Part shown: in pieces, positions 1-64,000 of the stretch
How positions within the stretch are numbered: the stretch's first letter is position 1
How the letters are laid out: every line of letters begins with the position of its first letter
Assembly: GCA_934098665.1 (NCBI GenBank)
Contig: CAKOOO010000003.1
Location: 28,125 to 92,124, forward strand
DNA from: an uncultured Bacilli bacterium
GTDB taxonomy: Bacteria > Bacillota_I > Bacilli_A > RF39 > UBA660
Reading direction: 5' to 3'
Length of the DNA: 64,000 nt
Program-made: the position numbers and the translations under genes
The notes under the pieces: model-generated
Databases searched by the model: none
What the model was told of the DNA's origin: nothing
What the model saw: only the letters and a program-made list of their open reading frames with translations

Positions 1-139
1 GTTCAATTATAATATTTTTAGACCCAGCATCAATTGAATTTTCTGTAAGTTCCTTAACTATTGAGGCAAGTTTTTCAATAACTTCACCAGCCGCAATTTT
101 ATTTGCTAGGATTTCATCCATTACTCTTATTTTACTCAT
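1..139 (-). CDS. mutL: DNA mismatch repair protein MutL, first 46 codons (gene runs off the left edge)
   Basis: Partial, so absent from the ORF track. The minus-strand ATG at 139..137 gives [52 protein letters not shown] and KEL-EN-DAG are the GHKL ATPase motifs that open MutL. The start overlaps the yqeH stop. Confidence 0.7.
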
Positions 140-1022
140 AACTAGATATAATACTCCTTCTTAAATTATAGTTATCACTATTTATATAAATAATAGCTCC
201 TTTTTTAAAATAAATAAAATAATCATCAAATACTAAATCTATATTATCCTCTACCTTTAATGGTTTATATTTTTCTTTATTTTTATAAGTTTTTACAATT
301 GAATTTGTCATAAAAATACATAAATTTATGTCTTTTTCACTATAAAAAGAAGTTCCATCAATATTTAATTCAAAGCCTTTTTTTAATGTAACTGTTTTTT
401 GTTTTAAAATATTTTTATTTTTTTTAGTAACAACTTTTGTATCAAAACCGGGACTATCAATTATAGTAATATTTTCTTTACTAATTTCTATAAAATCAAG
501 TGTTGTATTTTTATAATGTGATACGGTAATATTTTCATTAAACAAGGTATTTATTAATGTTGATTTACCACTTGATACAATACCTGTAATTAATACTTTT
601 TTATGCTTTTCAATTAACGAAAGTAAATTATTTTTTAATTTTAAATTTTTATATGAAAATATTAAGGGGTTAATATTATAATTATTTTTAATATTTAAAA
701 TAACTTTTTCATATTTTATATTTTTAGGAAGAATATCAACTTTAGTAAGTACAAAAGTTTTATCATTTGTTATTTTATTATAAATATCTATTGTTTCATT
801 AGAAAGTGATAATGCATCACACAAAAATATCGTAAAAATATTTTTTTCATTAATGCTTTTAAGAAGTTTATCATTATCAATAATATCATTAAGTTCAACA
901 TTTTTATTATAATGAGTTAAATCAAAACATCTTTTACAAATATTACTTCCTTTTACTGCATAACCTATTTTTTTTTCATCAGTATATTGAAGTGTTTCTC
1001 CACATCCTTTACATTTATTCAT
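132..1022 (-). CDS. yqeH: Ribosome-biogenesis GTPase YqeH (circularly permuted GTPase with N-terminal zinc ribbon)
   Basis: N-terminal CKGCGETLQ...[11 protein letters not shown] zinc ribbon, TKVD (G4) placed before GIVSSGKST (G1), and position after yqeG as in Bacillus. Confidence 0.75.
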
Positions 1023-1533
1023 AATATACTCCTTTTTTAAGTACCCCAGTTTTACCTAATTTTTTGTATATAAATTTTTCAAAAAAACGATTAATTTTTG
1101 TTCCAAAAGGTTCAAATGCTCCGATAGGATTTACTAAAACACTTACACTTTCATTTCTATTTGCTCCGAAAATATCTGTTATAAGTTGGTCTCCTACAAA
1201 AGCAATTTCTTCGCTTTTAAGTTTATAAATACGCATAACTTTTTTATATTTTTTTAAAAATGGTTTTCTTGATAAATAAGATGTATCCAAATTAAGAATT
1301 TCCTTAAAAGGTGTTAATCTTTTTTTAGAGGCATTAGAAAAGATAATAACTTTAAAGTCATCAGAAATAATTGAAAGAAGTTCTTTTATCTCATCTGAGG
1401 GAACATCTTCTTTATAAGATGCAAGTGTATTGTCTAAATCAAAGGCAATACACTTAATTTTCATCTTTTTAAGTTTTTTATAATTAATATCAAATATGCT
1501 TTTATAATACATATCTGGAATAAATTTATCCAT
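1015..1533 (-). CDS. yqeG: YqeG-family HAD-IIIA phosphatase
   Basis: AFDLDNTL HAD motif I and VGDQLITDI motif IV, ~170 aa, 8-nt overlap with yqeH. Confidence 0.75.
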   Translation of the reverse strand: MDKFIPDMYYKSIFDINYKKLKKMKIKCIAFDLDNTLASYKEDVPSDEIKELLSIISDDFKVIIFSNASKKRLTPFKEILNLDTSYLSRKPFLKKYKKVMRIYKLKSEEIAFVGDQLITDIFGANRNESVSVLVNPIGAFEPFGTKINRFFEKFIYKKLGKTGVLKKGVYYE

Positions 1534-1544
1534 AATAATCCTTT

Positions 1545-4500
1545 CTAAAATAAACTTAATTGGCTACTTTCAGGCATTCCATTAAAAATACCCATCATCC
1601 TCATTTTATCAATAAGAGTTGTTGACACTTTACATCTTGACTGAAAATCTTCGATGGAAATAAACGGATGTTTTTTAGCTTCATTTTCGATATTTTTAGC
1701 AACTGTTTCACCAAGTCCATCAATTGTAATAAATGGTGGTATTAAACTTTTATCATCTTTTACATCAAAGGTCATTGCTTTACTTTTATATAGGTCAAAA
1801 GGAAGTACTTTAAGTCCCCTTGCGCTCATTTCTAGTGCTACAGATAAACTTTCAAGTGTTCCACTATCTTTGTTTGTGGCATCAAAGCCTTTATTTCTTA
1901 TATCAATAATTCTTTCTTTAATATCATCGTAACCTTTTATCATTGCCTCAATATCAAATGCAGTTGCCTTTGTTGAAAACCAAGATGCATAAAAGTATAC
2001 TGGCATATGTACTTTATACCAAGCAATTCTAAATGCTGATGTAACGTATGCTGCAGCGTGAGCTTTTGGAAACATATACTTGATTTTTTGGCAAGAATTT
2101 ATGAACCAATCTTCAATACCGGCATCAATCATTGTTTTTTTATGTTCCTCCCAAGTTGCGGGATCTTTTGAGGCTTTTCCTTTACGAACAAATTCCATTA
2201 TCTTAAAGGCTTTAATAGGTTTAACTCCATGATAAATTAAATATACCATAATATCATCACGACATCCGATAACCTCTTTAAAAGGAACAATATTATTTTT
2301 AATTAGTTCTTGAGCATTACCAAGCCATACATCTGTACCATGAGAAAGGCCTGCAATTTTAACAAGTTCGGCAAAAGTTGTTGGTTTAATTTCTGAAACC
2401 ATGCCTATTGTAAAGTTTGTACCAAATTCAGGTATACCTAAAGTACCTGTTGGACACATAATTTGTTCATTTGTTACGCCAAGAACCTGTGTTGAAGAAA
2501 ATATAGACATTGTATCTTTATCATCAAGTGGTACTTTTGAAACGTCAGTTTTTGATAAATCTTGAATAAGGCGAAGCTGCGTTGGATCTGAGTGGCCTAA
2601 AATATCAAGCTTTAATAGGTCTTCCTCGATTGAATGGTAATCAAAATGGGTTGTTCTCCATGCACTTTCTGGGTCATCTGCGGGAAATTGAAATGGTGTA
2701 AAATCAGATACTTCCATATAATCTGGGACAACAACTATTCCTCCGGGATGCTGACCTGTGGTTCTTTTTACACCAGTACAACCCATGGCAAGACGCTCTA
2801 TTTCCACACTACTTTTATTCATTATACCTTTATCTTCGAAATAACCCTTTACAAAACCATAAGCTGTTTTTTCCGCAACAGTACCAATTGTTCCTGCACG
2901 GTAAACATTATCAACACCGAATAAAACTTTTGTATATTCATGGGCACTTGCTTGATTTAAATCAGAGAAGTTTAAGTCGATATCAGGAACTTTATCAGCA
3001 TTAAAACCTAAAAATGTTGCAAATGGCATGTCCTGACCATCTTTTTTCATCATTTCTCCACAGTTAGGACATTTCTTATCTGGAAGGTCAAATCCTGATG
3101 AATATGTTGCTCCCAAAGTATTACCATCTTCCGAATTGAAAATTGAAGTTTTACATTTTAAACATCTATAGTGAGCAGAAAGTGGATTAACTTCAGTTAT
3201 ACCCATCATCGTAGCCACAAAAGAGGAACCTACTGAACCTCGGGAACCTACTAAAAAGCCTTCATCATTTGAGTGTTTAACAAGTCTTTGTGCAATAAGA
3301 TAAATTGGATCAAACCCTCCTCCAATAATACCACCTAAAGTTTTCTTAACTTTTTTCTTAATTGCATCTTCTGTTTTTTCTCCATCATCTTCTGTCCAAT
3401 GACTTTCAACATACTCTGTAACAATTTCATTTACTTTATCATAGCCTGTAATAATTGTTTCATGTAAATTTTTATATGTTTCTTTAGTAAGCATTTCTTC
3501 AGAAATATCAGGATTATCATTTTTTAATTTTTCATGCCAATATGTATAAACTATATCACCATAAAGTTCTTTAGCAATTCTTTCTTCAATATTATATGGT
3601 AAACTTTTACCATACCAAGAGGAAGCTTTATCATATACAAGGTCAGTTACAACTCTTTTACAGTCTAAATAACTTTTACCATCATCACTTCTTACTCTTG
3701 GTGAAAATGGTACTCCATGAGTATCAATAATAACCTCAATTTCTTCGACCATATCTAATACTTTATTAGTATTTTCAACAACAATTTCATAAGCAAGAGC
3801 ACTATCTAAAAAGTTAAAATCATTAAGCATTTCTTCAGTTGTTCTAAAATGCATTGAGGGAATTACTTTAATTTTATCTTTTGCAAGAGGATGTCTTCCA
3901 CCTCCAGGTACTTTTTGATTAATAATAATTTCACGGTATATTTTATCTTCCCTAGAAAAATGATGTACATCTCCTGTAGCAACAATAATTTTGCCATTTT
4001 TCTTTGTTTCATTAATAATTTTCTTCAAATGATTTTCAAGTTCATAATCATTTTTAAAATCACCAGTCTGAATTAAATGACCATAACACTCTTTAGGTTG
4101 AACTTCAACATAGTCATAAAAACCTATAATAGATACAAGGTCATCACTTGATTTACTTCTTGATTCAATAAAAACTTCACTTTCATAGCAACCACTACCA
4201 ATAAGTAAGCCCTCTCTAAGCTCATTTAAAACACTTCTTGGTATTCTAGGTGTTTTATATAAATAAGTTGTATTTGCAAGCGAAATTATTTTAAATAAAT
4301 TTTTAAGTCCTACTCTATTTTTAGCTATTGCATTAAAATGATATGTTCTACCAAATTTAAATAGTTCTTCTTTAGAAACTAAATTTTGAAGTTCATTAAC
4401 ATTATAAATTTTTTCATTTTCAAGTTTACCTATCATTTTATAGAAAACAAGTGCAGTCCCTTCAGCATCATAATCAGCACGGTGATGAGAATTTTCATCA

Positions 4501-6131
4501 AAAGGAACATTATATCTTTTTACTAATGCTGATAAACTATGACGAGCAAAACCTCTGTCAAGTGAACGAGAAAGTTCTAATGTATCAATAACAGCATTTG
4601 TAAATTTACCTAAATTATATTTTTTCATAGCCATTTCAATAAATGATATATCAAATTTTGCATTATGAGCAACCATAGGAAGGTCACCTGTCCACTCTAA
4701 AAATCTTTTTGTAACATTTTCTTCCGTGTCAGCACCAGATACCATATCATCAGATATTTCAGTTAAAGCTGTTATATTATCTGGTATATGAAAGCCTGGG
4801 TTAATAAATTCGTCAAATCTATCAGTAATTACTCCATCTTCAATTTTTACTGCCCCAATTTCGATCATTACATCTCCTGAAGCAGCATTAAATCCAGTTG
4901 TTTCTGTATCAAATACCACAAAAGTACTTGTTTTAAGTGGAGCATCAATTGGAGATTTTACAATACTTACAACATCATCCACAAGAGTAAGTTCTGTTCC
5001 ATATAAACCCTTAAAATGTTTACTAGGATCTTCAATTTTTTTATTATATGCTTTAATAAGTTGATAAGCAATTGGAAAACCTTGACAACCGTTATGGTCT
5101 GTTATAGCAACGCCCCTGTAACCCATATTTATCGCATTAGTAACAAGCTCATTTGTATGTTTTGCTAAATCTACTTTAGTTACACCATCCATCTGACTCA
5201 TCATGGTATGAGCATGAAGTTCTACTCTTTTAACTTCAGCATTATCAGTAACCTGCACATCTTTTGAGGCAATTTTTTCAATAGAACGTGGTTCAATTAT
5301 AAATGAATGAAGATAATCATCCATTTTAACACTGCCAAAAACTCTAATCCACTCACCCATTGTAAGTTTTCCCATAATACTATCATTTTCATCTTTATCA
5401 AATTTAACTATTTTCATTAAATAGCTATCTGTTTTATCAGAAACCTTCAAATTATTAATATAAAATGGGCCTTTTTTACCTTGTCTTTCAACTGTTTCTA
5501 TTCCAAAAATATATACCTCTAAAATAATATTTTTTGCTTCCGAAGAAATATCAATTAATTTAGTTACATCACCGTTTACATGAGCCCCAATAACCATTGG
5601 ATTTGATTTTGGTTTAATGCTATCAACACTTTCCATTTCTTTTTCAATTTCTTCTTTGACTTTTTTAGAATTTTCATCATCAAGCGCTATTATAATATCT
5701 TTATTTACAATACCATATTTTCTAAATAATTCATTTATTTTTTTTAAATCTTGTTCAAGCATTTTTCTTTCAATAGAAAAATTTACCACAATAATTATAT
5801 TTTTTCCATCAACTTTTACTTTTAAATCTTTTAAAGATGGTTTATCTTTATAAAAATCATCTATAATATAATTTAAATATATTTCAAGAAGATCTTCATC
5901 TTCATTTTCAAATACTAAAGTTACAAAACACTCAGATATACCCTTTATTTTGTTGTTACACGCTAAAAAAAGAGCATCAACATCTTTTTTATCTATAATA
6001 TTTGGGCATGATAAAATTACATTATATATTTTACTTGCTCTATTAAATATAACTTTTTTTACAGTAGTTCCTATAAAAGCATCACTACTATATTTTATAC
6101 TATCAAAAAATCTTTGTACTTCATCATTCAT
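1545..6131 (-). CDS. polC: DNA polymerase III PolC-type (PHP, 3'-5' exonuclease and polymerase domains)
   Basis: 1528 aa. VELHAHTMMS PHP motif, FVVFDTETTG and HNAKFD exonuclease motifs, Cys4 zinc module CLKC...CPNC. Confidence 0.97.
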   Translation of the reverse strand: MNDEVQRFFDSIKYSSDAFIGTTVKKVIFNRASKIYNVILSCPNIIDKKDVDALFLACNNKIKGISECFVTLVFENEDEDLLEIYLNYIIDDFYKDKPSLKDLKVKVDGKNIIIVVNFSIERKMLEQDLKKINELFRKYGIVNKDIIIALDDENSKKVKEEIEKEMESVDSIKPKSNPMVIGAHVNGDVTKLIDISSEAKNIILEVYIFGIETVERQGKKGPFYINNLKVSDKTDSYLMKIVKFDKDENDSIMGKLTMGEWIRVFGSVKMDDYLHSFIIEPRSIEKIASKDVQVTDNAEVKRVELHAHTMMSQMDGVTKVDLAKHTNELVTNAINMGYRGVAITDHNGCQGFPIAYQLIKAYNKKIEDPSKHFKGLYGTELTLVDDVVSIVKSPIDAPLKTSTFVVFDTETTGFNAASGDVMIEIGAVKIEDGVITDRFDEFINPGFHIPDNITALTEISDDMVSGADTEENVTKRFLEWTGDLPMVAHNAKFDISFIEMAMKKYNLGKFTNAVIDTLELSRSLDRGFARHSLSALVKRYNVPFDENSHHRADYDAEGTALVFYKMIGKLENEKIYNVNELQNLVSKEELFKFGRTYHFNAIAKNRVGLKNLFKIISLANTTYLYKTPRIPRSVLNELREGLLIGSGCYESEVFIESRSKSSDDLVSIIGFYDYVEVQPKECYGHLIQTGDFKNDYELENHLKKIINETKKNGKIIVATGDVHHFSREDKIYREIIINQKVPGGGRHPLAKDKIKVIPSMHFRTTEEMLNDFNFLDSALAYEIVVENTNKVLDMVEEIEVIIDTHGVPFSPRVRSDDGKSYLDCKRVVTDLVYDKASSWYGKSLPYNIEERIAKELYGDIVYTYWHEKLKNDNPDISEEMLTKETYKNLHETIITGYDKVNEIVTEYVESHWTEDDGEKTEDAIKKKVKKTLGGIIGGGFDPIYLIAQRLVKHSNDEGFLVGSRGSVGSSFVATMMGITEVNPLSAHYRCLKCKTSIFNSEDGNTLGATYSSGFDLPDKKCPNCGEMMKKDGQDMPFATFLGFNADKVPDIDLNFSDLNQASAHEYTKVLFGVDNVYRAGTIGTVAEKTAYGFVKGYFEDKGIMNKSSVEIERLAMGCTGVKRTTGQHPGGIVVVPDYMEVSDFTPFQFPADDPESAWRTTHFDYHSIEEDLLKLDILGHSDPTQLRLIQDLSKTDVSKVPLDDKDTMSIFSSTQVLGVTNEQIMCPTGTLGIPEFGTNFTIGMVSEIKPTTFAELVKIAGLSHGTDVWLGNAQELIKNNIVPFKEVIGCRDDIMVYLIYHGVKPIKAFKIMEFVRKGKASKDPATWEEHKKTMIDAGIEDWFINSCQKIKYMFPKAHAAAYVTSAFRIAWYKVHMPVYFYASWFSTKATAFDIEAMIKGYDDIKERIIDIRNKGFDATNKDSGTLESLSVALEMSARGLKVLPFDLYKSKAMTFDVKDDKSLIPPFITIDGLGETVAKNIENEAKKHPFISIEDFQSRCKVSTTLIDKMRMMGIFNGMPESSQLSLF

Positions 6132-6140
6132 ATTTTTCTA

Positions 6141-8960
6141 TCACTTTCTTTTTATATTATTAACTAAAACGCTTATTTTGTCAAACCTCTTTGACACCTT
6201 TACGTTAAATAAAATAATATCTTTTTCTTTTATATTTTTATTTTTTTCAAATATATTACTGAAAACGGTTAACTCTATTTTACCTGTTTCATCTTCAGCG
6301 CATATAAAAGCCATATCCATACCTTTTTTATCTTTAATAACTTTTACTTTCTTTACTAAAAGTATCATATCAATATTTTTAAATAAATATTTTTCTATAT
6401 CAATTACTTTTATAACATTTTTATATTTACTACAAGGATGATTTGTTATATAAATTCCATAAGAAGTAAGTTCAAAATCATATAAAATATTATTATCATA
6501 TTCATCATAATATGTTATAACAGGTTTAGGTAAAGATATATCGTTAAGTACACCATAGTTATATAATACTTCATAATTTAAAATTAAAGTTTTTTTATTT
6601 ATTTTAAAGTCTTCGAGTAAAGATGAATATACCAAAATTTTATATATATCTTCGTTTATAAAACTATTTGTTTTTATTATAAAATCATATATATCTTTAA
6701 AACCATTTTTACGTGCATTTATAATATTAGAAATTATTTCATTATTTAATCCCTTAACAGATGTAAAAGGAAGTAAAACATAATTATTTTTTATAATGTA
6801 ATTTATTCCAGAAACATTAATATTTGGTTTTAATAATTTATAACCTTTTTGTTTTAAAAATGCATAATACTCACTTATTTTACTTACATCTTTATTATTT
6901 TCTAAGAAATATAATGTAAACTCCACTGGATAATTTGCCTTTAAAAAGGCCATTTGATAAGCTAAAATAGCATAAGCAACACTATGTGATTTATTAAAGC
7001 CAAAACTACCAAACTTTTTAACTTTCATAAATAAGTTATTAACAAAGTCTATGTTATATCCATTTTTTTTAGCACCACTTATAAATTTTTCATAAGATGC
7101 ATTAATTAACTTTTCATTTTTTTTAGAAATTGCACTTCTTATATCATCAGCTTCGAATAAAGAAAAACCACCAATTACTTCGAAAATTTTCATAACTTGT
7201 TCTTGATATATTATTGTTCCATAAGTTTCACTTAATATTTTTCTTAAGTTTTCATCTTTAATAGTTATATTACTTTCCTTATTTTTTTGATATTCTTCGA
7301 TTTGACTATTTGCCCCAGGTCTTACAAGAGCAAGAGCTATAATAAGTTCATTAAACGAAGATATTTTTATTTTTTTTAACACCTGTTTAGCATAGCTAGA
7401 TTCAAACTGAAATATATCATCAGTATCTGCTTTTGTAAATATTTCTAGTGTCTTTTTATCATCATATGAAATTTTATTAATATCAAAATTAGGTATTTTT
7501 TTACTTACACCTGAAATAATTGAAAGTTTTTCAAGTGCTAAAAAGTCCATTTTTAAAAAGCCCATTTTTTCTAGATAAGACATTTCTATACCTGTTTTTA
7601 ATGTTCCATTATCATTACTTATCGGGATATATTTTCCTATTTTATCATCTGATATAATTACACCTGCTGCATGAGTTGAAGTATTTTTCTTTAATCCTTC
7701 GAAAGAAATAGCCACTTTATATAAATTATTTAAATCTGGATAAATATCTAAATATTTTTTTACTTTTTCATTTAATATATTTTCTTTTAAAGATTTATTA
7801 CTATCAACATTTTTAATAAATTTTTCAAATAAATCTTTATTAGTATTAAGTACTTTAGACAAATCCCTTAAAATAAGTTTTGCTTTATAATTATTAAATG
7901 TTAGACCTACGGCAACTTTACTGGCACCATATTTATTTTTTACATATTCTATCATCAAAGGACGTTTACTTGCTTCGAAGTCAATATCTATATCAGGCAT
8001 TTTTTTACGATTAATATTTAAAAATCTTTCAAAAAGTAAATTATATTTTATAGGATCTATATTAGTAATTCCAAGACAGTAACTAACTAAACTTCCTGCA
8101 GCACTACCTCTTCCTGGGCCTACCATAATATCATTTTTTTTAGCATATAAAACATAATCATATACAATTAAAAAATATGATACAAACCCCATTTTATTAA
8201 TTATATCAAGTTCATAATTTAATCTATTTAAATAAATATCATTGATATTTCCGAGTCTTTTTTTTAGTCCTAAAAAAGAAAGTTTTTTTAAATATGAAAA
8301 GTCTTTCCCCTCGAAAGATGGAATATGTTTCATATCAAAAGGTATTTCAAGATTTATTTTGCTTACAAAATCCTGCACATTTTTAATTTCTTCATTATCA
8401 CCATTTTTATAAAAAGAGTTTTCATTATAAAAAAATTCATTATTAAGTAGTTTTAAATATTTTAGATTAACTAAATCCTTTTCATATAAACATCTTATAT
8501 TATTTACATATAATGCATTCTCCGTTAAAAGAAGACTTCCAGTTTTTTCACTTAATTTACTATAACCAATATATACATTTTCTTTAGGAAGATGCTCAAA
8601 TAAATCAATACTTGCATAAGGTAAAATTATTAAAACATTGGGATCTATAATTTTTTTAATATCTAAATTATTTTTCATGTAATCAATTTGTAATAATTTT
8701 TGATAACCTAAATAGTTTTTTGCATATAAATATACATGTAAATTATTTATAACAACATCAAGACCAATAATTGGTTTAATACTATTTTCTTTACATTTTA
8801 AGTAAAACTCCATAAAACCATTTAAATTATCATCACATATTGCACATGAAGTTATATTATTTTGCACTAAAAAAGAAATTAAATCAGGTAACTTAATTAA
8901 ACTTTTTAAAAGTGAATACTCAGTTGTAATTTTAAGTGGTATTAATTTCTCTTGTTTCAT
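6141..8960 (-). CDS. dnaE: DNA polymerase III alpha subunit DnaE
   Basis: 939 aa. VGPGRGSAAGSLVSYCLGIT and PDIDIDF polymerase-core motifs, C-terminal OB-fold region. Confidence 0.95.
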   Translation of the reverse strand: MKQEKLIPLKITTEYSLLKSLIKLPDLISFLVQNNITSCAICDDNLNGFMEFYLKCKENSIKPIIGLDVVINNLHVYLYAKNYLGYQKLLQIDYMKNNLDIKKIIDPNVLIILPYASIDLFEHLPKENVYIGYSKLSEKTGSLLLTENALYVNNIRCLYEKDLVNLKYLKLLNNEFFYNENSFYKNGDNEEIKNVQDFVSKINLEIPFDMKHIPSFEGKDFSYLKKLSFLGLKKRLGNINDIYLNRLNYELDIINKMGFVSYFLIVYDYVLYAKKNDIMVGPGRGSAAGSLVSYCLGITNIDPIKYNLLFERFLNINRKKMPDIDIDFEASKRPLMIEYVKNKYGASKVAVGLTFNNYKAKLILRDLSKVLNTNKDLFEKFIKNVDSNKSLKENILNEKVKKYLDIYPDLNNLYKVAISFEGLKKNTSTHAAGVIISDDKIGKYIPISNDNGTLKTGIEMSYLEKMGFLKMDFLALEKLSIISGVSKKIPNFDINKISYDDKKTLEIFTKADTDDIFQFESSYAKQVLKKIKISSFNELIIALALVRPGANSQIEEYQKNKESNITIKDENLRKILSETYGTIIYQEQVMKIFEVIGGFSLFEADDIRSAISKKNEKLINASYEKFISGAKKNGYNIDFVNNLFMKVKKFGSFGFNKSHSVAYAILAYQMAFLKANYPVEFTLYFLENNKDVSKISEYYAFLKQKGYKLLKPNINVSGINYIIKNNYVLLPFTSVKGLNNEIISNIINARKNGFKDIYDFIIKTNSFINEDIYKILVYSSLLEDFKINKKTLILNYEVLYNYGVLNDISLPKPVITYYDEYDNNILYDFELTSYGIYITNHPCSKYKNVIKVIDIEKYLFKNIDMILLVKKVKVIKDKKGMDMAFICAEDETGKIELTVFSNIFEKNKNIKEKDIILFNVKVSKRFDKISVLVNNIKRK

Positions 8961-9011
8961 AATTTAATTTTATCATTATTATAAATAAATATCTAGAATT
9001 AAGTTATTAAT

Positions 9012-9173
9012 TTAACCAATATGATATGGATTTGAAAAGCTTCCATCTCCACCCACAATTTTTAATGTTCCACTATCTAAATAGAAAGTTGGACGAACAG
9101 AATACTTTATAGATTGGACAGTACCATTTTCTAAAGAAAGTAACTTTACAAAATTACTTTGTGATGTAAAAAG
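9012..9173 (-). pseudogene. Orphan 3' remnant (53 codons) of the surface-protein paralogue family
   Basis: The minus frame between an upstream TAG (9176..9174) and TAA (9014..9012) reads LFTSQSNFVKLLSLENGTVQSIKYSVRPTFYLDSGTLKIVGGDGSFSNPYHIG. This matches the shared C-terminal signature (V/T)RP-x7-12-(S/G)G-x-G-x4-NPY of the ORFs at 29075, 31141, 41445 and 42561. It has no start codon and no upstream body. Confidence 0.65.
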
Positions 9174-9239
9174 CTAGTGATTATTATTATTTTTTATTTT
9201 GTTTAAGTATAAATTACAAATAGTTTTTGTCTTGATTTA

Positions 9240-9268
9240 TTGTAATTTATTATTTTAGTTGCTATAAT
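9240..9268 (+). promoter_or_regulatory. Sigma-A-type promoter for prsA
   Basis: TTGTAA (9240-9245), 17-nt spacer, TGcTATAAT extended -10 (TATAAT at 9263-9268), ~19 nt upstream of the start. Confidence 0.55.
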
Positions 9269-9286
9269 TAGTTTATGGAGGTAAAA

Positions 9287-10315
9287 ATGAAAAAGAAAAT
9301 AGTATTAGCTATGGCACTTACTCTACTTTTAACAGGATGTGGAAAAGTACCAAAACTAGAAAATGGAAAGGATGCAGTAGTTAGTTTTGAAAATGGTGAT
9401 AAAATCAGTGTAGATGATTTATATAACGAGTTAAAGGACAAATATGCACTATCTATACTTATAAATATGATAGATAAAAAAGTTTTAGAGGAAACTTTCC
9501 CTGATAACAAAGAAAAAGCTGAAAAAGCTGCAGAAAGTTATGTTAGTGCTTTAAAAGAAAATTATGAAACTGAAGAAAAATTTTTAGCGGCAATACAGCA
9601 ATATTATGGATATTCTACAATTGATGAATATAAAGCACAAGTATATTTAAGTCATATGCAGTCTTACGCTGTTGAAGCTTATGCCAAAGATAAACTAACT
9701 GATAGTGAAATTGAAAGCTACTACAAGGATATGAAACCAGATATTGAAGTTAATCACATTTTAATTACACCACAGGTTACTGACAAAATGAGTGATGATG
9801 AAAAGAAAAAAGCCGAAACTGAAGCAGAAACAAAAGCAAAGTCAATTATCGAAGAACTTAAAAAATTAGTTAAAGATGGTAAAAGTGTAAATGATGCCTT
9901 TACTGAACTTGCTAAAAAGTATTCTGAAGATGAAGCCACTAAAGAAAAAGGCGGATCACTTGGACAAATTAATGAAACTACCCTTGGAAGTAATTACACT
10001 AATTTAGTTAAAGAAGCTTACGAGTTAAAGGATAATGCATATAGTACTAAAGTTATCAAAACAGAACTTGGTTATCATGTAATTATGAGAGCTAAAACTT
10101 ATGATAAAAAAGAGTTAAAGGATGTTAAAGATCAAATAATCGAAACACTTGCTAAAAATAAAGTTAGCAAAGATAATACTATAGCAGTTAATGCTTTACA
10201 ACATTATCGTAAAGAAAAAGGTGTTAAAATCGAAGATGACACTTTAGCAACACAATATTCTAACTATATTTCAAATACACTTGCATCATTAACTCAAAAA
10301 GATAATTCAAAATAA
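9287..10315 (+). CDS. prsA: Foldase lipoprotein PrsA (parvulin-type peptidyl-prolyl isomerase)
   Basis: The start is moved from 9275 to the ATG at 9287, because the GGAGG lies inside the track ORF. MKKKIVLAMALTLLLTGC lipobox; VNHILI...GGSLG...GYHVI parvulin core. Confidence 0.85.
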   Translation: MKKKIVLAMALTLLLTGCGKVPKLENGKDAVVSFENGDKISVDDLYNELKDKYALSILINMIDKKVLEETFPDNKEKAEKAAESYVSALKENYETEEKFLAAIQQYYGYSTIDEYKAQVYLSHMQSYAVEAYAKDKLTDSEIESYYKDMKPDIEVNHILITPQVTDKMSDDEKKKAETEAETKAKSIIEELKKLVKDGKSVNDAFTELAKKYSEDEATKEKGGSLGQINETTLGSNYTNLVKEAYELKDNAYSTKVIKTELGYHVIMRAKTYDKKELKDVKDQIIETLAKNKVSKDNTIAVNALQHYRKEKGVKIEDDTLATQYSNYISNTLASLTQKDNSK

Positions 10316-10372
10316 GGTATCAATGTAATGATTACCTTTTTTTTTGCCTCATAAACTATAGTATGGAGGTTT

Positions 10373-10858
10373 ATGAAAGAAATTGTAAATAGTTTCACAG
10401 TTACTGGAAACATTCTTAACTTAAATACCTTGATAACTTCAAATGAAGTTATTATTAATGCAATTGATAATTTAATGATTACCAAAAGTGCAAATAAATC
10501 TATTTGGGAAAATGGTATTTTAACGTATACAATTACGATTACAAATAATAGTGATAATATCATTACAAATAATTTTAGTGATATAATTAACCCATCTTAT
10601 GCAAGTTTAATTACTAATTTAGTCTTTTTAAATAATAACGTGCCTTCATTTAATTATAATAAACTAACTGGCTTATTAGAAATTAATGATATAATAATTA
10701 ATCCAAATGAAAGCGTTATAATATCATACTCTGTAAGTAAAAAATCAAATGACTTTTTTGTTTTAAATAATACCGCTACTTTTAATAACATTAAAAGTAA
10801 TACAGTTAAAGTAACAAGTATATTAATTAGAAATTGTAATAATTTTGCAAAAAGATAG
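10373..10858 (+). CDS. Small DUF11-type (conserved repeat domain, Ig-like) protein without a signal peptide
   Basis: GGAGG RBS. MITKSANKSIWENGILTYTITITNNS...VIISYSV follows the DUF11/TIGR01451 pattern as recalled (K-x-a-d-K...G-x-hTYThThtN...). No N-terminal hydrophobic segment. Confidence 0.55.
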   Translation: MKEIVNSFTVTGNILNLNTLITSNEVIINAIDNLMITKSANKSIWENGILTYTITITNNSDNIITNNFSDIINPSYASLITNLVFLNNNVPSFNYNKLTGLLEINDIIINPNESVIISYSVSKKSNDFFVLNNTATFNNIKSNTVKVTSILIRNCNNFAKR

Positions 10859-10916
10859 GTTTATTTAATTAATTAGTATAATATATTTTACATATAAATA
10901 TTATGGAGGTAATAAA

Positions 10917-11309
10917 TTGATAAATGAATTAAATAATACGGCTAATGTTTCTGGAACAATTAATGGACAGACTACAACTGTTACATCTAATACATTGGAG
11001 GTGAGCTTAATTAACGGTTTAACTGCTGTTAAAAGTGCTGATAAAACATCTTGGGCTGATGGTGAACTTACTTATACATTAACAATTAACAATACAACTG
11101 GACAAACTTATACTACTCCAGTTATAACAGACACACTTGATACTACACTTGTAACTTTTGTACCAGATAGTGTTACAATTAACGGAAGTGCTGCTACATC
11201 AAGTGAATACACTTATAATGAAGGTACAGGTCTTTTAACAGTAAATCTTTCTGACATTGCCACAGGTGGTAATGCAGTTGTTACATTTAAAGTTACTAAA
11301 AAGTCTTAA
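10917..11309 (+). CDS. Small DUF11-type protein (paralogue of 10373..10858), TTG start
   Basis: GGAGG followed 8 nt later by TTG. LTAVKSADKTSWADGELTYTLTINNTTGQ...VITDTLD...FVPDSVTINGS...AVVTFKV is a textbook DUF11 repeat. No signal peptide. Confidence 0.6.
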   Translation: MINELNNTANVSGTINGQTTTVTSNTLEVSLINGLTAVKSADKTSWADGELTYTLTINNTTGQTYTTPVITDTLDTTLVTFVPDSVTINGSAATSSEYTYNEGTGLLTVNLSDIATGGNAVVTFKVTKKS

Positions 11310-11314
11310 TATAA

Positions 11315-11346
11315 AAATATCAGCGTAAAAACTGATATTTTTTTTA
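11315..11346. terminator. Bidirectional intrinsic terminator between convergent genes
   Basis: Perfect 9-bp stem AAATATCAG (11315-11323) / CTGATATTT (11332-11340), 8-nt loop, T-run after it and A-run before it. Confidence 0.7.
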
Positions 11347-12345
11347 AAATAATGATTTTGTATGACAAATTTTTAAATGATCATAACTTTTTTCTGTAGC
11401 CACTCTACCACTTTTAGTTCTTTTTATAAAACCCTCTTGTAATAAAAATGGTTCTACAACATCCTCGATAGTTGAAACTTCTTCCCCTATTGAAGTTGCA
11501 ATTGTTTCAATACCAACAGGCCCACCATTAAATTTTTCAATTAAACTTTTTAAATATTCTATATCTATGCTATCAAGTCCATAATCATCTACTTTTAATC
11601 TTTTTAAAGCATCCTTTGTAATATCTAAAGTTATTTTACCATTACCAAGTACCAAAGCAAAATCTGATACTCTTTTAAATAAACGGTTCGCTATTCTAGG
11701 AGTTTTTCTAGCTCTTTTGGCAAGTTCTAAAGCAGCATCATCCATAATAGGCATAGATAAAACTTTGCTTGTTCTTTTAACAATTCCAGCAAGTTCCTCA
11801 TCAGTGTAATATTCTAGTTTATTTACAATTCCAAATCTATCACGAAGTGGTGAAGTAAGATCTCCCGCCCTAGTGGTTGCTCCTACTAAAGTAAATGGTG
11901 GTAAATCAATTTTAATACTTCGACTTTTACCATCATTTCCTATTACAAGGTCAAGTTCAAAATCTTCCATCGCAGGATAAAGTATTTCTTCAATATAAGA
12001 TGGTAATCTATGAATTTCATCAATAAATAATACATCTCCAGGTTCAAGTGAAGAAAGTACGGCAGCAAGGTCGCCTGGTTTTTCCATCGCAGGTCCAGAT
12101 GTTGTTCTAATATTTGTACCCATTTCATTAGCAATAATATGAGCAAGAGTTGTTTTACCAAGTCCCGGAGGACCATAAAGTAAAGTATGATCAAGTACCT
12201 CACCACGCATTTTTGCAGCCTTAATAAATACTTCTAAATTTTCTTTTATTTCAGTTTGACCAACATATTCAGATAATCTTTGTGGTCTAATATTAGTTTC
12301 AAAAACTTCTTCATTTTGATTATTTGCATCTATTATTCTTTCCAT
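11344..12345 (-). CDS. ruvB: Holliday junction branch migration helicase RuvB
   Basis: [14 protein letters not shown] Walker [10 protein letters not shown] Walker B, 333 aa. Confidence 0.95.
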
Positions 12346-12844
12346 ATAACTCCTTTCTTACATATTCAATTACTTCATACCAAGATTTTACATCTACTCC
12401 ATATTCAAGTGCATCTATATTATGATTTCTAACGTCCATAACTACCTCATGAGTATCATCAATTACCAAATCAAGCCCATATAATTTAGCTTCCATACCT
12501 TTAGGAAATGCCTTAAAAATATATTTATCAAAATTTAAATTATGTTCTTTTAAATATTCTTTTGTTAAATCAATAATTTCTGGATATCCACCACCCCTTG
12601 CGGTTAATAAAATTATTTCAATATTATTTTCTTTAAAAAAATCAAAGGCTTCATGTACACCATCATAAACCTTTAAATTTTTAGTAATATCTTTATAATA
12701 TTTATAAAAAAACTTAAGTTCTTCATTTTTAGATAAATCATGGTAACTATTTAAATTATTTCCGGGACAATATTTATCTAAAAACATTTTTGACACAACG
12801 CTTGTATTAACAATTGTATTGTCAAAATCAATACCTATTTTCAT
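12320..12844 (-). CDS. HAD-superfamily hydrolase (5'(3')-nucleotidase-like) inserted between ruvA and ruvB
   Basis: [11 protein letters not shown] motif I, LLTARGG motif II-like, VIDD motif IV-like. Confidence 0.45.
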
Positions 12845-12846
12845 TA

Positions 12847-13401
12847 TTACCTCAATAATAGTTTTAAAGCATCTTTAACTTGCATTTCAACACTTTGATC
12901 CATGTTTACGTTCTTAATTACTTTATTAATTTCAGATGTTTTATATCCCAAACTTTCAAGCACTTCATAAAGTTCATTTGCACTATCACTAGCACCATCT
13001 TCCTGAGTAACATCAAGTTTTCCTTTAAGATCTAAAATAATTTGTTTAGCTATTTTCTCCCCTATTTTAGGAAATTTAGTTAAATATAAAATATTTTCAC
13101 GATTAATTGCATCAATAATACCTTTTACACTACCAGTTGCAAAAAAACCATTAGCCATTTTAGGTCCCAAACCTTTAACATTAATTAATCTTAAAAAAAG
13201 TTCTAATTCTTCCTTACTTTTAAAACCATATAATGAGTTTTCATCCTCTCTAATTTGATTATATAAATAAACTTTATAATTATTATCTATTTCATAAGAA
13301 TATGGATTAGCCACAAAAATTTGATATCCTATATTATTACTTTCTAATGCAATAAAATTACTTTCTTGTTCTGTAACCTTTCCAATTATATAACGATACA
13401 T
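12847..13401 (-). CDS. ruvA: Holliday junction DNA-binding protein RuvA
   Basis: MYRYIIGKV... OB-fold N-terminus, LINVKGLGPKMA and FPKIGEKIAKQIILDLK helix-hairpin-helix motifs. Confidence 0.9.
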   Translation of the reverse strand: MYRYIIGKVTEQESNFIALESNNIGYQIFVANPYSYEIDNNYKVYLYNQIREDENSLYGFKSKEELELFLRLINVKGLGPKMANGFFATGSVKGIIDAINRENILYLTKFPKIGEKIAKQIILDLKGKLDVTQEDGASDSANELYEVLESLGYKTSEINKVIKNVNMDQSVEMQVKDALKLLLR

Positions 13402-13486
13402 ATTTACCTCCTATTTAATTATACCACACATTAAAATTGTACCATATACCTTAATGCAATTCAAGAATATTTGTTCGTAATAATTA

Positions 13487-13522
13487 TAAAAAAATAAGTG
13501 TTAAAAACATGCATTAACACTT
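13487..13522 (-). terminator. Intrinsic terminator after the pfkB-SIS gene
   Basis: 9-bp stem AAGTGTTAA (13496-13504) / TTAACACTT (13514-13522). The minus-strand U-run corresponds to AAAAAAAT at 13487-13494. Confidence 0.65.
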
Positions 13523-13526
13523 ACTC

Positions 13527-15485
13527 TTAAAGGCTTCCTTTATAAAAATAAATTTTCATTGCTTTATCTGAATACTTTGGTTTTGAAACATCTATATCTA
13601 GCACTTTACCTATTTGGTATATTATAAATTGAGATGCTATTAATAAATCGAATTCGGCAAAAATATCATCATATCTGCTTTCAATTATAATAGTATTTTC
13701 ATCTAAATATTTAATTAATTCTTCCTCATATTTTGAGGTAGTCTTTTGTTTAAAATATATACCACACTTATTATCCATATTTTCGTAGTTAATAAATCTT
13801 CCATGAGAAAAATTTTTCTTTTCATGAATAATAGCATTAAATATTCCAGATTCAATTATTTTACTTTCCAAATCATAGCTTGCACAATTTGCATAATCAC
13901 CACGAAATATATTAATAATTTTATTATGATTTTTAACATTATTTATAAAATCAATATTTACTAATTTTTCTATTTTTTTACTCCAATAATCTATAGAATT
14001 TTCAATAAAATCATTTAAGTCAATATTATCACTATTTTTTTGTAAATAATATTTCATAAAAAGTGAGGCTGGAGCAAGAGCACCTTCGAAAGATAAAAAT
14101 CCCCTTTCCTTACCTTTATTTGAGGAAGTTCTATAACAAATTATATTATCTTTTACAATTTCTGTTTTCTTTATAATATTTTGAAGTTGTCCTTTAGTAA
14201 TAATATAAATATTTTTCTTATCAAAATCATTTACACTTTTTATTACATCATTAGTAGTTCCCGAATACGAAAATAAAAAAGTTTTATTTATATTAGCATT
14301 ATTTCTATATAAAACATCTCTTGGATATAAAGCATAAGTGTTTGACCCAAATAAATTATTTATAATTTTCGAAGCAAACATTGCTCCTGCAAAAGAACCA
14401 CCAGTTCCAATAAATAAATAATTATCATTAACATTAAAATCTATATCTAATAATTTATTATAAGCTGGTGAATTTACACTATTAATAACTCGTTTTTCTA
14501 AATTATTTATATTAATATTACACCTTTTTATTCTTTTTCTTTCAGTATAATTAAAATTTTCACACACACAGCACTTATCTATTTTACGAACTTTATAAAG
14601 TGAATTTAAATGTCCTCTTGCACCAACTTTAGAAACAACTTTACTTGTAAGTTTATTAGAATTTATAAACCACTTTTCAAATAAATTTTCATTACACTCA
14701 AAATTATTTTTAATATAATCAGCTACTATACTTGCTATAAAAGCATCTCCAGCTCCATTTGCATCAACAACATTTTCTTTATTTTTTAAAGCAAATTTAT
14801 ATTCTTTGTCGTTATAAACAAAAACCGCTCCATTTTCTCCACGAGTTATAGTCATTAATTTTGGTTTTAATAAATTATATAGTTCAATATTATTTTTAAG
14901 TTTTAATTTATTAATTAAAAATTTTGTTACCCTTTCATTAAAATTTATTATGTCAAACTTATTTAAAAATTTATTTACAATTTCTCTTTTTGTTAATTTC
15001 TCAAATTCAAAATATTGACCTATATCAATTATTTTTTTATTATCTACATTATTTATGATTTTAATATTTTTTTCATTTAAATTATCAAAAACTAATATAT
15101 CATCACTTTGTATGTTATTAATTATTTCATTAGGATCAATTAAACTTTCTTCATACCATCTTTTTTCATTACATATTGGGCATCTTTTTTTTGATATAAA
15201 ATTTATTTTGCCATTTTCCATAAAATATGAAACATTAAAACATCTTGTATGAATATTATTTAATATTTTAATATTAGCTATATCAACGTTTAATTTTTGT
15301 AAGCTTAAAATAGCCATTTTTCCTTGCTCATCATCTGCACATACTCCATAAACTGTGGTTAATAATCCACTTTTTGCTAGATTTGCAATAATATTATGGC
15401 AACTCATTCCACCATTAACTCCTAAAAGTTTTCCGTCTTTACAATAATAATCTAAAACTAAATCACCAATACTTACTACTCTCAT
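13527..15485 (-). CDS. Fusion protein: PfkB-family carbohydrate kinase (N-terminal) plus SIS sugar-phosphate-binding domain (C-terminal)
   Basis: The N-terminal half ends with the PfkB signature DANGAGDAFIASIV. The C-terminal half has the SIS-type FIGTGGSFAGAMFASK...FLFSYSGTTND. Cys pairs lie at CPICNEKRW and CCVCEN...RC. Confidence 0.65.
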   Translation of the reverse strand: MRVVSIGDLVLDYYCKDGKLLGVNGGMSCHNIIANLAKSGLLTTVYGVCADDEQGKMAILSLQKLNVDIANIKILNNIHTRCFNVSYFMENGKINFISKKRCPICNEKRWYEESLIDPNEIINNIQSDDILVFDNLNEKNIKIINNVDNKKIIDIGQYFEFEKLTKREIVNKFLNKFDIINFNERVTKFLINKLKLKNNIELYNLLKPKLMTITRGENGAVFVYNDKEYKFALKNKENVVDANGAGDAFIASIVADYIKNNFECNENLFEKWFINSNKLTSKVVSKVGARGHLNSLYKVRKIDKCCVCENFNYTERKRIKRCNININNLEKRVINSVNSPAYNKLLDIDFNVNDNYLFIGTGGSFAGAMFASKIINNLFGSNTYALYPRDVLYRNNANINKTFLFSYSGTTNDVIKSVNDFDKKNIYIITKGQLQNIIKKTEIVKDNIICYRTSSNKGKERGFLSFEGALAPASLFMKYYLQKNSDNIDLNDFIENSIDYWSKKIEKLVNIDFINNVKNHNKIINIFRGDYANCASYDLESKIIESGIFNAIIHEKKNFSHGRFINYENMDNKCGIYFKQKTTSKYEEELIKYLDENTIIIESRYDDIFAEFDLLIASQFIIYQIGKVLDIDVSKPKYSDKAMKIYFYKGSL

Positions 15486-15590
15486 TTAAATCTCCTTTTA
15501 TATTTTCGTCACTTTTATTTAATATGATTTTAGCATATAGTAATATCTATTTCAACATTTTGTTTCATATATTATGTAAGCCAAATTTCA

Positions 15591-15619
15591 TTGACTTTTC
15601 CCAGTATTTATGGTAAAGT
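15591..15619 (+). promoter_or_regulatory. Promoter for rpmB
   Basis: TTGACT (15591-15596), 17-nt spacer, TGgTAAAGT (15614-15619 hexamer). Confidence 0.5.
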
Positions 15620-15650
15620 TTAAAAGTAATGAAAAAAGGAGGAAACAATA

Positions 15651-15818
15651 ATGGCTACTAAAATAACTAATAAAAAACCTTTATCAGGAAATAATAGATC
15701 TCATGCACTTAATGCTACAAAAAGAGTTCAAAAACCTAATCTTCAAAAGAAAGTTATTAATGGAGAAAAAGTTATTATTTCTGCAAGAGAAGCAAGAACA
15801 ATTAATAAACAAAAATAG
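15651..15818 (+). CDS. rpmB: 50S ribosomal protein L28 (55 aa; below the ORF-track cutoff)
   Basis: AAGGAGG RBS, then [55 protein letters not shown]. The SGNN-SHA-N-TKR-x3-PNLQ core is the L28 signature. Confidence 0.85.
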
Positions 15819-15842
15819 TCACTTAAAAGTGATTTTTTTTTA
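15817..15842 (+). terminator. rpmB terminator
   Basis: Stem TCACT (15819-15823) / AGTGA (15828-15832), extendable by A:T and G:T pairs, followed by a 10-T run. Confidence 0.6.
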
Positions 15843-15865
15843 TAAAAAAAACGCTTTTAGCGCTT

Positions 15866-16111
15866 TTAAAATGAATCAATATTTACTTTAACTTTAGGCA
15901 TTTTATTTAAAAAAGCATAAGCTTGAACTATAGTTCTAATACTTGTAGCCATTTTTCCACCTTTACCAATAACTGCTCCGAAATCATCATGATGAACAAT
16001 TATTTCAAGTATTGGGTCTTCACCTTCAGTTTCAAACATTTCAACTTTTACCATATCTGGATTTTTAACTATACTTTTAATTAAAAATGAAGTATATTCT
16101 TTTATATCCAT
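15866..16111 (-). CDS. KH-domain RNA-binding protein (YlqC/UPF0109 family)
   Basis: 81 aa, VIGKGGKMATSIRTIV GXXG KH motif, located directly downstream of rpsP as in Bacillus. Confidence 0.8.
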   Translation of the reverse strand: MDIKEYTSFLIKSIVKNPDMVKVEMFETEGEDPILEIIVHHDDFGAVIGKGGKMATSIRTIVQAYAFLNKMPKVKVNIDSF

Positions 16112-16113
16112 AA

Positions 16114-16407
16114 TTAATCCTTTTTAACACTTTTCTTTGAAGAATTTTTACTTTCAGCAAATTTTTTCATAATACCTTGATTAGAAAGTATACTTCTTAC
16201 TGTATCAGTAGGTATTGCTCCTTTTGAAAGCCATGATAATGCTTTTTCTTCATCAACAGTAACAACTTCTTTACCTTTAATTGGATTATATGTTCCAACT
16301 GTTTCAATAAATCTTCCATCTCTTGGACTACGAGAATCTGCTGCTACAATACGATAAAATGGTTTTTGTTTTGAACCCATTCTTTTTAATCTTAATTTAA
16401 CTGCCAT
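16114..16407 (-). CDS. rpsP: 30S ribosomal protein S16
   Basis: The start is moved to the [13 protein letters not shown]... ATG at 16407, which is preceded by AAAGGAG. The track ORF begins 5 codons earlier, inside the RBS. Confidence 0.92.
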
Positions 16408-16432
16408 AATTACTCCTTTCAATTACATTATT

Positions 16433-16461
16433 ACTATAGCACAGCAAAAGTATACTGTCAA
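16433..16461 (-). promoter_or_regulatory. Near-consensus sigma-A promoter for rpsP
   Basis: Minus strand: TTGACA (16461..16456), 17-nt spacer, TATAGT (16438..16433). Confidence 0.7.
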
Positions 16462-16499
16462 CCTTTTTTTGTTGACACTATAAAAAAAGCCTTATAGGC

Positions 16500-17039
16500 T
16501 TACTTTTTATCTAAATAATCATCATCAAGTTCATCTACATTTATGTTAAGTTCATCATTATTTTCCTCATCATAAACTTCTTCATAATCATCAAAATTAT
16601 CTTCAACTTGAATTTTTACGGTTGCATTACCTATTACCTCGATACCAAGTTCTTTTTCAATTTTTAGGGAAACTAAATCATCATTAATTTTGACATCAGT
16701 AACTGTAGGTTGTTTTAAAGCATTAACAATAATTTCACTATTACTATCAAGTTTACTGCTTTCCTTTATAGGAACATTTATAGCATCAGTATATGTAAAT
16801 TTTCTACTACATACAGCGGTTTTTGTATCATTATCATATGAATACCATACATTTACATCAAATGAGCCAGATACATTAACTTTACCTAAATTATTAACTC
16901 CCCTGAAAGAATGATTAATAACCCAGCATCCTAAAATAGTATTAGGTTTTTCATCACACTGAACTTCATAATTACTAACAATTTTCTTTTTACATTTACC
17001 GATTATTGCTTTTGTAACTATTTCTTTAAAGTTAGACAT
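16500..17039 (-). CDS. cotE: Spore coat morphogenetic protein CotE
   Basis: MSNFKEIVTKAIIGK...NTILGCWVINH...FDVNVWYSYDNDTKTAV closely parallels B. subtilis CotE as recalled (YREIITKAV...SILGGWIINH...YDINVWYSY..NTKTEV). Acidic C-terminal tail. Confidence 0.8.
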   Translation of the reverse strand: MSNFKEIVTKAIIGKCKKKIVSNYEVQCDEKPNTILGCWVINHSFRGVNNLGKVNVSGSFDVNVWYSYDNDTKTAVCSRKFTYTDAINVPIKESSKLDSNSEIIVNALKQPTVTDVKINDDLVSLKIEKELGIEVIGNATVKIQVEDNFDDYEEVYDEENNDELNINVDELDDDYLDKK

Positions 17040-17108
17040 CTTATCACCTTCCTACTTTAATTTATGCGTAGTATAGGCAAAAGTTGCTAAAAAAAATAGA
17101 GTTAACCT

Positions 17109-17810
17109 CTATTTTAAAAAGTAATTAATTAATACTGGACCAATTATCAAAATAAGCATAAGTGGTAAGAAAAGAAGTACTGAAACAATTGATATTTTCA
17201 TAGGCATTTTGTTAATGCTTGATTTGATATCTAAAATTCTTTTATCTGTTAAATAATTAATTTGATTAGCAAGTGCACCTTCAATACTATTACCAAATTC
17301 ATTAGCTTCTATTATATTAAGTATTACATTACAAACACTTTTTGATGGAATCTTTTTCATTAAATCCTGAAGACCCTCAGTTAAAGATTTTCCATAAGAA
17401 ACTTCCTTAAGCATTTTTTTAAATTCACTACTTATTGAACTATCTATGCTATTACATGTAATTGTTAAACAAAGTTTTAAATTTTTTTCACTTTGAATAG
17501 TAAGTGATAATACTTCGAAAAAGAATATTGAATCACTTTCAAGCTTATTTGCCCTTTTTTTAATTTTAATATCTACGAAAATATATTCATAACAAATATA
17601 AAATAATGTAGCTATTAATGGTGCTAAAAAATATCCAGAATTAAATATAAATAATACAAAAATAAATATTAATACTGTAAATATAATTCTAAAAGTTAAA
17701 AATGCATTAATATTATTTTTACTATCATAAGATAAATACATAAATTTATTTTCTAAATTTTTTATAGAATTTGTAGAATAAAAACTTTTATAAAAATCAT
17801 TTACTTTCAT
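17109..17810 (-). CDS. Type II secretion system F-family membrane protein (TadC-like)
   Basis: Polytopic, 233 aa, cytoplasmic helical domain between TM segments. Last gene of the Tad-like operon, ATGA overlap with the upstream gene. Confidence 0.65.
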   Translation of the reverse strand: MKVNDFYKSFYSTNSIKNLENKFMYLSYDSKNNINAFLTFRIIFTVLIFIFVLFIFNSGYFLAPLIATLFYICYEYIFVDIKIKKRANKLESDSIFFFEVLSLTIQSEKNLKLCLTITCNSIDSSISSEFKKMLKEVSYGKSLTEGLQDLMKKIPSKSVCNVILNIIEANEFGNSIEGALANQINYLTDKRILDIKSSINKMPMKISIVSVLLFLPLMLILIIGPVLINYFLK

Positions 17811-18817
17811 ATTTTTTCCACCTTTGTTATCTTTTTAATGATTATTACATATAAAATATAAATTATAACCATAAGTAAATCTAATATAATGCCTATCTTT
17901 GTGGTTAATAGTGGTGCAAAATAGTTTGGATTTAAGGAATATATTACTAAAATAAATATAAATGGGATAAAAATAAGTATTCTATAAAGCATTTTACTTG
18001 AACTTGTAAGTGAATTAAGTTCATTTTTAATTTTTAATTTATCATAAAAATGTTTTTCTATCATATTAAATACAGATATTATATTACCACCAGTCTTATT
18101 TAAAAGTGTAAGTGATGATGTAATATATTTAATTTCTTCAACTTTAACTCTATCATAAAATCTTTCAAATACATTAGTAAGTTCAAGTCCATAATTTAAA
18201 TCTTTTGATATAATTTCAAACTCATCTTTTATAGGACTTGATAAAGAAGTTTTAACTATATTTATTGCTTCCCATATATTTTTTCCACTTTTAAAAGCAC
18301 TATTCATAATAACAATTGCCTGTAAAAGACCACTTTCTATTGTATTACGCTTTTGTTTATAAATAATTATTAAAATAATATCTATCATAAAAAATGAAGC
18401 AAAAGCAATTATTATAAGTAAAAACATATTTATATTTATTTTCTTTAAACATGACATTAATATATATAAAAATGAAATAAAAAACATATAAAGTATTTTT
18501 AGGGAAATATAATCAATAGATTTTAAATTATTTTTTTTATTATATATCAAATATTTATCAAGTCTTTTTGAATAATTTACTAAAATAACACTTTTTGATA
18601 TAAATTTAGATATTTTTTTGATAAGTTTTAAAAATACTAATGCAAATTTATCAATAACGCTTTTTGAGGCTAAATTATTATTTTTTATATAATATTTTTG
18701 GACTCTATTTTTAAATTTAATTGCAAAGAAAAAACGCACAAATAAAACCGCTAATAAAATAAATATTACGCTTAAAATTAAAATAGTTAAAAGCTGAATT
18801 ATTTGTAATTTTTCCAT
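17807..18817 (-). CDS. Type II secretion system F-family membrane protein (TadB-like)
   Basis: Polytopic, 336 aa, same architecture as above, follows the CpaF-like ATPase. Confidence 0.65.
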   Translation of the reverse strand: MEKLQIIQLLTILILSVIFILLAVLFVRFFFAIKFKNRVQKYYIKNNNLASKSVIDKFALVFLKLIKKISKFISKSVILVNYSKRLDKYLIYNKKNNLKSIDYISLKILYMFFISFLYILMSCLKKININMFLLIIIAFASFFMIDIILIIIYKQKRNTIESGLLQAIVIMNSAFKSGKNIWEAINIVKTSLSSPIKDEFEIISKDLNYGLELTNVFERFYDRVKVEEIKYITSSLTLLNKTGGNIISVFNMIEKHFYDKLKIKNELNSLTSSSKMLYRILIFIPFIFILVIYSLNPNYFAPLLTTKIGIILDLLMVIIYILYVIIIKKITKVEKI

Positions 18818-18829
18818 TTTTTCTCCTTT

Positions 18830-20155
18830 CTATTTTTTAAAAATATTTGCTATTTCGCTAAAACCATAACTTTCAAGTCTTTTTAAACATTTAGGCATTT
18901 TTTTAGTTTGATTAAATAAACCATTTACTTCACCAGTACTTGTTATACCCTCTTGAGTAAAAGTAAATATATCATTTAAAATTATTTCATCATTTTTAAA
19001 ATCTACAACCTCGGAAATGCCACTTACTTTTCTTTTACCATCAGAAAGTCTTTCAATATTTATAACAATATTTATAGCATTATATATATATTCTCTTACT
19101 GCTTTTACAGGAATATCAATATTAGCCATTAAAACCATTGTTTCAAGTCTATGAAGAGCATCTAAATTGCCATTAGCATGAAGTGTTGTTAAACTTCCCT
19201 CATGACCAGTATTCATCGCTTGAAGCATATCAAATGCTTCCCCACCTCTTACTTCACCAATTATAATTCTATCAGGTCTCATACGAAGAGAATTTCTAAC
19301 TAAATCTCTAATAGTTATTTCACCGGTTTTTTCATAGTTTGTAGTTTTTGTTTCAAGGGTTATTACATGTGGTTGTGTAAGATTTAACTCTGCGGCATCC
19401 TCAATAGTAATAATTCTTTCTTTTTCAGGAATAAAACCACTTAAAATATTTAAAAGAGTTGTTTTACCTGAACCTGTACCGCCACATACTAAAATATTAA
19501 GTTTTGATTTAACACAAGCCTCTAGGAAAGTTGCCATATCTGATGTAAGTGAACCAATTCTAACAAGTTCTGATGCATTTGAAATATTTGCTTTAAATTT
19601 TCTAATTGTTATAACTGGCCCTTTTGTTGAAAGCGGTGGAATAACTGCATTTACCCTTGAACCATCTTTAAGTCTAGAATCTACCATTGGACTTGAGGAG
19701 TCAATAGTTCTTCCCATAGGTTCAATAAGTTTTTGAATAGTTCTTATAATATGAGCATCGTTTATAAATGAAACAGTTTCATCTTTAATTAAATTACCAT
19801 CAATTTCAATATAAATTTCATTTGGTGAATTTACCATTATTTCCGTAATATTTTCATCTTTTAATAAATCAGTTAAAGGACCATAACCATTAATTTCATT
19901 TTCAATTAAATTATATAGATAACTTCTTTGAAGTGTCGTTAAATCAATTCCTTCGGTTGCTTTATCAATTTCAACGTTAATAAAACTATCTATATTATCA
20001 TCATTTTTTAAGTTTAAATCAATAATATTTTCAACAATTTTAGTTCTTAAACTATCAAGTAAATCTTTATTTTCAAAAACATCATAATCATTAAATATAT
20101 TTTCATCATTAATCTTTTCAAAAGAAAAAACATCTTTTAAACTACTCATTTTCAT
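18830..20155 (-). CDS. CpaF/TadA-family secretion ATPase (VirB11-like)
   Basis: ILVCGGTGSGKTTLLN Walker A, RPDRIIIGEVRGGEA Walker B/Asp box, TGHEGSLTTLHAN His box. Confidence 0.9.
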   Translation of the reverse strand: MKMSSLKDVFSFEKINDENIFNDYDVFENKDLLDSLRTKIVENIIDLNLKNDDNIDSFINVEIDKATEGIDLTTLQRSYLYNLIENEINGYGPLTDLLKDENITEIMVNSPNEIYIEIDGNLIKDETVSFINDAHIIRTIQKLIEPMGRTIDSSSPMVDSRLKDGSRVNAVIPPLSTKGPVITIRKFKANISNASELVRIGSLTSDMATFLEACVKSKLNILVCGGTGSGKTTLLNILSGFIPEKERIITIEDAAELNLTQPHVITLETKTTNYEKTGEITIRDLVRNSLRMRPDRIIIGEVRGGEAFDMLQAMNTGHEGSLTTLHANGNLDALHRLETMVLMANIDIPVKAVREYIYNAINIVINIERLSDGKRKVSGISEVVDFKNDEIILNDIFTFTQEGITSTGEVNGLFNQTKKMPKCLKRLESYGFSEIANIFKK

Positions 20156-20903
20156 CCTCCATATACTTTAATAAAGAGTCAAATACTTTATAAGTTTTTG
20201 GATAATTTTTAGAAAACTTTTTATCAAGTGTAATAATTTTCCCATCAAAAATATAACTATCAATATTTTTTATAAAAAACTTACTATCTAAATGATAATC
20301 TATATTATATCCAAGCATCTTTTTTATATCATATAAACTAAAATAATTTTTATATGGATTAATACTTTCATTTAATAAAATTTTATAGTTTTTCTTATCA
20401 GCACTATCAAATATAGTAAGTAAATTATGCATATTTTTAATATTAACTAAATCATTATTCATAATAAATAAGTTTAAATCTACACTATCAAGTACTTCAA
20501 CATTATTTTCATTTAAAACGCTCATTGTATCTATAATTAAATAATCATAATAAAAAATAGACTTTTCAATTATTAAATCAATAAGTTTGCTATTTACCTT
20601 CGAAGCACTTCTTGGATCTTTTGCACTAGGTAAAAAATAAATGTTATCATTATATTTAGTTACATAATTATCTAAACTTATACTTTTATTATCAACATAA
20701 TCACTAACAAAATTTAAAAGTGTCTTTGTATAATCTTTATTTAAATAAAGTCCTATACTTCCAAAATATAAATCATAATCCACAATTAAAACTTTTTTTC
20801 CTTGCATAGCAAAAAATCCCGCGATATTTATTGCAGTTAAACTTTTTCCAGTCCCTCCTTTAGAGGAAAATAAACAAATACTTTTTCCCTTACCTTTAAT
20901 CAT
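20142..20903 (-). CDS. ParA/MinD-like ATPase (CpaE/TadZ-like, no receiver domain)
   Basis: Deviant Walker A SSKGGTGKS, VLIVDYD; sits immediately upstream of the CpaF-like ATPase. Confidence 0.75.
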   Translation of the reverse strand: MIKGKGKSICLFSSKGGTGKSLTAINIAGFFAMQGKKVLIVDYDLYFGSIGLYLNKDYTKTLLNFVSDYVDNKSISLDNYVTKYNDNIYFLPSAKDPRSASKVNSKLIDLIIEKSIFYYDYLIIDTMSVLNENNVEVLDSVDLNLFIMNNDLVNIKNMHNLLTIFDSADKKNYKILLNESINPYKNYFSLYDIKKMLGYNIDYHLDSKFFIKNIDSYIFDGKIITLDKKFSKNYPKTYKVFDSLLKYMEDENE

Positions 20904-20904
20904 A

Positions 20905-21270
20905 CTAATCCTTTTGATAAACTATCTTATCATCCTTTAAAACCCCTTTGATACTAACATCAATTATTCTTTCTTTTCTATTTAGAATTTTTTTCATTAA
21001 ACTATTAATATGAGCTTTAAATTTTAAACCAAAGCCATCATCATTTGAAATAGTTAAATCACTTATCTTGATATCATTATCATTAAACATCTTTATTATA
21101 CCATTTTTATCTTCACTTGCAAAGTTTTTTGCAATAACTGTTTTCGTAAATGAATATATTTTTCTTTTTTGGTATGCTATATAAATATTATCCATAACTA
21201 AACTTAATAAAATTACAAGTACTGGTAATATAATTATAAATAGTACTAACGCTTGGCCATTTTTATTCAT
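20905..21270 (-). CDS. TadE/TadG-like pseudopilin-type protein
   Basis: MNKNGQALVLFIIILPVLVILL: a short basic N-terminus, then GQA, then a hydrophobic helix (TadE-like N-terminal domain pattern). Confidence 0.6.
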   Translation of the reverse strand: MNKNGQALVLFIIILPVLVILLSLVMDNIYIAYQKRKIYSFTKTVIAKNFASEDKNGIIKMFNDNDIKISDLTISNDDGFGLKFKAHINSLMKKILNRKERIIDVSIKGVLKDDKIVYQKD

Positions 21271-21560
21271 AATTTTCTTTCCACACTTACTTTATAATTA
21301 TTTCCTAAAAATGGAGTTAACAAAGGTGAATATATTATAATTTTCTTACTTACTGTATAATTATTTTCGTTTTTTATTATATCTACATCATTATTTTCAT
21401 AATCATCATTAATTATAACTTCTTCGATAACACTTTCAAGCATACTTTTTTCATTATATATTCTTACATAATCAAAAACAGATACCATAATCATAACAAA
21501 TACTGGTAATATAATAATAAATTCAATTAATGCTTGACCCTTTTTATTAATCTTTTTCAT
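21267..21560 (-). CDS. TadE-like pseudopilin-type protein
   Basis: MKKINKKGQALIEFIIILPVFVMIMV matches the TadE N-terminal motif (GQA-hEF-h-LP). First gene of the operon. Confidence 0.6.
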   Translation of the reverse strand: MKKINKKGQALIEFIIILPVFVMIMVSVFDYVRIYNEKSMLESVIEEVIINDDYENNDVDIIKNENNYTVSKKIIIYSPLLTPFLGNNYKVSVERKL

Positions 21561-21620
21561 ATATTAAGTATAAAATATCTTTGATAATTTTTCTAGTACT
21601 AATTATATATTTACATGTAC

Positions 21621-21649
21621 TTTACATTTTAGAAAATATATGCTATAAT
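21621..21649 (+). promoter_or_regulatory. Sigma-A-type promoter for 21672..21869
   Basis: TTTACA (21621-21626), 17-nt spacer, TATAAT (21644-21649). Confidence 0.6.
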
Positions 21650-21671
21650 TATACTGTTTAAGGGGGATATT

Positions 21672-21869
21672 ATGAAAAAAGGAAATAATGTTTTAATTAT
21701 ATTTATTTTATGTATACTAATTTGCTTAATATCTACATCATATTTTTTCTTAAATAAAAACGTTACTAAAGAAAAAGTATATTATTTAGAAAAAATTAAT
21801 GAGAAAAAAATTAAAACAATTAACATGAATAAAGAATTTGTTCAAAATAAAAAAATTGCTAAAAATTAA
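21672..21869 (+). CDS. Small single-pass membrane protein, unknown function
   Basis: Strong RBS AAGGGGGA, own promoter and terminator. 65 aa with one TM segment (VLIIFILCILICLISTSYFF) and a Lys-rich tail. Confidence 0.55.
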   Translation: MKKGNNVLIIFILCILICLISTSYFFLNKNVTKEKVYYLEKINEKKIKTINMNKEFVQNKKIAKN

Positions 21870-21885
21870 TTTAGCAGTTTTTTTA
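21855..21885. terminator. Bidirectional terminator between convergent small genes
   Basis: Stem TGCTAAA (21857-21863) / TTTAGCA (21870-21876), then a T-run on the plus strand and an A-run upstream. Confidence 0.55.
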
Positions 21886-21894
21886 TTGCAATAA

Positions 21895-22188
21895 TTATTT
21901 TTTTAAGTTATTTTCCTTTAAAGTTAGAAAAAGTTCATTTAATTCATTATAAACTTTATTATAAACATCCTCACGTTTAACTATAACACTTGCATTTAAT
22001 AAAGAATTTGCATAAGAAATAAGCTGTTCATTATCAAGTAGTTTATTATATGCGAGCATTTTTAATAAACTCACATATTCTATAAAGCTTTTTTCACTTA
22101 ATCTATTTTCTTTGACATATGCTTGCATATTTCTAAATGTTTTTTTAGATTTAACTAAAATGTCTAACAAATATAATGGATACTGCAC
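21895..22188 (-). CDS. Hypothetical helical protein (97 aa), GTG start
   Basis: The track ORF (to 22242) runs through its own promoter and RBS. The minus strand reads TTGACA-17-TATAAT, then AAGGGGGAAG, then GTG at 22188 (VQYPLYLLDILV...). Confidence 0.55.
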   Translation of the reverse strand: MQYPLYLLDILVKSKKTFRNMQAYVKENRLSEKSFIEYVSLLKMLAYNKLLDNEQLISYANSLLNASVIVKREDVYNKVYNELNELFLTLKENNLKK

Positions 22189-22213
22189 TATAACTTCCCC
22201 CTTAACTAAAATA

Positions 22214-22242
22214 ATTATAGCATATATTAATATAACTGTCAA
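22214..22242 (-). promoter_or_regulatory. Perfect-consensus sigma-A promoter for 21895..22188
   Basis: Minus strand: TTGACA (22242..22237), 17-nt spacer, TATAAT (22219..22214). Confidence 0.75.
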
Positions 22243-22254
22243 ATATGTGTAAAG

Positions 22255-24033
22255 TTATAAATGTACTACATCAGAATTTATATTGTTATTAATAAACCCA
22301 ACATTATTTTCCTTAACTGTATAAACAACAATAGCATTATTAAAAGATACATATTCGTTATTATATTCAACAGTGTTATTTTCTTTAGCTTTTTTTACTA
22401 GATTATTAAAATTATAATTATCTAAACTATTTACGATAAATATAGTACTTGGATTATATTTTATTTTAGAAATTACTTTATTTATATCAATGCCAACATT
22501 AAAAGTATCATAATTAATTGCATTTGCTAAATCAGTAATAGCATTTTTATAATTTCCTACAATAGTTATAATACTTATTTCATTATTTTTTAGTTTACTA
22601 ATAATACTTTCAATAAATTTTTCACTATATTTTTCTTTTAAAGAATTTTTTATCATTTTAGTTTTTTTATCTTTATCTATAATATTATTTTTAAGTTCTA
22701 AAACATTTAATATATCATCTTTTTTAACATATATATTTCTACCACTTTTAATTAGTTTTAAATCTTTCAAAAGTTTTTGTTCTTCCTTACTTTTTATAAG
22801 TGCCTCTTTAAAATTACCAGTTTCTAAACTAAACATTTTTTTATTTTCAATTTGTTTTAATTTAAATTCAGTTTCTTTTATAACATTACTTGTGTTTTTA
22901 AGTTTTACATAAGAAAGTGTACTATCAAGAAGTTCTAAAGCTTTATCTGGATTTTTTTTATTAGGAAAATAAATATTTGCTAAATGAGTAATTGTTTCAA
23001 TATTTTCATCACTTATATTAACTTTATGATATTTTATATATTCATCTTTAACACTTTTTAAAATATTAATGGTTTCATTTTCATTAGGTTCTTTTATAAA
23101 AATGGTTTCAAATCTTCGAGATAAGGCTTTATCCTTTAAAATATAGTTTTCATACTCTTCTTTAGTAGTGGCTCCAATACACTTAATATCTGCCCTTGCT
23201 AAAACTGGTTTTAATATATCTCCAGCTCCAATTGCTCCTTCAGCGGCTCCAGCATTTACCATTGAGTGAACCTCATCAATAAATAAAATTATATTATCTT
23301 TATCACTAATTTCTTTTAAAATATTATTAAGTCTTTCCTCAAACTCACCACGATATTTTGTACCAGCAATTAAACTTGCCATTGAAAGCTCAACAATTAA
23401 AAAGTTAGAAAACTCACTTGACACCATGTTTTTACTAATTCTTCGAGCAATTTCTTCAACTATAGCACTTTTTCCAACACCAGCTTCGCCAATAAGTAAA
23501 GGATTATTTTTTTTCTTACGAATAAGGGTTTCTAATATTAAATTAATTTCTTTATCGCGACCCACAAGTTTTTCAGAAAAATCTACTGTTTCATTTAATA
23601 CTTTACCATATTTAAAAATAAGTAAATCTTCTTTGTTATCTTTATTTTTTAAATAATTATAAATACTATCCACATCTACATCCATATTCATAAGTATTCT
23701 GATAGCTACACCTTCTCCTTCATTTAAAACATTAAAGAAAAGTTGTTCTAAGCTAGCATCATTTCCTGATAAACATATTATTCTTTTTAAAAGTGGTGTA
23801 TAAACATTTATTTTTTCATTTTCTTTCGATGGCTCGACTAAAGAGTTTAATGCCTTAGCAAAACTATCATAAGTTAAATTATATTTTTTTAAATAATCTG
23901 TAAGAGCACATTTATTTTTAAGTATTGCAAGAAGTAAATGCTCTGTACCTACATATTCTGATTTAAAACGTTTGCGTTCATTTTCAGTTTCCCTAAAAAG
24001 TTTGCATAAATTTTCATTATATATATTTTCCAT
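22255..24033 (-). CDS. ClpC-like AAA+ protein with Clp-N repeats, one intact AAA+ module and a degenerate C-terminal half
   Basis: Clp_N repeat (YVGTEHLLLAIL; GEGVAIRIL), D1 Walker A LLIGEAGVGKSAIVEE, Walker B ILFIDEVH. Only 592 aa, and no second GxxGxGK(T/S) anywhere downstream. Confidence 0.7.
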   Translation of the reverse strand: MENIYNENLCKLFRETENERKRFKSEYVGTEHLLLAILKNKCALTDYLKKYNLTYDSFAKALNSLVEPSKENEKINVYTPLLKRIICLSGNDASLEQLFFNVLNEGEGVAIRILMNMDVDVDSIYNYLKNKDNKEDLLIFKYGKVLNETVDFSEKLVGRDKEINLILETLIRKKKNNPLLIGEAGVGKSAIVEEIARRISKNMVSSEFSNFLIVELSMASLIAGTKYRGEFEERLNNILKEISDKDNIILFIDEVHSMVNAGAAEGAIGAGDILKPVLARADIKCIGATTKEEYENYILKDKALSRRFETIFIKEPNENETINILKSVKDEYIKYHKVNISDENIETITHLANIYFPNKKNPDKALELLDSTLSYVKLKNTSNVIKETEFKLKQIENKKMFSLETGNFKEALIKSKEEQKLLKDLKLIKSGRNIYVKKDDILNVLELKNNIIDKDKKTKMIKNSLKEKYSEKFIESIISKLKNNEISIITIVGNYKNAITDLANAINYDTFNVGIDINKVISKIKYNPSTIFIVNSLDNYNFNNLVKKAKENNTVEYNNEYVSFNNAIVVYTVKENNVGFINNNINSDVVHL

Positions 24034-24121
24034 ACACTATAATTATGTTAAAAAGATAAAAAATATATTCATAGTTATTGAAAGAAAATTAAAGATAATT
24101 TATAATTAAAATGGTGATAGT

Positions 24122-25543
24122 ATGGACGAAGGTAAAGCAAAACTTATAAAAGAAATAATTACAAGATTTATTACTCATCAAGATGAAAAAATTTTGGAAC
24201 TTGAAAATATTAAAGTAAAACTTGATTTATATGAAGAATTAATAAGGCTTTTAGATAATAATATAGATATTGTAATTGAAAATAAAATTATTATAGAAAT
24301 ACTTTTAGACACAATTTATAATTTAGATACATATAATATGTTATTTATAAATAAAGTTGTTTCAAATGATGAAAAAGAAATTCACAAATTACTTAATACT
24401 TTTAAAGAGCAATATGAACAGCTTAAGTTAAAAGAAAGTCTTCTTACAAATGAAATAAAAAATTATAAAGCACTATCACATGATGCAAATGTTTTTTTAG
24501 TAGCTCTTAAAAATAAAATACCTGTAAACAGAATTTGCACTGAAAATGTTAAAAGAATACTTTTAATTATGCAAAGTGAAATGTTTTTAGAAAATAAAGA
24601 TATGACCCTACTTATTAATGAACTTAACTTTTATAGTCAAAAAATTTCTATGGTAAGTGAAAAAGATAAATTATTTATTTATAATGCTTATTTAAAAATA
24701 CCTACAATAGTAAATATGGGTTATGAAGTTATCAAAGATGTTGAAGTCGAACCTAATAGAAAAGTGCTTCTTGATAATGTTGCTAAAGCGGTATATAAAG
24801 AACTTGGTAATGTAAAACCAAATGATATCGAACATTTTTTTATATATTATCTTGAAGAAGATTACGATATCGAAGAAGTACAGTATATCACTGGAAAAAC
24901 AATAAACCTTATGCAAAATGATTTAGTTATTTACTATGAGTTTGCTATAGAAAATGCTGAAAATAAAGAAAATGAAGCAAGAAAATCAATTACTGATGAA
25001 TACTTTAGTTTATTTAATAAATATGTAAAACTACGCGCTTATTATGATAAAATTGAAGAAATGCTTGAATACAAAGAAGTTCCTGAAACTGAAGAATTAC
25101 CTTTAAAAGTTGATGTATATCAAAATGAACTATACTTTGCTTCCTCGAAGGCTAATCCATTAAAATCAAAAATTCTTGCTGATTTAAAAGATATTCCCGA
25201 AGAGTATTATGAAAATATTTATAGCCTTTTAGAGGAATTTAAAAAAGGCACTTTACCTAAAGGAGCTATTAAAAAACTACAAAATAATGGTAAACTTGAG
25301 GATGTATATGAAATAAAGGGATTTCAAATAAGAATAATATTTAAACAAATACAAAATAATTCATATTGCGTTTTAGGGGCTTTTATTAAGAAAGATAACA
25401 ATGATATAAAAAGTTATAATAATATTGGCCGAAGAAAAATGAATATTCCACAAAATTTAATTTATGCAAAAATGGTATCATCTCAAATGCAAAAAGAATT
25501 ATATGATGTTTTATTAAGTAAAAAAAGAACAAGTACACTATAA
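24122..25543 (+). CDS. Hypothetical 473-aa protein with a C-terminal HigB/Gp49-like (RelE-fold) segment
   Basis: The N-terminal ~370 aa is helical with no motif I recognise. The C-terminal LEDVYEIKGFQIRIIFKQIQNNSYCVLGAFIKKDNNDIKSY follows the Gp49/HigB pattern (hyEh+..g.+IhF....n.hhLhgF.KK). Confidence 0.4.
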   Translation: MDEGKAKLIKEIITRFITHQDEKILELENIKVKLDLYEELIRLLDNNIDIVIENKIIIEILLDTIYNLDTYNMLFINKVVSNDEKEIHKLLNTFKEQYEQLKLKESLLTNEIKNYKALSHDANVFLVALKNKIPVNRICTENVKRILLIMQSEMFLENKDMTLLINELNFYSQKISMVSEKDKLFIYNAYLKIPTIVNMGYEVIKDVEVEPNRKVLLDNVAKAVYKELGNVKPNDIEHFFIYYLEEDYDIEEVQYITGKTINLMQNDLVIYYEFAIENAENKENEARKSITDEYFSLFNKYVKLRAYYDKIEEMLEYKEVPETEELPLKVDVYQNELYFASSKANPLKSKILADLKDIPEEYYENIYSLLEEFKKGTLPKGAIKKLQNNGKLEDVYEIKGFQIRIIFKQIQNNSYCVLGAFIKKDNNDIKSYNNIGRRKMNIPQNLIYAKMVSSQMQKELYDVLLSKKRTSTL

Positions 25544-25675
25544 AAAAGAAGGAAAAAAATCATCCTTCTTTTTTAGAATATTACTTTTCAATATCGTTAA
25601 CTTTAGTATGTTAGATTGATATTAAAACTATTAAAATGTACTAAGTAATACCTGTGTACATATTAATAATATATA

Positions 25676-26521
25676 CTAATTTTCAGTTTTTATAATAACA
25701 TTATTTGCCAATTTTTCATTTTCTCTTTGATAATTTAAGGCCATTCCAATAACAAATACATAAGCAAGGAAATAAAACCAAATCATTAAAATACAAATAT
25801 TAGCAAGCCCTCCATAAAATGATGTGTATGATGCGTAATTTAAAATGTATACTGAATATATTTCTGTAACTATAGTCCATAGTATTGTTGTAAATAGTGC
25901 TCCATAATTAGTATTATGAGATTTAATTTTTTTATCTGGAGCAAGTGTATAAATTATTTTTATTAAGAAAAACATTATTACTATCATCATCGGGCTTCTT
26001 AAATAGTCAAATACTTTAATAATTAAATTTGTTATATTTTCATTTAAGTTTACTTTCATTATAAGTGATACTATTGCTCCACCAAATACAGGTACAAGTA
26101 GTAAAAATGCAAGAAGTAAAACAAGTATAATGGATAAAACAATTGCCTTAAATCTACGTTTAAACCAGCCTTTATTTTCTATATTATAAACAGCATTAGA
26201 ACATAAAATTACAGAGTCCATACCATTACTTGCTAAATAGTAACATGTTACTATTACAATTGTAAGTCTTAAACCTGCAATAGAGCTTGTTCCTGTAGAT
26301 AGAAGTAATGATGCTACATCTTTAGAAAAAGCCTTTTGTAAAAAGTTATAAATAAAATCTACGGATAAATTAAGTATTGATGCAAGATATGTTAAAAGTG
26401 TAAGTGTTGGAACTATTGCAAGTACCATAAAAAACGCAAGTTGTCCAGGAAGAAGTTTCATATCACTTCTTCTTATTACTTTATAAAATCTTTTAAAAAA
26501 TCTTTTAATCTTTGTTTTCAT
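25676..26521 (-). CDS. YihY/BrkB-family integral membrane protein
   Basis: 281 aa, ~6 TM segments, N-terminal LPGQLAFFMVLAIVPTL motif typical of YihY. Confidence 0.7.
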   Translation of the reverse strand: MKTKIKRFFKRFYKVIRRSDMKLLPGQLAFFMVLAIVPTLTLLTYLASILNLSVDFIYNFLQKAFSKDVASLLLSTGTSSIAGLRLTIVIVTCYYLASNGMDSVILCSNAVYNIENKGWFKRRFKAIVLSIILVLLLAFLLLVPVFGGAIVSLIMKVNLNENITNLIIKVFDYLRSPMMIVIMFFLIKIIYTLAPDKKIKSHNTNYGALFTTILWTIVTEIYSVYILNYASYTSFYGGLANICILMIWFYFLAYVFVIGMALNYQRENEKLANNVIIKTEN

Positions 26522-28511
26522 TTACTTCCTTTTGTTTTTTTAATACTTTTGTAGCCTCATTTAAGGCATCTTCAATAGTTTTAATTTCATCTATTTTCAT
26601 TGAATAACCAAATTCAGCACCATATTCATATGGTAATTTTTTAAATTCTTTATTTAATTTATGAATATAATTAGTTATTTGTTTTTGATTATAACCCACT
26701 AAATATACAACAAATTCATTACCATCAGTTCTTATTATATCCGAGTTATCAAGTTGAGTTCTTATAAGTACATTGGCAGCAGCTTTTATTTGTTTATCCC
26801 CTTCTTCATAACCTTTTGTATCATTAATTTGTTGGATATGATTTAAATCAATTACAAGTATTGTCTGTGGATAAATCGTATTATTATTCCAAATATTAAG
26901 ATTTTCTGATAAATAATTACGATTTTTAAGAAGAGTTAATTGATCTATAAAACGCATTTTATCATCTTTTTTAATTTTTTTAGCAATAGTTATTTTTTTA
27001 GTTTTTCTAATAACAACATATGCTATTACTAAAAATGCTATTAAAAAGTAAATAAAATATTTTGCAAGTAGTGATAAAACCCTACCATATTTAACAGTTT
27101 CACTATGATTATTAATACCTTCATTTAATATTTTATGACTATCCACTATTGTTATATATTTATTTAATAATTTATATAGAGTATTATTTTCCTTTAATCT
27201 AAAGTTATATACTTCATTTAACTTGCCACTTGTTCTTATTGTATAATTTTCAAGACCATGAGTTTTATAATATTCATATATGTTACTATCCACTAAAATA
27301 ATGACATCTTTATTATTAAGTTTAGTCATTTCTTTACTGGTTTTATAGGTTTTAACATTAACATTTAAACTTTTTAAATATGAATATAAAAGTGAATTAT
27401 TTTGTACATATACTTCTTTGTTTTCAAGAGCATTAATACTATTTATAACAATATCATTTTTAATATTAGCAACTATAACATAATTTACATCTACTCCACT
27501 TTGTGTTTTATAATATTCATCTAAATTATAATATCCAAAATAAGCATCTATTTCTTTATTAGTTATTGCTTTATTAAATTTTGCAAAATTACTATATTTT
27601 TTAAATGTAAAATCAGTCCCAGAAAAAGACATAAAATTTTTCAGATAAACTGCTACAATACCACCATAATTACCACCAGAAATAACTTCATATGGAGAAT
27701 TATTTACATAGCCATATTTATAACTAACAGAACGCATTTCATCAATTTGCATATCAGTTAAATTTAAACTTTTAGATACAATATTAAATAAATTGGTATT
27801 ATAACTTTCATCAAAATTTTCTTTCCATGTATCTAAATATTTTCTTAATATAGAACCTATTTCGTTATTTTCAGTAGTAAGTACATAATAAATATCTATA
27901 TCACTAAAATGATAAATAATTTCTTTATTACTACTTAAAATATTATTTAAATATAAATGAAGTGGCACTATAGCATATTTATTTTCCTCAAAAGAAGACA
28001 TTAAATCATCAATATTATCATAAGTAGAATAACTTAAATTATAATTAGTTAAATATTTTGTAACATTTTTGCTATCACTAGATAAAATTGATATAGTACC
28101 CTTTATATCAAAAGGACTTGATATAATTTCATAACTATTTGATATTAATACATAGTGATCAGTATATATAACATTATCACTTTCATTAATTTCATTTTTT
28201 ACATTTAAACTTGTACCAATTACATTTGCTCCATTATTAAAGGTAACTTTATTAATATTTAAATTATATTCATTTTCAAAAGATGATAAAAAATCATAAA
28301 ATACTCCACTACCAGAGTCACCAAAAACGGCACTATTATTTAAAACGTTTACATTAATTAGTGTAGATGTTTGACTATTTTCATCTATCCATTTTTTTTC
28401 AGCAACAGTAAGTTTATTTGTTTTTAGATACATTATTATTCCAAATACTACTCCCGCTATGAAAAGACAAAGAAAAGTGCATAAAAGCACTATTTTATTT
28501 TTCTTCTTCAT
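26505..28511 (-). CDS. Membrane sensor protein with extracytoplasmic domain and a degenerate GGDEF domain
   Basis: TM, ~450-aa external domain, TM, then VIDLNHIQQINDTKGYEEGD...RTDGNEFVVYL. This is the GGDEF fold, but the signature reads DGNEF. Confidence 0.7.
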   Translation of the reverse strand: MKKKNKIVLLCTFLCLFIAGVVFGIIMYLKTNKLTVAEKKWIDENSQTSTLINVNVLNNSAVFGDSGSGVFYDFLSSFENEYNLNINKVTFNNGANVIGTSLNVKNEINESDNVIYTDHYVLISNSYEIISSPFDIKGTISILSSDSKNVTKYLTNYNLSYSTYDNIDDLMSSFEENKYAIVPLHLYLNNILSSNKEIIYHFSDIDIYYVLTTENNEIGSILRKYLDTWKENFDESYNTNLFNIVSKSLNLTDMQIDEMRSVSYKYGYVNNSPYEVISGGNYGGIVAVYLKNFMSFSGTDFTFKKYSNFAKFNKAITNKEIDAYFGYYNLDEYYKTQSGVDVNYVIVANIKNDIVINSINALENKEVYVQNNSLLYSYLKSLNVNVKTYKTSKEMTKLNNKDVIILVDSNIYEYYKTHGLENYTIRTSGKLNEVYNFRLKENNTLYKLLNKYITIVDSHKILNEGINNHSETVKYGRVLSLLAKYFIYFLIAFLVIAYVVIRKTKKITIAKKIKKDDKMRFIDQLTLLKNRNYLSENLNIWNNNTIYPQTILVIDLNHIQQINDTKGYEEGDKQIKAAANVLIRTQLDNSDIIRTDGNEFVVYLVGYNQKQITNYIHKLNKEFKKLPYEYGAEFGYSMKIDEIKTIEDALNEATKVLKKQKEVNENKD

Positions 28512-28971
28512 TTTCTTCCTCTTTTATAGGTGTATTATTATTCCATGATATTTTTTCAGAGGCAACATTTTTAGATGCCATTATCGTAAAATTATCACTA
28601 GATAAAATAAATTGTAAATCATAATAAGATAAAATATCTTCGGAAAATAAACTTAAATTATCTTCTACTAATTTTTTAGCATTATCTAAACTAATATTTT
28701 CATCAAATTTAATATTTACATAAATAATTCTACCTTTTGTATTAAATTCTACACTCTTTACACTTTCATTTGCTAAAAGTGTTTCTTTATAATTTGATTT
28801 AAGTTCACTAGATATTGGATGTTTCTCAATACCATTTAACCTATTCCCATATTCATTAGTATCCTTTGAATAAAAGAATGTTAGAGCAACAGAGCATATA
28901 GCAATAAAACATACTATAAGTATTATTACTAAAACAAAAACCACCCTATTACTTTTCCATAATTTTTTCAT
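28495..28971 (-). CDS. Membrane-anchored hypothetical protein
   Basis: 158 aa, single N-terminal TM segment (VVFVLVIILIVCFIAICSVALTFF), overlaps the downstream GGDEF gene by 17 nt. Confidence 0.5.
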   Translation of the reverse strand: MKKLWKSNRVVFVLVIILIVCFIAICSVALTFFYSKDTNEYGNRLNGIEKHPISSELKSNYKETLLANESVKSVEFNTKGRIIYVNIKFDENISLDNAKKLVEDNLSLFSEDILSYYDLQFILSSDNFTIMASKNVASEKISWNNNTPIKEEENEEEK

Positions 28972-29046
28972 TTCTCACCTCAAATGCACATCTATTATAC
29001 TACATATTATGACATAAATCAATTTACATGAAATTAGTAAATATAT

Positions 29047-29073
29047 CCAAAAGAAAATTCACTATTAAGTGAA
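29047..29073 (-). terminator. Terminator of paralogue A
   Basis: Stem TTCACT (29058-29063) / AGTGAA (29068-29073), with the minus-strand U-rich run at 29049-29057. Confidence 0.5.
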
Positions 29074-29074
29074 C

Positions 29075-30811
29075 TTAACTTCCCACTACATATGGATTAT
29101 TCCATGTACCATTGCCAGAAAGATTAGCATCTTTTGATATTGAGATAACTGGTCGAACGCCTAAAGCCGTTCTATCCGGGGTCGAATCAGAAATTTTTCC
29201 CGATGAAGTTGTATAAAAAGTGTACCCATAATCTTCGTAAAAACCATAAGGTGACATAGACCAATAGTCTTGATTTGTATATAAATAATAATTTGTATTA
29301 TCACTTTTGGGATTTCCACCTGCCATTAACAATTCATCGGCTGTTATTAAACCAACAGGATATGTTAATGCACCATTTCCAAACTCACTTTCATCATTTA
29401 AAATTATTTTATTTACCGTAAACATATCACTTTTTTCAGAACATATTAAACTAGGTGCAGTACCTTTACTCAAATAACCCAAATTCAATCTATTAGCTGG
29501 ATAATAGTAACCAAATTCTGCATAGTTGTATTTTTCCCATAAACCAGCATCCCTATCATTACAATAAATTGCATCTACCACTATTGATGAATCTGTACTT
29601 ACTAATGAAGTTGATGAATACCAACTATCCAAAGCCTGTTTAATTTTACTATTATTAACAGTATTTCCATCTATAGTACAGTTTTCATTTTGTGAGTCAC
29701 ATTTTCCATAACCATATTGTTGATCCGATATGTATTGATATCCAACACAAGCCGTTGTTTCGCAAGAATTATTATATACTGTAGTTGTTGCTTGCGTACC
29801 ATCTCCTGTCATAATAACTTTTTGATTTTCGATTGGTGCGGTTGTTCCTGTATATATCAGTCTTACACTACCATCGCCATTTATTCTAATTATTCGCCAA
29901 TACATATCATTATTTGAATTATCTTTACCAAATTTTACCCAGTTATTATCTACGGCACCTCGAAAATAATATGATGTTCCAAAATTATCTTCAGATAAAT
30001 AAAGTCCTTCATTTAATGTTGCGATATTATCAAAATTAGGCTTTTCTGCATTTAAATTATTATTTGATAGCAATTTTTTTCCTATAGTGCCTGGGATATC
30101 CAAGGCAATTATATCACAATTTTTATTTGATACATATATTTTACCAGTAAATCCTTTTTCAGAAAGTTGACCTTGAAATACATCTAAATTATAATATTTT
30201 CCTGTAATTGTCCATTTTTGTTCAGTTTCTTTTGTAGCACTATTATTATTGATTATTGCATTACTTACAAGGACTCTTTTTGCTCCAACTGAATTGGTAG
30301 TATCTTTTGCTGTCCATGAACTATCATAATTAAAGTTTTTTTCTTCATTATAGTTATTTGTTCCTGTACTTGGTCCTGATACTTGCATGGTTATTTCTTT
30401 AGTAACAGTTGTATTAGTTTCCTCATTCTTAGATACATAAGTAACATCATCACCATATATATACGAATTATAATCATACTCATATACTATATCATAAGTA
30501 CATGAAACTAATTGATTATCATCACCTGATATTAAGTTTACTGAAAGTGTAGCTGTATTTTCTGCAATAGCATTTACAGTACTATTATTAGAACGTTCCA
30601 TTGCTGCACCACTAACTTGTATATTTAGTTGGGTTGCATTTGATGTAAAAACAACATTTCCTCCAGATAATGCTGTCACATTTACTGCAACATTATTGGT
30701 AAGACCAGCACTCATATCACTAAAATATGCAAATGCTGCCGCTATAACAATAACAAAAAGCATCATTGCTGATACAAAACTTATTACTTTAACTTTCTTT
30801 TTATTTTCCAT
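29075..30811 (-). CDS. Secreted/surface protein, long-form paralogue A (578 aa)
   Basis: N-terminal anchor/signal MENKKKVKVISFVSAMMLFVIVIAAAFAYFSD. Shared motifs YYFRGAVDNNWV, YWRIIRINGDGSVRLIYTGTTAP, YPVGLITADE, YYLYT, YWSMSP, GVRPVISIS, GTWNNPY. Confidence 0.8.
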   Translation of the reverse strand: MENKKKVKVISFVSAMMLFVIVIAAAFAYFSDMSAGLTNNVAVNVTALSGGNVVFTSNATQLNIQVSGAAMERSNNSTVNAIAENTATLSVNLISGDDNQLVSCTYDIVYEYDYNSYIYGDDVTYVSKNEETNTTVTKEITMQVSGPSTGTNNYNEEKNFNYDSSWTAKDTTNSVGAKRVLVSNAIINNNSATKETEQKWTITGKYYNLDVFQGQLSEKGFTGKIYVSNKNCDIIALDIPGTIGKKLLSNNNLNAEKPNFDNIATLNEGLYLSEDNFGTSYYFRGAVDNNWVKFGKDNSNNDMYWRIIRINGDGSVRLIYTGTTAPIENQKVIMTGDGTQATTTVYNNSCETTACVGYQYISDQQYGYGKCDSQNENCTIDGNTVNNSKIKQALDSWYSSTSLVSTDSSIVVDAIYCNDRDAGLWEKYNYAEFGYYYPANRLNLGYLSKGTAPSLICSEKSDMFTVNKIILNDESEFGNGALTYPVGLITADELLMAGGNPKSDNTNYYLYTNQDYWSMSPYGFYEDYGYTFYTTSSGKISDSTPDRTALGVRPVISISKDANLSGNGTWNNPYVVGS

Positions 30812-30897
30812 AAATCTTCACCCTTTCACAAAATACGAATAATTAAAATTTTTTATAAATTTAAATCCTAATTTTTGCCCATAAATATGCACGTCTA

Positions 30898-31033
30898 TTT
30901 TCTTAAATTAGATACTTTTAAAAAAACTCTACCTTGATTTTACATACTTTACACTAAAATAATACACTATTTTTTATAATTTTTAAAGTCTTTTTAACGA
31001 TTTTACGTTTTCATTTTTTTTAAATGTATCTAC
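30898..31033. promoter_or_regulatory. Switch copy 1: promoter cassette between inverted sites, promoter facing gene A; sites partly eroded
   Basis: Left site: TTTTCTTAAA-TTAGATACT-TTTAAAAAAA (30898-30926). Right site: TTTTTTTAAA-TGTATCTAC (31015-31033). IR 30909-30926 / 31015-31032 matches 17 of 18. Minus-strand promoter: TTTAAA (30987..30982), 17-nt spacer, TATTAT (30964..30959). Confidence 0.6.
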
Positions 31034-31111
31034 ACGAAAAATGTAAACACTGGGGAAAATAGAAAATTCATGTAATTTTTTTAAATTTAAACTTTTTTTA
31101 TTTTTTATGTA

Positions 31112-31141
31112 AAATAAAAAAAAGAGCAAGATATACTTGCT
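31112..31141 (-). terminator. Terminator of paralogue B
   Basis: Stem AGCAAG (31125-31130) / CTTGCT (31136-31141), with the minus-strand U-run corresponding to the A-run at 31112-31123. Confidence 0.55.
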
Positions 31142-32910
31142 TAACTTAAATCCACTGTATACGGATTATTCCATGTGCCATCGCCAGATAATTTTGCCTC
31201 AGAGGATAGAGAAATTACACTACGGACGCCATCATTGACACTAGGAAACACACGATTACTAGACAGATAACCCGAATAATTTACAATGAAAACATTACTA
31301 TAATTAGCATAGAAATTGTAAGGCGACCCAGACCAATAACTTTGCCCTGTATATAAGTAATATGAACTGTTGCTAGTTTTATATCCTCCTGCCATATTTA
31401 TCTCATCAGCAGTTATTAAACCTACTGGATAAGAAAGTGTTCCGTTTGCTACACTATATTTATCTAATTCATTTTCGCATTTTAAACTTGGAGTCCAACT
31501 ATTATTATTTCCATATGTTCTTCCATTACTGCCATAATATGTTGCTCTGTTTGATATCCAACTACTTATTTCACCATATATACCTGTTTCACTTATTGAT
31601 GCTGTCCTATCATAACAAAATGGAGTATCTACTACTAATTTTGATGTTGCTGCATCCGCATATAGCGTTGTTATTTTATACCAATTTTCAAGTGTTGTCT
31701 TTATTATACTATCATTTGCTAGACCATGTTGTTTTCCTATCTCATATTTATATCCGACATATTCAGCTTTATTCATTTCATTATTAAATTTAATTGCATT
31801 TATTTGTGTACCTGTTCCAGTCATAACGCTCTTTTGACTTTCTGTTGGTGCTGTTGTTCCTGTATACAGGAGTCTTATTGACCCATCACCATTAATTCTT
31901 ACTATTCGCCAGTAAATTTTATCTCCATTTGATGCTATTTTAGTGCATGAATTTCCAGTATCAATTGTTGATATAGTGCCATAATTACAATCATATATAT
32001 CATTTGCATATTCACCATATTGTACCCAGTTATTATCTACTGCTCCTCTAAAATAGTAAGATAAGCCTTGGTCATCCATTGTCATATACATTCCTTCATT
32101 TGTTGTTGCACTATTTGTAAATACTGGAGTACCTTTTGATTTTATTACATCAATACCACCATTTTTTGCTAGTATTGTATTTCCAGCGGTACCAATATTG
32201 TTTGTTCCTATTGCACAATTTTTATTTGATACATATATTTTGCCTGTAAAGGCTTGATTAGAAAGCTGTGTTTGAAATATATTTAGGTTATAGTATTTAC
32301 CAGTAAATGTCCAATTTTGTGTTGTTTGCTCTGTTGAACTCATATTTGATATACCTGCATTACTTACAAGTACTTTTTTTGCTCCCACTAAATTTGTTGT
32401 ATCTTTTGCTGTCCATGAACTATCATAATTAAAGTTTTTTTCTTCATTATAGTTATTTGTGCCAATACTTGGTCCCGATACTTGCATTGTTATCTCTTTT
32501 GTTACGTTTGCACCCGTATCTCCATCTTTTGTTACATATGTTGTGCCATCGCCATATACATTTGAATTATAATCATATTCATATACTATATCATAAGTAC
32601 ATTTAACTAACTGATTATCGTCACCTGATATTAAATTAACTGATAAAGTTGCAGTATTTTCTGCAATAGCTGTTTCATTATTTGCAAATGATGAGTCCAT
32701 ACTACTTGAAGGCACGTTTATACTTAACTGGGTTGCATTGGATGAAAATACTGAGTCACCACCCTCTAAAGCGGTTACATTAACTGCTACATTATTTGCA
32801 AGACCTGCACTCATATTACTAAAATAAGCAAATGCTGCCGCTACCACAATTACAAATAGCATCATTGCTGATACAAAACTTATTACTTTAACTTTCTTTT
32901 TATTTTCCAT
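31141..32910 (-). CDS. Secreted/surface protein, long-form paralogue B (589 aa)
   Basis: The first ~230 aa are near-identical to paralogue A (MENKKKVKVISFVSAMMLFVIVVAAAFAYFSN...). The middle is diverged. The C-terminal motifs are shared: YYFRGAVDNNWV, YWRIVRINGDGSIRLLYTGTTAP, YPVGLITADE, GVRSVISLS, GTWNNPY. Confidence 0.8.
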   Translation of the reverse strand: MENKKKVKVISFVSAMMLFVIVVAAAFAYFSNMSAGLANNVAVNVTALEGGDSVFSSNATQLSINVPSSSMDSSFANNETAIAENTATLSVNLISGDDNQLVKCTYDIVYEYDYNSNVYGDGTTYVTKDGDTGANVTKEITMQVSGPSIGTNNYNEEKNFNYDSSWTAKDTTNLVGAKKVLVSNAGISNMSSTEQTTQNWTFTGKYYNLNIFQTQLSNQAFTGKIYVSNKNCAIGTNNIGTAGNTILAKNGGIDVIKSKGTPVFTNSATTNEGMYMTMDDQGLSYYFRGAVDNNWVQYGEYANDIYDCNYGTISTIDTGNSCTKIASNGDKIYWRIVRINGDGSIRLLYTGTTAPTESQKSVMTGTGTQINAIKFNNEMNKAEYVGYKYEIGKQHGLANDSIIKTTLENWYKITTLYADAATSKLVVDTPFCYDRTASISETGIYGEISSWISNRATYYGSNGRTYGNNNSWTPSLKCENELDKYSVANGTLSYPVGLITADEINMAGGYKTSNSSYYLYTGQSYWSGSPYNFYANYSNVFIVNYSGYLSSNRVFPSVNDGVRSVISLSSEAKLSGDGTWNNPYTVDLS

Positions 32911-32997
32911 AACAATTCACCCTTTCAAAAAATACGAACATTTAAAATTTTTTTAGAAAATTAAATTTTAAATTTTCCGCATAAGTACGCCATATAA

Positions 32998-33144
32998 TTT
33001 TCTTAAATTAGATACTTTTAAGAAAACTCTACCTTGATTTTACGTACTTTACACTAAAATAATACACCTTTTTTTATAATTTTTAAAGCATTTTTAACGA
33101 TTTTACGCTTTCGTATTTTCTTAAAAGTATCTACTAAAGGAAAA
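32998..33144. promoter_or_regulatory. Switch copy 2: promoter cassette between inverted recombinase-type sites, promoter facing gene B
   Basis: Left site: TTTTCTTAAA-TTAGATACT-TTTAAGAAAA (32998-33026). Right site: TTTTCTTAAA-AGTATCTAC-TAAAGGAAAA (33116-33144). Perfect 18-bp IR 33009-33026 / 33116-33133 around an 89-bp core. Minus-strand promoter: TTTAAA (33087..33082), 17-nt spacer, TATTAT (33064..33059). Confidence 0.75.
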
Positions 33145-33252
33145 TACGAACAAGGTAAACACTGGGAAAAATAGGAAATTTATGTACTTTTTTTATTTAT
33201 AAATTTTTTATTTTTTATGTAAAGTTTATGTAAAATAAAAAAGATTAATGAG

Positions 33253-36100
<2,848 letters not shown>

Positions 36101-36101
36101 A

Positions 36102-38198
36102 TTACATCACCTTCCTAATTCCTTTATAATTTTTTAAAAACTTTTTAGTACCAAATCTATGATGAAATGCAATTGTAATAAATTTATCATCTATATCTAT
36201 TATAACACCTTTTCCAAAAGTTAAATGTGTAACTATATCACCTTTTTTAAACTCTGCAGTATTTTTACTATTTTCCTCATCATATAATAGTTTAGATTTA
36301 ATACTATGCATTTCTTTTCTTTCTTCTTCTTTATCAAGTAAATTATCACTTATTTCACTTATAAATCTACTTGGAAGATTCATTTGAATAGAGCCATAAA
36401 GCATTCTTCTTGTGGCATTTAAAAGATAAAGTTTTTCTTTTGCTCTTGTTATTGCAACATACATAAGTCTTCTTTCTTCCTCAAGGTCGCCTTCATCATA
36501 AAGTGCTTTTGATATTGGCATAATATTTTCCTCAAGGCCTATAATAAAAACAACTTTAAATTCAAGACCTTTTGCACAGTGTACTGTCATAAGAGTAACT
36601 GCATCACTATCTTCTGAGTACTCTGCAGCATCAGCTACAAGTGATACATCCATTAAAAAGTCAGATAAATTTACATTTCCCGTTTCTTTTTCATAAGTTT
36701 CAGAAACACTTCGAAATTCCATTAAGTTTTCAAGTCTAATATCACTTTCAAGTGATTTATCATTTTCATAAGTTTCTTTCATTTTAGAAAGTTCTAATGT
36801 TTTATCTATTAAACCAGTTATTGAAGTATCTTTACTAATTTCTATTAAATTTAATATTAAATTTTTAAATTCAAGTTCTTTTCCACTATCTATTGCATCG
36901 AATATTGAAATATTATTAACTCTTGCTTTTTCTTTTAAAGCATCAATTGTTTTATCACCAATTTTTCTTTTTGGTTCATTTATAATCCTTTCTAAAGAAA
37001 CATCATCACTTGGATTAGCTATAAGTTTTAAATATGCTAGTAAATCTTTAATTTCTTTTCTTTTATAAAAGTAAAATGAGCCATATACTTTATATGGTAT
37101 ATTTGCTTTAACAAGTGCTTCTTCGATTAAACGTGACTGAGCATTTGTTCTATAAAATACAGCAATATCCTTTCTATTATAACCTTCATTTACTAAATTT
37201 TTTATTTCTTCGACTACTCTTTTATTTTCCATTTCATCGTTATATGCTCTAATATATTTAATATTTACACCTTTTCCTAAATCTGAAAATAAATCTAAAT
37301 CTTTTCTTTGTTTATTATGAGATATTACTTCATTTGCGGCATCAAGTATGGTTTGCGTACTACGATAATTTTGGGGAAGTTTTATTACCGTGCATCCATT
37401 AAAATCTTTTTCAAAATTTAAAATATTTTGAAAATTTGCTCCCCTGAAAGCATAAATTGACTGTGATGGATCTCCAACTACAAAAAGATTTAAATATTTT
37501 TTAGATAAAAGTTTTACAAGTTTATACTGCACTTCATTAGTATCTTGATATTCATCAATTAAAATATATTTAAATCTTTCTTGATACTTTGAAAGTACAT
37601 CTTTATTACTATTAAAAATTTCTACAGGTTTTTTTAGTAAATCATCAAAATCAAGAGTGTTATTTCTTTTTAAAATTTTCTCATATTCATAATATACTTT
37701 AACGGCAATTTTTTCATTTTCGGCAATTAAAAAATTAGCTATTTCACTATCAGAAAGCATATTATTTTTTATAAAGGAAATCTTACTTTTTATAAATGCT
37801 GGACTTACCATTTTATCTGTGATATTTATATCTTTCATTATTTTTTTTATAATACTTGTTTGATCTTCAGTATCTATTAAAGTAAATGTGCTTGTTAAGC
37901 CAAAAAAAGAAGTATTTTCTCTTATAATTTTAAGACCAAATGAATGAAATGTACCTATAAAAGCTCCACTTGCATTTATTAATTTATTAACTCTTTCACG
38001 CATTTCTCCTGCAGCTTTATTAGTAAATGTTATTGCTAAAATATTATATGGATCTATTCCACTATCAATTAAACTAGCAATTCTTGTCGTAAGTACTTTT
38101 GTTTTTCCTGAACCTGCTCCAGCGATGACTAAACATGGGCCATCCTTAAATGTAGCTGCCTTTCTTTGCATTTCATTAAGTTTTTCTAAATAGTCCAT
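36102..38198 (-). CDS. pcrA: ATP-dependent DNA helicase PcrA (UvrD family)
   Basis: AGAGSGKTKVLT Walker A, IDEYQDTN, QNYRST, VTLMTVHCAKGLEF, YVAITRAKE motifs. Confidence 0.95.
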   Translation of the reverse strand: MDYLEKLNEMQRKAATFKDGPCLVIAGAGSGKTKVLTTRIASLIDSGIDPYNILAITFTNKAAGEMRERVNKLINASGAFIGTFHSFGLKIIRENTSFFGLTSTFTLIDTEDQTSIIKKIMKDINITDKMVSPAFIKSKISFIKNNMLSDSEIANFLIAENEKIAVKVYYEYEKILKRNNTLDFDDLLKKPVEIFNSNKDVLSKYQERFKYILIDEYQDTNEVQYKLVKLLSKKYLNLFVVGDPSQSIYAFRGANFQNILNFEKDFNGCTVIKLPQNYRSTQTILDAANEVISHNKQRKDLDLFSDLGKGVNIKYIRAYNDEMENKRVVEEIKNLVNEGYNRKDIAVFYRTNAQSRLIEEALVKANIPYKVYGSFYFYKRKEIKDLLAYLKLIANPSDDVSLERIINEPKRKIGDKTIDALKEKARVNNISIFDAIDSGKELEFKNLILNLIEISKDTSITGLIDKTLELSKMKETYENDKSLESDIRLENLMEFRSVSETYEKETGNVNLSDFLMDVSLVADAAEYSEDSDAVTLMTVHCAKGLEFKVVFIIGLEENIMPISKALYDEGDLEEERRLMYVAITRAKEKLYLLNATRRMLYGSIQMNLPSRFISEISDNLLDKEEERKEMHSIKSKLLYDEENSKNTAEFKKGDIVTHLTFGKGVIIDIDDKFITIAFHHRFGTKKFLKNYKGIRKVM

Positions 38199-38318
38199 TT
38201 TATCACCTTCCGTAAATTAATTATATCAAAAATACAATAATGATAAAAGATTACTTAACTTAAACTAGACACTTTTTAATTAAAAAAAGTAAACCATAAA
38301 AGATTTACTTTTGTATTA

Positions 38319-39755
38319 TTAATATGATTTACCCCAAATTACATTATGTTTTGCTTCTTTAGAGCAACATATACATTTTCCTGTAATAAGTTTATCATCA
38401 AATGGAATACATCTACTTCCTGCACCACCAGTAAGTTCTTTGATTTTATCTTCACATTCTTCACTTCCACACCAATCAGCTTTTATAAAACCTGGTTTAG
38501 TATTTGCAATTTCAATCATTTCATCCATTGTTTTTGCTTCATAAATATGACTATTTACAAACTGTGTGGCTTTTTCAAGCATACCTTTTTGAATATCCTC
38601 AAGTTTAGATGTTACTTCATCACATATATTATCTAAATTTACAGTTTCTTTTTCATGAGTAAATCTTACTGCTAAAGTAACCTGTCTGTTTTCTAAATCT
38701 CTTGGACCGACTTCAATACGAAGTGGTATTCCTTCAACTTCACTTTCATTAAATTTATACCCTGGAGTTCTATCAGAATCATCAAGTTTAACTCTAATAT
38801 TTTTGCTCTTTAAATCTTCATAAATTTCATTAGAAACTTCCATAACACCTTCTTTATGAGAAGCAATAGGAACAATAACAACCTGAGTTGGAGCAATTTT
38901 TGGAGGAAGAACTAAACCATTATCATCACCATGAACCATAATTAAAGCACCAATAAGTCTAGTAGACGTGCCCCATGAAGTTTCATAAACTGTTTCAAGT
39001 TTGTTTTCTTTATTTAAAAATTTAATATTAAAAGCATTTGCAAAACCTTGGCCAAAATAATGTGTTGTTCCAGATTGTAAGGCTTTACCATCATGCATCA
39101 TTGCTTCCATTGTATATGTATTTTCTGCACCCGCAAATTTTTCAGATGGAGTTTTGTTTCCAGTAACCATTGGAATTGCTAGATAATCTTTACAAAATGC
39201 TATATAAACATCAAGCATTTGTAAAGTTCTTTCCATAGCTTCTTTACTAGTAGAGTGAATTGTATGACCCTCTTGCCACAAAAATTCACGACTACGAAGG
39301 TATGGTCTAGTTGTTTTTTCCCATCTAAAAACTGAACACCACTGGTTATAAAGTTTTGGTAAATCTCTATAAGATTTAACTTCTTTTTGCCAGTAATTAC
39401 AAAAAAGTGTTTCACTTGTAGGTCTTATACACATTTTCTCATCAAGTTTTTCATTTCCACCCATTGTTACCCATGCAACTTCAGGAGCAAAACCTTTTAT
39501 ATGATCTTTTTCTTTTTGAAGTAAACTTTCTGGAATAAGCATAGGAAGATATACATTTTGAACACCTGTTTCTTTAAACATTTTATCCATATTATTTTGA
39601 ATATTTTCCCAAATAGCTTGTCCATTAGGTAAATAAATCATGCATCCTTTTACATCTGTATAATCACAAAGTTTAGCAACTTTTACTACATCAGTATACC
39701 ACTGTGCATAATCTACATCTCTTGGGGTTATTTTTTCAGTCATTTTATTATTCAT
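38319..39755 (-). CDS. proS: Prolyl-tRNA synthetase (archaeal/eukaryote-like class II form, 478 aa)
   Basis: No bacterial-type insertion domain. FRWE...RPYLRSREFLWQEGH class II motif 2 region. C-terminal Cys-rich zinc-binding domain ending ...WGKSY. Confidence 0.9.
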   Translation of the reverse strand: MNNKMTEKITPRDVDYAQWYTDVVKVAKLCDYTDVKGCMIYLPNGQAIWENIQNNMDKMFKETGVQNVYLPMLIPESLLQKEKDHIKGFAPEVAWVTMGGNEKLDEKMCIRPTSETLFCNYWQKEVKSYRDLPKLYNQWCSVFRWEKTTRPYLRSREFLWQEGHTIHSTSKEAMERTLQMLDVYIAFCKDYLAIPMVTGNKTPSEKFAGAENTYTMEAMMHDGKALQSGTTHYFGQGFANAFNIKFLNKENKLETVYETSWGTSTRLIGALIMVHGDDNGLVLPPKIAPTQVVIVPIASHKEGVMEVSNEIYEDLKSKNIRVKLDDSDRTPGYKFNESEVEGIPLRIEVGPRDLENRQVTLAVRFTHEKETVNLDNICDEVTSKLEDIQKGMLEKATQFVNSHIYEAKTMDEMIEIANTKPGFIKADWCGSEECEDKIKELTGGAGSRCIPFDDKLITGKCICCSKEAKHNVIWGKSY

Positions 39756-39769
39756 AAATACTATCCTTT

Positions 39770-41149
39770 CTATAATTTTATTTTTTCATTTATGAAGCTT
39801 TCAATTTCCTTAACATTTAAAGTAATTTGCTCCATTGTATCACGATATCTTAAAGTAACTGTATTATTATTTATTGTTTCATCATCAATTGTTATAGCAA
39901 AAGGTGTTCCAATTGCATCAGCTCTTCTGTAGCGTTTACCAATATTTCCAGTTTCATCATAAGAACAGTTAAATGATTTTGTTAAATTTCTATATATTTC
40001 CCTTGCCTTTTCACTATGAAATTTCTTTACAAGAGGAAGTACACTAACTTTATATGGTGCTAAATATGGATGAATTTTAAGTACTTCACGAGTAGTACCA
40101 TCAGAAAGAGTTTCTTCATTATAAGCATCACATAAAATAGTTAAAAATAATCTTTCTACTCCAAGTGAAGGCTCTATAACATAAGGAATATATTTTTCAT
40201 TAGTATCAGGATCTAAATATTTTAAATTTTCACATGAATATTTTTCATGTTGTTTTAAATCATAATCAGTCCTTGAAGCAATTCCCCATAGTTCTCCATA
40301 GCCAAATGGAAAGTTATATTCAATATCTGTTGTTGCGTTTGAATAAAAACATAGTTCTTCCTTAGAGTGATCTCTTAAACGAATATTATTCGAATTTATA
40401 CCAATGTCCTTTAAGAAGTTTACACATTTTTCTTTATAAAATTTAAACCATTCAAGTTCTGTTCCAGGTTTACAGAAAAATTCAAGTTCCATTTGTTCAA
40501 ATTCTCTTACCCTAAATATAAAATTTCCTGGAGTAATTTCATTTCTAAAACTTTTACCAACTTGTCCTATTCCAAAAGGTACTTTAAGACGCATACTTCT
40601 TTGAACATTTAAAAAGTTTACAAATATTCCTTGGGCTGTTTCTGGTCTTAAATAAATTGTACTTTTTGCTTCTTCAGTTACACCTTGAAAAGTTTTAAAC
40701 ATTAAATTAAATTGTCTTATATCAGTAAAATCACTTTTTCCACATTTAGGACATGAAATATTATTAGTTTTAATAAATTCTACTAACTTTTCATTACTCC
40801 ATCCATCACCAGTTTCTTTACCATGAGTAAAGTCTTCAATTAATTTATCTGCTCTATATCTTGTTTTACAATGTTTACAGTCTACTAAAGGGTCAGCAAA
40901 TGTTTTTAAATGCCCACTTGCTTCCCATACTTTAGGGTTCATTAAAATACTACTATCAAGTGACACATTATTTTCATCTTCCTCAACAAATTTTTTAAGC
41001 CATGCATTTTTTATGTTTCTTTTAAGTTCTGCACCAAGTGGCCCAAAATCCCAAGAATTAGCAAGGCCTCCATATATCTCGCTACCTTGAAATATAAATC
41101 CATAATTCTTACAATAATTAGTAAGTTTTTCCATTGTTAATTTTTCCAT
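39770..41149 (-). CDS. glyQS: Glycyl-tRNA synthetase (homodimeric GlyQS type)
   Basis: 459 aa. [39 protein letters not shown] and [10 protein letters not shown] motifs. AGGAGG RBS before the ATG at 41149. Confidence 0.93.
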
Positions 41150-41164
41150 AATACCTCCTACAAA

Positions 41165-41290
41165 AAAATTCCTTTAAAAAATAATTTAGGGACGAATATT
41201 TATCCGCGGTTCCACCCTAATTATTCCTAAAGGAATCACTTTTATTATTTTAGCTCTTGGTTTCCAACCCCGTCATCGCTATAACAATTA
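41165..41290 (-). promoter_or_regulatory. T-box leader (tRNA-sensing antitermination riboswitch) upstream of glyQS-proS
   Basis: The minus strand contains AATTAGGGTGGAACCGCGG (plus 41204-41222), the T-box consensus. The terminator helix ATTCCTTTAGGAATAATTAGGG / CCCTAAATTATTTTTTAAAGGAAT is followed by a U-run. An upstream AGCGATGA GA-motif is present. Confidence 0.7.
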
Positions 41291-41444
41291 TAATATTTTT
41301 TTTTATAAAATACAATAAAATTGTTGCATTTTATAAATTTATTTAGTATAATAACACTCGTTAGTCAAAAAAGACTATCAAATTAGGAAAGTATTTTATT
41401 TAAAAAGGTCACTATTTGTGGCCTTTTTAATTGTATTTATATAT

Positions 41445-42533
41445 TTACATCCCTATTCTATAAGGATCTACTTGCGTACCTGTTCCACTTACTACATATA
41501 CATTTGGTTTTAGATAAAGGACTGGTCTAGTTGCATAACTCACATTTGCAACATTACTAGATAAGCATCCATTAGAAATCCATAATTGGATGGTATCACT
41601 ATAAGCACCAATTAACCACTCATTTTCACACATGAAAAGCCAATTTTTTTGTGTGTACTGTTCAATGGTACCCCCATAACCAATTATGCCTGAATATCCT
41701 TCAACTGCATATCCAAAGTCGCTTGCGTACATTAAGCCTATTTTAGATAATGAAGATGAATATCTACTTATTTCCAAATCATATTGGTCATCAGCTGTAT
41801 GAAATGCTTTATCACCAAAGCCAATATAATAATAAACATTTTCAACCATTTTGCCATAATTACTATCTTCATCAATACCAATTAAAGAGTAATTACACAT
41901 ACCTATTGCGTCAGTTCCTGCATAACAATAATCATCACATGATGATGTTTTTCCTAAATAACATTTATTTAATAAATTTTGAATATTAGTATTTAACCAA
42001 GTAAATTGATTTGTAGTACTAAACATATTTTTATCATATAGGAAACTACCAATAATATCATTTCTTATTAGTTTTACTCTATTTTCAGTTGATGCACATC
42101 CACTTGTTAAACATACTGGTACGTTTCCGATTATTCTCCATAGTTCATCATTAAACCATACATAATTATCTGGATTTTTCCCTTGATATCTTATTCCATG
42201 TGTTGTACTTGCACCTTTACTATCAACTACATCACTTAAATTACTAGCATTTGAATTAAATGAAATATCACATGTTACTGTTCCTTTTATTTTTGTTATT
42301 TCTAGTTTCCATGTTTTAGGGTTCCATACTCCTTTTCCATTTTCACAATTAACAGTTACATTATATTTACCACTTGCTGGAAAAGATGTTGCACTATTTC
42401 CATCAACAGTTAATGCAATAATACTTCCATTGTAATTAAATGTTTTAATGCTTTTACTACTTATAACTATAAGTAAAGTAACACTTATTATTATAAATAT
42501 ACTACATACTATTATTTTTTTATTATATTTCAT
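41445..42533 (-). CDS. Secreted/surface protein, short-form paralogue D (362 aa)
   Basis: N-terminal TM/signal. STTHGIRYQGKNPDNYVWFNDELWRIIGNVPVCLTSGCASTENRVKLIRNDI is near-identical to paralogue C. C-terminal ATRPVLYLKPNVYVVSGTGTQVDPY. Starts 27 nt after the stop of C (operon). Confidence 0.75.
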   Translation of the reverse strand: MKYNKKIIVCSIFIIISVTLLIVISSKSIKTFNYNGSIIALTVDGNSATSFPASGKYNVTVNCENGKGVWNPKTWKLEITKIKGTVTCDISFNSNASNLSDVVDSKGASTTHGIRYQGKNPDNYVWFNDELWRIIGNVPVCLTSGCASTENRVKLIRNDIIGSFLYDKNMFSTTNQFTWLNTNIQNLLNKCYLGKTSSCDDYCYAGTDAIGMCNYSLIGIDEDSNYGKMVENVYYYIGFGDKAFHTADDQYDLEISRYSSSLSKIGLMYASDFGYAVEGYSGIIGYGGTIEQYTQKNWLFMCENEWLIGAYSDTIQLWISNGCLSSNVANVSYATRPVLYLKPNVYVVSGTGTQVDPYRIGM

Positions 42534-42560
42534 TTAATTTCCTTCTTTCTATTAATTTAA

Positions 42561-43874
42561 TTAAAGATTTAAAATGTAAGGATTAGTTTGAGAACCATCA
42601 CCACTTGTAACGTAAACTTGCGACTTTAGAAAAATTGTTGGTCTTACAAAATAACCATCGAAAGATTTATTTCCATATATCCAGCCATAACTTATAAAAA
42701 ATGGCCAAGAGGAAGAAATAGTCATAGTCCACTCCATACCCGTTTTATATAGCCAATTTTGATTACAGTATCCTTGCGGATTATTAATACGACCTAGTCC
42801 ACTACTAAATCCTTTAAACGCATAGCCAAAATCACTTACATACATTATGCCAACTTTTCTCGCTACAGTATCTATACTAGATTTTTCATAATTATAATGT
42901 TCGTCAGCAGTATGTGCTGAATCATCACCAACCATAGCATTTGGATTACTTTCTATTCCAGCATAGTAAAAAACATCTTCTATCATGTTTCCGTAAAAAT
43001 CTGAAGCATCTATACCAATAAGAGAATAATCACAATTACCCACAATGCTTGTACCTTTTATATAACAATAATTATCACAACTACTTTTTTTACCTAAATA
43101 ACAACCATTTAATAATTTTTGAATATTACTATCACTCCATGTTGTACTAGAATCACTAAATTTATAGGCACCTAAAATATCATTTCTTATTAGTTTTACT
43201 CTATTTTCAGTTGATGAACATCCACTTGTTAAACATACTGGTATGTTTCCAATTATTCTCCATAGCTCATCATTATACCAAACATAGTTATTTGGGTCTG
43301 TTCCTTGATATCTTATTCCATGTGTTGTACTTGTTCCATTATTATTTACTATAGTTGTAAGAAGCTCACTACTTGATGGTGTTTTTTGGGTAAATTCTAT
43401 ATCACATTTTACAAAATCATTCCAATTTGATACTTCTATACCATTTAATTTATTATTCCAAATAGTACTATTTGTTCCTTTACAATTTGTAACACTTTTT
43501 GTATAACCTGATAATAAATATGAAGGAGTTTCTATATTCATTTTTATGTCAGAAATTACTTCATAATACATATAAACTGTACATCTATCAGAGCCTAATG
43601 TTTGATATGATAATTTATTTCCTACTATATCAACTGTTCCACCATTTTCACAAAATGTTTTATCTGTATCTATATGATAATTTGTTAAATCACTTGGAAT
43701 AGAATTTGCATTTGTATAATCAGCTTCTCCATCACCTTTTATCATAATAGCATAAGATTTTTTGATAATTAATTTATCATTATTAAGTGTATTTTTCTTA
43801 TCATTATAGATAATTATGGTAATTAAAAATGCTACTAACAAAAATACGAACAACATTATTTTTTTTCTTTTCAT
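42561..43874 (-). CDS. Secreted/surface protein, short-form paralogue C (437 aa)
   Basis: N-terminal TM/signal MKRKKIMLFVFLLVAFLITIIIY. STTHGIRYQGTDPNNYVWYNDELWRIIGNIPVCLTSGCSSTENRVKLIRNDI. C-terminal FVRPTIFLKSQVYVTSGDGSQTNPY. Confidence 0.75.
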   Translation of the reverse strand: MKRKKIMLFVFLLVAFLITIIIYNDKKNTLNNDKLIIKKSYAIMIKGDGEADYTNANSIPSDLTNYHIDTDKTFCENGGTVDIVGNKLSYQTLGSDRCTVYMYYEVISDIKMNIETPSYLLSGYTKSVTNCKGTNSTIWNNKLNGIEVSNWNDFVKCDIEFTQKTPSSSELLTTIVNNNGTSTTHGIRYQGTDPNNYVWYNDELWRIIGNIPVCLTSGCSSTENRVKLIRNDILGAYKFSDSSTTWSDSNIQKLLNGCYLGKKSSCDNYCYIKGTSIVGNCDYSLIGIDASDFYGNMIEDVFYYAGIESNPNAMVGDDSAHTADEHYNYEKSSIDTVARKVGIMYVSDFGYAFKGFSSGLGRINNPQGYCNQNWLYKTGMEWTMTISSSWPFFISYGWIYGNKSFDGYFVRPTIFLKSQVYVTSGDGSQTNPYILNL

Positions 43875-43909
43875 AAGCGCCTCTTTTTCCGCATAAGTAC
43901 GCCATTGAG

Positions 43910-44056
43910 TTTTCTTATATTAGGTAGATTTAAGAAAATTACATAACGTAAAATCGTTATTTTGACTTTAAAAATTATAAAAAATAATGTATAATTTAAT
44001 AGTAAGGTACGTAAATACGAGGTAGAATTTTCTTAAATCTACCTACTTTAGGAAAA
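43910..44056. promoter_or_regulatory. Switch copy 3: same cassette as copies 1-2 but with the core reverse-complemented (promoter facing away from the C-D operon)
   Basis: Left site: TTTTCTTATA-TTAGGTAGA-TTTAAGAAAA (43910-43938). Right site: TTTTCTTAAA-TCTACCTAC-TTTAGGAAAA (44028-44056). Perfect 20-bp IR 43921-43940 / 44026-44045 around an 85-bp core. The promoter is on the plus strand: TTTAAA (43967-43972), 17-nt spacer, TATAAT (43990-43995). Confidence 0.8.
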
Positions 44057-44076
44057 TACGAACAAGGTAAATACTA

Positions 44077-44127
44077 AGAAAAATAAAAATAAGATTAATT
44101 TTTAAAAAAATCTTATTTTTTCTTTTG
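44077..44127. terminator. Bidirectional terminator straddling the stop codon of 44102..45307
   Basis: 9-bp stem AATAAGATT (44088-44096) / AATCTTATT (44109-44117), with T-runs on both strands. Confidence 0.55.
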
Positions 44128-45307
44128 TAATATGAATTAATGGTAAGTTATATTTACTTGCATAAGATGTTACTTTATCAGTATCTTTACATTTATCAGT
44201 ATAAAATACTCCTATAGGTTTAGGATAATTTGTTAAGACAATTTCAGAACATAAATTATTTTTACTATATTCAAATTCGTTAATTAATCTTTGAGGTAAA
44301 AGTATTTTTGATATTTTGGGATATTCATAAAAAATAGTTTTATTTTCTTTACTTGGAAATTGCCAACTTTTAGGCATATCTCTTTCTATAAATTCATCTT
44401 TTGTTACTTCCCAGCTTCCTGCATCATCACTACATATTTCATCTACTATATTATTTGCATTATATAAAAGGCCAAACTCACCAATAGTTTGAATATTTTC
44501 TGTAAGAAGACTTGTACAAACTTTTTCCATTTTATCTGGTGGAACCTCACCACTTGTAAATGTATGAGCAAGATATGCAAATTTACTATTATCATGAGAA
44601 TTTACATCAGTTAAAAAATTAGACCAAACTTCTTTTGCTTTAGGAACTAAGCTTTTTTCATATTCAAGCATACGCAAATAATTTTTTTCAAAATTATCAT
44701 AATCGCGTTTAAATTCATCACTATAATATGGGCATATTCTCATAAAATTATTGTTTTCCTCTGGATATTTTTCCATAAATGCTTTCATTTGTTCATATAC
44801 ATCAAAAGGGATGTTTTCATCTATTGCTACCGCACAACATATTAAATAACATACTTTTTCATACATAAATGAGGGCATTCCGTAATACGGCATCATTTTT
44901 TTGGTTTTCAAATCATTTATTATATTTTGATTTGCATTATTATATTCATTTATATAAATATTAAATGCTTCTTCATAGCTTACTTTACAATTTATATGAT
45001 AATTAATTATTTCTTTTAATATATTAGCATAATAGTTACTTGCTTGTTTTTCGTTTGCATTATATGGGTATATTTTAAAACTATCACCATTATAAGTTAT
45101 ACTAGTGGATAGTTCTAAATATCTTCGACTTTGACTAGATAATTTATAGTTTACATTATCACTATAAACATTTGTATATGGATACTTATTTTGTAAATAA
45201 TTTAACATAAAAGAAATATATTCTTCCTTTGTATGAATATTATCAAATAATTCTTTAGAAATATCATTAATAGTTTCTTTATCATTTTTTATTACATCTT
45301 CTATCAT
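44102..45307 (-). CDS. Hypothetical cytoplasmic protein (401 aa), no recognisable motif
   Basis: Long uninterrupted ORF with no TM segment or signal. I cannot assign it to any family. Confidence 0.5.
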   Translation of the reverse strand: MIEDVIKNDKETINDISKELFDNIHTKEEYISFMLNYLQNKYPYTNVYSDNVNYKLSSQSRRYLELSTSITYNGDSFKIYPYNANEKQASNYYANILKEIINYHINCKVSYEEAFNIYINEYNNANQNIINDLKTKKMMPYYGMPSFMYEKVCYLICCAVAIDENIPFDVYEQMKAFMEKYPEENNNFMRICPYYSDEFKRDYDNFEKNYLRMLEYEKSLVPKAKEVWSNFLTDVNSHDNSKFAYLAHTFTSGEVPPDKMEKVCTSLLTENIQTIGEFGLLYNANNIVDEICSDDAGSWEVTKDEFIERDMPKSWQFPSKENKTIFYEYPKISKILLPQRLINEFEYSKNNLCSEIVLTNYPKPIGVFYTDKCKDTDKVTSYASKYNLPLIHITKEKIRFF

Positions 45308-45342
45308 AAGTTAATGATATCATAAATATTAAAAAAATGTAA

Positions 45343-45945
45343 CTATTCTTTAGATTTAGAATAATTACATCCACAATAATTTTGTCTATATAAATTATAT
45401 TTTTTTGAATATTCAATAGATTTTTTATATCCATCTTCTTTTTTAAAATCTGAATATAAATATTTTACATTATATTTTTGCTCTAAATCATGCCCTATTT
45501 GGTTTAAAACCTGTGAATTTTTAAAAGGACTTACTGAAAGTGTTGTACAAAAATAGTCATATCCTTTTTCTTTTGCCAAGATGCATGTTTTTTCCATTCG
45601 TAAATTATAACACCTATGACATCTTTCTCCCCCTTCAGGGGCATCTTCATAACCATTAGCTATATTTTTAAAACTTTCATTATCATAATCACAGTCTAAA
45701 AAATCTATTTTATTTTTGCCTTTAAAAGTTTTTATGAATCTTTTTTGTTCTTCTTTTCTTTTTTCGTATTCACTAAATGGTTCTATATTAGGGTTATAAT
45801 ATAAAACTGTTACATTAAAGTAATCAGAAAGTCTTGATAAAACCTGTGATGAACAAGGTGCACAGCAACTATGAAGTAATACTTTTTTAGGATCCTTTAA
45901 ACTATTAATTATATTCTTAAAAACATTATCATAATTTATTTTCAT
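45343..45945 (-). CDS. queH: Epoxyqueuosine reductase QueH (DUF208)
   Basis: LLHSCCAPCS, ERCHRCY and YCGC cysteine motifs; 200 aa. Confidence 0.85.
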   Translation of the reverse strand: MKINYDNVFKNIINSLKDPKKVLLHSCCAPCSSQVLSRLSDYFNVTVLYYNPNIEPFSEYEKRKEEQKRFIKTFKGKNKIDFLDCDYDNESFKNIANGYEDAPEGGERCHRCYNLRMEKTCILAKEKGYDYFCTTLSVSPFKNSQVLNQIGHDLEQKYNVKYLYSDFKKEDGYKKSIEYSKKYNLYRQNYCGCNYSKSKE

Positions 45946-45990
45946 ATTTTTTCCTTCGGTATATATAATAACACTTTTTATATTTTTTTA

Positions 45991-46701
45991 CTACTTACTT
46001 TCTTTTTCACCATATTTTTTAAATATATAATTTTTACTTGAACTATCTAAATATAAAATTCCTTTATCATTTACTACTGCATAAATTTCTTGATATTTAT
46101 TTAACTTTTCAATATTAATTAAATTAACATATACTGTATTACCATCTTTCATACGTAGTAAAAATCTTTCATCATCAATAACTTTATCTTCATATTTATC
46201 TATAGAATATTCTATTTCTGAAATCATTTGATAATTACTTTCATCTACTTTAGATAAACTTTTTATTAAATTATCATAAATATTTTTTGGTACATAATTT
46301 ACAAGTGTTGGATAACCTAAATATTCACCACTACTATTCATTTCACTACCATCAGATAAAACAAGTTTTTTAGTAAGAACATTATAAAATAAAATTCTAT
46401 TTTCTGTTATATCAATATCTATAGTTCCATTCAAATACCTTTTTATTTTAACATTTTTAACAAGAGGAATATTTTTAATATTTTTAGATACTTTATTAAT
46501 ACTTATTTTGAATATTGAATCATTATAATTAATATCAGCATTTTTTATAATTTCTTCTTCATTTAAAAGATTATTACCATGAATATTAATATTTTTTATA
46601 GGAAGTTTAATAAAATAATAAACTATCATAGCAAGTAAGTATATAAATAAAATTAAAAAAATTATTCCTGTTATACGAACTTTTTTTTTAGTTTTTTTCA
46701 T
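45991..46701 (-). CDS. divIB: Cell division protein DivIB/FtsQ (POTRA domain)
   Basis: N-terminal TM, then IKNINIHGNNLLNEEEII (POTRA). Lies downstream of murG-murB. Confidence 0.75.
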   Translation of the reverse strand: MKKTKKKVRITGIIFLILFIYLLAMIVYYFIKLPIKNINIHGNNLLNEEEIIKNADINYNDSIFKISINKVSKNIKNIPLVKNVKIKRYLNGTIDIDITENRILFYNVLTKKLVLSDGSEMNSSGEYLGYPTLVNYVPKNIYDNLIKSLSKVDESNYQMISEIEYSIDKYEDKVIDDERFLLRMKDGNTVYVNLINIEKLNKYQEIYAVVNDKGILYLDSSSKNYIFKKYGEKESK

Positions 46702-47567
46702 AAATTACTCCAGTAAATAATTTTTGGTTCTACCTCTAAAAGGATACCATATTTATCATAAACTTTTTCTTTTGTATAATTTATTAAATCTATTACGTCT
46801 TTAAAAGTTGCATTTTTTCTATTAACTATAAAATTTGCATGTTTTTCTGAAATGTAAGCTCCCCCTATATGAAAGCCCTTTAGATTTAAATCATCAATTA
46901 GTTTTCCCGCAGAAATATTATCAGGGTTTTTAAAAATACTTCCTACACATGGCTCATTAAGTGGCTGTGATAAAATTCTTTTTTTATTATTTTCTTTCAT
47001 TATTTTTAAAGCCTTTTCTACATCACCTTTTTCTAAAAGAAATGTAACTGATAAAATTATGCCTTTGATATTTGTAAATCTATAGCCATACTCTATTTCA
47101 CTTTTTTTTATTTCAACAACTTTGTTATCTATTAAAGTTCTTACAGAGTAAACAAACTCCATTAAATCATGATTATAACATCCAGCATTACCCATAACAC
47201 TAGCCCCAATGCAACCAGGAATAAGTGATGCAAAAATAAGTGATGTTAGTCCATGCTGAAGACAAATATTATTTAAATACCCTAGTTTTACACCCGAAGA
47301 TGCTGTAACAAAATTTCCATTTACCTCTACTTTATTAAGTTTATTTAAAAGTATTATAGCGCCATCAAAAAAACTATCATCAAGAATAACATTTGAACCA
47401 TTTCCTAAAATAAAATATTTAATATTATTTTCTTTTAAATAGTTAATAAGTAAAATAAGTTTATTTTCATTTTCTGGGATAACTAAATATCTAACTATTC
47501 CTCCAATTTTAAAAGTAGTATAGTTTTTTAAATCTACATTTTCTAAAACACTACCAAACTCGTTCAT
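46698..47567 (-). CDS. murB: UDP-N-acetylenolpyruvoylglucosamine reductase MurB
   Basis: NYTTFKIGG, ILGNGSN, GSIFKNP and GGAYISEKHANFIVN motifs. Confidence 0.92.
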   Translation of the reverse strand: MNEFGSVLENVDLKNYTTFKIGGIVRYLVIPENENKLILLINYLKENNIKYFILGNGSNVILDDSFFDGAIILLNKLNKVEVNGNFVTASSGVKLGYLNNICLQHGLTSLIFASLIPGCIGASVMGNAGCYNHDLMEFVYSVRTLIDNKVVEIKKSEIEYGYRFTNIKGIILSVTFLLEKGDVEKALKIMKENNKKRILSQPLNEPCVGSIFKNPDNISAGKLIDDLNLKGFHIGGAYISEKHANFIVNRKNATFKDVIDLINYTKEKVYDKYGILLEVEPKIIYWSNL

Positions 47568-48655
47568 TTTGTTAATTCCTTTATTTTATTATAAACAAGT
47601 TCATCTGATTTTACTTTTGCAAGTACCTCAAGTCTTTTTTTCATATCTAAATATTCTTTACTTGGCTCTAAAAGTTTTTTTACCATATTATATAGTTTAT
47701 TTACCTCAAGGTCTTTTTCTTCACACACAATACCTACTTTCTTTTTCTCTAAATCAAGAGCATTATAATATTGATGATTACCTGCAACATATGGTGAAGG
47801 AATAATAATCGAAGGAACTTTATAAGCAACAAGTTCAGATAATGTTGAAGCCCCTGCTCTTGTTATAACTAAATCTGTATCATTAAAAAGACCCGCTAAA
47901 TTATCTATAAAGTCCTCAATTTTAACGCCTTTAGGAAATTTTTTATTTTCAGTAAATTCTCTATAATAATTTCTTCCTGTTATATATAAAACTTCAAAAG
48001 GATTATCATTAGATACCTTTTCTAAAAAAGATGTGAAAAAATTATTTAATGTTTCACTACCAAGGGAACCAGCTACAACAAGAACAAGTTTTTTATTTTT
48101 ATTAAATCCTAAACTTTCTTTTTTTATTGGCATATTTTTTGTATAATATGCAGATGGATTACCTGTGCAAATAACTTTTTTCGCTTTACTAAAATATTTA
48201 TTACTATTTTCATAACTTGTACATACTAAATCAGCATTTTTTGAAAGAATTTTATTAGTTTTACCAGGAATACTATTTTGCTCTAATAAAACAGTTTTAA
48301 TACCCATTTTTTTCGCAGCATAAATAACTGGCAAAGTTACATACCCACCTGCACCTATAACAACATCTGGTTTAAATTCTTTCATGATTTTTTTACATTG
48401 AATAATGGCCTTTTGAACTAAAAAGATGTTTTTAAAATCACGCCAAATTAACGTTTTACTAAAACCATATATTTCAAGTTTTTGATATTTTATGCCTAAA
48501 CTTGGAACTAAATTTTTCTCCATTCTATTATGTGTTCCAATATATAAAATGTTTATATTTTTTTCTTTTTCCTTAAACTTATTAATTAACGCTAATGCAG
48601 GATAAATATGTCCTCCAGTACCGCCAGCGCTTACAATTATATTCAATTTTATCAC
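47564..48655 (-). CDS. murG: Undecaprenyldiphospho-muramoylpentapeptide beta-N-acetylglucosaminyltransferase MurG
   Basis: SAGGTGGHIYPALAL N-terminus, GGYVTLP, RAGASTLSEL. Confidence 0.92.
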   Translation of the reverse strand: MIKLNIIVSAGGTGGHIYPALALINKFKEKEKNINILYIGTHNRMEKNLVPSLGIKYQKLEIYGFSKTLIWRDFKNIFLVQKAIIQCKKIMKEFKPDVVIGAGGYVTLPVIYAAKKMGIKTVLLEQNSIPGKTNKILSKNADLVCTSYENSNKYFSKAKKVICTGNPSAYYTKNMPIKKESLGFNKNKKLVLVVAGSLGSETLNNFFTSFLEKVSNDNPFEVLYITGRNYYREFTENKKFPKGVKIEDFIDNLAGLFNDTDLVITRAGASTLSELVAYKVPSIIIPSPYVAGNHQYYNALDLEKKKVGIVCEEKDLEVNKLYNMVKKLLEPSKEYLDMKKRLEVLAKVKSDELVYNKIKELTK

Positions 48656-48720
48656 CTACAATAATATTATACAAGAATATCTTAAATTTTACAAATCATA
48701 TTAAAAAAGTTTAAAATATG

Positions 48721-49767
48721 TTAGAAACATTTTAAACTTTTAATAACTTTATATACTCCTACCTTTTTAGGATTTTTTTTATACGTTTTAATCATTTTAT
48801 TTAAACTATATATATTAAAATATGTTAAATTATCCTTTTCCATCGCATATTCAATTAATTTTATTACTAACATTTCATTTGTTTTTGCATTAAATAAAGT
48901 TTTATATTTTACTATGTCTTTTTCATTTAAATTTTTTATTACAAAGTCATAATACCATTTTGGATTATGTTTAAAAATATATCTTTGACCTGGATAATTT
49001 TTTAAAACTTTAATTGTATCAAAATAACCTATTTGAATATTTTCTTTAATAGACTCTTTATTAACAGTTAATGTTGAAGATAGTTTTCTTGTAGGAATAA
49101 TTGTTATAACTTTATCTTTATCAATTAATTTCTTTTTAAAACCCATACCCTTTAGTTCTACTCTATAAACTTTATCATATCCTTTTTTTAGCATCATATT
49201 CGCAGGACAATTATCATAAATACCACCATCAAAATAATAACTATCATCTTCGAGTTTTTCCATTTTAAATACAGGTAAATAACATGAAGATACAATATAA
49301 TTATTAATTGAACCAAGTTTCATATCTTCTTTAAAAAGTTCTAAAGGCTTAAAATCCTTTAGTCTATAGGTAATAAGTCCAAAATTTATTTTACTATTTC
49401 GAATATCTTTTTCAAGATTTAAATTCTCTAATGTTTTTAAAAGACCATCAATACTTATTCCTTTGTTCTTAATTATTTTAATTAAGTTTTCAAAGCCAGA
49501 GCTTAATAATTCTAACTCATTTTTATTTTTGTCATTTACAAGTTTAGTATATTTTTTATCAAAACCAAGTATACTGCCAATATCTGCATTAAGCCAAAAA
49601 TCAAGTAGTTCATCTTCCCTACCAGCACATATCATCGCAGCATTAAATGAACCAATAGATGTTCCGCATACACAGTCAAATTTAATATGACATTTTTTAA
49701 AAGCCATATAAGAACCTATTTGATAACTTCCTTTTACTCCGCCACCCGCTAAAGCTAGTCCAACCAT
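48721..49767 (-). CDS. Patatin-like phospholipase
   Basis: LAGGGVKGSYQIG oxyanion motif, GTSIGS nucleophile elbow, DGG catalytic Asp motif (FDGGIYDN). Confidence 0.85.
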   Translation of the reverse strand: MVGLALAGGGVKGSYQIGSYMAFKKCHIKFDCVCGTSIGSFNAAMICAGREDELLDFWLNADIGSILGFDKKYTKLVNDKNKNELELLSSGFENLIKIIKNKGISIDGLLKTLENLNLEKDIRNSKINFGLITYRLKDFKPLELFKEDMKLGSINNYIVSSCYLPVFKMEKLEDDSYYFDGGIYDNCPANMMLKKGYDKVYRVELKGMGFKKKLIDKDKVITIIPTRKLSSTLTVNKESIKENIQIGYFDTIKVLKNYPGQRYIFKHNPKWYYDFVIKNLNEKDIVKYKTLFNAKTNEMLVIKLIEYAMEKDNLTYFNIYSLNKMIKTYKKNPKKVGVYKVIKSLKCF

Positions 49768-49768
49768 A

Positions 49769-50665
49769 TTATTTATCCTTTCTAAACTTTAAAACTATTT
49801 TTCCTAAAAATAAATTAGCTTTTCTGTTTTTACTATTTCTTTTTAATCTCATAAAATAACTATCAAGACTATCATTTTTATATTCAAGAAGTTCATTTGA
49901 TTTACTTGAACCTTTTAAAAATGGACTTACATATGTTTTTGGTATAAATATTTTATTTAAAACATAACTAAATGATAATCCATAATATTTTAATATGCCA
50001 TTTACTATATACTTATACTTTTCTTTTATTCCTCCAATATCTAAAATCATATTATTTGCTTTTGACATAGCCTTACAAAAGGCATAAGCAGCATCTTCTT
50101 TAGTAATGCATTCAACATCATCATTATCCTCGATATTATAAATAAATGGGTCTTCATTTAAATTACTTAGTACAAGTGGTACTCTTATAATGCAATAATT
50201 TTTACATTTTTTCATAATTAAATTTTCACATTTAATTTTAGTATTTTCAAAATACTCTGATTTGTCTATTGATATTTTATTACTACTATCTTTATATATA
50301 CTTGTAGAACTTCCATAAATTAAGCGAGCATTTACATTATAATAATTAATTGATTTACATAATAAACTAATTAAATCATATTCTATACTATCTGATAAGC
50401 CCTCTTTTAAACTGGCAAGAGGTGGAAGACATGTTGCAAGGCACACTATATAATCATGTGTTTTTACAAGAGCATCAATTAAAATATTATCATAATTTTC
50501 AATTAAAATAACATTTACTCTACGCTTATATTTTTTTAATTTTTTCAAGTTCTTTTTGTTTTTTAAGTCTACTACACTAATTTCATATTTACCTTCCACA
50601 AGCAAATATTTTATTAAACATAAACCAATGGTTCCTGCACCACCAAAAATAACTACTTTTTTCAT
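49769..50665 (-). CDS. NAD(P)-dependent epimerase/dehydratase-family (SDR-like) protein
   Basis: N-terminal Rossmann motif VVIFGGAGTIG; 298 aa. Confidence 0.55.
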   Translation of the reverse strand: MKKVVIFGGAGTIGLCLIKYLLVEGKYEISVVDLKNKKNLKKLKKYKRRVNVILIENYDNILIDALVKTHDYIVCLATCLPPLASLKEGLSDSIEYDLISLLCKSINYYNVNARLIYGSSTSIYKDSSNKISIDKSEYFENTKIKCENLIMKKCKNYCIIRVPLVLSNLNEDPFIYNIEDNDDVECITKEDAAYAFCKAMSKANNMILDIGGIKEKYKYIVNGILKYYGLSFSYVLNKIFIPKTYVSPFLKGSSKSNELLEYKNDSLDSYFMRLKRNSKNRKANLFLGKIVLKFRKDK

Positions 50666-50673
50666 AACTACTC

Positions 50674-51390
50674 CTATAAAATATATAAAATTATTATTAT
50701 TATAATTCCAACTATTAAACCAAAATATGTAAATTTATTATTTTTATAACTAATCATTTCTTTTAAAAGTTCAAATAAACATAAATATATTAACATGCCT
50801 AATGTAAAGCACTCTAAATAAAGTTCTATGCTTTCTAAATTAAATATATAATATTTACTTATTATACCTCCGATAAAACCAGATATTGCTAAAATAAATA
50901 TTTTTAAAAATTTTTTATTTTTTAAATTACTACCTATTTGAAAACCTAAAGGTAAATTATGAAGTCCTATTGCAAGACACATAATAGCACCAGCTTTAAA
51001 GTCTTTTTTAGCTACATTATAAAGGGCTGCATTTTCAAGTATATTATGAAGAAAAAGTGATGTAATTGTAATAATACCGATATGCTCTAAATGTGAAGAG
51101 TGTTCTTTTAAATTGTCATGTTTTTCTTTATGATTATGGTTATGATCTGGAATAAAAAAATCAAATATTTTTAAAATAGCAATTCCAAGTACTATAATTA
51201 AAATTCCTGTAAAATCTAAATGATTTTTTATTTCAGGAAATATATCAAATATAATTAAATAAAGTAAGATTACAAACGAAAGAGATATTGATAATATATT
51301 AATATTCTTATTAGATTTACATAATTTATTAAGTAGTATTCCTAAAAGAAAAAATATTCCTGTAACAATTGTTAATACTAATGCTTTCAT
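50674..51390 (-). CDS. ZIP-family metal (zinc) transporter
   Basis: Polytopic. His-rich loop HNHNHKEKHDNLKEHSSHLEH. HNILEN and HNLPLG ZIP signature motifs. Confidence 0.8.
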   Translation of the reverse strand: MKALVLTIVTGIFFLLGILLNKLCKSNKNINILSISLSFVILLYLIIFDIFPEIKNHLDFTGILIIVLGIAILKIFDFFIPDHNHNHKEKHDNLKEHSSHLEHIGIITITSLFLHNILENAALYNVAKKDFKAGAIMCLAIGLHNLPLGFQIGSNLKNKKFLKIFILAISGFIGGIISKYYIFNLESIELYLECFTLGMLIYLCLFELLKEMISYKNNKFTYFGLIVGIIIIIILYIL

Positions 51391-51458
51391 TTATTACCTC
51401 CAAAGATATTGTACTAAATTAATAGTAAAAAGTCTATATTTATTAAAAAAACATGAAT

Positions 51459-52094
51459 TTAACATTCACGTACATTATCAATAATAAGTGATGCATTATA
51501 AGTTTTATTTGCATTTATATCTTGATCTATATTTTTAAAATAATTAAATGTTATCATAGCTTTATAGCTTATAACTTTTGTAACTCTTTTCGTAGTAGAA
51601 ATACTATGTTCATAATTATCAATATTTAAATTAACTGGTATACTTAATTTTCCAGTTTTTTGAGTTATATCTTCACTATCAAGTACTAAATGATACTGTT
51701 CATTATCAGTTTTTGAATATACATTTAAAGAAAGTTCTGCATTTGGATAATTACTATATTCAAATATTTTTTCTTGTGGTAAATTTATACTTACATCATA
51801 ACAATATTTTGCACTTTTTTTAGTGGTATCAAGTATAACATCAATTATGGTTTCTCCACTTACAGAGTGACCTACACTTTTAATAAAATTATAATCTGTA
51901 GCTTTAATAACCGCATCATTTGTCTTTTTCATTTGAAGTGTATCAACACCTTTAGTTTCAACATTTATATTAAAATTTCCATAAGTAAAATCTTTAGTAA
52001 TAAAATAAGCATAAGTTCCTACAGTTATAATCATTACAAAAATAAAAATAAATAATATTAAATAAATTTGGGTTCTTCTTTTATCTTTATCCAT
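51459..52094 (-). CDS. Secreted protein carrying only the N-terminal AYF-type module of the long paralogues
   Basis: MDKDKRRTQIYLILFIFIFVMIITVGTYAYFITKDFTYGNFNINVETKG parallels ...VIAAAFAYFSDMSAGLTNNVAVNVTALSG of paralogues A and B (TM, then G/A-x-(Y/F)-A-Y-F, then N-h-N-V-x-T). Confidence 0.55.
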   Translation of the reverse strand: MDKDKRRTQIYLILFIFIFVMIITVGTYAYFITKDFTYGNFNINVETKGVDTLQMKKTNDAVIKATDYNFIKSVGHSVSGETIIDVILDTTKKSAKYCYDVSINLPQEKIFEYSNYPNAELSLNVYSKTDNEQYHLVLDSEDITQKTGKLSIPVNLNIDNYEHSISTTKRVTKVISYKAMITFNYFKNIDQDINANKTYNASLIIDNVREC

Positions 52095-52159
52095 ATTACT
52101 TTCCTCTATTCTATATATAGAATATCAAATTATTTGTTATTTTTCAATATTATTAATAC

Positions 52160-52810
52160 CTATTTATTTTTTAATTCAATTATTTCATTTAACTTATTTG
52201 TTATTTTATTAATAATTTCTTGCATTGTGTCATTATCATCAATAATTAAAAGATTAAATTCACTCTTATTATAATTAATAAAATCTTTCATTTTATTATT
52301 AAACTTTTTAAATATATCTTTTTCATAATTTGTAAATTTCCTATTATCTCTATTTTGTGAACGTTCTAGTGATGTTTCTATATTTATATCAAAAAATACT
52401 AATAAATCAATTTTTTTATCGCCAGATTTCATACATGAAAGTACACTATTCATAAAATCTTGAGAATTATCAATATTATTTTCTAATAATACAGATTGAT
52501 ATGAATATACAGAAAAATAACTTCTGTCAAATAAATTTATATCATTATTTTCACTATATATTTTTTCTCTTAAAAACAAATAATCTGCTGCTTGTAACAA
52601 AGTTTCATATCTTAACGTATTAAAATTTTCATTTAATGTTACTAACACATTATCATTATACATTTTTCTTATTACATTATATAATGGTGTACTTTTGTCA
52701 ATATCATTTGTAACGCCAACTTTATAGTTTTTTTCATATATTTCTTTAACTTTTTTTATAATAGTTGTTTTTCCTGCACCGGTTGATCCTTCAAAAACTA
52801 CATTAATCAT
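52160..52810 (-). CDS. tmk: Thymidylate kinase-like (dTMP/deoxynucleoside kinase fold)
   Basis: VVFEGSTGAGKTT P-loop and FDRSYFSVYSYQ (the Tmk DRY..S..AYQ-like motif). Confidence 0.55.
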   Translation of the reverse strand: MINVVFEGSTGAGKTTIIKKVKEIYEKNYKVGVTNDIDKSTPLYNVIRKMYNDNVLVTLNENFNTLRYETLLQAADYLFLREKIYSENNDINLFDRSYFSVYSYQSVLLENNIDNSQDFMNSVLSCMKSGDKKIDLLVFFDINIETSLERSQNRDNRKFTNYEKDIFKKFNNKMKDFINYNKSEFNLLIIDDNDTMQEIINKITNKLNEIIELKNK

Positions 52811-52839
52811 TTATTACCTCCAAAGCATTACCTTATTTT

Positions 52840-53481
52840 TTAGTCTTTTCTTTTGTATCTTTCAAGAACCTTTTTATAAGTCATTACTTTTTCTTTTGTT
52901 TCACTTTTCATAACTTCATCGTAATAACAACTTGAACAAAGAGGAACATATGTAGTATTATTAACTCCATCAATTGCAACTTCAGCACCATCAAAAACAA
53001 AAACTCCATTTTCCTTTCTTGCATTAAACACTGCCGTTTCACCACACCTACAATTAACAGTCAATTCATACTTTCTGTCAGCAAAACCAATTAAAGTTTG
53101 AGTACCTTCGAAAAGTCTACCTTTAAAATTACTTTTAAGAGCATAGCATATTACAGCAATGCCCACTTTATGAGAAAGCATCCAAAATTCAATTATTTGT
53201 TTTTCAGTTAAAAACTCGGCTTCATCCACAAGTATAACCTCAGTACCTTTAATAAGGGGTAAAAATTTATCATCAAAAATCGAATCAGTTTTTGATAAAA
53301 TTATGTCCACCGGAGCAAACTCATTTGTTCTATTTACAACTGTATTACCACCTTTTGTATCTATCGAAGGTTTAATAATTAAAACCTTGTGTCCATGTTT
53401 ACGATAATTATAATTATCTTGCAAAAGTTTTGTTGTTTTACCACTTTCCATTGTCCCATAAAATAAAGTTAAATCTGTCAT
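52840..53481 (-). CDS. tdk: Thymidine kinase
   Basis: FYGTMESGKTT P-loop, VDEAEF, and the zinc ribbon CRCGE...CSSCY. Confidence 0.9.
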   Translation of the reverse strand: MTDLTLFYGTMESGKTTKLLQDNYNYRKHGHKVLIIKPSIDTKGGNTVVNRTNEFAPVDIILSKTDSIFDDKFLPLIKGTEVILVDEAEFLTEKQIIEFWMLSHKVGIAVICYALKSNFKGRLFEGTQTLIGFADRKYELTVNCRCGETAVFNARKENGVFVFDGAEVAIDGVNNTTYVPLCSSCYYDEVMKSETKEKVMTYKKVLERYKRKD

Positions 53482-53483
53482 TT

Positions 53484-54206
53484 TTACTCCTTAAACTCTA
53501 GCATCTTTTTATCTAAATACAACCCTGTAAAAGAATCATAATAATCTGTTAAAAATTTATTAATTATTTTTTTTAATTTATCATCAACTTTAACCGACGT
53601 AATCGATCCTATGTCTATATAATAATACATTCTTAAAAGTTTTACTACCCTTAAATCAATAATTTGTTCATTTGTTAAACAATTTTTACAAATAAGACCA
53701 CCATATGAAGCATCAATTGTTGCAATACCATTTTTTGTTCCACACTTAACGCACGCATCTAAACTTAAAGCTACTCCTAAAAAAGGAAGAAATTTTACCT
53801 CTAAAATGTTACATATTACAAGTGGGTCAAAGCCTTCATTAATTTTTAAAATACTACTTATAAAAAGTTCATATATTTTAGAACTTTTTGTTTCTTTTAA
53901 AACGCCAGTAACAAGTTTAACTAAATATAGTGATACCGTAACTTTTTCTAAATCAGTTTTAATATTTACAAGCGGATCTATAATATCTACAGAAATTAAA
54001 GTAGAAAGTTTTCCTTCTTTGTAACGCAAATTAAAAACGCCATAGGATAAAACCTGCGTAGTAGCTCTAAAAGGTGATTTCATACTTTTAGCTCCTTTAC
54101 ACATTATTCCTATAAGGCCTTTTTCTTTTGTTAATACATTTATTATTTTACTTGTTTCTCCATAAGGTGTTTCACTCATTACTATACCTTGTACTTCTAA
54201 TGGCAT
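53484..54206 (-). CDS. recO: DNA repair protein RecO
   Basis: 240 aa, OB-fold N-terminus, CVKCG...CKNC zinc finger. Era-yqzL-recO synteny as in Bacillus. Confidence 0.85.
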   Translation of the reverse strand: MPLEVQGIVMSETPYGETSKIINVLTKEKGLIGIMCKGAKSMKSPFRATTQVLSYGVFNLRYKEGKLSTLISVDIIDPLVNIKTDLEKVTVSLYLVKLVTGVLKETKSSKIYELFISSILKINEGFDPLVICNILEVKFLPFLGVALSLDACVKCGTKNGIATIDASYGGLICKNCLTNEQIIDLRVVKLLRMYYYIDIGSITSVKVDDKLKKIINKFLTDYYDSFTGLYLDKKMLEFKE

Positions 54207-54207
54207 A

Positions 54208-54297
54208 TTATTTTCCTTTGCTTTCTTTTTTATAATTTAAATAATCTTCTATTTTACCGGAATTTTTAAATTTATCCCAAGCCTTTTTTTTATTCAA
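54208..54297 (-). CDS. YqzL-like small protein (29 aa; below the ORF-track cutoff), TTG start
   Basis: Minus strand: AAGGGTGAAAA, then TTG, then (M)NKKKAWDKFKNSGKIEDYLNYKKESKGK. The W-x-x-F-x-x-(S/T)G-x-I-x-x-YL-x-(Y/F)K pattern and the position between era and recO match Bacillus yqzL. Confidence 0.5.
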   Translation of the reverse strand: MNKKKAWDKFKNSGKIEDYLNYKKESKGK

Positions 54298-54341
54298 ATT
54301 TTCACCCTTTCTAAATATATAATGGGTAAATATTATTTTTT

Positions 54342-55226
54342 TTATTCATTATTTAAATAACCTAATTCTAATAAATATTTTTCTTTATCTTTCCAGTTTT
54401 TAATAGTTTTAACATAAAGTTCTATATATACTTTTTTACCAACCATTTTTTCAATTTCTTCACGTGATTCAATGCCGACTTTCTTAAGTCTACTTCCACC
54501 TTTTCCAATAATAATTTTTTTTATGGAATCACGGTCTACTATAATATCTACTAAAATGTTAACAACATCTTTTTTTTCATGATAGCCAATACAGTTACAA
54601 GCAATTGAATGTGGCACTTCTTCAATTGTATCATTTAATAGTTTTTCTCTAACTATTTCTGATACCATAAAACTCATTGAATTTGAGGTTATCATATCAT
54701 CATCATAATATTTTACTTCATCTGTTAAATATTTTTTTATAACAGTAATAAGTCTATCTATATTATCATTTGTCATCGCAGATACTGGGACAATATCTGA
54801 AAATGGATATAAATCTTTATACTCATTTATTGTATATAAAAGTATTTCATCACTTATCATATCAATTTTATTTATTACTAAAATAACTGGAATTTCTACA
54901 GATTTAAGCATATTTAGTATATATTTATCTCCAGCTCCTATTCCTTTTTTACCATCAACTACAAAAAGAATTGCATCAACATCTTGTGCCATTTCTCTTG
55001 CTTTTTTATTTAATACTTTACCAAGTCTATTAATAGGTTTACTAATTCCTGGTGTATCAACAAATATTATTTGATAATCCTTTTCATTATAAATACCTTG
55101 AATTACATTTCTTGTTGTACCTGCTTTATCTGAAGTAATTGCAATTTTTTCATTTATAACAGCATTTAATAATGTTGATTTACCTACATTTGGTCTTCCT
55201 ATTAAACTTACAAAACCACTTCTCAT
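54342..55226 (-). CDS. era: GTPase Era
   Basis: GRPNVGKSTL (G1), DTPG (G3), NKID (G4), C-terminal KH domain with IIGKGGSRLK. Confidence 0.95.
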   Translation of the reverse strand: MRSGFVSLIGRPNVGKSTLLNAVINEKIAITSDKAGTTRNVIQGIYNEKDYQIIFVDTPGISKPINRLGKVLNKKAREMAQDVDAILFVVDGKKGIGAGDKYILNMLKSVEIPVILVINKIDMISDEILLYTINEYKDLYPFSDIVPVSAMTNDNIDRLITVIKKYLTDEVKYYDDDMITSNSMSFMVSEIVREKLLNDTIEEVPHSIACNCIGYHEKKDVVNILVDIIVDRDSIKKIIIGKGGSRLKKVGIESREEIEKMVGKKVYIELYVKTIKNWKDKEKYLLELGYLNNE

Positions 55227-55232
55227 AGCACC

Positions 55233-55631
55233 CTACTTAAAAAGCTGTATTAAATATGGAATAAAAATTATTCCATTAACAATAAGGGCCATAAATGTTG
55301 CCATACATGTTGCCGCAGAGCCACAATCTTTAGCAACTTTTGCAAGAGGATGATACTCTTGTGTAACAAGGTCTACTGTAGCCTCTATAGCGGTATTTAA
55401 AAATTCTATTTCCATTATTAAAAGCATACTAATAAGGGCGAATATCCACTGCATAAAAGTTATTTTAAATGCTATACCACAAATAACTATTGCCACTATA
55501 CCAATAGTTTCAAATATAAAGCTTGTTTCATGAGTATAACAATATAAAAAACCTTGAAATGAATATTTAAATTTATGCATTACATCTTTAATAGGTCCAA
55601 CTTTTTCACCTTTGCGTTTTATTAAATCCAT
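55233..55631 (-). CDS. dgkA: Diacylglycerol/undecaprenol kinase (DgkA family)
   Basis: 132 aa, 3 TM segments, EFLNTAIEATVD signature. Confidence 0.85.
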   Translation of the reverse strand: MDLIKRKGEKVGPIKDVMHKFKYSFQGFLYCYTHETSFIFETIGIVAIVICGIAFKITFMQWIFALISMLLIMEIEFLNTAIEATVDLVTQEYHPLAKVAKDCGSAATCMATFMALIVNGIIFIPYLIQLFK

Positions 55632-56052
55632 TTAATACCAACTCCTGTTTTCTAAACATTTTTTCTTCTTCCTCTTTGGAAATAGTATGATCATAGCCAA
55701 GTAAATGTAAAAGACCATGTACCGCTAAAAAAGCTATTTCTCTAGTTTCATTATGACCATACATTTTTGCTTGCTCTTTCATACGAGGAATACATATATA
55801 AATCTCTCCTAAAATACGTATATTATTATAACTATTTTTGTCATTATCTTCAAAGGCAAATGATATAACATCAGTTACTTTATCAATATTTCGGTATTCT
55901 CTATTAATTCTTTGAATTGTCTTTTCATTTACAAGAATAACATCAAAATAAGCATTTGTAACTTTTTCCATTTTCAAAGTTCTTTTTAAAACTTTTTTTA
56001 TAATACCATATTTTTTATAATTAACTGTATCTGTTATCCTAAATTTATTCAT
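55606..56052 (-). CDS. ybeY: rRNA maturation endoribonuclease YbeY
   Basis: HGLLHLLGYDH zinc motif. The start is moved to MNKFRITD... (ATG at 56052, ATGA overlap with the upstream VanZ-like gene), so the track ORF is 18 codons too long. Confidence 0.88.
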   Translation of the reverse strand: MNKFRITDTVNYKKYGIIKKVLKRTLKMEKVTNAYFDVILVNEKTIQRINREYRNIDKVTDVISFAFEDNDKNSYNNIRILGEIYICIPRMKEQAKMYGHNETREIAFLAVHGLLHLLGYDHTISKEEEEKMFRKQELVLNGFNKTQR

Positions 56053-56648
56053 ACATTCCCCCAATAAAAATATAACAATACTATTATAACTAAAATTAAG
56101 ACACAAATCAAATTATAAATCCATGTTTTTTTAAAATTTTCTGGTATTTTTGAATAAAGTTTATAAATTAAAAAGCCAATTATACAACCAATTGTATTAA
56201 GAAGTATATCATCAATATCAAAACTTCTACCAATCTGTTTTTGAACAAACTCAATTGTTGTACTAACTATTAAGGCAGATATTAAAGTTGTCCATACTTT
56301 TTTAGTTTTAAAATAAGTATTTATTATAAATCCAAAAGGAATAAATAAAACAATATTACCTATAACATTCATTAAAAAAAGTTCACTTGAAATACTATAT
56401 CTAGATATTTCTTGGAAAGGAATTATATTTACTCCACCACCTAAAGTATTATAATCAACTCTTGTAACAAGTTCATAAAGCAAAAGTAAATAAGTTACAC
56501 TTAATATTAAAAAAAACTCTTTATAAAAATATATTTTTTCTTTTTTGGATATCTGATAACATATTCTTAATACTAAAACTATTACATTTACTATTACAAG
56601 CGAAGGCCATATACGTTTTAAACTTTCATTAAGAATATTATAAATCAT
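56049..56648 (-). CDS. VanZ-like family membrane protein
   Basis: Polytopic. IEFVQKQIGRSFDIDDILLNTIGCIIGFLIY matches the VanZ-like signature. Confidence 0.7.
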   Translation of the reverse strand: MIYNILNESLKRIWPSLVIVNVIVLVLRICYQISKKEKIYFYKEFFLILSVTYLLLLYELVTRVDYNTLGGGVNIIPFQEISRYSISSELFLMNVIGNIVLFIPFGFIINTYFKTKKVWTTLISALIVSTTIEFVQKQIGRSFDIDDILLNTIGCIIGFLIYKLYSKIPENFKKTWIYNLICVLILVIIVLLYFYWGNV

Positions 56649-56661
56649 AAGTCCTCCTTTA

Positions 56662-57786
56662 CTAATTTGCTATATCTTCGAGCGTTACAATAAATATATC
56701 TATATTCATTGTACTATCATTTATAGTTTTTTGCAAAACTTTTTCATAAATTATTTCATCTTTTTCTTTTATACTTAAATTTATTTTTTCTTTAGCATTT
56801 TCTAAGGCTTTTTTAATAATTTCATCTTCAGAATAAGTCTTTTTGATTTTTTTAATTTCAGTATCTTTTCTTAAATAAAATTTTATCCCAAGTCCACTAA
56901 ATAAAAGTTTATTTTCTGATGTAAAGTTTTTTATTCTATTGTTTAAAATTACATAGTCTTTATCATCTATATTAAAAACAAAATTATATCTTTTCTTTTT
57001 AGTTTTTTTTGCTTCATACATTTCAAATGGCATATTAATATTTACTGTATAATAAACTTGTGCATAAACACTACCTTTTGCGCAAACACTTCCAACTACA
57101 TTTTCATTTAAATAAATATCTTTACTAATTAATAAATCACCTTTTTTTACATAAGTATTCATTTTAGCATAAGACGTTCCCTTTTCAACTCTAATAGTTT
57201 TAACAAGACCATCCTTTTTAGCATATACATCACAAGAAGTATTTTCTTTTACCGGAGTTTTAATTACCTTTTCTTCAACACTTACAATATATCTCATTCC
57301 TTTTACTTCAATTTCTAACCAGTCAATTATATCATTATTTTCATTTTTTATTTTTTCTTTAATCGTTTCTATTTGCGAAAAACTTTTTTTTAATGTATAT
57401 TTTTTTATACCTAAATCAGATAAAGATACAAGTAAAATATTTTTTAATTTTTCGTTTTCACTTTGAATGTTTATATCAACAATAAAGTTACTAAAAAAGA
57501 AGACTAAAAAAAGTGATAAACTTAAACTTATAAATAATAAATAATATTTTTTAAATAACTTAAAATAATGTTTTTGTCCATAATATCTTACAACCTCAAA
57601 ATTCAAATATTTATAATATTTATTAATTTTTTCAAGGTCATCCTCTAAAATTTTTATATATAATTTATTATTTGAAATAAAACAGTCATAAATAGAAATA
57701 TTTTGATTATTAAGTTTTATAATAATGCTATTTAAGTTTAAATTATTTGTTTTAATTAAAATATAATTTTTAATTTTTTTGAACAT
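56662..57786 (-). CDS. yqfD: Sporulation protein YqfD
   Basis: 374 aa, single central TM segment, located after yqfC and before the ybeY-dgkA-era cluster as in Bacillus. Confidence 0.7.
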   Translation of the reverse strand: MFKKIKNYILIKTNNLNLNSIIIKLNNQNISIYDCFISNNKLYIKILEDDLEKINKYYKYLNFEVVRYYGQKHYFKLFKKYYLLFISLSLSLFLVFFFSNFIVDINIQSENEKLKNILLVSLSDLGIKKYTLKKSFSQIETIKEKIKNENNDIIDWLEIEVKGMRYIVSVEEKVIKTPVKENTSCDVYAKKDGLVKTIRVEKGTSYAKMNTYVKKGDLLISKDIYLNENVVGSVCAKGSVYAQVYYTVNINMPFEMYEAKKTKKKRYNFVFNIDDKDYVILNNRIKNFTSENKLLFSGLGIKFYLRKDTEIKKIKKTYSEDEIIKKALENAKEKINLSIKEKDEIIYEKVLQKTINDSTMNIDIFIVTLEDIAN

Positions 57787-58009
57787 ATTTTATATTTCCT
57801 TTTATTAAAAGCTCACATTTATTCATTTTATTTATTTTTAAATTTTCACCATTTATACTTATCGTAAAGTTTTCAAATTCAAGTACTATTTTATTATTTT
57901 GTAAAGTAATTATTTTTTTATAATTATAAATATAAGTGACATCATCATAAAATGCAATATAATAGTTTTTATCATATAAATAATTTTCTAAAATATTTTT
58001 AATATTCAA
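57770..58009 (-). CDS. yqfC: Sporulation protein YqfC (YabP family)
   Basis: 79 aa, ...NNKIVLEFENFTISINGENLKINKMNKCELLIKGNI, the YabP-type beta repeat pattern. Overlaps yqfD. Confidence 0.6.
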   Translation of the reverse strand: MNIKNILENYLYDKNYYIAFYDDVTYIYNYKKIITLQNNKIVLEFENFTISINGENLKINKMNKCELLIKGNIKYVQKN

Positions 58010-58048
58010 TTTTCTTCACCAATAAAGTATATGAAAAAAAGAAGACTT

Positions 58049-60193
58049 TTAATCTTCTTTGAAAAGAGATAATTGAACCTTTTCTTTTTCTTTATCAATG
58101 CTTGTTACATAAACTGTTACTATATCGCCCACTAAAAGTATTTGACTTGGATGCTTTATAAAATTTTTACTCATTTTTGAAATATGTACAAGGCCATCAT
58201 TATGAAGACCAATATCCACAAAAGCGCCAAAATCTACTACATTACGTACTGTTCCCTCTAATGCATCACCAACTTTTAAATCTTTAATTTCTAAAATATC
58301 ACTTTTTAAAATTGGTTTTTGCATTTCATCCCTTGGATCACGATGAGGTTTTTTTAAACTATTTATTATAGTTTCAATAGTATATTTGTCACTATTAATT
58401 TCACCAGCTAATTTAATAATATCAACACAATTCAGTTTTTCACTACTCTTTCCTATATCACTTTCTAAAATGCCTAATTTATCCATAACTTTTCTAGCTA
58501 TTTCGTAACTTTCTGGATGAATATCAGTAGTATCAAAAATATTAGTACCGCCTTCAACACGCATAAAGCCTATTGCTTGTTCATAAATTTTTTCACTTAA
58601 AAGTTTATTTTTTAAAACTTCTTCACGAGTAAGTATTTTGCCTTTTTCCTCTCTAAATTTAATTATTTTATCAATTGCTGTTTTAGTAAGACCAGAAATA
58701 TATTTTAATAGTGATCTACTTGCTGTATTTATATTTACTCCAACTTCATTTACAACACTAGTTACCACAAAATCAAGTGATGAAGATAATTTTTTTGCAT
58801 TTACATCATGCTGATAAAGACCAACACCAATACTTTCAGGAGTTATTTTAACAAGTTCTGAAAGTGCATCTTGAAGTCTTCTCCCAATACTTATAGCACT
58901 TCTTTCTTCGACAACAAGATTTGGAAATTCCTTAATAGCAAGTGGTGATGCACTATAAACTGATGCCCCTGCTTCAGAAACAATTATATAATCAACTTTT
59001 CTTTGAATACTTTTTATTACATCAATAATAAATTTTTCACTTTCCCTTGAAGCAGTTCCATTACCAATTGCCACAATATCAATATTATATTCATTAATTA
59101 AATTAATCGTTTTATTTTTTGCTTCATCATACTTATTAACTGGAGGATGAGGATATATTTTTTCAATTTTTAATACCTTTCCCACGGGATTTAAAACAGC
59201 AAGTTTGCAACCCGTTCTGTAAGCAGGGTCAAATCCTAGTACCATTTTATCTTTAATTGGTGGCGTCAAAAGAAGTTTTTCTAAATTATCACTAAAATTT
59301 TTAATGGCAACATCCTCGGCTTTTTCTGACAAAATAGCACGTACTTCCCTTTCAACACTTGGATAAATTAACCTCTTATAACTATCTTTTATAGCATTTA
59401 TCACAATATCACAAACAAAACTTTCTTTGTCTTTAATTATTTTACTTTCAAGAAATTCTAAAACTTTATCATCATCTACATCAATTGAAACACTTATAAC
59501 TTTTTCTTTTTCTGCCCTATTAATTGCTAAAATTCTATATGATTTTGCTTTTGAGACTGCTTCCTTAAAATCATAATACATTTCATAAACTTTTTTCTCA
59601 TCTTCAGCGTCTTTTTTCTTTTTAGTAACTATCAACCCATTTTTGAAAATAAAACTTCTAAGCCATTTACGATAGTATGCATTATCCGAAATATACTCGG
59701 CTATGATATAACTTGCCCCTGTAACTGCTTCTTCATGTGTTTTCACTTTATCATTTATAAATTTAGAACATAAAGATGAAATATCACCTTTTGTAGGAAA
59801 AGCCATTATCATTTTAGCAAGTGGTTCAAGACCATTATTAATTGCATCAGTTGCTTTTGTTTTTTTCTTTTCTTTAAATGGTCTATAAAGGTCCTCGACT
59901 TCAACAAGTTTTTCAGCATTTAATATTTTTTCTTTTAATTCATCAGTAAGTAATCCTTTTTCCTCAATTAACTTAATTACACTTTCTTTTCTATCAAGCA
60001 AATTAATTTCATATGCATAAACTTCGTTAATTTTACGAAGCTGTTCTTCATCTAAAGCACCGGTAACTTCCTTACGATATCTAGCAATAAATGGTATTGT
60101 TGCACCATCAGAAAGTAATTTTAAAGCACTTTCAACTTGACTTTTTTTAACATTTAAATTATTTGCTATATTTTCTATTATTTTTTCATTCAT
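58049..60193 (-). CDS. tex: Tex-like transcription accessory protein (YqgF/RuvC-like, HhH and S1 domains)
   Basis: 714 aa. IPFIARYRKE N-terminus, GFDPAYRTGCK (YqgF domain), C-terminal S1 domain GTVRNVVDFGAFVDIG. Confidence 0.92.
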   Translation of the reverse strand: MNEKIIENIANNLNVKKSQVESALKLLSDGATIPFIARYRKEVTGALDEEQLRKINEVYAYEINLLDRKESVIKLIEEKGLLTDELKEKILNAEKLVEVEDLYRPFKEKKKTKATDAINNGLEPLAKMIMAFPTKGDISSLCSKFINDKVKTHEEAVTGASYIIAEYISDNAYYRKWLRSFIFKNGLIVTKKKKDAEDEKKVYEMYYDFKEAVSKAKSYRILAINRAEKEKVISVSIDVDDDKVLEFLESKIIKDKESFVCDIVINAIKDSYKRLIYPSVEREVRAILSEKAEDVAIKNFSDNLEKLLLTPPIKDKMVLGFDPAYRTGCKLAVLNPVGKVLKIEKIYPHPPVNKYDEAKNKTINLINEYNIDIVAIGNGTASRESEKFIIDVIKSIQRKVDYIIVSEAGASVYSASPLAIKEFPNLVVEERSAISIGRRLQDALSELVKITPESIGVGLYQHDVNAKKLSSSLDFVVTSVVNEVGVNINTASRSLLKYISGLTKTAIDKIIKFREEKGKILTREEVLKNKLLSEKIYEQAIGFMRVEGGTNIFDTTDIHPESYEIARKVMDKLGILESDIGKSSEKLNCVDIIKLAGEINSDKYTIETIINSLKKPHRDPRDEMQKPILKSDILEIKDLKVGDALEGTVRNVVDFGAFVDIGLHNDGLVHISKMSKNFIKHPSQILLVGDIVTVYVTSIDKEKEKVQLSLFKED

Positions 60194-60279
60194 ATTTTAC
60201 CTCTTTTTAAATTATACAAAAAAAGATGGTTTTTTTCTACTATCTTTGATAGATTTTTACACAACCGTTTTTAACGATT

Positions 60280-60609
60280 CTAATAATTATCAACGTTAGT
60301 TTCATATTTTTGTAAAAGTAAATTCATTTGGTATAAATATGTTCCATCAAATGCTAGTGAAAAAAGTGAAATTGGATAATTACTAAATCTCGTTGTACAT
60401 TTAATTTCTATTCCATAATAATCAGGGAAAAACATACTATCTGGTGTTTTTTATATTTCTTTTTCAAAAGTATTTCAAACTGCTGAAGTAAAATTATTAA
60501 CACCTTTAATCCATCCTTTTTTTGCTATTTTTTTAAATTTGGTTATTAAATTTTCATATTTTTCATCTTGTATATCTAATCCTTTTTTAGTATAAAAATT
60601 TAATTTGTG
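60280..60609 (-). pseudogene. Decayed PD-(D/E)XK nuclease-like gene (type II restriction-endonuclease-like), no start codon, two in-frame stops
   Basis: A single minus frame reads HKLNFYTKKGLDIQDEKYENLITKFKKIAKKGWIKGVNNFTSAV*NTFEKEI*KTPDSMFFPDYYGIEIKCTTRF...VDNY*. In-frame TGA at 60477..60475 and TAA at 60453..60451. PD-x4-E-x-K catalytic-type motif. Confidence 0.45.
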
Positions 60610-60709
60610 TTAGAAAAGGCTCATAAGGGCGGTCATAGGTTCCTTGAGCCACCATTGCCAATAAAAAAAGTAGCCCTCACAATGTGAAAACTACTATTAC
60701 TTTTTTTAT

Positions 60710-60734
60710 TGGTGCAGGTAAAGGGACTTGAACC
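60710..60734 (-). tRNA. Displaced tRNA 3'-end fragment (T-loop to CCA), putative prophage attachment-site half
   Basis: The minus strand reads GGTTCAAGTCCCTTTACCTGCACCA: the T-loop box GGTTCAAGTCC, the 3' T-stem, a 7-nt acceptor strand, a discriminator A and CCA. No matching 5' half (GCAGGTA...) within the next 80 nt. Confidence 0.45.
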
Positions 60735-60763
60735 TACTAATAAAATAATCAGGAAAGGAAATT

Positions 60764-60949
60764 TTGAGTTATTTTATTTTGTATGATTTTGAAGATAATA
60801 TTGTATGCTATATTGATAGTTTAAACGAATTTAAATTAAAATTTAATTATCCTGTTTATGAATTAAATAGGAAATTTAAAAATAGTAAATCAAATTTTAT
60901 TTTATTTAATATTGAAAATAAGAAATATAAACTTTACAAGTTTAGTTAG
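60764..60949 (+). CDS. Prophage hypothetical protein (61 aa), TTG start
   Basis: ORF track entry. First ORF inside the element. No recognisable motif. Confidence 0.35.
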   Translation: MSYFILYDFEDNIVCYIDSLNEFKLKFNYPVYELNRKFKNSKSNFILFNIENKKYKLYKFS

Positions 60950-60963
60950 GGAGGAAAATTATT

Positions 60964-61146
60964 ATGTCAAAATATTTTTTATTTTTTATTGGTGGTTTTG
61001 CGTATAGTTATTTTTTAGATTTTTCTATAGAATTAACTAGAAAAAAATGGCGTAAAGAAGCTAATTATAAATGTAATAATTGTAAAGTCTGGGACTGTCC
61101 AGTTCATTATTGTAGAAAGAAAGGAGAAAAAAATGAAAAAAATTAA
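60964..61146 (+). CDS. Prophage small membrane protein with Cys-rich tail
   Basis: GGGAGG RBS. One TM segment (YFLFFIGGFAYSYFL), then CNNCKVWDCPVHYC. Confidence 0.4.
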   Translation: MSKYFLFFIGGFAYSYFLDFSIELTRKKWRKEANYKCNNCKVWDCPVHYCRKKGEKNEKN

Positions 61147-61279
61147 ACATTATGTTATAGAGTTGGTATTTACAGATTCAAAAGATGTAGAATTGTTATT
61201 GTATTATTTAGATTTTTTGAATTTTAAATCACTTGATTATGTTGTTAAGTCTTCTTTTGATGTTGAAAATATAGATTAA
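61133..61279 (+). CDS. Prophage hypothetical protein (48 aa; below the ORF-track cutoff)
   Basis: AAGGAG RBS at 61121-61126, ATG at 61133, MKKIKHYVIELVFTDSKDVELLLYYLDFLNFKSLDYVVKSSFDVENID. Confidence 0.3.
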   Translation: MKKIKHYVIELVFTDSKDVELLLYYLDFLNFKSLDYVVKSSFDVENID

Positions 61280-61356
61280 AATTCTATATTTTTTTTATGC
61301 AATCATGGAGATAGATTTTTTTGATGTTAGACTGATAATAGAAAGGAGCTAAGAAA

Positions 61357-61635
61357 ATGAAAGTTAGTATTATTAAAGTTTCAAGATATGCTTATGAAGA
61401 TAAACAAGGAGCCTATCACGAGGGCACAGTATTATCAGTATTAATGCCTACTGCTGAAACTAAAGATAATGTTGGGTATGATGTCAAACAATTTAGATTA
61501 AATTATAATTTATTCGATGAAATGACAAAATTATTCAAAGAAAATAAACCTGTTGAGTTAGTTATGGACTATGTTCCAATGCGTAATGGTAATTATTATG
61601 CAAAAGCTAAATCAATTAATGGTATTGAATTATAG
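61357..61635 (+). CDS. Prophage protein, candidate ssDNA-binding protein (gVp-like by size and position only)
   Basis: AAAGGAG RBS, 92 aa, beta-rich and soluble, immediately upstream of the coat-type gene as in Ff-type phages. No sequence motif supports the call. Confidence 0.3.
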   Translation: MKVSIIKVSRYAYEDKQGAYHEGTVLSVLMPTAETKDNVGYDVKQFRLNYNLFDEMTKLFKENKPVELVMDYVPMRNGNYYAKAKSINGIEL

Positions 61636-61714
61636 TAAATAGTTGTTAATGCTTTGCTATCTCCTTTTAAGCATTGGCACTGTTTATAGATTAAAAGAAA
61701 GGAGTAAGATACTT

Positions 61715-61918
61715 ATGATGTATTTACTTGATGGTACTGCCGTAAGTGCGGGAGCCGCTTTAAACGAGGGTTTAAAAACTAATATTACCGCTTCAGGAAT
61801 TTTAAGCGAATTTATTAGTGTATTACCTTGGATCGGTGGTATGGTTGCAGTTGCATTTGTAATCTACGAGGCTCGTAAACTTATTAAAGGTACTGCCAAA
61901 GGTAAAGTTAGAGTCTAG
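61715..61918 (+). CDS. Inovirus major coat protein-like (67 aa)
   Basis: The start is moved to the ATG at 61715, which follows AAAGGAG. MMYLLDGTAVSAGA|ALNEGLKTNITASGILSEFISVLPWIGGMVAVAFVIYEARKLIKGTAKGKVRV has an amphipathic N-terminal part, one TM helix and a Lys/Arg-rich C-terminus, which is the classic g8p layout. Confidence 0.6.
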   Translation: MMYLLDGTAVSAGAALNEGLKTNITASGILSEFISVLPWIGGMVAVAFVIYEARKLIKGTAKGKVRV

Positions 61919-61953
61919 TGCTCTAACTTTTTAAAAAGAAAGGAAGATTTTAT

Positions 61954-62067
61954 ATGATAGATGTTTGTGTAACAATGATGTTACAATTATTCGAAATTAT
62001 ACCAATTTATATTGTCATTTATTTCATATTTGATTTTATTGGTAGTTTCTTGTTTGGGAGGAGTTAG
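61954..62067 (+). CDS. Tiny hydrophobic protein (37 aa), minor-coat (g7p/g9p)-like by size and position
   Basis: AAGGAAG RBS. MIDVCVTMMLQLFEIIPIYIVIYFIFDFIGSFLFGRS. Its 3' end supplies the GGGAGGAG RBS of the next ORF. Confidence 0.35.
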   Translation: MIDVCVTMMLQLFEIIPIYIVIYFIFDFIGSFLFGRS

Positions 62068-62069
62068 AA

Positions 62070-62411
62070 ATGATTTATGTTCCCGATATTAACTATAAGT
62101 GTTATGTTATTATTAATTCTGATACTATTAGAGCATATGAACAGGTGCCTTATAACCCTGGATATAATCAAAATATATCAATTAATTACCGTGATTATTA
62201 TATTAATTCTAATTATATTTACACTGATAGTTCACAGACTTTTAGTAGTTATTCTACTCTACCTACTTGTTTAAATAGTGAAGTTTTAACTACTGATTAT
62301 ATGTATAGACTTGATTTTGATAAGATTTTAATTATGTTCTTGATTATGTTTATTTTTATTGTACATGTTCCATTTAAAATGTTTACAAGTTTATTCAGGA
62401 GGTTACGATGA
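62070..62411 (+). CDS. Prophage C-terminally anchored protein (113 aa)
   Basis: Asn/Tyr-rich ectodomain, C-terminal TM (ILIMFLIMFIFIV) plus a basic tail (FRRLR). ATGA overlap with the next gene. Confidence 0.45.
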   Translation: MIYVPDINYKCYVIINSDTIRAYEQVPYNPGYNQNISINYRDYYINSNYIYTDSSQTFSSYSTLPTCLNSEVLTTDYMYRLDFDKILIMFLIMFIFIVHVPFKMFTSLFRRLR

Positions 62412-63442
62412 AAAATATTGATTTAAAACAACTTGCTAAAAAAGTATTTAAATATTTAATAATTACATTATTAATTTGGTTTGTTAAAGTATTTATGTTT
62501 GGTAATGTTAGTGCTGCTACTGTTGATATTCAATTAACTTCATTTAAATATGATACTCGTAATATGTTAAATCTTGATTGGTATTCTATTGGTGCTGGTA
62601 ATTCTCATTTAGAATTTGATTTTGATTTTATTAATAGTAATGTACCTAATACAAGTTATTTGTATACATCAATTGTTTTATGTGCTGATACTACTTATTC
62701 AAGTAGTTATGCTACTGACCCTAGTGAAATTACTAACATACAAATTAATAATACTAATTATAGTTGTACTTATAAAAATTCTTCTTATACTGGAGGAAAA
62801 GTTGTTATTATTAATTTTTTAGCATATAGCACTGGTGCTAATTCTATTGTTATTTATCAAAATGATGATGCTAGTATTCAGTTAATTGATTTTGTTGTAG
62901 ATAGTTCATCTTATGTAAATCCAATGAATTACTCATCACAAACTGCAATTAATCAGAATAGTCAAATTATAAATCAAAATACCACAATTATAAATAAACA
63001 AGACCAAACTAATAGTAAATTAGATGATTTAAATTCTAAAACTGATAAAACTAATCAAGAATTAAAAGATACTAATGATTTTCTAAAGGATAATACCGAG
63101 GCTAATGTTGATGTTTCTGGTTTGGGTACTGTATCAGGTTTATTACCTGCGGGTCCAGTAGATAGTTTACTTAATATTCCATTTAAGTTTTTATCGGTTT
63201 TATCAAGTTCAGTAAGTGGTGCTTGCGTTCCCGTATCTACTAATTGGGTATTTAATACTACACTTAATATTCCGTGCTTTAGTGAACAATTTTATAGTGA
63301 GGTACCTACTGCATTAATGACATTTTTACAGGTTGTACCTTGTGCATTTATTTTAATTAAATATTTTAAACATTTATATAAGAAAGTTGATAGAGCCGTT
63401 ACTATGAATACTACGGCTGATGATGAGTGGGGAGTGATTTAA
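62408..63442 (+). CDS. Prophage large membrane protein, candidate adsorption/minor coat protein (g3p-like by position)
   Basis: N-terminal signal/TM ending ...GNVSAA, central N/Q/K/D-rich low-complexity linker (NQNSQIINQNTTIINKQDQTNSKLDDLNSKTDKTNQELKDTN), C-terminal hydrophobic anchor. Confidence 0.45.
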   Translation: MKNIDLKQLAKKVFKYLIITLLIWFVKVFMFGNVSAATVDIQLTSFKYDTRNMLNLDWYSIGAGNSHLEFDFDFINSNVPNTSYLYTSIVLCADTTYSSSYATDPSEITNIQINNTNYSCTYKNSSYTGGKVVIINFLAYSTGANSIVIYQNDDASIQLIDFVVDSSSYVNPMNYSSQTAINQNSQIINQNTTIINKQDQTNSKLDDLNSKTDKTNQELKDTNDFLKDNTEANVDVSGLGTVSGLLPAGPVDSLLNIPFKFLSVLSSSVSGACVPVSTNWVFNTTLNIPCFSEQFYSEVPTALMTFLQVVPCAFILIKYFKHLYKKVDRAVTMNTTADDEWGVI

Positions 63443-63443
63443 A

Positions 63444-63761
63444 ATGGTAGCAAAATTATTAAATGGCTTTTTTAGCCTATTATTAAAATTATTAATGACT
63501 TTAGTGCAAATTATTTGTTTACCTATTAATGCTTTATTTGACAATGTATTTCCAGATTTTAGTAGTAAATTAACCTTAATTGATAATGGCTTAAATACCG
63601 CTTATAGTGGCTTATCATTTGCCATTAATATTATTCCACCTATGGTAAGAGAAACAATTGCCTTTATTATCTCAATAGAACTTGCAATGCTTGTAATTAT
63701 GAAGTCTACTCATTTAACTAGTAAAGTTTGGACATTGCTTCAAAAAATTAAATTTTGGTAG
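63444..63761 (+). CDS. Prophage polytopic membrane protein (g6p-like by position)
   Basis: 105 aa, 3 hydrophobic segments, starts 1 nt after the preceding gene. Confidence 0.4.
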   Translation: MVAKLLNGFFSLLLKLLMTLVQIICLPINALFDNVFPDFSSKLTLIDNGLNTAYSGLSFAINIIPPMVRETIAFIISIELAMLVIMKSTHLTSKVWTLLQKIKFW

Positions 63762-63767
63762 GTGTCT

Positions 63768-64000
63768 ATGCAATTTTTTAAAACTAAAATTGAATTTAAT
63801 ACATTTTTTAAAAAAGGCTTACCACCAATTGATGATAGATTTGGAGTATATTTCGTTTGTGGTCGTCAAGGTAGTGGTAAAAATTATTATGCAGTTAAAT
63901 TACTGCTCGCGCAAGATAAAGTCACTTGCGCGAGCGTTAAATCTAATGTACACAGTTTAAATATACCAGGTTATAATATTAAATATTTTAACGATATTAC
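63768..64000 (+). CDS. Zot/pI-like assembly ATPase, N-terminal part (runs off the right edge)
   Basis: Partial, so absent from the ORF track. ATG at 63768: MQFFKTKIEFNTFFKKGLPPIDDRFGVYFVCGRQGSGKNYYAVKLLLAQDK... The segment hyFVxGxxGSGK with a following hydrophobic helix resembles the pI/Zot N-terminus. Confidence 0.55.
   Translation, partial: MQFFKTKIEFNTFFKKGLPPIDDRFGVYFVCGRQGSGKNYYAVKLLLAQDKVTCASVKSNVHSLNIPGYNIKYFNDI

Follow-up and report, generated by a model that had tools for sequence, protein, structure and literature searches.

A tandem gene pair from an uncultured gut Firmicute probably encodes phase-variable exported proteins controlled by DNA inversion

Two tandem paralogs, here termed genes A and B, are probably independently phase-variable members of a large family of exported and presumably surface-located binding proteins controlled by invertons, a reading to which we assign a probability of roughly 0.7. 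Both genes are located in the window, i.e., the whole 64-kb stretch of DNA that was analysed, and their host is an uncultured gut Firmicute of low GC content that is walled and forms spores; it has peptidoglycan and sporulation genes, and the presence of cotE and yqfD agrees with the spore-former proposed in the initial annotation. In L001, L002 and L004, the core of the switch upstream of gene B (33027..33115) is present as its exact reverse complement between identical flanks. These three independent assemblies from the human gut share >99.5% identity with the window and were obtained from different samples and with different assemblers. The switch is hence a genuine case of DNA inversion, and the occurrence of both orientations bears out the earlier description of the genes as phase-switched.

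Gene A (29075..30811, 578 aa) and gene B (31141..32910, 589 aa) were correctly placed by the initial annotation, but both lie on the minus strand. Their products align by BLASTP with E=0 and 56% identity over 616 columns. The suggested tandem duplication, including about 330 nt of upstream DNA, is evident from a MAFFT profile, in which the units measure 2066 and 2112 nt and both contain the upstream regions, and from a repeat search, which revealed repeat families D1-D7 across the two units with spacings of 2069-2112. Mosaic divergence of the paralogs was likewise confirmed by BLASTP, the MAFFT profile and the identity of individual segments. Near identity had been claimed for residues 1 to ~230; this holds for the signal (residues 1-30, 97%) but not for the N-domain (residues 31-236), which is only 74% identical, and the linker and the C-terminal module have 35% and 42% identity, respectively. 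In the MAFFT profile, identity drops to 40-60% with indels across most of the 3' half. The longest identical tract has 62 nt (30300-30361 = 32399-32460), which fits the long tracts that had been noticed around 30330-30400 and 32400-32470, and the second longest has 55 nt (30759-30813 = 32858-32912). The shared blocks YWRI.RINGDGS.RL.YTGTTAP, YPVGLITADE, YYLYT and GTWNNPY pointed out earlier are all found in the A/B alignment, and they are invariant or nearly so in 70 diverse relatives. A and B appear to be separate transcription units, because a terminator-like hairpin with a T-run (31125..31141, minus strand) immediately follows the gene B stop. In the syntenic strain L089, the N-domain of gene B is 96% identical but its head only 66%, and gene A is reduced to a remnant that is truncated from inside its own switch.

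The upstream switch region postulated in the initial annotation is marked by inverted repeats in front of both genes. Switches A and B each consist of 18-nt arms with 88-89 nt between them, positioned at -221..-97 from the ATG. An inverted-repeat and site-pattern search placed the gene-proximal arm of switch A (TAGATACTTTTAAAAAAA) at 30909..30926 and its gene-distal arm at 31015..31032; the 88-nt core (30927..31014) contains a promoter-like site by sequence inspection, and it has a single orientation in all four assemblies compared. The arms of switch B, gene-proximal at 33009..33026 (TAGATACTTTTAAGAAAA) and gene-distal at 33116..33133, extend imperfectly as far as 32997 and 33145, respectively, and enclose the invertible 89-nt core, which also carries a promoter-like site. 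A third switch (43921..44045; arms 43921-43938 and 44028-44045, TAGGTAGATTTAAGAAAA) has an 89-nt core that is homologous to the cores of A and B and oriented opposite to them, and was found in a single orientation in the two assemblies compared. In addition, related switches of the MAGs L033 and L035 are in opposite orientations to each other. The site pattern of the arms has six matches in the window, forming three inverted pairs, as compared to 0.44 expected by chance. The same inverted-repeat geometry occurs upstream of 23 of 76 family genes, versus 8 of 308 other genes and 1 of 76 shuffled sequences (Fisher p=7e-12), and several of these eight other genes are relatives of the family themselves.

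The cores carry promoter-like sites of the type TTTAAA/TTGAAA-17-(TG)-TATTAT/TTAAAT, and TTGAAA-17-TGn-TTAAAT is conserved in relatives; a TATAAT-like box is also present on the opposite strand of the core. In the window, the TTTAAA-17-TATTAT sites of switch A (30987..30959) and switch B (33087..33059) are aimed at genes A and B, respectively, and by these consensus matches the orientation present in the window would be the ON state of both genes. A candidate for the flipping of the switches is a Xer-like tyrosine recombinase, orthologs of which (PF00589) are encoded directly downstream of family genes in the MAGs L032, L075 and L080. The 64-kb window itself contains no recombinase gene, and a serine invertase was not found in the ~1 Mb of sequence examined.

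The family comprises >5,600 members, nearly all of them unnamed, and in line with the earlier statement no characterised member was found among them. One genome holds at least 20 family loci, and the paralogs of one MAG are scattered over many chromosomal contigs amid housekeeping genes. Genes A and B are themselves located between ligA on one side and a GGDEF/BrkB operon on the other. A second tandem pair (41445..43874, minus strand), encoding proteins of 437 aa (42561-43874) and 362 aa (41445-42533), lies downstream of the third switch and has a related C-terminal module (hhalign probability 61%, E 8e-5, 226 columns). Short forms that consist of a stand-alone N-domain are also plentiful (220 representatives). 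One of them, with 211 aa, is encoded in the window without a switch (51459..52094, minus strand; profile A4, hmmsearch E=6e-13) and contains the motif TYAYF, and in L071/L086 four tandem short forms immediately precede one long form.

The gene A protein comprises a signal or anchor (residues 1-28), a β-sandwich N-domain (~40-236), a linker and a C-terminal DUF6273-like module (269-578), and its AlphaFold model has a pLDDT of 81.6 and a pTM of 0.72. Two cysteine pairs, C104/C232 and C417/C457, show no or almost no variation across the family. The best structural match of the N-domain in Foldseek is the β-sandwich of Bd1399 (probability 1.00), a secreted β-sandwich protein (PMC10792529). The C-terminal part had been described as DUF6273-like, which stands at the level of the fold, but A and B remain below the Pfam threshold, with no match to the DUF6273 model (PF19789) at E<=1. 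Neither protein passes any Pfam or NCBIfam model, and the family profile has no match among PDB sequences. A precomputed PF19789 match exists for a dozen homologs, and one of them, P0015, scores 32.1 bits against a cut-off of 23.5, aligned over model positions 126-171 of 172 only. The gene A model matches the IgAse structure 9qa6 with a Foldseek probability of 1.00 (E 6e-4, 325 columns). This structure is the T. ramosa IgAse, in which residues 31-322 form the N-terminal DUF6273 domain (PMC12402451), and this domain is C-type-lectin-like (PMC12402451, PMC12237041). The global fit is low (TMq 0.25, rmsd 10.6 Å), and since the TM-scores are low, the fold assignment relies on the Foldseek probability together with several converging lines. 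Furthermore, the top viral match in BFVD is a DUF6273 phage protein, and two more occupy ranks 3 and 12; the one of 206 aa among them reaches a TMt of 0.56. Taken at the level of the fold, these model-based comparisons assign the ~310-aa C-terminal module to the DUF6273, C-type-lectin-like type.

Within this module, a hypervariable loop lies between YWSMSP and GVRP in gene A (residues 522-550; 29162..29248, minus strand) and coincides with DGR-mutable columns; the equivalent segment of gene B (residues 531-560; 31231..31320, minus strand) was located by alignment with A and by the DGR column comparison. In L032, a DGR with a reverse transcriptase (RVT_1) is directed at residues 667-704 of one family protein, and 20 of the 23 TR/VR mismatches fall on TR adenines. 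The codons mutable by this DGR coincide with the hypervariable columns of the family (entropy 3.18 vs 1.22 bits, p=7e-7). No reverse transcriptase is present in the 64-kb window, and A and B have no DGR. Because the DGR of the relative mutates the same hypervariable positions, the YW.SP-G.RP loop of A and B is likely to be a ligand-binding surface.

The N-terminus had been read as a TasA/camelysin-style signal, and A and B might thus belong to this class, with SipW-type cleavage after ...AFA|YFSD and donor-strand exchange as the means of assembly into surface fibres, the short forms serving as major subunits and the long forms as adhesin-bearing ones. The likeness of the motif is genuine: the AAAFAYFSD of A and B comes very close to the GGGTFAYFSD of camelysin, and [STA]-[FY]-A-[YF]-F, which conforms to the -3/-1 rule, is nearly invariant behind an uncharged stretch of 22-23 residues. 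The abundance of short forms and their tandem arrangement upstream of a long form would also fit. Moreover, LPXTG, lipobox, CWB2 and SLH motifs are not evident in A and B; cleavage of the signal would leave surface retention without a visible basis, and polymerisation would account for the missing anchor. The TIGR04088 search that the initial annotation called for yields 16.6 and 14.9 bits for the two best relatives, both short forms, versus a cut-off of 19, and Peptidase_M73 (PF12389) matches 2 of 70 long-form relatives at E 0.006, below its curated cut-off. In contrast, A and B match neither model, even at E<=10 with isolated N-termini, and Peptidase_M73 has no match among 73 N-domains (those of 71 stand-alone short forms and of A and B). 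TasA is absent from the best 50 PDB matches listed by Foldseek for the gene A model, and a simple regex motif scan, which is a weak test, found no sipW-type signal peptidase in the window or the loci examined. Since neither A nor B passes the models and their N-domain has another, Bd1399-like fold, membership in the TasA/camelysin family is not supported; the motif likeness is a lead only, and the fibre hypothesis as a whole seems unlikely. It is rather improbable, too, that the N-terminal helix is a pilin-type signal and that short and long forms belong to a type IV or Tad-like pilus, as subunits or as tip adhesins. The N-domain profile weakly matches the archaeal pilins 8tib, 8fjs, 6w8x and 6nav over its first ~90 positions (E 0.03-0.1), and L071 fuses the C-terminal module to a type IV pilin-like N-terminus that adjoins a classical prepilin (KGLSLIEMLIV). 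The window also contains a Tad cluster (17.1-22.2 kb), which resembles that of TANB77 with its TM-anchored 'pilin-like' proteins of 143-236 aa (PMC11680825). However, A and B are outside this cluster, the PDB matches are weak and mostly cover the hydrophobic helix, and only 1 of 73 N-domains matches Pilin_N (E 0.008). A class III signal is lacking in A, B and the short forms: their hydrophobic stretch is not preceded by G/A, and neither an E at +5 nor the Flp motif G/XXXXEY is present.

Phages are known to possess invertible host-range switches, and the repeats could be such switches if A and B were prophage-derived receptor-binding or tail-fibre proteins. DUF6273 is indeed a typical domain of receptor-binding proteins in gut phages and of DGR targets (PMC10743442). 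This origin is nonetheless very improbable given that A and B have no phage genes nearby and bear N-terminal export signals, that their paralogs are dispersed among housekeeping genes, that PHROGs gave no match, and that the inverted segment is an intergenic promoter region and not a gene segment. Inverted repeats are also able to fold as RNA, and metagenome assemblers sometimes mis-join repeats, hence a hairpin or attenuator might be mistaken for a switch, or inverted copies might be assembly artefacts. This is hardly credible in view of the exact inversion with identical flanks in three assemblies that differ in sample and assembler. Rfam has no family at the switch region, and as a 141-mer, the size inferred from the name of the k141 contig, is longer than the whole element (125 bp), reads must span the orientation seen in that contig.

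In the preferred model of inverton-controlled surface proteins, each gene would form its own transcription unit behind a ~125 bp element, in which 18-nt repeats surround a promoter-bearing core of 88-89 nt. A recombinase encoded outside the window, probably of the tyrosine type, would act in trans on many sites and flip the core, with the promoter pointing towards the gene in the ON state and away from it in the OFF state. The protein would be exported via its N-terminal hydrophobic signal, which may then be either retained as a membrane anchor or removed by cleavage behind the conserved x-[FY]-A. The elongated β-sandwich domain would present the DUF6273-type, C-type-lectin-like head, with the YW.SP-G.RP loop as the variable, ligand-contacting surface. 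The heads would vary by promoter inversion, paralog divergence and mosaic recombination, and in some relatives also by retroelement mutagenesis of the loop. Given core inversion and variable heads, the displayed heads would vary within a clonal population, and the likely purposes are a changed adhesion specificity and/or evasion of antibodies and phages.

Among known systems, TasA and camelysin share the signal design, namely a basic start, ~21-23 uncharged residues and x-F-A|Y-F-S-D, and TasA is comparable in size to the short stand-alone forms (~210-260 aa). Unlike TasA, A and B fail the models, have a Bd1399-type N-domain and no sipW nearby, and carry a lectin-like head without a TasA counterpart. 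The DUF6273 proteins, i.e., the IgA peptidase of Thomasclavelia ramosa and the phage 'tentaclin' receptor-binding proteins, the latter being diversified by DGRs, are matched at the level of the fold and have motifs of the W-R-I/V-I, YW..SP and RP-V types in common with A and B. In addition, the loop that is the DGR variable region in the relative L032 is the same as in the phage targets (PMC10743442). However, the module of A and B is below the Pfam threshold and has ~310 aa compared to a 172-position model, of which homologs align over the last ~46 positions only; it is joined to a different N-terminal domain, and it is controlled by invertons instead of being mutated by a DGR.

With respect to the switches, one recombinase acts on many elements in the C. 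difficile RecV system (cwpV, flgB, cmrRST, pdcB) and the B. fragilis Mpi regulon (PMC7446863, PMC9286219). Similarly to these, A and B have short regulatory elements flanked by inverted repeats upstream of genes for probable surface proteins in a gut bacterium, with the recombinase probably encoded elsewhere, but the repeat sequences are unrelated. Several RecV switches of C. difficile take effect once transcription has been initiated (terminator- or Rho-dependent), and the genes governed differ in kind from switch to switch, whereas the near-identical switches of A and B were duplicated together with a single family. In Mycoplasma penetrans, each of the 38 mpl (P35-family) genes has an invertible promoter of its own (PMC10502178, citing Horino 2003). 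The mpl genes encode lipoproteins of a wall-less mollicute that are unrelated in sequence, whereas A and B belong to a host with peptidoglycan and sporulation genes, lack a lipobox and have a C-type-lectin-like head. The switching of mpl is reportedly carried out by a Xer-like tyrosine recombinase, as described by Horino in 2009. A Xer-like gene, here a candidate, is linked to family genes in relatives of A and B, and in both systems the genes of a large paralogous family of variable surface proteins each lie behind a separate short promoter element bordered by inverted repeats, such that independent ON/OFF switching per gene would lead to combinatorial surface repertoires.

The A/B locus is a genuine phase-variable, putative surface-protein locus of an uncharacterised family, and direct evidence for this comes from the DNA upstream of gene B. 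In the window, 18-nt inverted-repeat arms flank cores of 88–89 nt upstream of both gene A (switch A, 30909-30926 and 31015-31032) and gene B (switch B, 33009-33026 and 33116-33133). Tracing the exact A and B proteins through further public assemblies led to three contigs, each from a different human-gut sample and made with different assemblers, that are 99.6–100% identical to the window over 13–15 kb. In all three the B core (33027-33115) is the exact reverse complement between identical flanks, which establishes the element as a real DNA inversion element and bears out the phase switching proposed in the initial annotation, while switch A keeps the orientation of the window in 3 of 3. A third switch (arms 43921-43938 and 44028-44045) precedes an unannotated ORF of 437 aa (42561-43874), which is followed directly by a 362-aa paralog (41445-42533); neither ORF has a Pfam match. 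Its core is homologous to the A and B cores and has the opposite orientation in the window. The window contains the site pattern TAGRTASWTTTAAGAAAA six times, arranged as three inverted pairs, where 0.44 occurrences would be expected. A scan of JGI metagenomes for either the A or the B junction in inverted form returned no match. Rfam, run over the window and the switch regions, identified neither riboswitches nor other RNA families at the switches, and specifically no c-di-GMP riboswitch, although a GGDEF gene is a neighbour. A further motif, TTCGTATTTTC, is found just outside the distal arm (33140-33160), inverted at one core end (33100-33115) and again near the ribosome-binding site (32925-32940), with equivalents at A and the third switch, and it is conserved across paralogs; it may serve a recombinase as an accessory site or be bound by a regulator.

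Similar switches accompany the family elsewhere. In a scan of 79 reference-genome loci for inverted repeats (at least 16 of 18 positions, a loop of 60–140 nt, at most 300 nt upstream), a repeat was found upstream of 23 of 76 family genes versus 8 of 308 other genes and 1 of 76 shuffled controls (Fisher p=7e-12), and several of the eight repeat-bearing "other" genes are actual relatives with a different N-terminus. The geometry is conserved: the distal arm lies at about -171 to -185, and the proximal arm extends to about -35 to -46. The cores can be aligned with one another; most reference copies (about 14) are oriented like the B core of one of the three gut contigs (L001), and about 4 like A and B in the window. 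The pair L033 and L035 was rejected as an exact inversion, their cores being mutually inverted but the loci not strict orthologs. In the window orientation the gene is faced by a -35-like TTTAAA/TTGAAA, set 17 nt apart from a (TG-extended) -10-like box, and the opposite strand of the core also carries a TATAAT-like box. Because a promoter-like site faces the gene, and a phase-variable family is expected to keep most of its paralogs silent, we infer that the window orientation is the ON state; in the window, A and B would then be ON and the third switch would be OFF, with A ON and B OFF in the other three samples.

The enzyme that inverts these elements probably acts from a distance. No recombinase was detected in the 64-kb window by Pfam searches of nearly all ORFs of at least 90 aa, by precomputed annotation or by jackhmmer seeded with FimB, FimE and PinE, and the neighbourhoods of family genes on long contigs contain no recombinase either, just an IS3-type transposase in one locus (L088). 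The approximately 1 Mb searched yielded just three tyrosine recombinases, orthologous to one another and each from a different MAG (L075 1302-2261, L080 10253-11122 and L032 12085-12966), and no serine invertase. The three share 51–74% identity and combine PF00589 with a SAM-like domain. Each immediately follows family genes and is encoded on their strand, and two distinct syntenic settings are represented. On these grounds an Xer-like enzyme working in trans, as in mycoplasmas, is the best candidate invertase, although the linkage, comprising three cases in sequence chosen for family neighbourhoods, is no more than suggestive.

Genes A (29075-30811, 578 aa) and B (31141-32910, 589 aa) had been delimited correctly in the initial annotation and lie on the minus strand. 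They form a tandem duplication that includes the upstream intergenic regions, in units of 2066 and 2112 nt, and a terminator-like hairpin at the end of B (31125-31141) suggests that they are separate transcription units. The mosaic divergence described earlier is evident in the DNA identity profile, which alternates between high values (85–95% at the upstream switch, the 5' gene ends and around 30290-30400) and low ones (40–60%, with indels, across most of the 3' half). The proteins are 56% identical overall. Identity is 97% for residues 1-30, 74% for residues 31-236, 35% for the linker and 42% for residues 269-578, so that the description of the first ~230 residues as nearly identical was overstated. 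The longest identical tract, of 62 nt (30300-30361 = 32399-32460), does lie where it had been noticed; given the 25% GC content and strongly biased codon use, it is compatible with gene conversion and is not proof of it. Recombinational exchange finds better support in L089, a syntenic contig of a close strain with flanks 97.6–99% identical to the window. The gene at the place of B in this strain has an N-domain 96% identical to that of B joined to a C-terminal module, or head, that is just 66% identical, with one head patch nearer to A. Furthermore, all that is left of gene A there is a 5'-truncated remnant (11708-12540): the deletion extends from roughly 11 nt into the switch core to the vicinity of codon 353 and may be the product of aberrant recombinase action. 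The second tandem pair (41445-44045 region) is absent from L089. Searches of Pfam, NCBIfam and PHROGs returned nothing significant for A, B or the 158-aa gene directly downstream of A, and the latter was rejected as a conserved partner, its synteny being limited to close strains.

The architecture of the proteins became accessible through structure prediction. An AlphaFold model of A built from a diverse 70-sequence alignment (pLDDT 81.6, pTM 0.72; an alignment of 55 close homologs gave an unusable pLDDT of 62) contains a helix (3-36), a beta-sandwich (42-236) and a C-terminal module (269-578, pLDDT mostly >90). The N-domain matches Bd1399 with a probability of 1.00, a secreted, elongated beta-sandwich locked by a disulfide (PMC10792529). 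The C-terminal module matches the T. ramosa IgA peptidase (probability 1.00, 325 columns, 18% identity), the N-terminal domain of which is annotated as DUF6273 and described as C-type-lectin-like (PMC12402451, PMC12237041), and in a viral structure library its best matches are gut-phage DUF6273 proteins. The TM-scores of these matches are modest. Some homologs reach or approach the Pfam threshold for DUF6273 (P0015 scores 32.1 bits vs 23.5), but A and B themselves remain below it, and PDB sequence searches with A alone or the 70-sequence profile gave no relevant match. This convergent evidence points to a DUF6273/C-type-lectin-like module as a fold-level assignment, and the DUF6273 resemblance suggested earlier holds for structure and homologs while A and B miss the Pfam threshold. 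Two cysteine pairs, C104/C232 and C417/C457, vary hardly or not at all, which fits an extracytoplasmic location.

A relative in another MAG identifies the part of this module that is likely to confer specificity. Locus L032 encodes a 728-aa family member with the same SYAFF N-terminus and C-module motifs. Its 3' end is repeated downstream over 127 nt, and an RVT_1 reverse transcriptase is encoded there too. As many as 20 of the 23 differences between the repeat copies fall at adenines of the intergenic copy, which is the signature of a diversity-generating retroelement (DGR), complete at 9655-12106 with a variable repeat (9655-9781), a template repeat (10007-10133) and the reverse transcriptase (10616-12106), then the Xer-like recombinase. 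The variable region covers residues 667-704, exactly between the YW.GSP and G.RP motifs. When the protein was aligned to the 70-member family, mean column entropy was 3.18 bits at DGR-mutable codons versus 1.22 bits at fixed codons (Mann-Whitney p=7e-7), and because mutable codons coincide with high-entropy columns, the loop that the DGR targets is also the segment in which the family is naturally hypervariable. Other C-type-lectin folds targeted by DGRs suggest, by analogy, that this loop (residues 522-550 in A and 531-560 in B) is the ligand-contacting surface. No reverse transcriptase is present in the 64-kb window, and the variation of A and B is attributed to paralogy, recombination and ON/OFF switching.

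The N-terminal signal allows several readings. Long and short forms share a nearly invariant [STA]-[FY]-A-[YF]-F motif that is preceded by a basic start and an uncharged stretch of 22-23 residues and obeys the -3/-1 rule of signal peptidases, and this motif resembles the camelysin/TasA signal. Membership in that class, as initially proposed, is wrong or unproven: A and B do not match TIGR04088 or Peptidase_M73, the best-scoring relatives are sub-threshold, the N-domain is structurally unlike TasA, no sipW is found near A/B, and a signal-peptidase motif scan of the window and the collected loci, an uninformative test, gave no match. The claims of duplication, switching and DUF6273 resemblance, by contrast, proved right. 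A pilin-type signal receives weak support from a match of the N-domain profile to archaeal pilins (E 0.03–0.1) and from a fusion in L071 that joins a head to the N-terminus of a true type IV pilin, yet a class III signal is absent. The N-domain also exists alone, in 220 short-form representatives. One of these (211 aa, TYAYF motif) is encoded among housekeeping genes of the window (51459-52094, minus strand) and has no switch, and in L071/L086 four tandem short forms are located ahead of one long form. That operon-like row (L071 1993-7617, the same in L086) opens with a 375-aa TM protein with weak LysM/CarboxypepD_reg similarity; about 3 kb downstream (L071 10270-12139, also in L086) are a type IV prepilin (KGLSLIEMLIV) and the fusion of a pilin N-terminus to a lectin-like module. 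Because short forms are abundant and precede a long form in tandem there, we keep alive a further reading, which we consider unlikely, that short forms, made of the beta-sandwich alone, and long forms, which add the lectin-like head, are subunits of an undescribed surface fibre in uncultured gut Firmicutes, joined via the conserved ...FA|YF... N-terminus. The subunits would assemble either through SipW-like cleavage followed by donor-strand exchange or much as pilins do. Across the genome, dozens of per-gene invertons served by one Xer-like recombinase would swap the heads at the tip or along the sides, and in some lineages the DGR would diversify the same loop further. If true, three layers of programmed variation would act on one adhesin scaffold.

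More than 5,600 relatives of A are found at E<=1e-3, almost all of them gut-metagenomic and unnamed, and genome matches are labelled 'Mycoplasma sp. CAG:472', 'uncultured Bacilli' or Anaeroplasmataceae; the lineage may be similar to RF39 or TANB77. One MAG supplies about 20 of the best 80 loci. At least 20 family loci occur in a single small genome, and the family appears to be the main variable surface repertoire of the lineage. Because murG, murB and divIB (divIB-murB-murG, 45991-48655), cotE (16500-17039) and yqfD (56662-57786) are present, the window organism is a walled spore-former rather than a mycoplasma, even though some related MAGs are labelled 'Mycoplasma'; cotE and yqfD uphold the earlier designation as a spore-former.

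Other features of the window include a Tad/Flp-type pilus cluster on the minus strand (17109-22242), with two TadB/C-like proteins, TadA/CpaF, a TadZ-like ATPase, a TadE-like protein and small unknown ORFs, and it resembles a pilus cluster that is reportedly conserved across the uncultured TANB77 clade (PMC11680825). A plus-strand run of small ORFs without Pfam matches (60700-63800), which coincides with a sign change in GC skew, may represent a filamentous-phage-like element; it encodes a 344-aa TM protein as well as a 91-aa protein similar to the major coat protein of inoviruses. In addition, a gathering-level Rfam match to RF03531 (C. difficile sRNA n00280; 36412-36509, minus strand) lies inside the pcrA/uvrD helicase gene. 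A 473-aa ORF of no family, with a weak Gp49-like match (24122-25543), is encoded on the plus strand, opposite to its neighbours, and is conserved in L089.

To conclude, this uncultured lineage is common in human guts, and its interaction with the host is almost uncharted. If the family is indeed its main variable repertoire, a walled spore-former would display antigenic and adhesive variation of the mycoplasma style. The switches are short and sequence-defined, and both states already occur in public metagenomes, so ON/OFF ratios are measurable in thousands of samples and could be related to host IgA, phage load and disease. Importantly, the DGR comparison pinpoints a predicted specificity loop as a target for ligand and structural work on DUF6273, a domain of unassigned function. 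A limited literature search, which is weak evidence of novelty, found no paper on the A/B family or its switches, and these lineages are unmentioned in a large inverton survey (PMC11602134). Among known systems, the one nearest in its regulatory logic is mpl/P35 of Mycoplasma penetrans, where each gene has one invertible promoter (PMC10502178), and the gut-bacterial regulons of RecV and Mpi, which act in trans, come near as well (PMC7446863, PMC9286219); in protein terms the A/B family comes closest to DUF6273.

Follow-up and report, generated by a model that had tools for sequence, protein, structure and literature searches.

Upstream of a gene for a 589-aa protein in an uncultured gut bacterium lie two short, near-palindromic sequences that mirror one another across 89 bp of AT-rich DNA. 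This raises the question of whether the intervening segment is turned over by a site-specific recombinase and, if so, what kind of enzyme is responsible and what the turn does to the adjacent gene. Such elements are found at three places in the window (the whole 64-kb stretch of DNA analysed here), each about 150 bp in size and each upstream of a minus-strand gene. Their parts, with the recombination sites given without strand, are as follows.

29075-30811, minus strand: copy 1 gene, encoding a 578-aa paralogue of the 589-aa protein (P0031)
30898-30926: copy 1 gene-proximal site, TTTTCTTAAATTAGATACTTTTAAAAAAA, 1 mismatch
30927-31014, minus strand: copy 1 interior, with its promoter (-35 at 30987, -10 ending at 30959) facing the gene at 29075-30811
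31015-31032: copy 1 distal half-site, inner arm TTTTTTTAAAT plus core GTATCTA, outer arm absent
31141-32910, minus strand: copy 2 gene, encoding the 589-aa protein
32977-32991, minus strand: conserved proximal flank motif of copy 2, GGCGTACTTATGCGG, within the 5' leader
32998-33026: copy 2 gene-proximal site, outer arm TTTTCTTAAAT (32998-33008), core TAGATAC (33009-33015), inner arm TTTTAAGAAAA (33016-33026)
33027-33115, minus strand: copy 2 invertible interior, promoter-bearing, 89 bp, facing the gene at 31141-32910
33059-33087, minus strand: copy 2 promoter from the promoter scan, -35 TTTAAA (33087-33082), 17-nt spacer, TG, -10 TATTAT (33064-33059)
33116-33144: copy 2 gene-distal site, inner arm TTTTCTTAAAA, core GTATCTA (reverse complement of TAGATAC), outer arm CTAAAGGAAAA
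33140-33162, minus strand: conserved distal flank block of copy 2, GTGTTTACCTTGTTCGTATTTTC, overlapping the distal outer arm
41445-43874, minus strand: two-gene unit downstream of copy 3, with the gene for a 437-aa protein (42561-43874) followed after 27 nt by that for a 362-aa paralogue
43910-43938: copy 3 gene-proximal site, TTTTCTTATAT-TAGGTAG-ATTTAAGAAAA
43939-44027, plus strand: copy 3 interior, inverted relative to copies 1 and 2, with its promoter (TTTAAA-17-TATAAT, 43967-43995, plus strand) pointing away from the gene at 42561-43874
44028-44056: copy 3 gene-distal site, TTTTCTTAAAT-CTACCTA-CTTTAGGAAAA

The first-pass annotation had read each copy 2 site as a pair of arms flanking an asymmetric spacer, and its description agrees exactly with the sequence: the left site (32998-33026) consists of TTTTCTTAAA, TTAGATACT and TTTAAGAAAA, with fully complementary arms, and the right site (33116-33144) of TTTTCTTAAA, AGTATCTAC and TAAAGGAAAA, with arms complementary at only 7 of 10 positions, and the two spacers hold TAGATACT (left) and AGTATCTA (right) in opposite orientation. 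It was equally correct in stating that copy 3 has this layout with another spacer core, TAGGTAGA/TCTACCTA, in the two sites (43910-43938 and 44028-44056) of a switch that extends over 43910-44056. In a repeat search, the two copy 2 sites emerged as the arms of a 30-nt inverted repeat that are 87% complementary and stand 89 nt apart; the perfect part of the repeat is 18 nt long (TAGATACTTTTAAGAAAA). Both copy 2 and copy 3 are short segments between inverted repeats, as is characteristic of invertons.

Since the host genome is AT-rich, the annotation had itself asked whether the arm motif might simply be frequent throughout. In the 64-kb window, a search for the 29-nt site pattern with up to 3 mismatches gave 7 matches where 0.35 were expected, a number reached by none of 100 shuffled sequences. 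Five of the seven lie inside the three switches (at about 30.9, 33.0-33.1 and 43.9-44.1 kb), as do all four matches with no more than 1 mismatch; the copy 2 proximal site matched with none. The 10-mer arm by itself was not significantly enriched (8 matches vs 3.3 expected, with 2 of 100 shuffles reaching 8). Because six of these eight 10-mer matches fall inside switches, however, the arm motif cannot be regarded as a word that recurs all over this AT-rich DNA. Searching with an nhmmer profile built from the interiors identified exactly three copies in the window, with E-values between 5e-16 and 6e-13, copy 3 being on the opposite strand.

The three copies differ in two respects. A three-region alignment showed the flanks of copy 3 to be co-linear with those of copies 1 and 2 and its interior to be mismatched; when copy 3 was reverse-complemented, the interior reached 88% mean column identity with the other two, implying that one copy is already flipped within the window. 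In addition, alignment to copy 2 revealed that copy 1 (30898-31032) has undergone a precise deletion of 11 nt that corresponds to the distal outer arm (ATTTTCCTTTA on the gene strand).

To see the same locus in other genomes, we used exact-protein look-ups, which retrieved it from three other human-gut metagenome assemblies: ERZ4559618, a Hadza sample (L001), ERZ28614471 (L002 and L004) and ERZ27287474 (L003). At copy 2, about 130 nt on each side together with both sites are 100% identical to the window in L001, L002 and L003, the proximal site being unaltered, and the interior is the exact reverse complement of the window's over 89 of 89 nt. The 89-bp segment between the copy 2 sites inverts. 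A related locus in 'Mycoplasma sp. CAG:472'-like genomes was likewise found in two states between identical flanks, OFF in L023 and L049 and ON in L059. Thus, the inversion that had been predicted from the opposed spacers is seen directly, with both orientations present in nature at two loci. The orientation of copy 1 was the same in the window, L001, L002 and L003, and copy 3 had the window's orientation in the two further contigs that cover it (L005 and L006). Each assembly gives the majority orientation only, so that switching within a population is seen indirectly at most. As the inverted repeats (18-30 nt) are presumably shorter than the k-mers used by the assemblers, misassembly is unlikely and the differences in orientation can be considered real. 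We also noted that the Hadza contig L006, which carries the copy 3 gene, breaks (positions 1-30) exactly at the copy 3 distal site; a contig end of this kind would be expected if mixed orientations in the sample had broken the assembly graph, which is only suggestive.

We extended this analysis by searching for relatives of the switch with a pattern that combined both inner arms with a portion of the proximal outer arm. In species-representative genomes, this pattern identified four true relatives, two of them on one 'Mycoplasma sp. CAG:472' scaffold, one in MGYG-HGUT-04242 and one in a Hadza 'Bacilli' MAG, and among 32 metagenome stretches about 24 were true relatives. All of these share the arms, a homologous interior of 89-99 nt, the distal flank block and the proximal flank motif. 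The resulting set of 15 distinct site pairs was used to refine the boundaries of the site, which had been proposed as 10-bp arms around a 9-bp spacer. The layout stands and these boundaries do not: position 1 of the 9-nt spacer varies independently between partner sites and position 9 helps to complete the symmetry of the arms, so that the site is best described as 11-7-11. Its consensus is TTTTCTTAAAT, then TA(G/T)(A/G)(T/C)A(C/G) (TAKRYAS), then ATTTAAGAAAA; the 11-nt arms, TTTTCTTAAAT / ATTTAAGAAAA, are inverted, with proximal sites near-perfect and the distal outer arm weaker. Seven different cores occur across loci, and the 7-nt core is identical at both partners in 12 of the 15 site pairs, the other three having 1-2 core mismatches. 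Partner cores could be kept identical by the inversion process or by gene conversion instead of by selection for homology.

Taken together, our preferred reading, to which we assign a probability of roughly three in four, is that the three elements are invertible promoters (invertons) that are flipped by a recombinase encoded elsewhere, most likely of the tyrosine family. Each element would consist of an 89-bp segment with a sigma-70-type promoter, bracketed by two 29-bp sites in inverted orientation, and each site of two 11-bp inverted binding arms (consensus TTTTCTTAAAT) around the 7-bp asymmetric core TAKRYAS. A site-specific recombinase supplied from elsewhere in the genome, most likely a tyrosine enzyme, would bind the four arms and exchange strands inside the 7-bp core, thereby flipping the segment. 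In the ON state, the promoter would read through the gene-proximal site and a short leader into the gene for a membrane-anchored, probably surface-exposed protein; in the OFF state, it would point away from that gene.

The choice of enzyme family turns on the geometry of the sites. Tyrosine core sites have arms of about 9-13 bp and an asymmetric overlap of 6-8 bp that is identical in the partners, a description that fits the 11-nt arms and, in the 12 site pairs with identical cores, the 7-nt core. A core that covaries between partners and is asymmetric, together with its odd length and the inverted arms, favours a tyrosine core site over the 2-bp crossover of serine enzymes. Of the original proposal of a tyrosine-recombinase core site, the arm-spacer-arm geometry is upheld; the enzyme class, which is read from geometry only, is held more loosely. 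The chemistry would then be of the tyrosine type with crossover within the 7-bp core, although the sequence itself would place the crossover only somewhere within the 18-nt perfect repeat. Spacer polymorphisms at two loci (L040 and L050) were considered as a means of mapping it more finely; these alleles are better explained as homologous recombinants and added no resolution.

It is conceivable, if unlikely, that the same invertible promoter is instead served in trans by a serine invertase (Hin/Gin/Mpi-like) with crossover at the central dinucleotide. There is precedent for such an arrangement in Mpi of B. fragilis, a serine recombinase that serves many promoter invertons in trans (PMC2268961, PMC11602134), and the sites described here are roughly palindromic, like hix sites. 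The 29-bp site argues against this: since the length of its spacer is odd, the dyad axis runs through a base and not between two bases, and partner sites covary over 5 variable positions of the 7-nt core, i.e. more than 2 bp. Nor did a Hin query reveal a serine recombinase, either in the window or in any of the 68 loci fetched. The elements also depart from Hin/Gin-type systems in that the interior lacks an ORF, the window and related loci contain no resolvase-like ORF and the core has an odd number of bases; an Mpi-like serine enzyme acting in trans would be compatible with these departures, if improbable.

We therefore return to a trans-acting, probably tyrosine-type recombinase, and to where it might be encoded. 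As the annotation had stated, none of the window's ORFs is a recombinase: all ORFs of at least 100 aa were without a match to the Pfam families Phage_integrase or Resolvase, and neither a XerD-family HMM nor the Hin phmmer query found a match in the window. Because the window encodes no recombinase, the invertase acts in trans, from elsewhere in the genome. When the search was extended by 10 kb on each side, the left extension contained housekeeping genes only and the right extension contained a 319-aa tyrosine integrase at window-equivalent positions 65301-66260, 1.3 kb past the right edge. This gene lies in a small integrated element (60700-64000, continuing in L064 4122-6700) that starts at about 60.7 kb, has tRNA genes at its end and contains short plus-strand ORFs, 344-aa and 206-aa proteins (with a faint Zot match), a Rep_OBD protein and the 319-aa integrase. 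The element recurs in L063 in other genomic surroundings and resembles an integrative element of the inovirus-like or rolling-circle type; the 319-aa protein is most likely its own integrase. As a candidate invertase it was tentatively set aside on account of this membership of a Rep_OBD/Zot-like element by tRNAs that recurs in other contexts.

Among about 25 related loci (within 68 fetched loci), a recombinase gene stands beside a switch in only one, L024. Here a 290-aa XerD-like protein (320.8 bits against TIGR02225, cutoff 329.6) is encoded 116 nt from the distal side of a family switch, which lends some weight to the notion that the chromosome's conserved XerD-like recombinase inverts the switches without a dedicated invertase. 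Xer-like recombinases also drive inversions of surface-antigen loci in mycoplasmas (PMC2268961). We nevertheless assign this explanation a low probability. In L024, at 5600-6800, the family switch and an 808-aa gene lie between the XerD-like gene and a Zip transporter gene, which adjoin each other in related genomes (L025-L030); the switch and its gene have merely been inserted between xerD and Zip. Orthologues of the recombinase (P0134 and P0141, 82-84% identity) occupy a conserved xerD-Zip-GATase neighbourhood without a switch, and the gene is near no other switch locus. The adjacency is thus probably accidental, and the L024 gene was rejected as a switch-linked recombinase. The likeness of the arms to a dif half-site is a by-eye judgement only, and with six sites in 64 kb, a 7-nt core and a position upstream of genes, the switches do not conform to Xer/dif sites, which are 11-6-11 and occur once per chromosome at the terminus.

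If one trans-acting enzyme serves all loci, the question arises of whether recombination between loci is avoided. The first-pass annotation had proposed that locus-specific spacers prevent it, an idea that is not supported by comparison across loci. Copies 1 and 2, which are 2.1 kb apart, have the identical core TAGATAC, and among six contigs with two loci the cores were the same at both in three and different in three; the TATGTAG core is common to the two loci of the CAG:472 scaffold. In L050 (1740-2100), one invertible family promoter lies between divergent family genes (540 aa, minus strand; 819 aa, plus strand) and has site cores that differ by one base, TATGTAG vs TATATAG. A flip there would turn one gene ON and the other OFF, and the mixed-core arrangement looks like the product of inter-locus exchange. 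Because cores are shared between copies 1 and 2 and between the CAG:472 loci and are mixed in L050, a strict spacer-address rule is unsupported: spacer diversity is real, yet there is no strict partition between loci.

The flanks of the switches are also conserved. The conserved flank block (CAGTATTTACCTTGTTCG) is present on the distal side of every family member (CAGTATTTACCTTGTTCGTATTTTC; 25 nt), including those whose more upstream sequence shows no relationship. Two flank motifs, GTAYTTAY and TTGTTCGTATTT, occur in direct orientation on both sides of every switch; the second one is located either in the 5' UTR or within the opening codons of the gene. By its sequence, the distal flank resembles the proximal flank together with the start of the gene, with the RBS and ATG deleted. 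In the window, TTGTTCGTATTTT is confined to switch contexts (30830-30842, 32929-32941, 33141-33153, 43841-43853 and 44053-44065); one copy overlaps each distal outer arm, and another in the same orientation falls, for copies 1 and 2, in the 5' UTR and, for copy 3, in the codons L-F-V-F of the signal peptide. One tentative and rather improbable extension is that the switches form a modular promoter cassette that spans the lineage and has been distributed to many paralogous genes for surface proteins, under the control of one unlinked, possibly XerD-like, recombinase, with the direct-repeat flank motifs (GTATTTAC..TTGTTCGTATTT) as accessory or arm-type binding sites that confine recombination to one cassette despite shared cores. 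A decayed locus was noted in L007 (11800-11880), where an intact distal site and 9 nt of interior are fused to the middle of a family gene; everything else in the switch is missing, as are some 370 codons, and the deletion has one of its ends at the switch.

With regard to the effect on the adjacent gene, each interior contains a sigma-70-like promoter with the -35 elements TTTAAA/TTGAAA/TAGATA and the -10 elements TATTAT/TATAAT/TTTAAT, separated by a 17-nt spacer ending in or just before TG, and with a conserved TTAATAGTAAGGTACG after the -10. The positions of the -35/-10 pair, the 17-nt spacing and the TG are kept in 26 distinct interiors. In a species that has the proximal site only (L008-L017), the promoter was directed toward the gene in 10 of 10 assemblies, as it was in all five assemblies of the arm-deleted copy 1 type (the window, L001-L003 and the diverged strain L007). 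Since these fixed variants all face the gene, and since a locked-OFF gene would decay, the reading of the gene-facing orientation as ON is supported. The interior promoter would drive the adjacent gene in one orientation only, with transcription from the copy 2 promoter predicted to start near 33052 on the minus strand. Copies 1 and 2 would then be ON and copy 3 OFF in the window; in the three other samples copy 1 would be ON, and both copy 2 and, wherever it was seen, copy 3 would be OFF. Copy 1 is probably locked ON naturally, following the loss of its distal outer arm.

Inversion might alternatively gate transcription that is initiated upstream, through a terminator or leader structure of the cwpV type, rather than re-orient a promoter. 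A promoter-like, AT-rich sequence (TTTACA-16-TATAAA) can be read in the copy 2 distal flank, and the ON leader of copy 2, in which the GGCGTACTTATGCGG motif is predicted to pair with the interior AAGUACG, is predicted to be more stable than shuffled sequences (z = -2.7); by eye, this flank-motif pairing is not kept in CAG:472-type leaders. We consider gating very unlikely, as there is no terminator-like hairpin in either orientation of the switch, the -35/-10 pair holds a conserved position in the interior, species without the distal flank and distal site retain an interior promoter facing the gene, and a terminator of the upstream gene precedes the switch in many relatives. A Rfam scan of 28-46 kb gave no match in the switch regions. 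Elsewhere in the window, a T-box leader match (41185-41327, minus strand; 50.6 bits, below the gathering score of 93; E = 1e-8) stands upstream of a glycyl-tRNA synthetase gene (39770-41149), and a match to RF03531 ('C. difficile sRNA included into helicase gene'; 36412-36509, minus strand; 67.8 bits, above the gathering score) lies inside a UvrD/PcrA-like helicase gene (36102-38198).

Finally, the notion that the palindromes are static operators or terminators, and the differences in orientation assembly artefacts or RecA-mediated accidents, may draw on the capacity of each site to form a hairpin and on the many chance repeats of AT-rich genomes, but is effectively refuted by the exact site-bounded inversion in three independent samples and assemblers with flanks 100% identical and by a second locus in both states, and is further opposed by an architecture that is kept across species while the core varies, by a site pattern far above chance and by a perfect repeat that, at 18 nt, is too short for efficient homologous recombination.

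We also sought to determine what the invertible promoters regulate. An AlphaFold model of the 589-aa protein (pLDDT 78) has an N-terminal membrane helix and beta-rich domains, and no PDB fold matched it below E = 1e-3. The regulated proteins belong to no Pfam or NCBIfam family; their own family has more than 4000 matches, almost all from gut metagenomes, and its longer relatives have a DUF6273 match at the C-terminal end. The 437-aa and 362-aa proteins downstream of copy 3 have the family's C-terminal domain. A lipobox cysteine is absent from the N-terminus of the products, and a SipW-dependent signal peptide, of which the N-terminal A-Y-F-S-D motif is reminiscent, was dismissed for want of such an NCBIfam match. 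From the model, the products are probably membrane-anchored and surface-exposed; given a model with no significant fold match and proteins with no Pfam or NCBIfam family, we use 'surface protein' as an interpretation. The host is an uncultured low-GC gut Firmicute, with CotE and YqfD sporulation genes and a Tad-like pilus locus (T2SSE, two T2SSF and a ParA-like protein) encoded within 16500-21270 and 56662-57786 of the window. These genes imply that the public 'Mycoplasma' label is nominal.

A system of invertible promoters with an unlinked recombinase has several counterparts. In Mycoplasma penetrans, as relayed in PMC2268961, the mpl (P35) family comprises paralogous lipoprotein genes with individual invertible promoters (Horino et al. 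2003). In both systems, paralogous surface-protein genes at several places each have their own short, independent invertible promoter, the recombinase lies outside the invertible segment and Xer-like tyrosine recombinases are candidates. Unlike those of mpl, the products described here are not lipoproteins and belong to an uncharacterised family with a DUF6273-like C-terminus, and the host is a gut member of the Bacilli that bears sporulation genes and is no true mycoplasma, so that the likeness is one of logic and not of site sequence. Mpi of B. fragilis is a global, unlinked recombinase that acts on many promoter invertons with conserved inverted repeats and shapes surface architecture (PMC2268961, PMC11602134). 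The polysaccharide invertons that it controls resemble the present switches in this unlinked control of many promoters in a gut commensal, and differ from them in phylum, in the genes regulated and in enzyme, as Mpi is a serine recombinase with hix-like repeats, whereas the odd core of the 11-7-11 site points to a tyrosine enzyme.

The switches of C. difficile that depend on RecV (cwpV, flgB and others) are likewise short invertible elements upstream of surface-structure genes in a low-GC Firmicute, several of which are thought to be served by one trans-acting tyrosine recombinase. The sequences of RecV sites vary from site to site, and cwpV acts via a terminator and not a promoter; here, by contrast, the arms are near-identical in all copies and the promoter is inside. 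The comparison with the logic of RecV and Mpi as global recombinases acting in trans, which the first-pass annotation had drawn, holds good. The fimS switch of E. coli (FimB/FimE) is a further parallel, in which a short promoter segment is turned by a tyrosine recombinase (the class suggested here by site geometry) to set a surface structure ON or OFF. It is a single locus of 314 bp with 9-bp repeats and adjacent recombinase genes; the present switches have an 89-bp interior, occur at several loci and have no recombinase gene beside them.

Invertons are abundant in gut Firmicutes (PMC11602134), and a literature search on the lineage and on 'CAG-472' found no paper. The switch family is real and well-defined, and represents a kind of phase variation that is already familiar; it leaves our knowledge of how invertons work unchanged. 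What it provides is a clean example of multi-locus phase variation in uncultured, reduced-genome gut Bacilli ('Mycoplasma sp. CAG:472'-like), with the useful features of a compact 11-7-11 site with a covarying core, an arm-deletion variant that is apparently locked ON and a promoter that would toggle two divergent genes. The system is thus a convenient substrate for finding the recombinase and for reading ON and OFF states from metagenomic reads.

Follow-up and report, generated by a model that had tools for sequence, protein, structure and literature searches.

A probable invertible-promoter cassette upstream of a surface-protein operon in an uncultured Bacilli bacterium of the human gut

The segment at positions 43910-44056 of the window (the whole 64-kb stretch of DNA that was analysed) is very probably, with a probability of about 0.85, one of at least three portable invertible-promoter cassettes in the window that are flipped by site-specific recombination. 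A recombinase encoded in trans would swap strands within matched overlaps and thereby flip the core. In orientation A the promoter would read through the proximal recombination site into the gene or genes for membrane-anchored surface proteins (ON). In orientation B it would read outward into a hairpin, leaving the genes without a recognisable promoter (OFF). In the assembly, copy 3, which precedes the operon 42561-43874 plus 41445-42533, is in B, copy 2 is in A, and copy 1 is in A and probably locked ON. The switch appears to be real and of the ordinary ON/OFF phase-variation kind.

Cassette features

The copy 3 cassette (43910-44056, orientation B; cassettes, sites and cores carry no strand) consists of two recombination sites and an invertible core. 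The proximal, gene-side site (43910-43938) reads TTTTCTTATA-TTAGGTAGA-TTTAAGAAAA in an 11-7-11 arrangement with the overlap TAGGTAG. The distal site (44028-44056) reads TTTTCTTAAA-TCTACCTAC-TTTAGGAAAA, its overlap being the reverse complement of the proximal one. The 89-bp core between the inner arms (43939-44027) contains no ORF, and the block that differs upon inversion is 43941-44025. This block is bounded, as the first-pass annotation had described, by a perfect 20-bp inverted repeat (43921-43940 / 44026-44045), which widens to 31 nt at 90% identity (43910-43940 / 44026-44056). Such bounding repeats are not peculiar to copy 3 and are also found around copies 1 and 2. The arrangement is that of an inverton, i.e. 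a short segment between inverted repeats (perfect over 20 bp or 90% identical over 31 nt, with an 85-89-bp core). Across all 64 kb of the window, copies 2 and 3 are the only places with perfect inverted repeats of at least 16 nt spaced 40-300 nt apart. They make up 2 clusters with 8 seed pairs in total, whereas 30 Markov simulations yielded 0.4 pairs on average.

Copy 2 (32998-33144, core 33027-33115, overlap TAGATAC) is in orientation A. Copy 1 (30898-31045), also in A, has an inner inverted repeat of 18 nt at 94%, and its distal outer arm is deleted or degraded (~31033-31045). Because this arm is lost, copy 1 is probably locked (ON) and not switchable; the degraded arm, the A orientation in 3/3 assemblies and the intact gene together fit what would be expected of a cassette locked in ON.

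Copies 2 and 3 share the co-linear flanks that had been reported for them, the 19-mer TTCCGCATAAGTACGCCAT at 32975-32993 and 43887-43905 and the 21-mer GGAAAATACGAACAAGGTAAA at 33139-33159 and 44051-44071. The conserved distal flank of copy 3 (44051-44071, minus strand) lies outside the inversion, overlaps the outer arm and contains TGTTCGTATTTT at 44053-44064. The conserved proximal flank, GGCGTACTTATGCGG (43887-43905, minus strand), includes an ATG that is the true start codon in the orthologue at P0077, the homologous locus of a related species, and that opens a 7-codon uORF in the window. A second copy of TGTTCGTATTTT (43841-43852, minus strand) covers codons 8-11 of the 437-aa gene. It lies downstream of the distal copy at a distance of 212 bp, so that one copy stands on each side of the switch. 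This direct repeat looks recombinase-arm-like.

Orientation of the core

The first-pass annotation had proposed a DNA-inversion switch with copy 3 in the state opposite to copies 1 and 2, and all its coordinates and sequences proved accurate. The copy 3 core (43941-44025) aligns with the copy 2 core (33027-33115) as the reverse complement only, with a score of 41.5 against 2.5 for the forward orientation; the equally good forward match that had been named as evidence against inversion is thus absent from the computed alignment. Shuffled controls (n=500) gave a mean of -2.0, a standard deviation of 3.5 and a maximum of 8.5. Against core 1, core 3 scores 48.5 as the reverse complement and 3.5 forward, and cores 1 and 2 are colinear (81/89 identical). 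When core 3 is flipped in silico, the 216-nt region matches copy 2 end to end (172/221). Core length is constant at 89-90 bp in all cassette types despite moderate identity, the reverse complement of core 3 sharing 68 identities in 90 columns with core 2.

Recombination sites and recombinase class

Each cassette boundary is a lox/dif-like 29-bp site in which a 7-bp asymmetric centre is framed by two 11-bp arms (ATTTTCTTAAAT), in search form ATTTTCTTAAAT-N7-ATTTAAGAAAAT. Every cassette carries two such sites in inverted orientation around the 89-90-bp core, the segment between the crossover centres being ~118 bp. Seven distinct 7-bp overlaps were found (TAGGTAG, CTTATAC, CTTAAAC, TATAAAC, TATATAG, CTTATAG and TAGATAC), all of them non-palindromic, and the 9-bp spacers fall into eight types. 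The overlap varies between loci, while the partner sites of every cassette match in inverted orientation; a compensatory change from CTTATAC to CTTAAAC is seen in Mycoplasma sp. CAG:472. Upon inversion the base at the outer end of the spacer (G distal, T proximal) stays in place, so the crossover is placed inside it. The overlaps are not proposed to act as locus address codes that insulate the cassettes from one another: TAGATAC is common to copies 1 and 2, and the overlap of copy 3 recurs in a further cassette of the related strain L044.

An overlap that differs between loci yet matches within each cassette points to an enzyme that is encoded elsewhere in the genome and is most likely a tyrosine recombinase, and it is from the sites that we infer this class. 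Tyrosine recombinases need homology for the strand swap (established mechanisms are those of Cre, Flp, Xer and lambda Int). The sites have the form of a tyrosine core-type site, with two inverted arms around an asymmetric overlap within the 6-8-bp range and with identical overlaps in the two partners. No recombinase was found by Pfam among 46/56 window ORFs of at least 100 aa, by motif regular expression among ORFs of at least 120 aa in ~440 kb of related loci, or in the 10 kb on either side of the P0077 locus. Jackhmmer searches with E. coli FimB, FimE and PinE gave no match among 659 ORFs of at least 80 aa.

That a serine invertase (Mpi-like or Hin-like) rather than a tyrosine recombinase catalyses the inversion is unlikely. 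The Bacteroides enzyme Mpi does flip many short promoter segments in trans (PMC2268961, PMC11602134), and no recombinase of either class was identified in the sequences searched. Against a serine enzyme stands the odd symmetry of the site, whose 29 bp centre on one base and are ill-suited to a centred 2-bp stagger. The seven central bases also vary between loci and are identical in partners, which exceeds what a serine enzyme needs. Nor does the cassette resemble the Hin/Gin/Pin systems: the core is without an ORF, the jackhmmer search revealed no PinE-like protein, and a 29-bp site of odd symmetry stands against one of 26 bp with a 2-bp core. In those systems the invertase gene sits within or beside the segment, and an enhancer takes part.

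Inversion in natural populations

Natural inversion is seen at copy 2 in the strain of the window and at the homologous cassettes of relatives. The window and contig L051 of the same strain are identical over 4178 nt save for the 89-nt block 33027-33115, which is the exact reverse complement and is flanked by an 18-nt perfect inverted repeat; copy 2 is flipped in the same way in L052, also of this strain. At the P0077 locus the homologous cassette was found in orientation A in 15 and in B in 18 of 33 assemblies with conserved flanks. By spacer, these independent assemblies from different assemblers divide into 12 A and 11 B with TCTTATACA and 3 A and 7 B with TCTTAAACA. Base-by-base comparison among the related-species assemblies covered one pair, L004 and L006, whose 1600 nt differ in nothing but an 89-nt block, exactly reverse-complemented and with a 20-nt inverted repeat on its flanks. 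The relative L039 has a copy-2-type locus in B. The MAGs CAKONK01, CABUPU01 and FR899412 are among those that carry cassettes. Both orientations are thus found in nature at copy 2 and at the P0077 locus, and copy 3 in B alone, in 8/8 spanning contigs of the species from ~7 samples. No second cassette was found within the 350-bp gap between the two genes of the P0077 locus. The first scan of genome-collection contigs (GTDB representatives), with the core pattern ATAATTTTTAAAG-N6-TAACGATTTTACG, returned no match, for which reason the species of the window is apparently absent from these representatives.

Continued switching of copy 3 itself is extrapolated from its intact sites and from the relatives. 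It is quite unlikely that copy 3 is a frozen relic in B, with an operon that is silent or read through from upstream, while the family inverts elsewhere. The uniform orientation of the 8/8 contigs would fit a relic, as would the related L020-type cassette, which is in B in 6/6. Copy 3 has nevertheless kept its four arms, the perfect 20-bp inverted repeat and the matched overlap intact, unlike copy 1, and both genes of the operon are intact and conserved (97% in L003). Furthermore, in L040 a cassette that shares the spacer of copy 3 has orientation A. Assemblies show the majority state only, and for phase-variable antigens it is normal that most of the population is OFF.

Promoter element and ON/OFF states

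In copy 3 the promoter-like element TTTAAA-17-TATAAT (43967-43995, plus strand) reads away from the 437-aa gene. The corresponding elements TTTAAA-17-TATTAT of copy 2 (33059-33087, minus strand) and copy 1 (30959-30987, minus strand) read toward the 589-aa and 578-aa genes, respectively; these directions agree with those first proposed. Across the cassettes the element is of the sigma-70 type, with a -35 of TTTAAA or TTGAAA, a 17-bp spacing and a -10 of TATAAT, TATTAT or TTTAAT. When all cassettes are normalised to one state, the position of -35, spacer and -10 is identical in every type. In the intergenic region of copy 3 the element is the sole one of its kind and the best sigma-70 match (10/12), and there is no gene-facing match. 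Shuffles of this DNA (25% GC) contain at least as many promoter-like matches, and simple sigma-70 scoring fails to tell the directions apart in some cassette types, so the ON/OFF assignment rests on positional conservation. Given an element that is gene-directed in copies 1 and 2 and points away in copy 3, we infer promoter activity and the two states, and copy 3 is probably OFF.

The outward promoter of copy 3 faces an A/U-only hairpin with A and T runs (44079-44126, no strand) at the 3' end of a 401-aa gene. The first-pass annotation had placed a bidirectional terminator here (44088-44117). The hairpin is present; it has no G-C pairs and was not called by the terminator scan, and it may act as a weak terminator in both directions, which would halt outward transcription. 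At P0077-type loci a hairpin followed by U7 is predicted to act on outward transcription only (z = -4.5). The terminator scan predicted no orientation-specific terminator in the cassettes, and Rfam contained no known RNA matching cassettes or leaders.

A real switch of the opposite polarity, or one not based on a promoter, with B as the expressing state or with a terminator or leader in the core as in Clostridioides difficile cwpV, is very unlikely. In cwpV it is the leader terminator that does the work and not a promoter in the segment. In favour of such a reading, orientation B is commoner than A overall, AT-rich DNA yields promoter-like matches on both strands, and a TATAAT reading in the B direction lies inside the conserved TTTTTTATAAT. 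This B-direction -10 lacks a conserved -35, whereas in the A direction the -35, the 17-bp spacing and the -10 are fixed in position in all types. The ~45 bp distal to the copy 3 switch hold the hairpin alone, without a gene-facing promoter, which leaves no room for an external promoter that the segment would admit or block. The outward-only terminator at the P0077 loci and the probably locked copy 1, in A with its gene intact, likewise argue for A as the expressing state, and no orientation-specific terminator is predicted that could drive a switch of the cwpV type.

Contig breaks and assembly

Eight contigs (L002, L035, L040, L044, L046, L049, L062 and L063) break off within a cassette or at its edge, and the switch would account for these breaks. 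Although assembly graphs can be led astray by inverted repeats and contigs do sometimes break at the cassette, random flipping of the segment by assemblers is hardly credible, because the perfect repeats (18-20 nt) are shorter than the k-mers in contig names (k127, k141) or those typical of SPAdes-style NODE contigs, so that each orientation needs junction-spanning reads, both states recur in many samples under several assembler naming styles (NODE_, k141_, k127_, JGI), and the inverted blocks are exact, without other differences.

Controlled genes and host

The first gene controlled by copy 3 (42561-43874, minus strand) encodes a Cys-rich protein of 437 aa that is anchored in the membrane by its N-terminus. 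The second (41445-42533, minus strand) follows after a gap of 27 bp and encodes a 362-aa paralogue that is 46% identical to the first. Copy 2 precedes a gene for a 589-aa membrane-anchored protein (31141-32910, minus strand), and the gene downstream of copy 1 (29075-30811, minus strand) encodes 578 aa, 56% identical to the 589-aa protein. The description of all these as one surface-protein family holds weakly, the gene pairs sharing a C-terminal motif of ~50 aa alone (E = 7e-4). The controlled proteins, including the 437-aa one, have no Pfam or NCBIfam match and no PDB sequence match. The AlphaFold model of a controlled protein is poor (mean pLDDT 58). All Foldseek matches had E above 1 and were rejected as meaningless, including the C-type lectin-like domains that headed them. 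The Cys-rich anchored proteins are marked by the switch as likely antigens exposed to host or phage.

The lineage is uncultured, very AT-rich and from the human gut, within the Bacilli. The relatives recovered belong to a different species; 'Mycoplasma sp. CAG:472' and 'uncultured Bacilli bacterium' are among the names under which they were deposited. This lineage would thus appear to vary its surface by promoter inversion at several loci.

Comparison with known systems

Promoter inversion ahead of surface genes is a familiar phenomenon with many catalogued examples, and no new principle is involved here. By mode of working, the closest analogue appears to be the mpl (P35) family of Mycoplasma penetrans, in which each gene has its own invertible promoter and tyrosine recombinases act in trans (Horino et al. 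2003, as related in PMC2268961). Common to both are several paralogous surface-protein genes at scattered loci, each with its own short invertible promoter and independent switching, a recombinase outside the cassette and a low-GC genome; here three cassettes stand at three loci, with more in relatives. The present cassettes differ in their 29-bp lox-like 11-7-11 sites with overlaps that differ between loci, and in their controlled proteins, which are N-terminally anchored and match no known family. The host is likewise no true mycoplasma but a spore-forming member of the gut Bacilli (CotE, YqfD, MurB and MurG are present).

The RecV-dependent switches of C. difficile (cwpV, flgB, cmr and others) are ~150-200 bp long, have imperfect inverted repeats and control surface and motility genes; one tyrosine recombinase, encoded elsewhere, serves several of them. 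They resemble the present case as several short invertible elements upstream of surface genes in a Firmicute. Unlike in cwpV, a promoter-like element sits in the segment, and the C. difficile inverted repeats are not known to carry the cassette arm consensus. E. coli fimS, switched by FimB and FimE, also has a promoter in a short invertible segment and turns a surface structure ON and OFF; its tyrosine recombinases work on inverted repeats flanked by half-sites. It differs in its 314 bp, 9-bp inverted repeats and adjacent recombinase genes, against ~118 bp here and no FimB/FimE-like ORF nearby by jackhmmer.

At the level of the site, loxP and FRT (both 13-8-13) and dif (11-6-11) share the inverted arms around a short asymmetric overlap, with orientation setting the outcome and a match between partners required. 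The present sites differ in being 11-7-11, with imperfect copies as outer arms, extra conserved flanks and an arm-like direct repeat. Gut inverton catalogues and Bacteroides invertible promoters under Mpi or Tsr have been described (PMC8748976, PMC11602134, PMC11892184). Shared with these are the gut commensal host, many promoter invertons for surface architecture and an orientation polymorphism detectable in metagenomes, and the Bacteroides invertons too are run by global trans-acting recombinases. They belong to another phylum and have another repeat consensus, and Mpi is a serine enzyme, whereas the geometry here points to a tyrosine enzyme. With its unusually clean grammar (11-7-11, variable overlap), the site could serve as a search pattern for all such switches in metagenomes and, by co-occurrence, for their recombinase.

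A doubtful extension is that the cassette is more than a bare inverton, namely a portable module of ~270 bp with a role as accessory site or source of a trans-silencing RNA. Such a module could comprise the distal flank, the two lox-like sites, the fixed-length core and an ancestral gene's 5' end, and could have been transplanted before unrelated surface-protein genes. The TGTTCGTATTTT direct repeat might then be an accessory recombinase-binding site that sets a directional bias. The outward promoter of the OFF state might yield a short terminated RNA of ~100 nt, the conserved part of which, AAAAUACGAACAA, is complementary to the 5' region of the mRNAs of the family; OFF cassettes could by this complementarity silence paralogues in trans.

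Inversion of the cassette

The three intergenic regions that precede the controlled genes are as the first-pass annotation described them. Each holds a cassette: copy 1 at 30898..31045, copy 2 at 32998..33144 and copy 3 at 43910..44056. Alignment was used to check whether the core of copy 3 (43941-44025) matches that of copy 2 (33027-33115) as well forward as in reverse complement; the forward score was only 2.5, against 41.5 for the reverse complement (68 identities in 90 columns), and over 500 shuffles the score averaged -2.0 and peaked at 8.5. Against the core of copy 1, core 3 scored 48.5 as reverse complement and 3.5 forward, while cores 1 and 2 are colinear and identical at 81 of 89 positions. 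The window contains the core strings TTTTTTATAATTTTTAAAG and TAACGATTTTACG at three places: copies 1 and 2 have them on the + strand, copy 3 has them on the - strand. The flanks were confirmed to be colinear, as flipping core 3 in silico yields a 216-nt region, flanks included, that aligns with copy 2 end to end. Core 3 is bounded, as reported, by a perfect 20-mer inverted repeat (43921-43940 / 44026-44045), which is 31 nt long in all when taken at 90%. Perfect inverted repeats of at least 16 nt at a spacing of 40-300 nt are confined to copies 2 and 3 in the entire window, and eight seed pairs of such repeats were observed against a simulation mean of 0.4.

Below, orientation A denotes a promoter-like element pointing toward the gene and orientation B one pointing away. 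Two contigs from other assemblies, L051 (ERZ27287474) and L052 (ERZ28614471), encode a 589-aa protein identical to that of the window. Along 4178 nt the single difference between L051 and the window is the block 33027-33115, which in L051 is the exact reverse complement and is bounded by an 18-nt perfect inverted repeat; the copy 2 block is flipped likewise in L052. All three assemblies of the strain have an identical copy 1, in orientation A. A homologue of the 437-aa protein in relatives (P0077, 52% identical) lies on ten independent contigs, five per orientation. Contigs L004 and L006 are identical over 1600 nt save for a block of 89 nt that is exactly reverse-complemented between the arms of a 20-nt inverted repeat.

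Genome and metagenome collections were scanned with GTTCGTATTTTCCT-N12-TTTAAGAAAA, a pattern that is external to the inverted block and matches either orientation; this added 37 loci. Loci with spacer TCTTATACA are in orientation A in 12 cases and B in 11, those with TCTTAAACA in 3 and 7, those with the spacer of copy 3 in 1 (L040) and 7, and those with TTATATAGA in 0 and 6; the copy 2 type is represented once in A (the window) and once in B (L039). Copy 3 itself has the orientation of the window (B) in all eight spanning contigs of the species.

Random flipping by the assembler is not a viable explanation, because at 18-20 nt the perfect repeats fall short of the k-mer lengths (k127 and k141 as read from contig names, k of NODE_ contigs assumed from typical SPAdes settings). 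Both orientations are present among contigs of different assembler naming (NODE_, k127_, k141_, JGI). Eight contigs end within or at the edge of a cassette (L002, L035, L040, L044, L046, L049, L062 and L063), which is compatible with mixed populations, paralogous repeats being the other possible cause. The DNA-inversion switch proposed for copy 3 is thus essentially the right interpretation: the cassette family and copy 2 of this strain, both found in two orientations in assemblies, are proven to switch, and for copy 3 switching is extrapolated.

Recombination sites and predicted recombinase

Each cassette boundary is a small palindromic site, TTTTCTTAAA-N9-TTTAAGAAAA. As the first and last bases of the spacer are near-constant, the site is best parsed as two 11-bp arms (ATTTTCTTAAAT) on either side of a 7-bp overlap, for a total length of 29 bp (11-7-11). 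The asymmetric overlap is common to both sites of each cassette, in inverted orientation. Seven different overlaps were found across cassettes (TAGGTAG, CTTATAC, CTTAAAC, TATAAAC, TATATAG, CTTATAG, TAGATAC) with the arms conserved, and within every cassette the partner overlaps are identical; between close relatives this extends to a compensatory double change, CTTATAC/GTATAAG to CTTAAAC/GTTTAAG. The outermost spacer base (distal G, proximal T) is not moved by inversion, which places the exchange inside it. The core between the inner arms measures 89-90 bp in all cassette types (window and L001-L050) despite diverged sequences, and this suggests a geometric constraint, of length or phasing, acting on a loop that is very small, about 118 bp.

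The architecture of copies 1 and 2 matches that of copy 3, except at the distal site of copy 1 (31015-31050), where the outer arm is deleted or degraded (GTTTACATTTTTCGT/GTAGATACA versus GTTCGTATTTTCCTTTA/GTAGATACT in copy 2). Because of this lost arm and the same orientation in all three assemblies, copy 1 is probably a switch locked with its promoter toward the gene.

In the strand-swap chemistry of tyrosine recombinases (Cre/loxP, Flp/FRT, XerCD/dif, lambda Int), partner overlaps are strictly identical, the overlap is free to vary between loci and the site is of odd length. Serine invertases make a centred 2-bp stagger. The cassette sites appear to suit a tyrosine recombinase and do not fit the serine invertase stagger. 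Neither the window nor about 440 kb of related flanks yielded a recombinase gene, and there was none within 10 kb of the P0077 locus; with none encoded nearby, the predicted enzyme would have to act in trans. Mpi acts in trans in Bacteroides, and the same is proposed for the candidate recombinases of M. penetrans (PMC2268961).

Predicted promoter and polarity

Thirteen cassettes of different types were normalised to one state and aligned. A -35 element (TTTAAA/TTGAAA/TAGTAA), a 17-bp spacer and a -10 element (TATAAT/TATTAT/TTTAAT/TAAAAT) preceded by a conserved TG occupy the same position in all 13, pointing at the gene in orientation A. Promoter-like matches as such show no enrichment over shuffles in this AT-rich DNA, and a simple promoter score fails to distinguish the two directions in some cassette types. 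In copy 3 the element (43967-43995, + strand) is the best intergenic match (10/12), and no promoter-like match in that intergenic region faces the gene. The switch is followed distally by only about 45 bp, which form a hairpin, so that an external promoter is unlikely.

Together with these two features of copy 3, three further points favour A as the ON state. At P0077-type loci (e.g. L005:2255-2370, - strand) a hairpin with U7 lies just distal of the switch (z = -4.5); since it contains G.U pairs, it would terminate outward (antisense) transcription only, which makes sense only if the promoter in state B fires outward. Copy 1, probably locked, is in A with an intact gene, and B is commoner overall, as expected of mostly-OFF antigens. 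We infer on these grounds that in the window copies 1 (probably locked) and 2 are ON and copy 3 is OFF, and that in L051 copy 1 is ON with copies 2 and 3 OFF. As regards the earlier reading that copy 3 was caught OFF, the element does face away from the operon, and OFF is its probable state. The outward hairpin of P0077-type loci stands back to back with the topA terminator.

Conserved flanks

In the window, TGTTCGTATTTT occurs at cassettes only, as direct repeats on the same strand, spaced by exactly 212 bp, one on either side of the switch (distal/downstream 44053-64 / 43841-52 in copy 3 and 33141-52 / 32929-40 in copy 2; 30830-41 in copy 1). It resembles a recombinase arm (TTCGTATTTTTTGAAA versus TTCGTATTTTCTTAAA). 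In copy 3 the downstream element falls within codons 8-11; in copies 1 and 2 it belongs to the 5' UTR. The conserved proximal flank GGCGTACTTATGCGG (43889-43903, 32977-32991) includes the true start codon of the P0077 orthologue and, in the window copies, opens only a uORF of 4-7 codons. Together with the TGTTCGTATTTT repeat, this suggests that a module combining the switch with the 5' end of an ancestral gene may have been transplanted in front of other genes.

Controlled genes and further cassettes

All controlled genes are on the - strand. Copy 3 precedes genes for 437-aa and 362-aa proteins (42561..43874, 41445..42533) that are 46% identical; the products of the copy 2 gene (589 aa, 31141..32910) and the copy 1 gene (578 aa, 29075..30811) are 56% identical. 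No known family matched the four proteins. Their assignment to one surface-protein family is weak: all four have an N-terminal hydrophobic anchor, but between the pairs only a C-terminal motif is common (E = 7e-4). After the copy 1 gene and a 103-bp gap follow, on the same strand (-), a 158-aa ORF, a 668-aa GGDEF diguanylate cyclase and a BrkB-like protein (25676-28971), which could be co-transcribed with the switch-controlled copy 1 gene.

In a 98%-identical strain, a cassette with the spacer of copy 3 (L044:1-106) lies about 1.7 kb to the left of window position 1, on a contig that ends inside the core; being outside the window, it implies that the genome holds more than three cassettes. Tandem genes in relatives have their own cassette each (L020:245-393 and 2574-2722; L039:3855-4003 and about 5591-5785, the last known from a BLAST match alone), and the neighbouring cassettes of L020 carry different overlaps.

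Relation to known systems

By mode of action, the RecV switches of C. difficile and fimS of E. coli are devices of the same kind. So are the mpl promoter inversions of M. penetrans (Horino 2003, cited in PMC2268961) and the promoter invertons of gut Bacteroidales (PMC8748976, PMC11602134, PMC11892184). Bounding repeats and natural two-state polymorphism, as in invertons, are both present, and the cassette is classed as an invertible promoter with predicted promoter function. It does not conform to the Hin or cwpV type of system. What is new lies in the details: the lineage, the arm consensus, the 11-7-11 geometry and the controlled proteins. The case is well supported and tidy, the mechanism behind it is ordinary, and a few conserved elements in this uncultured gut lineage are unexplained.

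Host and surrounding genes

The window DNA has about 25% GC and encodes CotE, YqfD, MurB, MurG, FtsQ and Tad-type secretion genes, which identify the host as a walled, spore-forming Firmicute. Human-gut metagenomes, Hadza samples among them, supplied the identical or near-identical contigs; cassette-carrying relatives were deposited as 'Mycoplasma sp. CAG:472', 'uncultured Mycoplasma sp. MGYG-HGUT-04242' and 'uncultured Bacilli bacterium'. A Tad/type-II-secretion-like cluster (17109-20903, - strand) with a ParA-like ATPase, T2SSE and two T2SSF genes adjoins cotE (16500-17039) and has no cassette upstream. The glycyl-tRNA synthetase leader (about 41160-41300, - strand) is T-box-like and contains GGGTGGAACCGCG; Rfam made no call there at its gathering threshold. 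A match to Rfam RF03531 ('C. difficile sRNA included into helicase gene') at 36412-36509 (- strand) is above the gathering score and lies inside a UvrD/PcrA helicase gene.

Follow-up and report, generated by a model that had tools for sequence, protein, structure and literature searches.

The analysed stretch of DNA (the window) is 64,000 nucleotides long, and the 3.3 kb at its positions 60703 to 64000 very probably represent the left 60% of an inovirus (order Tubulavirales) that is integrated in its complete form of 5,561 bp. With the same high confidence, we place the element in a lineage with a morphogenesis ATPase similar to that of Propionibacterium phage B5. The host is an uncultured low-GC gut Firmicute. 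An earlier note on this DNA had proposed an inovirus-like prophage in a spore-forming Firmicute. The prophage interpretation is supported by a Zot match of the ATPase, by Rep and integrase genes downstream, by a pair of att sites and by circular relatives classified as Inoviridae; the spore-forming host is inferred solely from yqfC/yqfD and spoIIGA/sigE homologues.

Boundaries and mobility of the element

The tail of the window is 100% identical to contig L002, which spans the whole element (window position = L002 position + 59879). The ends of the element are a direct repeat of 26 to 32 nt that corresponds to the 3' end of tRNA-Leu(UAG), with a spacing of 5,561 bp. The left copy and the adjoining sequence lie in the window:

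60669..60695, minus strand, terminator-like hairpin with T-run (L002 816-790), located just downstream (read as the tRNA) of the displaced 3' end of the tRNA
60703..60734, unstranded, attL, 32-nt direct repeat with one mismatch

attL is the reverse complement of the tRNA-Leu(UAG) 3' end (T-arm, acceptor stem and CCA), and its exact 26-nt core, TTGGTGCAGGTAAAGGGACTTGAACC, occurs once within the window, at 60709-60734. Position 60735, at which the earlier note had let the prophage begin, is indeed the first base past this tRNA fragment. attR is located 5,561 bp to the right of attL, beyond the window, where L002 contains an intact tRNA-Leu(UAG) ending ...GGTTCAAGTCCCTTTACCTGCACCA directly after the integrase gene, just as had been predicted for the second att half. 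The hairpin is host sequence that lay 3' of tRNA-Leu before integration, since the same sequence adjoins the intact tRNA-Leu in empty-site contigs. The coding-strand flip to plus was also seen, at about 60500, and is accompanied by a switch in GC skew from -0.14 to -0.41 (59000-60499) to +0.04 to +0.39.

At the same host locus, four contigs with flanks 99.6 to 99.7% identical lack the element and have one copy of the core. The site is occupied in at least five contigs from other samples. Copies of the element are 99.9 to 100% identical across samples and cohorts, and 12 of 12 ORFs are intact. Furthermore, a variant with 96.9% identity carries another integrase and lies in tRNA-Glu, where it has a separate 28-nt repeat; the integration neighbors of relatives are tRNA-His, tRNA-Ala and tRNA-Glu. 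The intact ORFs, the near-identical copies, the polymorphic insertion and the variant with another integrase and tRNA target indicate that this genuine element was recently mobile. These four observations also argue against the idea that a genuine inovirus-type prophage has become cryptic and now stays integrated or forms only a plasmid-like circle, with no infectious filaments, which we consider unlikely. In its favor, all assembled copies of the exact element are integrated, and neither the contigs nor the collection scans yielded an attP junction of it; however, excised circles are seldom recovered in bulk-metagenome assemblies.

Gene content and the Zot/pI-like ATPase

The genes of the element that lie in the window are as follows (transmembrane [TM] calls for p67 to p206 are from a hydropathy scan):

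60764..60949, plus strand, p61: 61 aa, soluble, TTG start
60964..61146, plus strand, p60: 60 aa, hydrophobic N-terminus, Cys-rich basic C-terminus (CNNC...C...C)
61133..61279, plus strand, p48: 48 aa, acidic, overlapping p60
61357..61635, plus strand, p92: 92 aa, soluble, predicted OB fold
61715..61918, plus strand, p67: 67 aa, amphipathic N-terminal part, one TM segment (33-51), basic tail RKLIKGTAKGKVRV
61954..62067, plus strand, p37: 37 aa, single TM segment
62070..62411, plus strand, p113: 113 aa, Tyr/Asn-rich ectodomain, C-terminal TM anchor
62408..63442, plus strand, p344: 344 aa, signal-like N-terminus (...GNVSAA), variable N-terminal domain, N/Q/T/K-rich linker, conserved TM-anchored C-terminal domain
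63444..63761, plus strand, p105: 105 aa, polytopic membrane protein with at least two TM segments
63768..64000, plus strand, p206: first 77 codons, Walker A motif GRQGSGKN; the gene continues about 390 nt past the window

All ORFs listed earlier were thus recovered on the plus strand at their positions, and the membrane layout proposed for p67, p37, p113, p344 and p105 agrees with the hydropathy scan. Coding sequence covers about 93% of 60764-64000 (sum of ORF coordinates). The described tight coupling was measured as a 14-nt overlap of p60 and p48, an ATGA overlap of p113 and p344, and gaps of 2 nt (p37 to p113), 1 nt (p344 to p105) and 6 nt (p105 to p206). Protein-level conservation in related elements of other hosts shows that p61, p67, p37, p113, the C-terminal part of p344, p105 and p206 are products of genuine genes rather than of chance ORFs.

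p61 did not match Pfam or PHROG, but homologues with 33 to 55% identity are found at the equivalent position in L001 (the 96.9%-identical variant), L009, L012, L018 and L019. It is always the first gene past attP/attL in relatives and may therefore be a regulator or a recombination-directionality factor. p60 is a lineage-specific accessory gene; it is present only in identical copies of the element and is replaced by another short ORF in L001. p48 is 96% identical in L001 and missing from more distant relatives. The soluble 92-aa gene exists as noted earlier, but its conservation is limited to very close relatives (six homologues). The AlphaFold model of p92 (pLDDT 88, topology b1-b2-b3-alpha-b4-b5) makes it a candidate single-stranded DNA (ssDNA)-binding protein analogous to gene V protein or RstB: fold matches in the PDB are weak (E ≥ 0.025; TM-score about 0.5) and mostly to SSBs and the Ff gene V protein, and the top match in a viral library is an "RstB-like protein" (E = 2e-3).

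Judged by size, hydropathy, charge and position, the next four genes are candidates for virion proteins. p67 is the candidate major coat protein. It occupies the position of B5 Orf5 (57 aa), and its family alignment (A4) has a conserved LPW(V/I)G...RKLIKGxxKGKV pattern. Profile searches suggested in the earlier note were successful for Zot and for an HUH Rep but not for coat families, as p67 had no detectable sequence homology to coat families in Pfam and the PDB. p37 is a candidate minor tip protein analogous to pVII/pIX (35 to 64% conserved in relatives and annotated as a CDS in those in GenBank), and p113 is a candidate minor virion protein (40 to 58% conserved). p344, which shares its signal-plus-anchor layout with B5 Orf6, is a candidate adsorption/terminal protein analogous to pIII; it is conserved only C-terminally, from residue 86 to 231 onward depending on the relative, and the N-terminal part is divergent. 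p105 is 28 to 68% conserved in all relatives, always directly upstream of the ATPase gene, and its best, weak B5 match is the positional equivalent, Orf7. It could be either a pVI analogue or a membrane partner of the TM-less ATPase.

Sequence and structure comparisons support p206 as a Zot/pI-like morphogenesis ATPase. The fragment in the window alone was below the threshold for Pfam Zot (E = 0.043), but the full-length protein (206 aa, from the identical contig L002) scored 24.1 bits against a gathering threshold of 20.3, a margin of 4 bits, and matched PHROG 197 ("Zot-like") at 7.7e-10. Its AlphaFold model (pLDDT 81) has as top PDB match 2R2A, the N-terminal domain of Zot (E = 2.9e-9; TM-score 0.59 to 0.63). 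The ORF at 63768 is thus Zot related, as had been claimed; the match concerns the NTPase domain only and does not imply a toxin. No TM segment was found in p206 by the hydropathy scan. p206 has no counterpart of the membrane and C-terminal domains found in canonical pI, which could be taken as a sign of a cryptic prophage, but the short, TM-less form is the norm in this ATPase family (almost all of 169 representatives are <310 aa), and the ATPase of the filament-forming phage B5 is TM-less as well. The HMM of the p206 family reaches B5 Orf8 with 40 bits (E = 3.6e-12).

Replication module and relatives

The replication and integration modules lie beyond the window edge, as had been expected, and were found in L002: downstream of the ATPase gene are only an intergenic origin region, a gene for an HUH Rep (PF01719) and, at the right end adjoining tRNA-Leu(UAG), a tyrosine integrase gene. 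No portal, terminase or tail genes were found in the element, its downstream part included, again in line with the earlier claim. Rep is a pMV158/RepB-type HUH initiator (Rep_OBD at 8.7e-17) with an HUH motif that can be aligned with that of RepB. The intergenic region has a folding z of -7.9, and a hairpin about 40 nt upstream of the Rep gene has the loop CACTACG/AC on the coding strand, which matches the RepB nick sequence, published as TACTACG/AC in the IR-I loop (PMC1851628, PMC3387028). The loop, CACTACGAC, agrees with the RepB 9-mer in 8 of 9 positions (9 of 9 in L001), and the nick 9-mer occupies the loop of a hairpin in 10 related elements with differing stem sequences. Two 7-bp direct repeats (GGTGTCA) lie beside the right arm of the hairpin, and pMV158-family plasmids likewise combine Rep_OBD, the HUH motif, a nick 9-mer in a hairpin loop and two 7-bp repeats (PMC1851628). 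In contrast to these plasmids, the element has its replicon as one among several modules of a phage genome, and no distal bind-locus repeats were identified. This type of Rep and origin is best known from plasmids.

Could the element be an integrative rolling-circle plasmid or a small integrative mobilizable element, with membrane and ATPase genes serving DNA transfer or another membrane function? Its Rep and nick site are those of the pMV158 family, and the small membrane proteins match no known coat family. However, Pfam and PHROG searches revealed no relaxase, coupling protein or mobilization gene, the best sequence-family and structural matches of the ATPase are both Zot/pI, and its family profile detects the ATPase of B5, a bona fide filamentous phage whose genes are arranged in the same way. 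Moreover, the layout of p67, whose basic tail is invariant, is specifically that of a coat protein; p344 combines a variable N-terminal part with a conserved C-terminal one, as a receptor-binding virion protein does; and relatives have been deposited as viruses. According to the legend to Fig. 5b of Roux 2019 (PMC6813254), an RCR plasmid-type Rep is a known inovirus replication module. A plasmid or mobilizable element is therefore highly improbable.

The element belongs to a small gut inovirus lineage for which public database entries already exist. Its closest deposited relatives are bajarodino viruses 14, 28, 37, 42 and 49 (GenBank PQ006174, PQ006156, PQ006158, PQ006141 and PQ006130; rodent feces, Mexico), with genomes of 4.4 to 5.4 kb and ATPases 78 to 81% identical to p206. 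The records inspected (14, 49 and the more distant 33) are classified as Inoviridae, and both 14 and 49 have circular genomes. For the two records that were read fully, the order is as here: Zot, Rep, integrase or repressor, p61-like protein, coat, 37 aa, about 113 aa, large anchored protein and 105 aa. Viruses 14 and 49 share 44 to 66% identity in p67, p37, p113, p105 and the C-terminal part of p344 with the element, and 26 to 35% in Rep. Nucleotide similarity to the bajarodino viruses is about 70% over just 11 to 39% of the element, and their integrase, tRNA target and left-end genes p60, p48 and p92 are different or absent. These records name no host, whereas the copy described here sits in an identifiable host chromosome. 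The related contig L028 is circular (30-nt terminal overlap) and encodes Zot, Rep and an integrase; a tRNA-like attP lies between its integrase gene and a p61-like ORF, which directly follows attP as judged by eye. PQ006130 has an integrase and a tRNA-like attP in the same arrangement.

Phage B5 (AF428260; Paulinoviridae, Bifilivirus; 5.8 kb), a filamentous phage isolate whose host is Gram-positive, has its genes in the same order: small TM proteins, 57-aa coat, large signal-plus-anchor protein, 90-aa membrane protein, TM-less Zot-like ATPase and Rep. Apart from the ATPase (308 aa versus 206 aa), its proteins had no detectable homology to those of the element (E ≥ 0.03, 10-protein search); its 405-aa Rep has no detectable similarity, no integrase is annotated and the genome is high GC. 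Among pig fecal virome inoviruses with B5-type gpI (MT1352xx), some have a RepB-type Rep 35 to 39% identical to that of the element, but their ATPases are just 24 to 29% identical to p206 and form separate clusters. Many such inoviruses with small genomes were found in virus-particle preparations from pig gut, most contigs being circular with predicted Firmicute hosts (Billaud et al. 2021, PMC9723715). The remark in the earlier note that few filamentous phages of Gram-positive bacteria are characterized holds for isolates but not for sequences, which are available from Roux 2019 (PMC6813254), pig viromes (PMC9723715) and Enterocloster inoviruses (PMC10061712).

Proposed life cycle

The Ff phages (M13/fd/f1) of Escherichia coli have a similar order of modules (ssDNA-binding, small tip, major coat, adsorption, polytopic, ATPase), a hairpin-rich intergenic region and a plus-strand nick at the origin, the latter being inferred for the element. 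Ff pI has 348 aa and, besides a TM segment, a periplasmic domain in contact with the pIV secretin; pXI arises from an internal start. The element, in contrast, has a soluble 206-aa ATPase and no secretin, a RepB-type instead of a gpII-type Rep, and its own tyrosine recombinase for integration.

In the proposed life cycle, the integrase would excise a circular double-stranded replicative form, and Rep would nick the plus strand at the hairpin, so that plus-strand circles are released by rolling-circle replication. The ssDNA would be coated by the OB-fold protein p92, and the long hairpins that separate the ATPase gene from the nick site could serve as packaging signal and minus-strand origin. 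p67 as major coat protein, p37 and p113 as minor proteins and p344 as adsorption/terminal protein with its variable N-terminal domain would reside in the membrane. The soluble Zot-like ATPase, which probably docks on the polytopic protein p105, would then drive extrusion of the filament, and a secretin would be unnecessary because the host is single-membraned.

Boundaries and gene content of the integrated element

An exact look-up of p344, the 344-aa candidate adsorption protein, matched 13 contigs. One of these, L002 (7,481 bp), is 100% identical to window 60001-64000 and extends past the window end, and window positions are obtained from it by adding 59879 to the L002 position. The element as read from this contig is 5,561 bp long and carries 12 ORFs, tightly packed and on one strand only. 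All of the ORFs by which the earlier note had described an Inovirus-like prophage from about 60735 were found on the plus strand, each at the position proposed:

60764-60949, plus strand, ORF for p61 (TTG start)
60964-61146, plus strand, ORF for p60
61133-61279, plus strand, ORF for p48
61357-61635, plus strand, ORF for p92
61715-61918, plus strand, ORF for p67
61954-62067, plus strand, ORF for p37
62070-62411, plus strand, ORF for p113
62408-63442, plus strand, ORF for p344
63444-63761, plus strand, ORF for p105
from 63768, plus strand, P-loop ORF (p206), cut at the window end

The p60 and p48 ORFs overlap by 14 nt and p113 and p344 by an ATGA, only 2, 1, and 6 nt lie at the p37/p113, p344/p105, and p105/p206 junctions, respectively, and Shine-Dalgarno-like motifs sit within the preceding genes. 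The membrane layout described in the earlier note was reproduced by a Kyte-Doolittle scan. Upstream of the element, the host genes lie on the minus strand throughout, and the sign of the GC skew flips at about 60500; the GC content is 26.5% for the element versus 25.3% for the host. A 26-nt fragment of a tRNA 3' end is located at 60709-60734, and thus the proposed start, 60735, is the first base past the attachment-site core. ARAGORN did not find a tRNA in the window because just these 26 nt of one are present.

Beyond the window, the element continues with the rest of the p206 gene, a 256-nt intergenic region, a gene for a 192-aa Rep (Rep192), and a gene for a 319-aa tyrosine integrase. The replication and integration modules expected past the window edge were thus read from the identical contig. 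A fragment of a tailed phage was also considered, but Pfam and PHROG scans detected no portal, terminase, capsid, or tail genes within the element, including immediately downstream of the ORF at 63768, and the boundaries enclose just the 12 ORFs; this possibility was therefore ruled out. The nine complete small proteins gave no significant match in the same scans. A promoter scan was nearly uninformative in this AT-rich DNA (54 sites versus 42 expected), with the exception of a perfect TTGACA-16 nt-TATAAT (12/12) at L002 5373-5400, 22 nt upstream of the integrase start codon, which suggests that the integrase has a strong promoter of its own, apart from the structural operon.

The integrase matched PF00589 (6e-20), PF14659 (5e-7), and PHROG 1 (1.7e-43). 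Its gene is directly followed by an intact tRNA-Leu(UAG), then by tRNA-Met and the infC-rpmI-rplT operon. The 26 nt at 60709-60734 recur, 5,561 bp away, as the 3' end of this tRNA-Leu(UAG) (32 nt if one mismatch is allowed); this copy is the second att half that had been sought at the far end. An integrase gene adjoining a reconstituted tRNA whose 3' end is duplicated fits the geometry of a tRNA-targeting tyrosine-recombinase element. Four contigs from other samples (L033-L036), recovered because they encode a near-identical YqfD, have the same host locus with 99.6-99.7% identity, one copy of the core, and no element, and the sequence across this empty site is exactly the predicted attB, ...ACTTTTTTTA-TTGGTGCAGGTAAAGGGACTTGAACC-CCCACG.... 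At least five further contigs have the occupied allele, and the five that contain a substantial part of the element (L003-L007) match L002 with 99.9-100% identity over that part. On the minus strand at window 60669-60695, a terminator-like hairpin represents the original host terminator downstream of tRNA-Leu. By these data, the element was inserted into the host locus, and recently so. In JGI metagenomes, neither the predicted empty-site 42-mer nor the attL/attP arm was matched exactly, and the same was true of the predicted attP junction (...GTGTAATAATTTTAA-core-TACTAATAAAATAATCAGG...) in IMG/VR. None of the contigs carrying p61 has an integrase gene upstream of it, and an excised circle of the exact element was not found.

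Several other features of the host locus were observed. A degenerate 3' half of a tRNA-Met (GGCTCATAAGGGCGGTCATAGGTTCCTTGAGCCACCA; window 60618-60655, plus strand) runs from the anticodon loop to CCA with an internal deletion; the real tRNA-Met, located past the prophage, has the opposite orientation. Since the empty-site strains have the degenerate copy too, it predates the insertion of the element; it may be the scar of an older integration. Between Tex and attL, at window 60280-60600 (minus strand), lie broken ORFs (51 aa, 31 aa, and more in-frame pieces) containing PDYYGIEIKC, which resembles a PD-(D/E)XK nuclease motif. By eye, this stretch looks like a decayed gene for a restriction-endonuclease-like protein; the 51-aa piece had no match in NCBIfam. 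The rplT gene beside the integration site (L002 6689-7255; L031 653-1219; L033 6214-6780) encodes a 188-aa L20 with a C-terminal extension that has a precomputed Rho_N match (PF07498) besides Ribosomal_L20, an unusual rplT fusion. The sole Rfam match in the window at gathering score is RF03531 (n00280) at 36412-36509 (minus strand; 67.8 versus 65.2 bits), a Clostridioides difficile sRNA described as being inside a helicase gene. The host was found in Hadza and other gut metagenome assemblies. The window contains homologues of the sporulation genes for YqfC and YqfD, and spoIIGA and a sigma factor gene are nearby; this gene content is consistent with a spore-former but is no proof of one.

Replication origin, ATPase, and candidate structural proteins

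Rep192 has a Rep_OBD domain (PF01719; E = 8.7e-17), and its H62-W-H64 aligns with the HUH motif of RepB of pMV158. RepB cuts TACTACG/AC in the loop of hairpin IR-I (PMC1851628; PMC3387028). The intergenic region upstream of rep is highly structured (-48.5 kcal/mol; z = -7.9 versus shuffled controls), and Rfam has no match in the element region. The loop of its last hairpin (L002 4698-4727; CAAATGCT[ACACTACGACTAAA]AGCATTTG) contains eight of the nine bases of the pMV158-family nick sequence, 5'-TACTACG/AC-3', and all nine are present in L001, a variant of the element located in a different tRNA gene. The motif was also found in a hairpin loop just upstream of rep in ten relatives carrying Rep_OBD. 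Since their stems differ in sequence (AT-rich in some, G/C runs in others) while the hairpin is kept, covariation supports the structure. Next to the right arm of the hairpin lies a pair of 7-bp repeats (GGTGTCA), placed like the proximal repeats of pMV158. Judged by this motif, the coding strand would be nicked between L002 4715 and 4716, and the displaced strand would then be the plus strand. In Ff, the plus strand is displaced and packaged, and the same presumably holds for the element. The packaging signal and the minus-strand origin may reside in the longer hairpins between the stop codon of the ATPase gene and the nick site.

Only 77 aa of the ATPase are encoded inside the window, and this fragment alone matched Zot below the threshold (E = 0.043); therefore, the full gene was taken from L002. 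Full-length p206 matched Pfam PF05707 (Zot) with 24.1 bits versus a gathering threshold of 20.3 (E = 2.8e-5) and PHROG 197 'Zot-like' with 7.7e-10. Thus, of the families for which the earlier note had suggested HMM searches, Zot and an HUH Rep were detected; a described coat family was not. The AlphaFold model of p206 (pLDDT 81, pTM 0.82) had its best PDB fold match in 2R2A, the N-terminal domain of Neisseria Zot (E = 2.9e-9; TM 0.59-0.63), with viral packaging ATPases and pilus ATPases ranking below it, and 2R2A was also the sole PDB match of the sequence profile of the ATPase family (E = 0.033). The family is compact: clustering at 90% identity gives 773 clusters, and at 50% there are 169 representatives, almost all shorter than 310 aa; scanning IMG/VR with the ATPase alignment yielded one distant contig.

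The canonical pI of the Ff type has a transmembrane (TM) segment and a C-terminal extracytoplasmic domain after the ATPase, but p206 ends at residue 206 and lacks both: no 19-residue window reaches a Kyte-Doolittle hydropathy of ≥1.6. In Zot of Vibrio cholerae CTXphi, the tight-junction activity is carried by the C-terminal region. p206 has no such C-terminal extension, and its match spans only positions 2-139 of Pfam Zot, the NTPase domain. As read from the sequence, the name Zot here covers the NTPase domain alone, and the toxin region is absent. In several relatives, an extra 29-aa ORF precedes the ATPase gene, between the p105 and p206 homologues (L024, 3451-3540; L028, 2512-2601); the window element has just the 6-nt spacer there.

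The series p67-p37-p113-p344 (C-terminal part)-p105-p206 is a core that is conserved both in circular viral genomes and in prophages of other genomes. In Kyte-Doolittle plots, p67 and p37 each show a single TM segment, after which p67 (TM at 33-51) ends in a basic tail; p113 has a C-terminal anchor, p344 has a signal-like N terminus and a C-terminal anchor, and p105 has at least two TM segments. p67 and p37 are coat-like (30-90 aa, single TM, near the ATPase gene) by sequence features alone, which is the criterion used for detection. Homologues of p67 share LPW(V/I)G in the TM segment and an almost invariant tail, RKLIKGxxKGKV(R/K), the layout that would be expected of a major coat protein contacting DNA. 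p67 had no match to a Pfam coat family at E ≤ 10 and none to a coat protein in the PDB, and its family profile gave only spurious TM matches in PDB and Pfam; coat proteins without detectable homology are common in divergent inoviruses, and their absence here is not decisive. Of p344, the C-terminal part alone is conserved, beginning at residue 86-231 depending on the relative, and the N-terminal part diverges, as would be expected if that part binds the host receptor.

p92 was predicted with good confidence (pLDDT 88) to form a barrel of five strands, with a single helix between the third and the fourth, which is an OB-fold topology; this model is built on a shallow alignment since p92 has only 6 homologues. 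Its PDB fold matches are dominated by bacterial SSBs and the Ff gene V protein, and the best match among viral models is an 'RstB-like protein'; all of these are weak (E = 2e-3 to 0.2; TM of about 0.5). In relatives, the gene is replaced by other short genes. From the model, p92 is a plausible candidate for an ssDNA-binding protein.

Relatives and kinship

The L001 variant is 96.9% identical to the element from p48 to Rep, but its left end is different, its integrase is just 45% identical, and it sits in tRNA-Glu(UUC) with a 28-nt repeat of its own. More distant relatives adjoin tRNA-His, tRNA-Ala, and tRNA-Glu(CUC), the integrase gene always abutting the tRNA 3' end. The divergence of the integrases and the differing tRNA targets argue that the integrase/attP cassette is exchanged within the lineage. 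By sequence comparison, swaps of the cassette involve at least five tRNA targets, and Rep families are exchanged too; one relative (L024) has a Rep of another family (PF23343). Replication and integration modules are traded among inoviruses (PMC6813254), and this is what the lineage shows.

The nearest records in the GenBank phage collection are the bajarodino viruses 14, 28, 37, 42, and 49 from rodent faeces in Mexico (4.4-5.4 kb), with an ATPase 78-81% identical to p206 and about 70% nucleotide similarity across 11-39% of the element. The inspected records are classified as Inoviridae, and numbers 14 and 49 are circular and have the gene order of the element; no paper on 'bajarodino' viruses was found. 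Genomes of 'Inovirus sp.' from pig faeces are more distant. According to the paper on these pig genomes, 52% of 344 inovirus contigs in virus-particle preparations had a gpI of the B5 type (PMC9723715). The Logan contig L028 (5,681 bp) carries Zot, Rep_OBD, and integrase, and it is circular as judged by a 30-nt terminal overlap. A mimic of a tRNA 3' end separates its integrase gene from a p61-like ORF, which is how attP should be arranged given the prophage structure of our element; PQ006130 has the same arrangement.

In the GTDB species set, relatives were found in 12 genomes. Most carriers are MAGs from rabbit, mouse, goat, or human gut, labelled uncultured Bacilli, Mollicutes, Tenericutes, or Firmicutes. 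RF39, a gut lineage, was considered as a possible host, and we found no paper mentioning both inoviruses and RF39. Related ATPase genes were also seen on a 2.6-kb contig labelled Candidatus Gracilibacteria (L017) and a 41-kb contig labelled Candidatus Saccharibacteria (L022); these labels are probably binning errors, and if real, they would mean a striking host range. A related 4.5-kb element is present in two tandem copies in a rabbit-gut Bacilli MAG (L015 5184-13904, 262-kb contig; period 4,519 nt, 99.95% identical); neither an integrase nor a tRNA adjoins them, and the arrangement resembles the tandem arrays of CTXphi-type inoviruses. A second, different segment lies about 7 kb upstream of the tRNA-Glu-integrated variant, at L001 1-1339 (Hadza contig NODE_762). 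It encodes a protein of 437 aa that is cut off at the locus edge, a polytopic protein of 91 aa, and a Rep_OBD protein of 194 aa with 30% identity to Rep192, and has a hairpin with TACTACGAC in the loop. No Zot-like gene is present between them. This may be a second, degraded or ATPase-less inovirus-like element on the same chromosome.

Roux et al. define an inovirus prophage by its small size, an ATPase like pI, small coat-like TM proteins, and canonical att sites, for which a direct repeat of 10 bp or more has to lie in a tRNA or beside an integrase (PMC6813254). Under this operational definition, the element is an inovirus prophage. Inoviruses of single-membrane hosts fall into separate candidate families, and family assignment rests on shared gene content (PMC6813254). 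An HMM of the ATPase family, made from 79 representatives plus the query, matched Orf8 of Propionibacterium phage B5 with 40.2 bits (E = 3.6e-12). B5 is a filamentous phage that has been isolated and has a Gram-positive host. Like p206, Orf8 has no TM window. The gene order of B5 is also the same: two tiny proteins with TM segments come first, then a coat-like protein of 57 aa, a 485-aa protein that has both signal and anchor, a membrane protein of 90 aa, ATPase, and Rep, with Orf3-Orf9 corresponding in order and membrane layout to the element. The other B5 proteins had no significant match, the best being positional equivalents with E = 0.03 in a 10-protein search. Thus, only the ATPase and the gene order are demonstrably common to both, and shared gene content beyond the ATPase was not found.

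Since the hosts are labelled Mollicutes or Tenericutes, kinship to plectroviruses (Plectroviridae) was considered. The ORFs of Acholeplasma phage MV-L1 reached at best E = 0.044 at 7 bits with the ATPase-family HMM, and tblastn of the phage collection, the search by which Spiroplasma phages were covered, returned no plectrovirus. With no similarity to MV-L1, this kinship was ruled out. The element differs from Ff in its short soluble ATPase, its plasmid-type Rep, the lack of a secretin, and the presence of an integrase of its own.

In sum, both the observation in the earlier note and its interpretation as an inovirus hold, given the Zot-like ATPase, the att sites, the Rep, and the lack of tailed-phage genes. 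The element is complete and is probably an active integrated filamentous phage. The circular relatives and the pig virus-particle data (PMC9723715) lend indirect support to a filamentous virion with circular ssDNA that would leave the cell without lysis. It is no new kind of element, its lineage being already represented by metagenomic virus genomes.

Implications for filamentous phages of gut Bacilli

A more far-reaching reading, which we regard as rather unlikely, is that the lineage is a separate family-level clade of Tubulavirales specialized on uncultured low-GC gut Bacilli, the hosts with NCBI labels Bacilli, Mollicutes, or Tenericutes, and characterized by a split, minimal assembly machine and by tRNA retargeting. 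In such a clade, the polytopic p105 (105 aa), encoded by a gene of its own, would hold the soluble 206-aa Zot-like ATPase at the membrane and do the job of both the transmembrane part of pI and pXI, and the lineage would retarget among tRNA genes through swaps of the integrase/attP cassette. If true, this would be the smallest secretin-less filament-export apparatus known.

Small inoviruses with B5-type ATPases are abundant in mammalian gut viromes, and almost none has a known host. The window links one of them to a specific chromosome of an uncultured low-GC gut Firmicute (25% GC). The window adds this host link, the exact att sites, the occupied and empty alleles, and a defined origin. With these in hand, excision and chronic shedding can be assayed by PCR of the attP and attB junctions and Rep by means of an oligonucleotide with the nick site. 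The element shows the modularity of these phages and provides a compact case for a filament crossing a single-membrane envelope with an anchorless ATPase.
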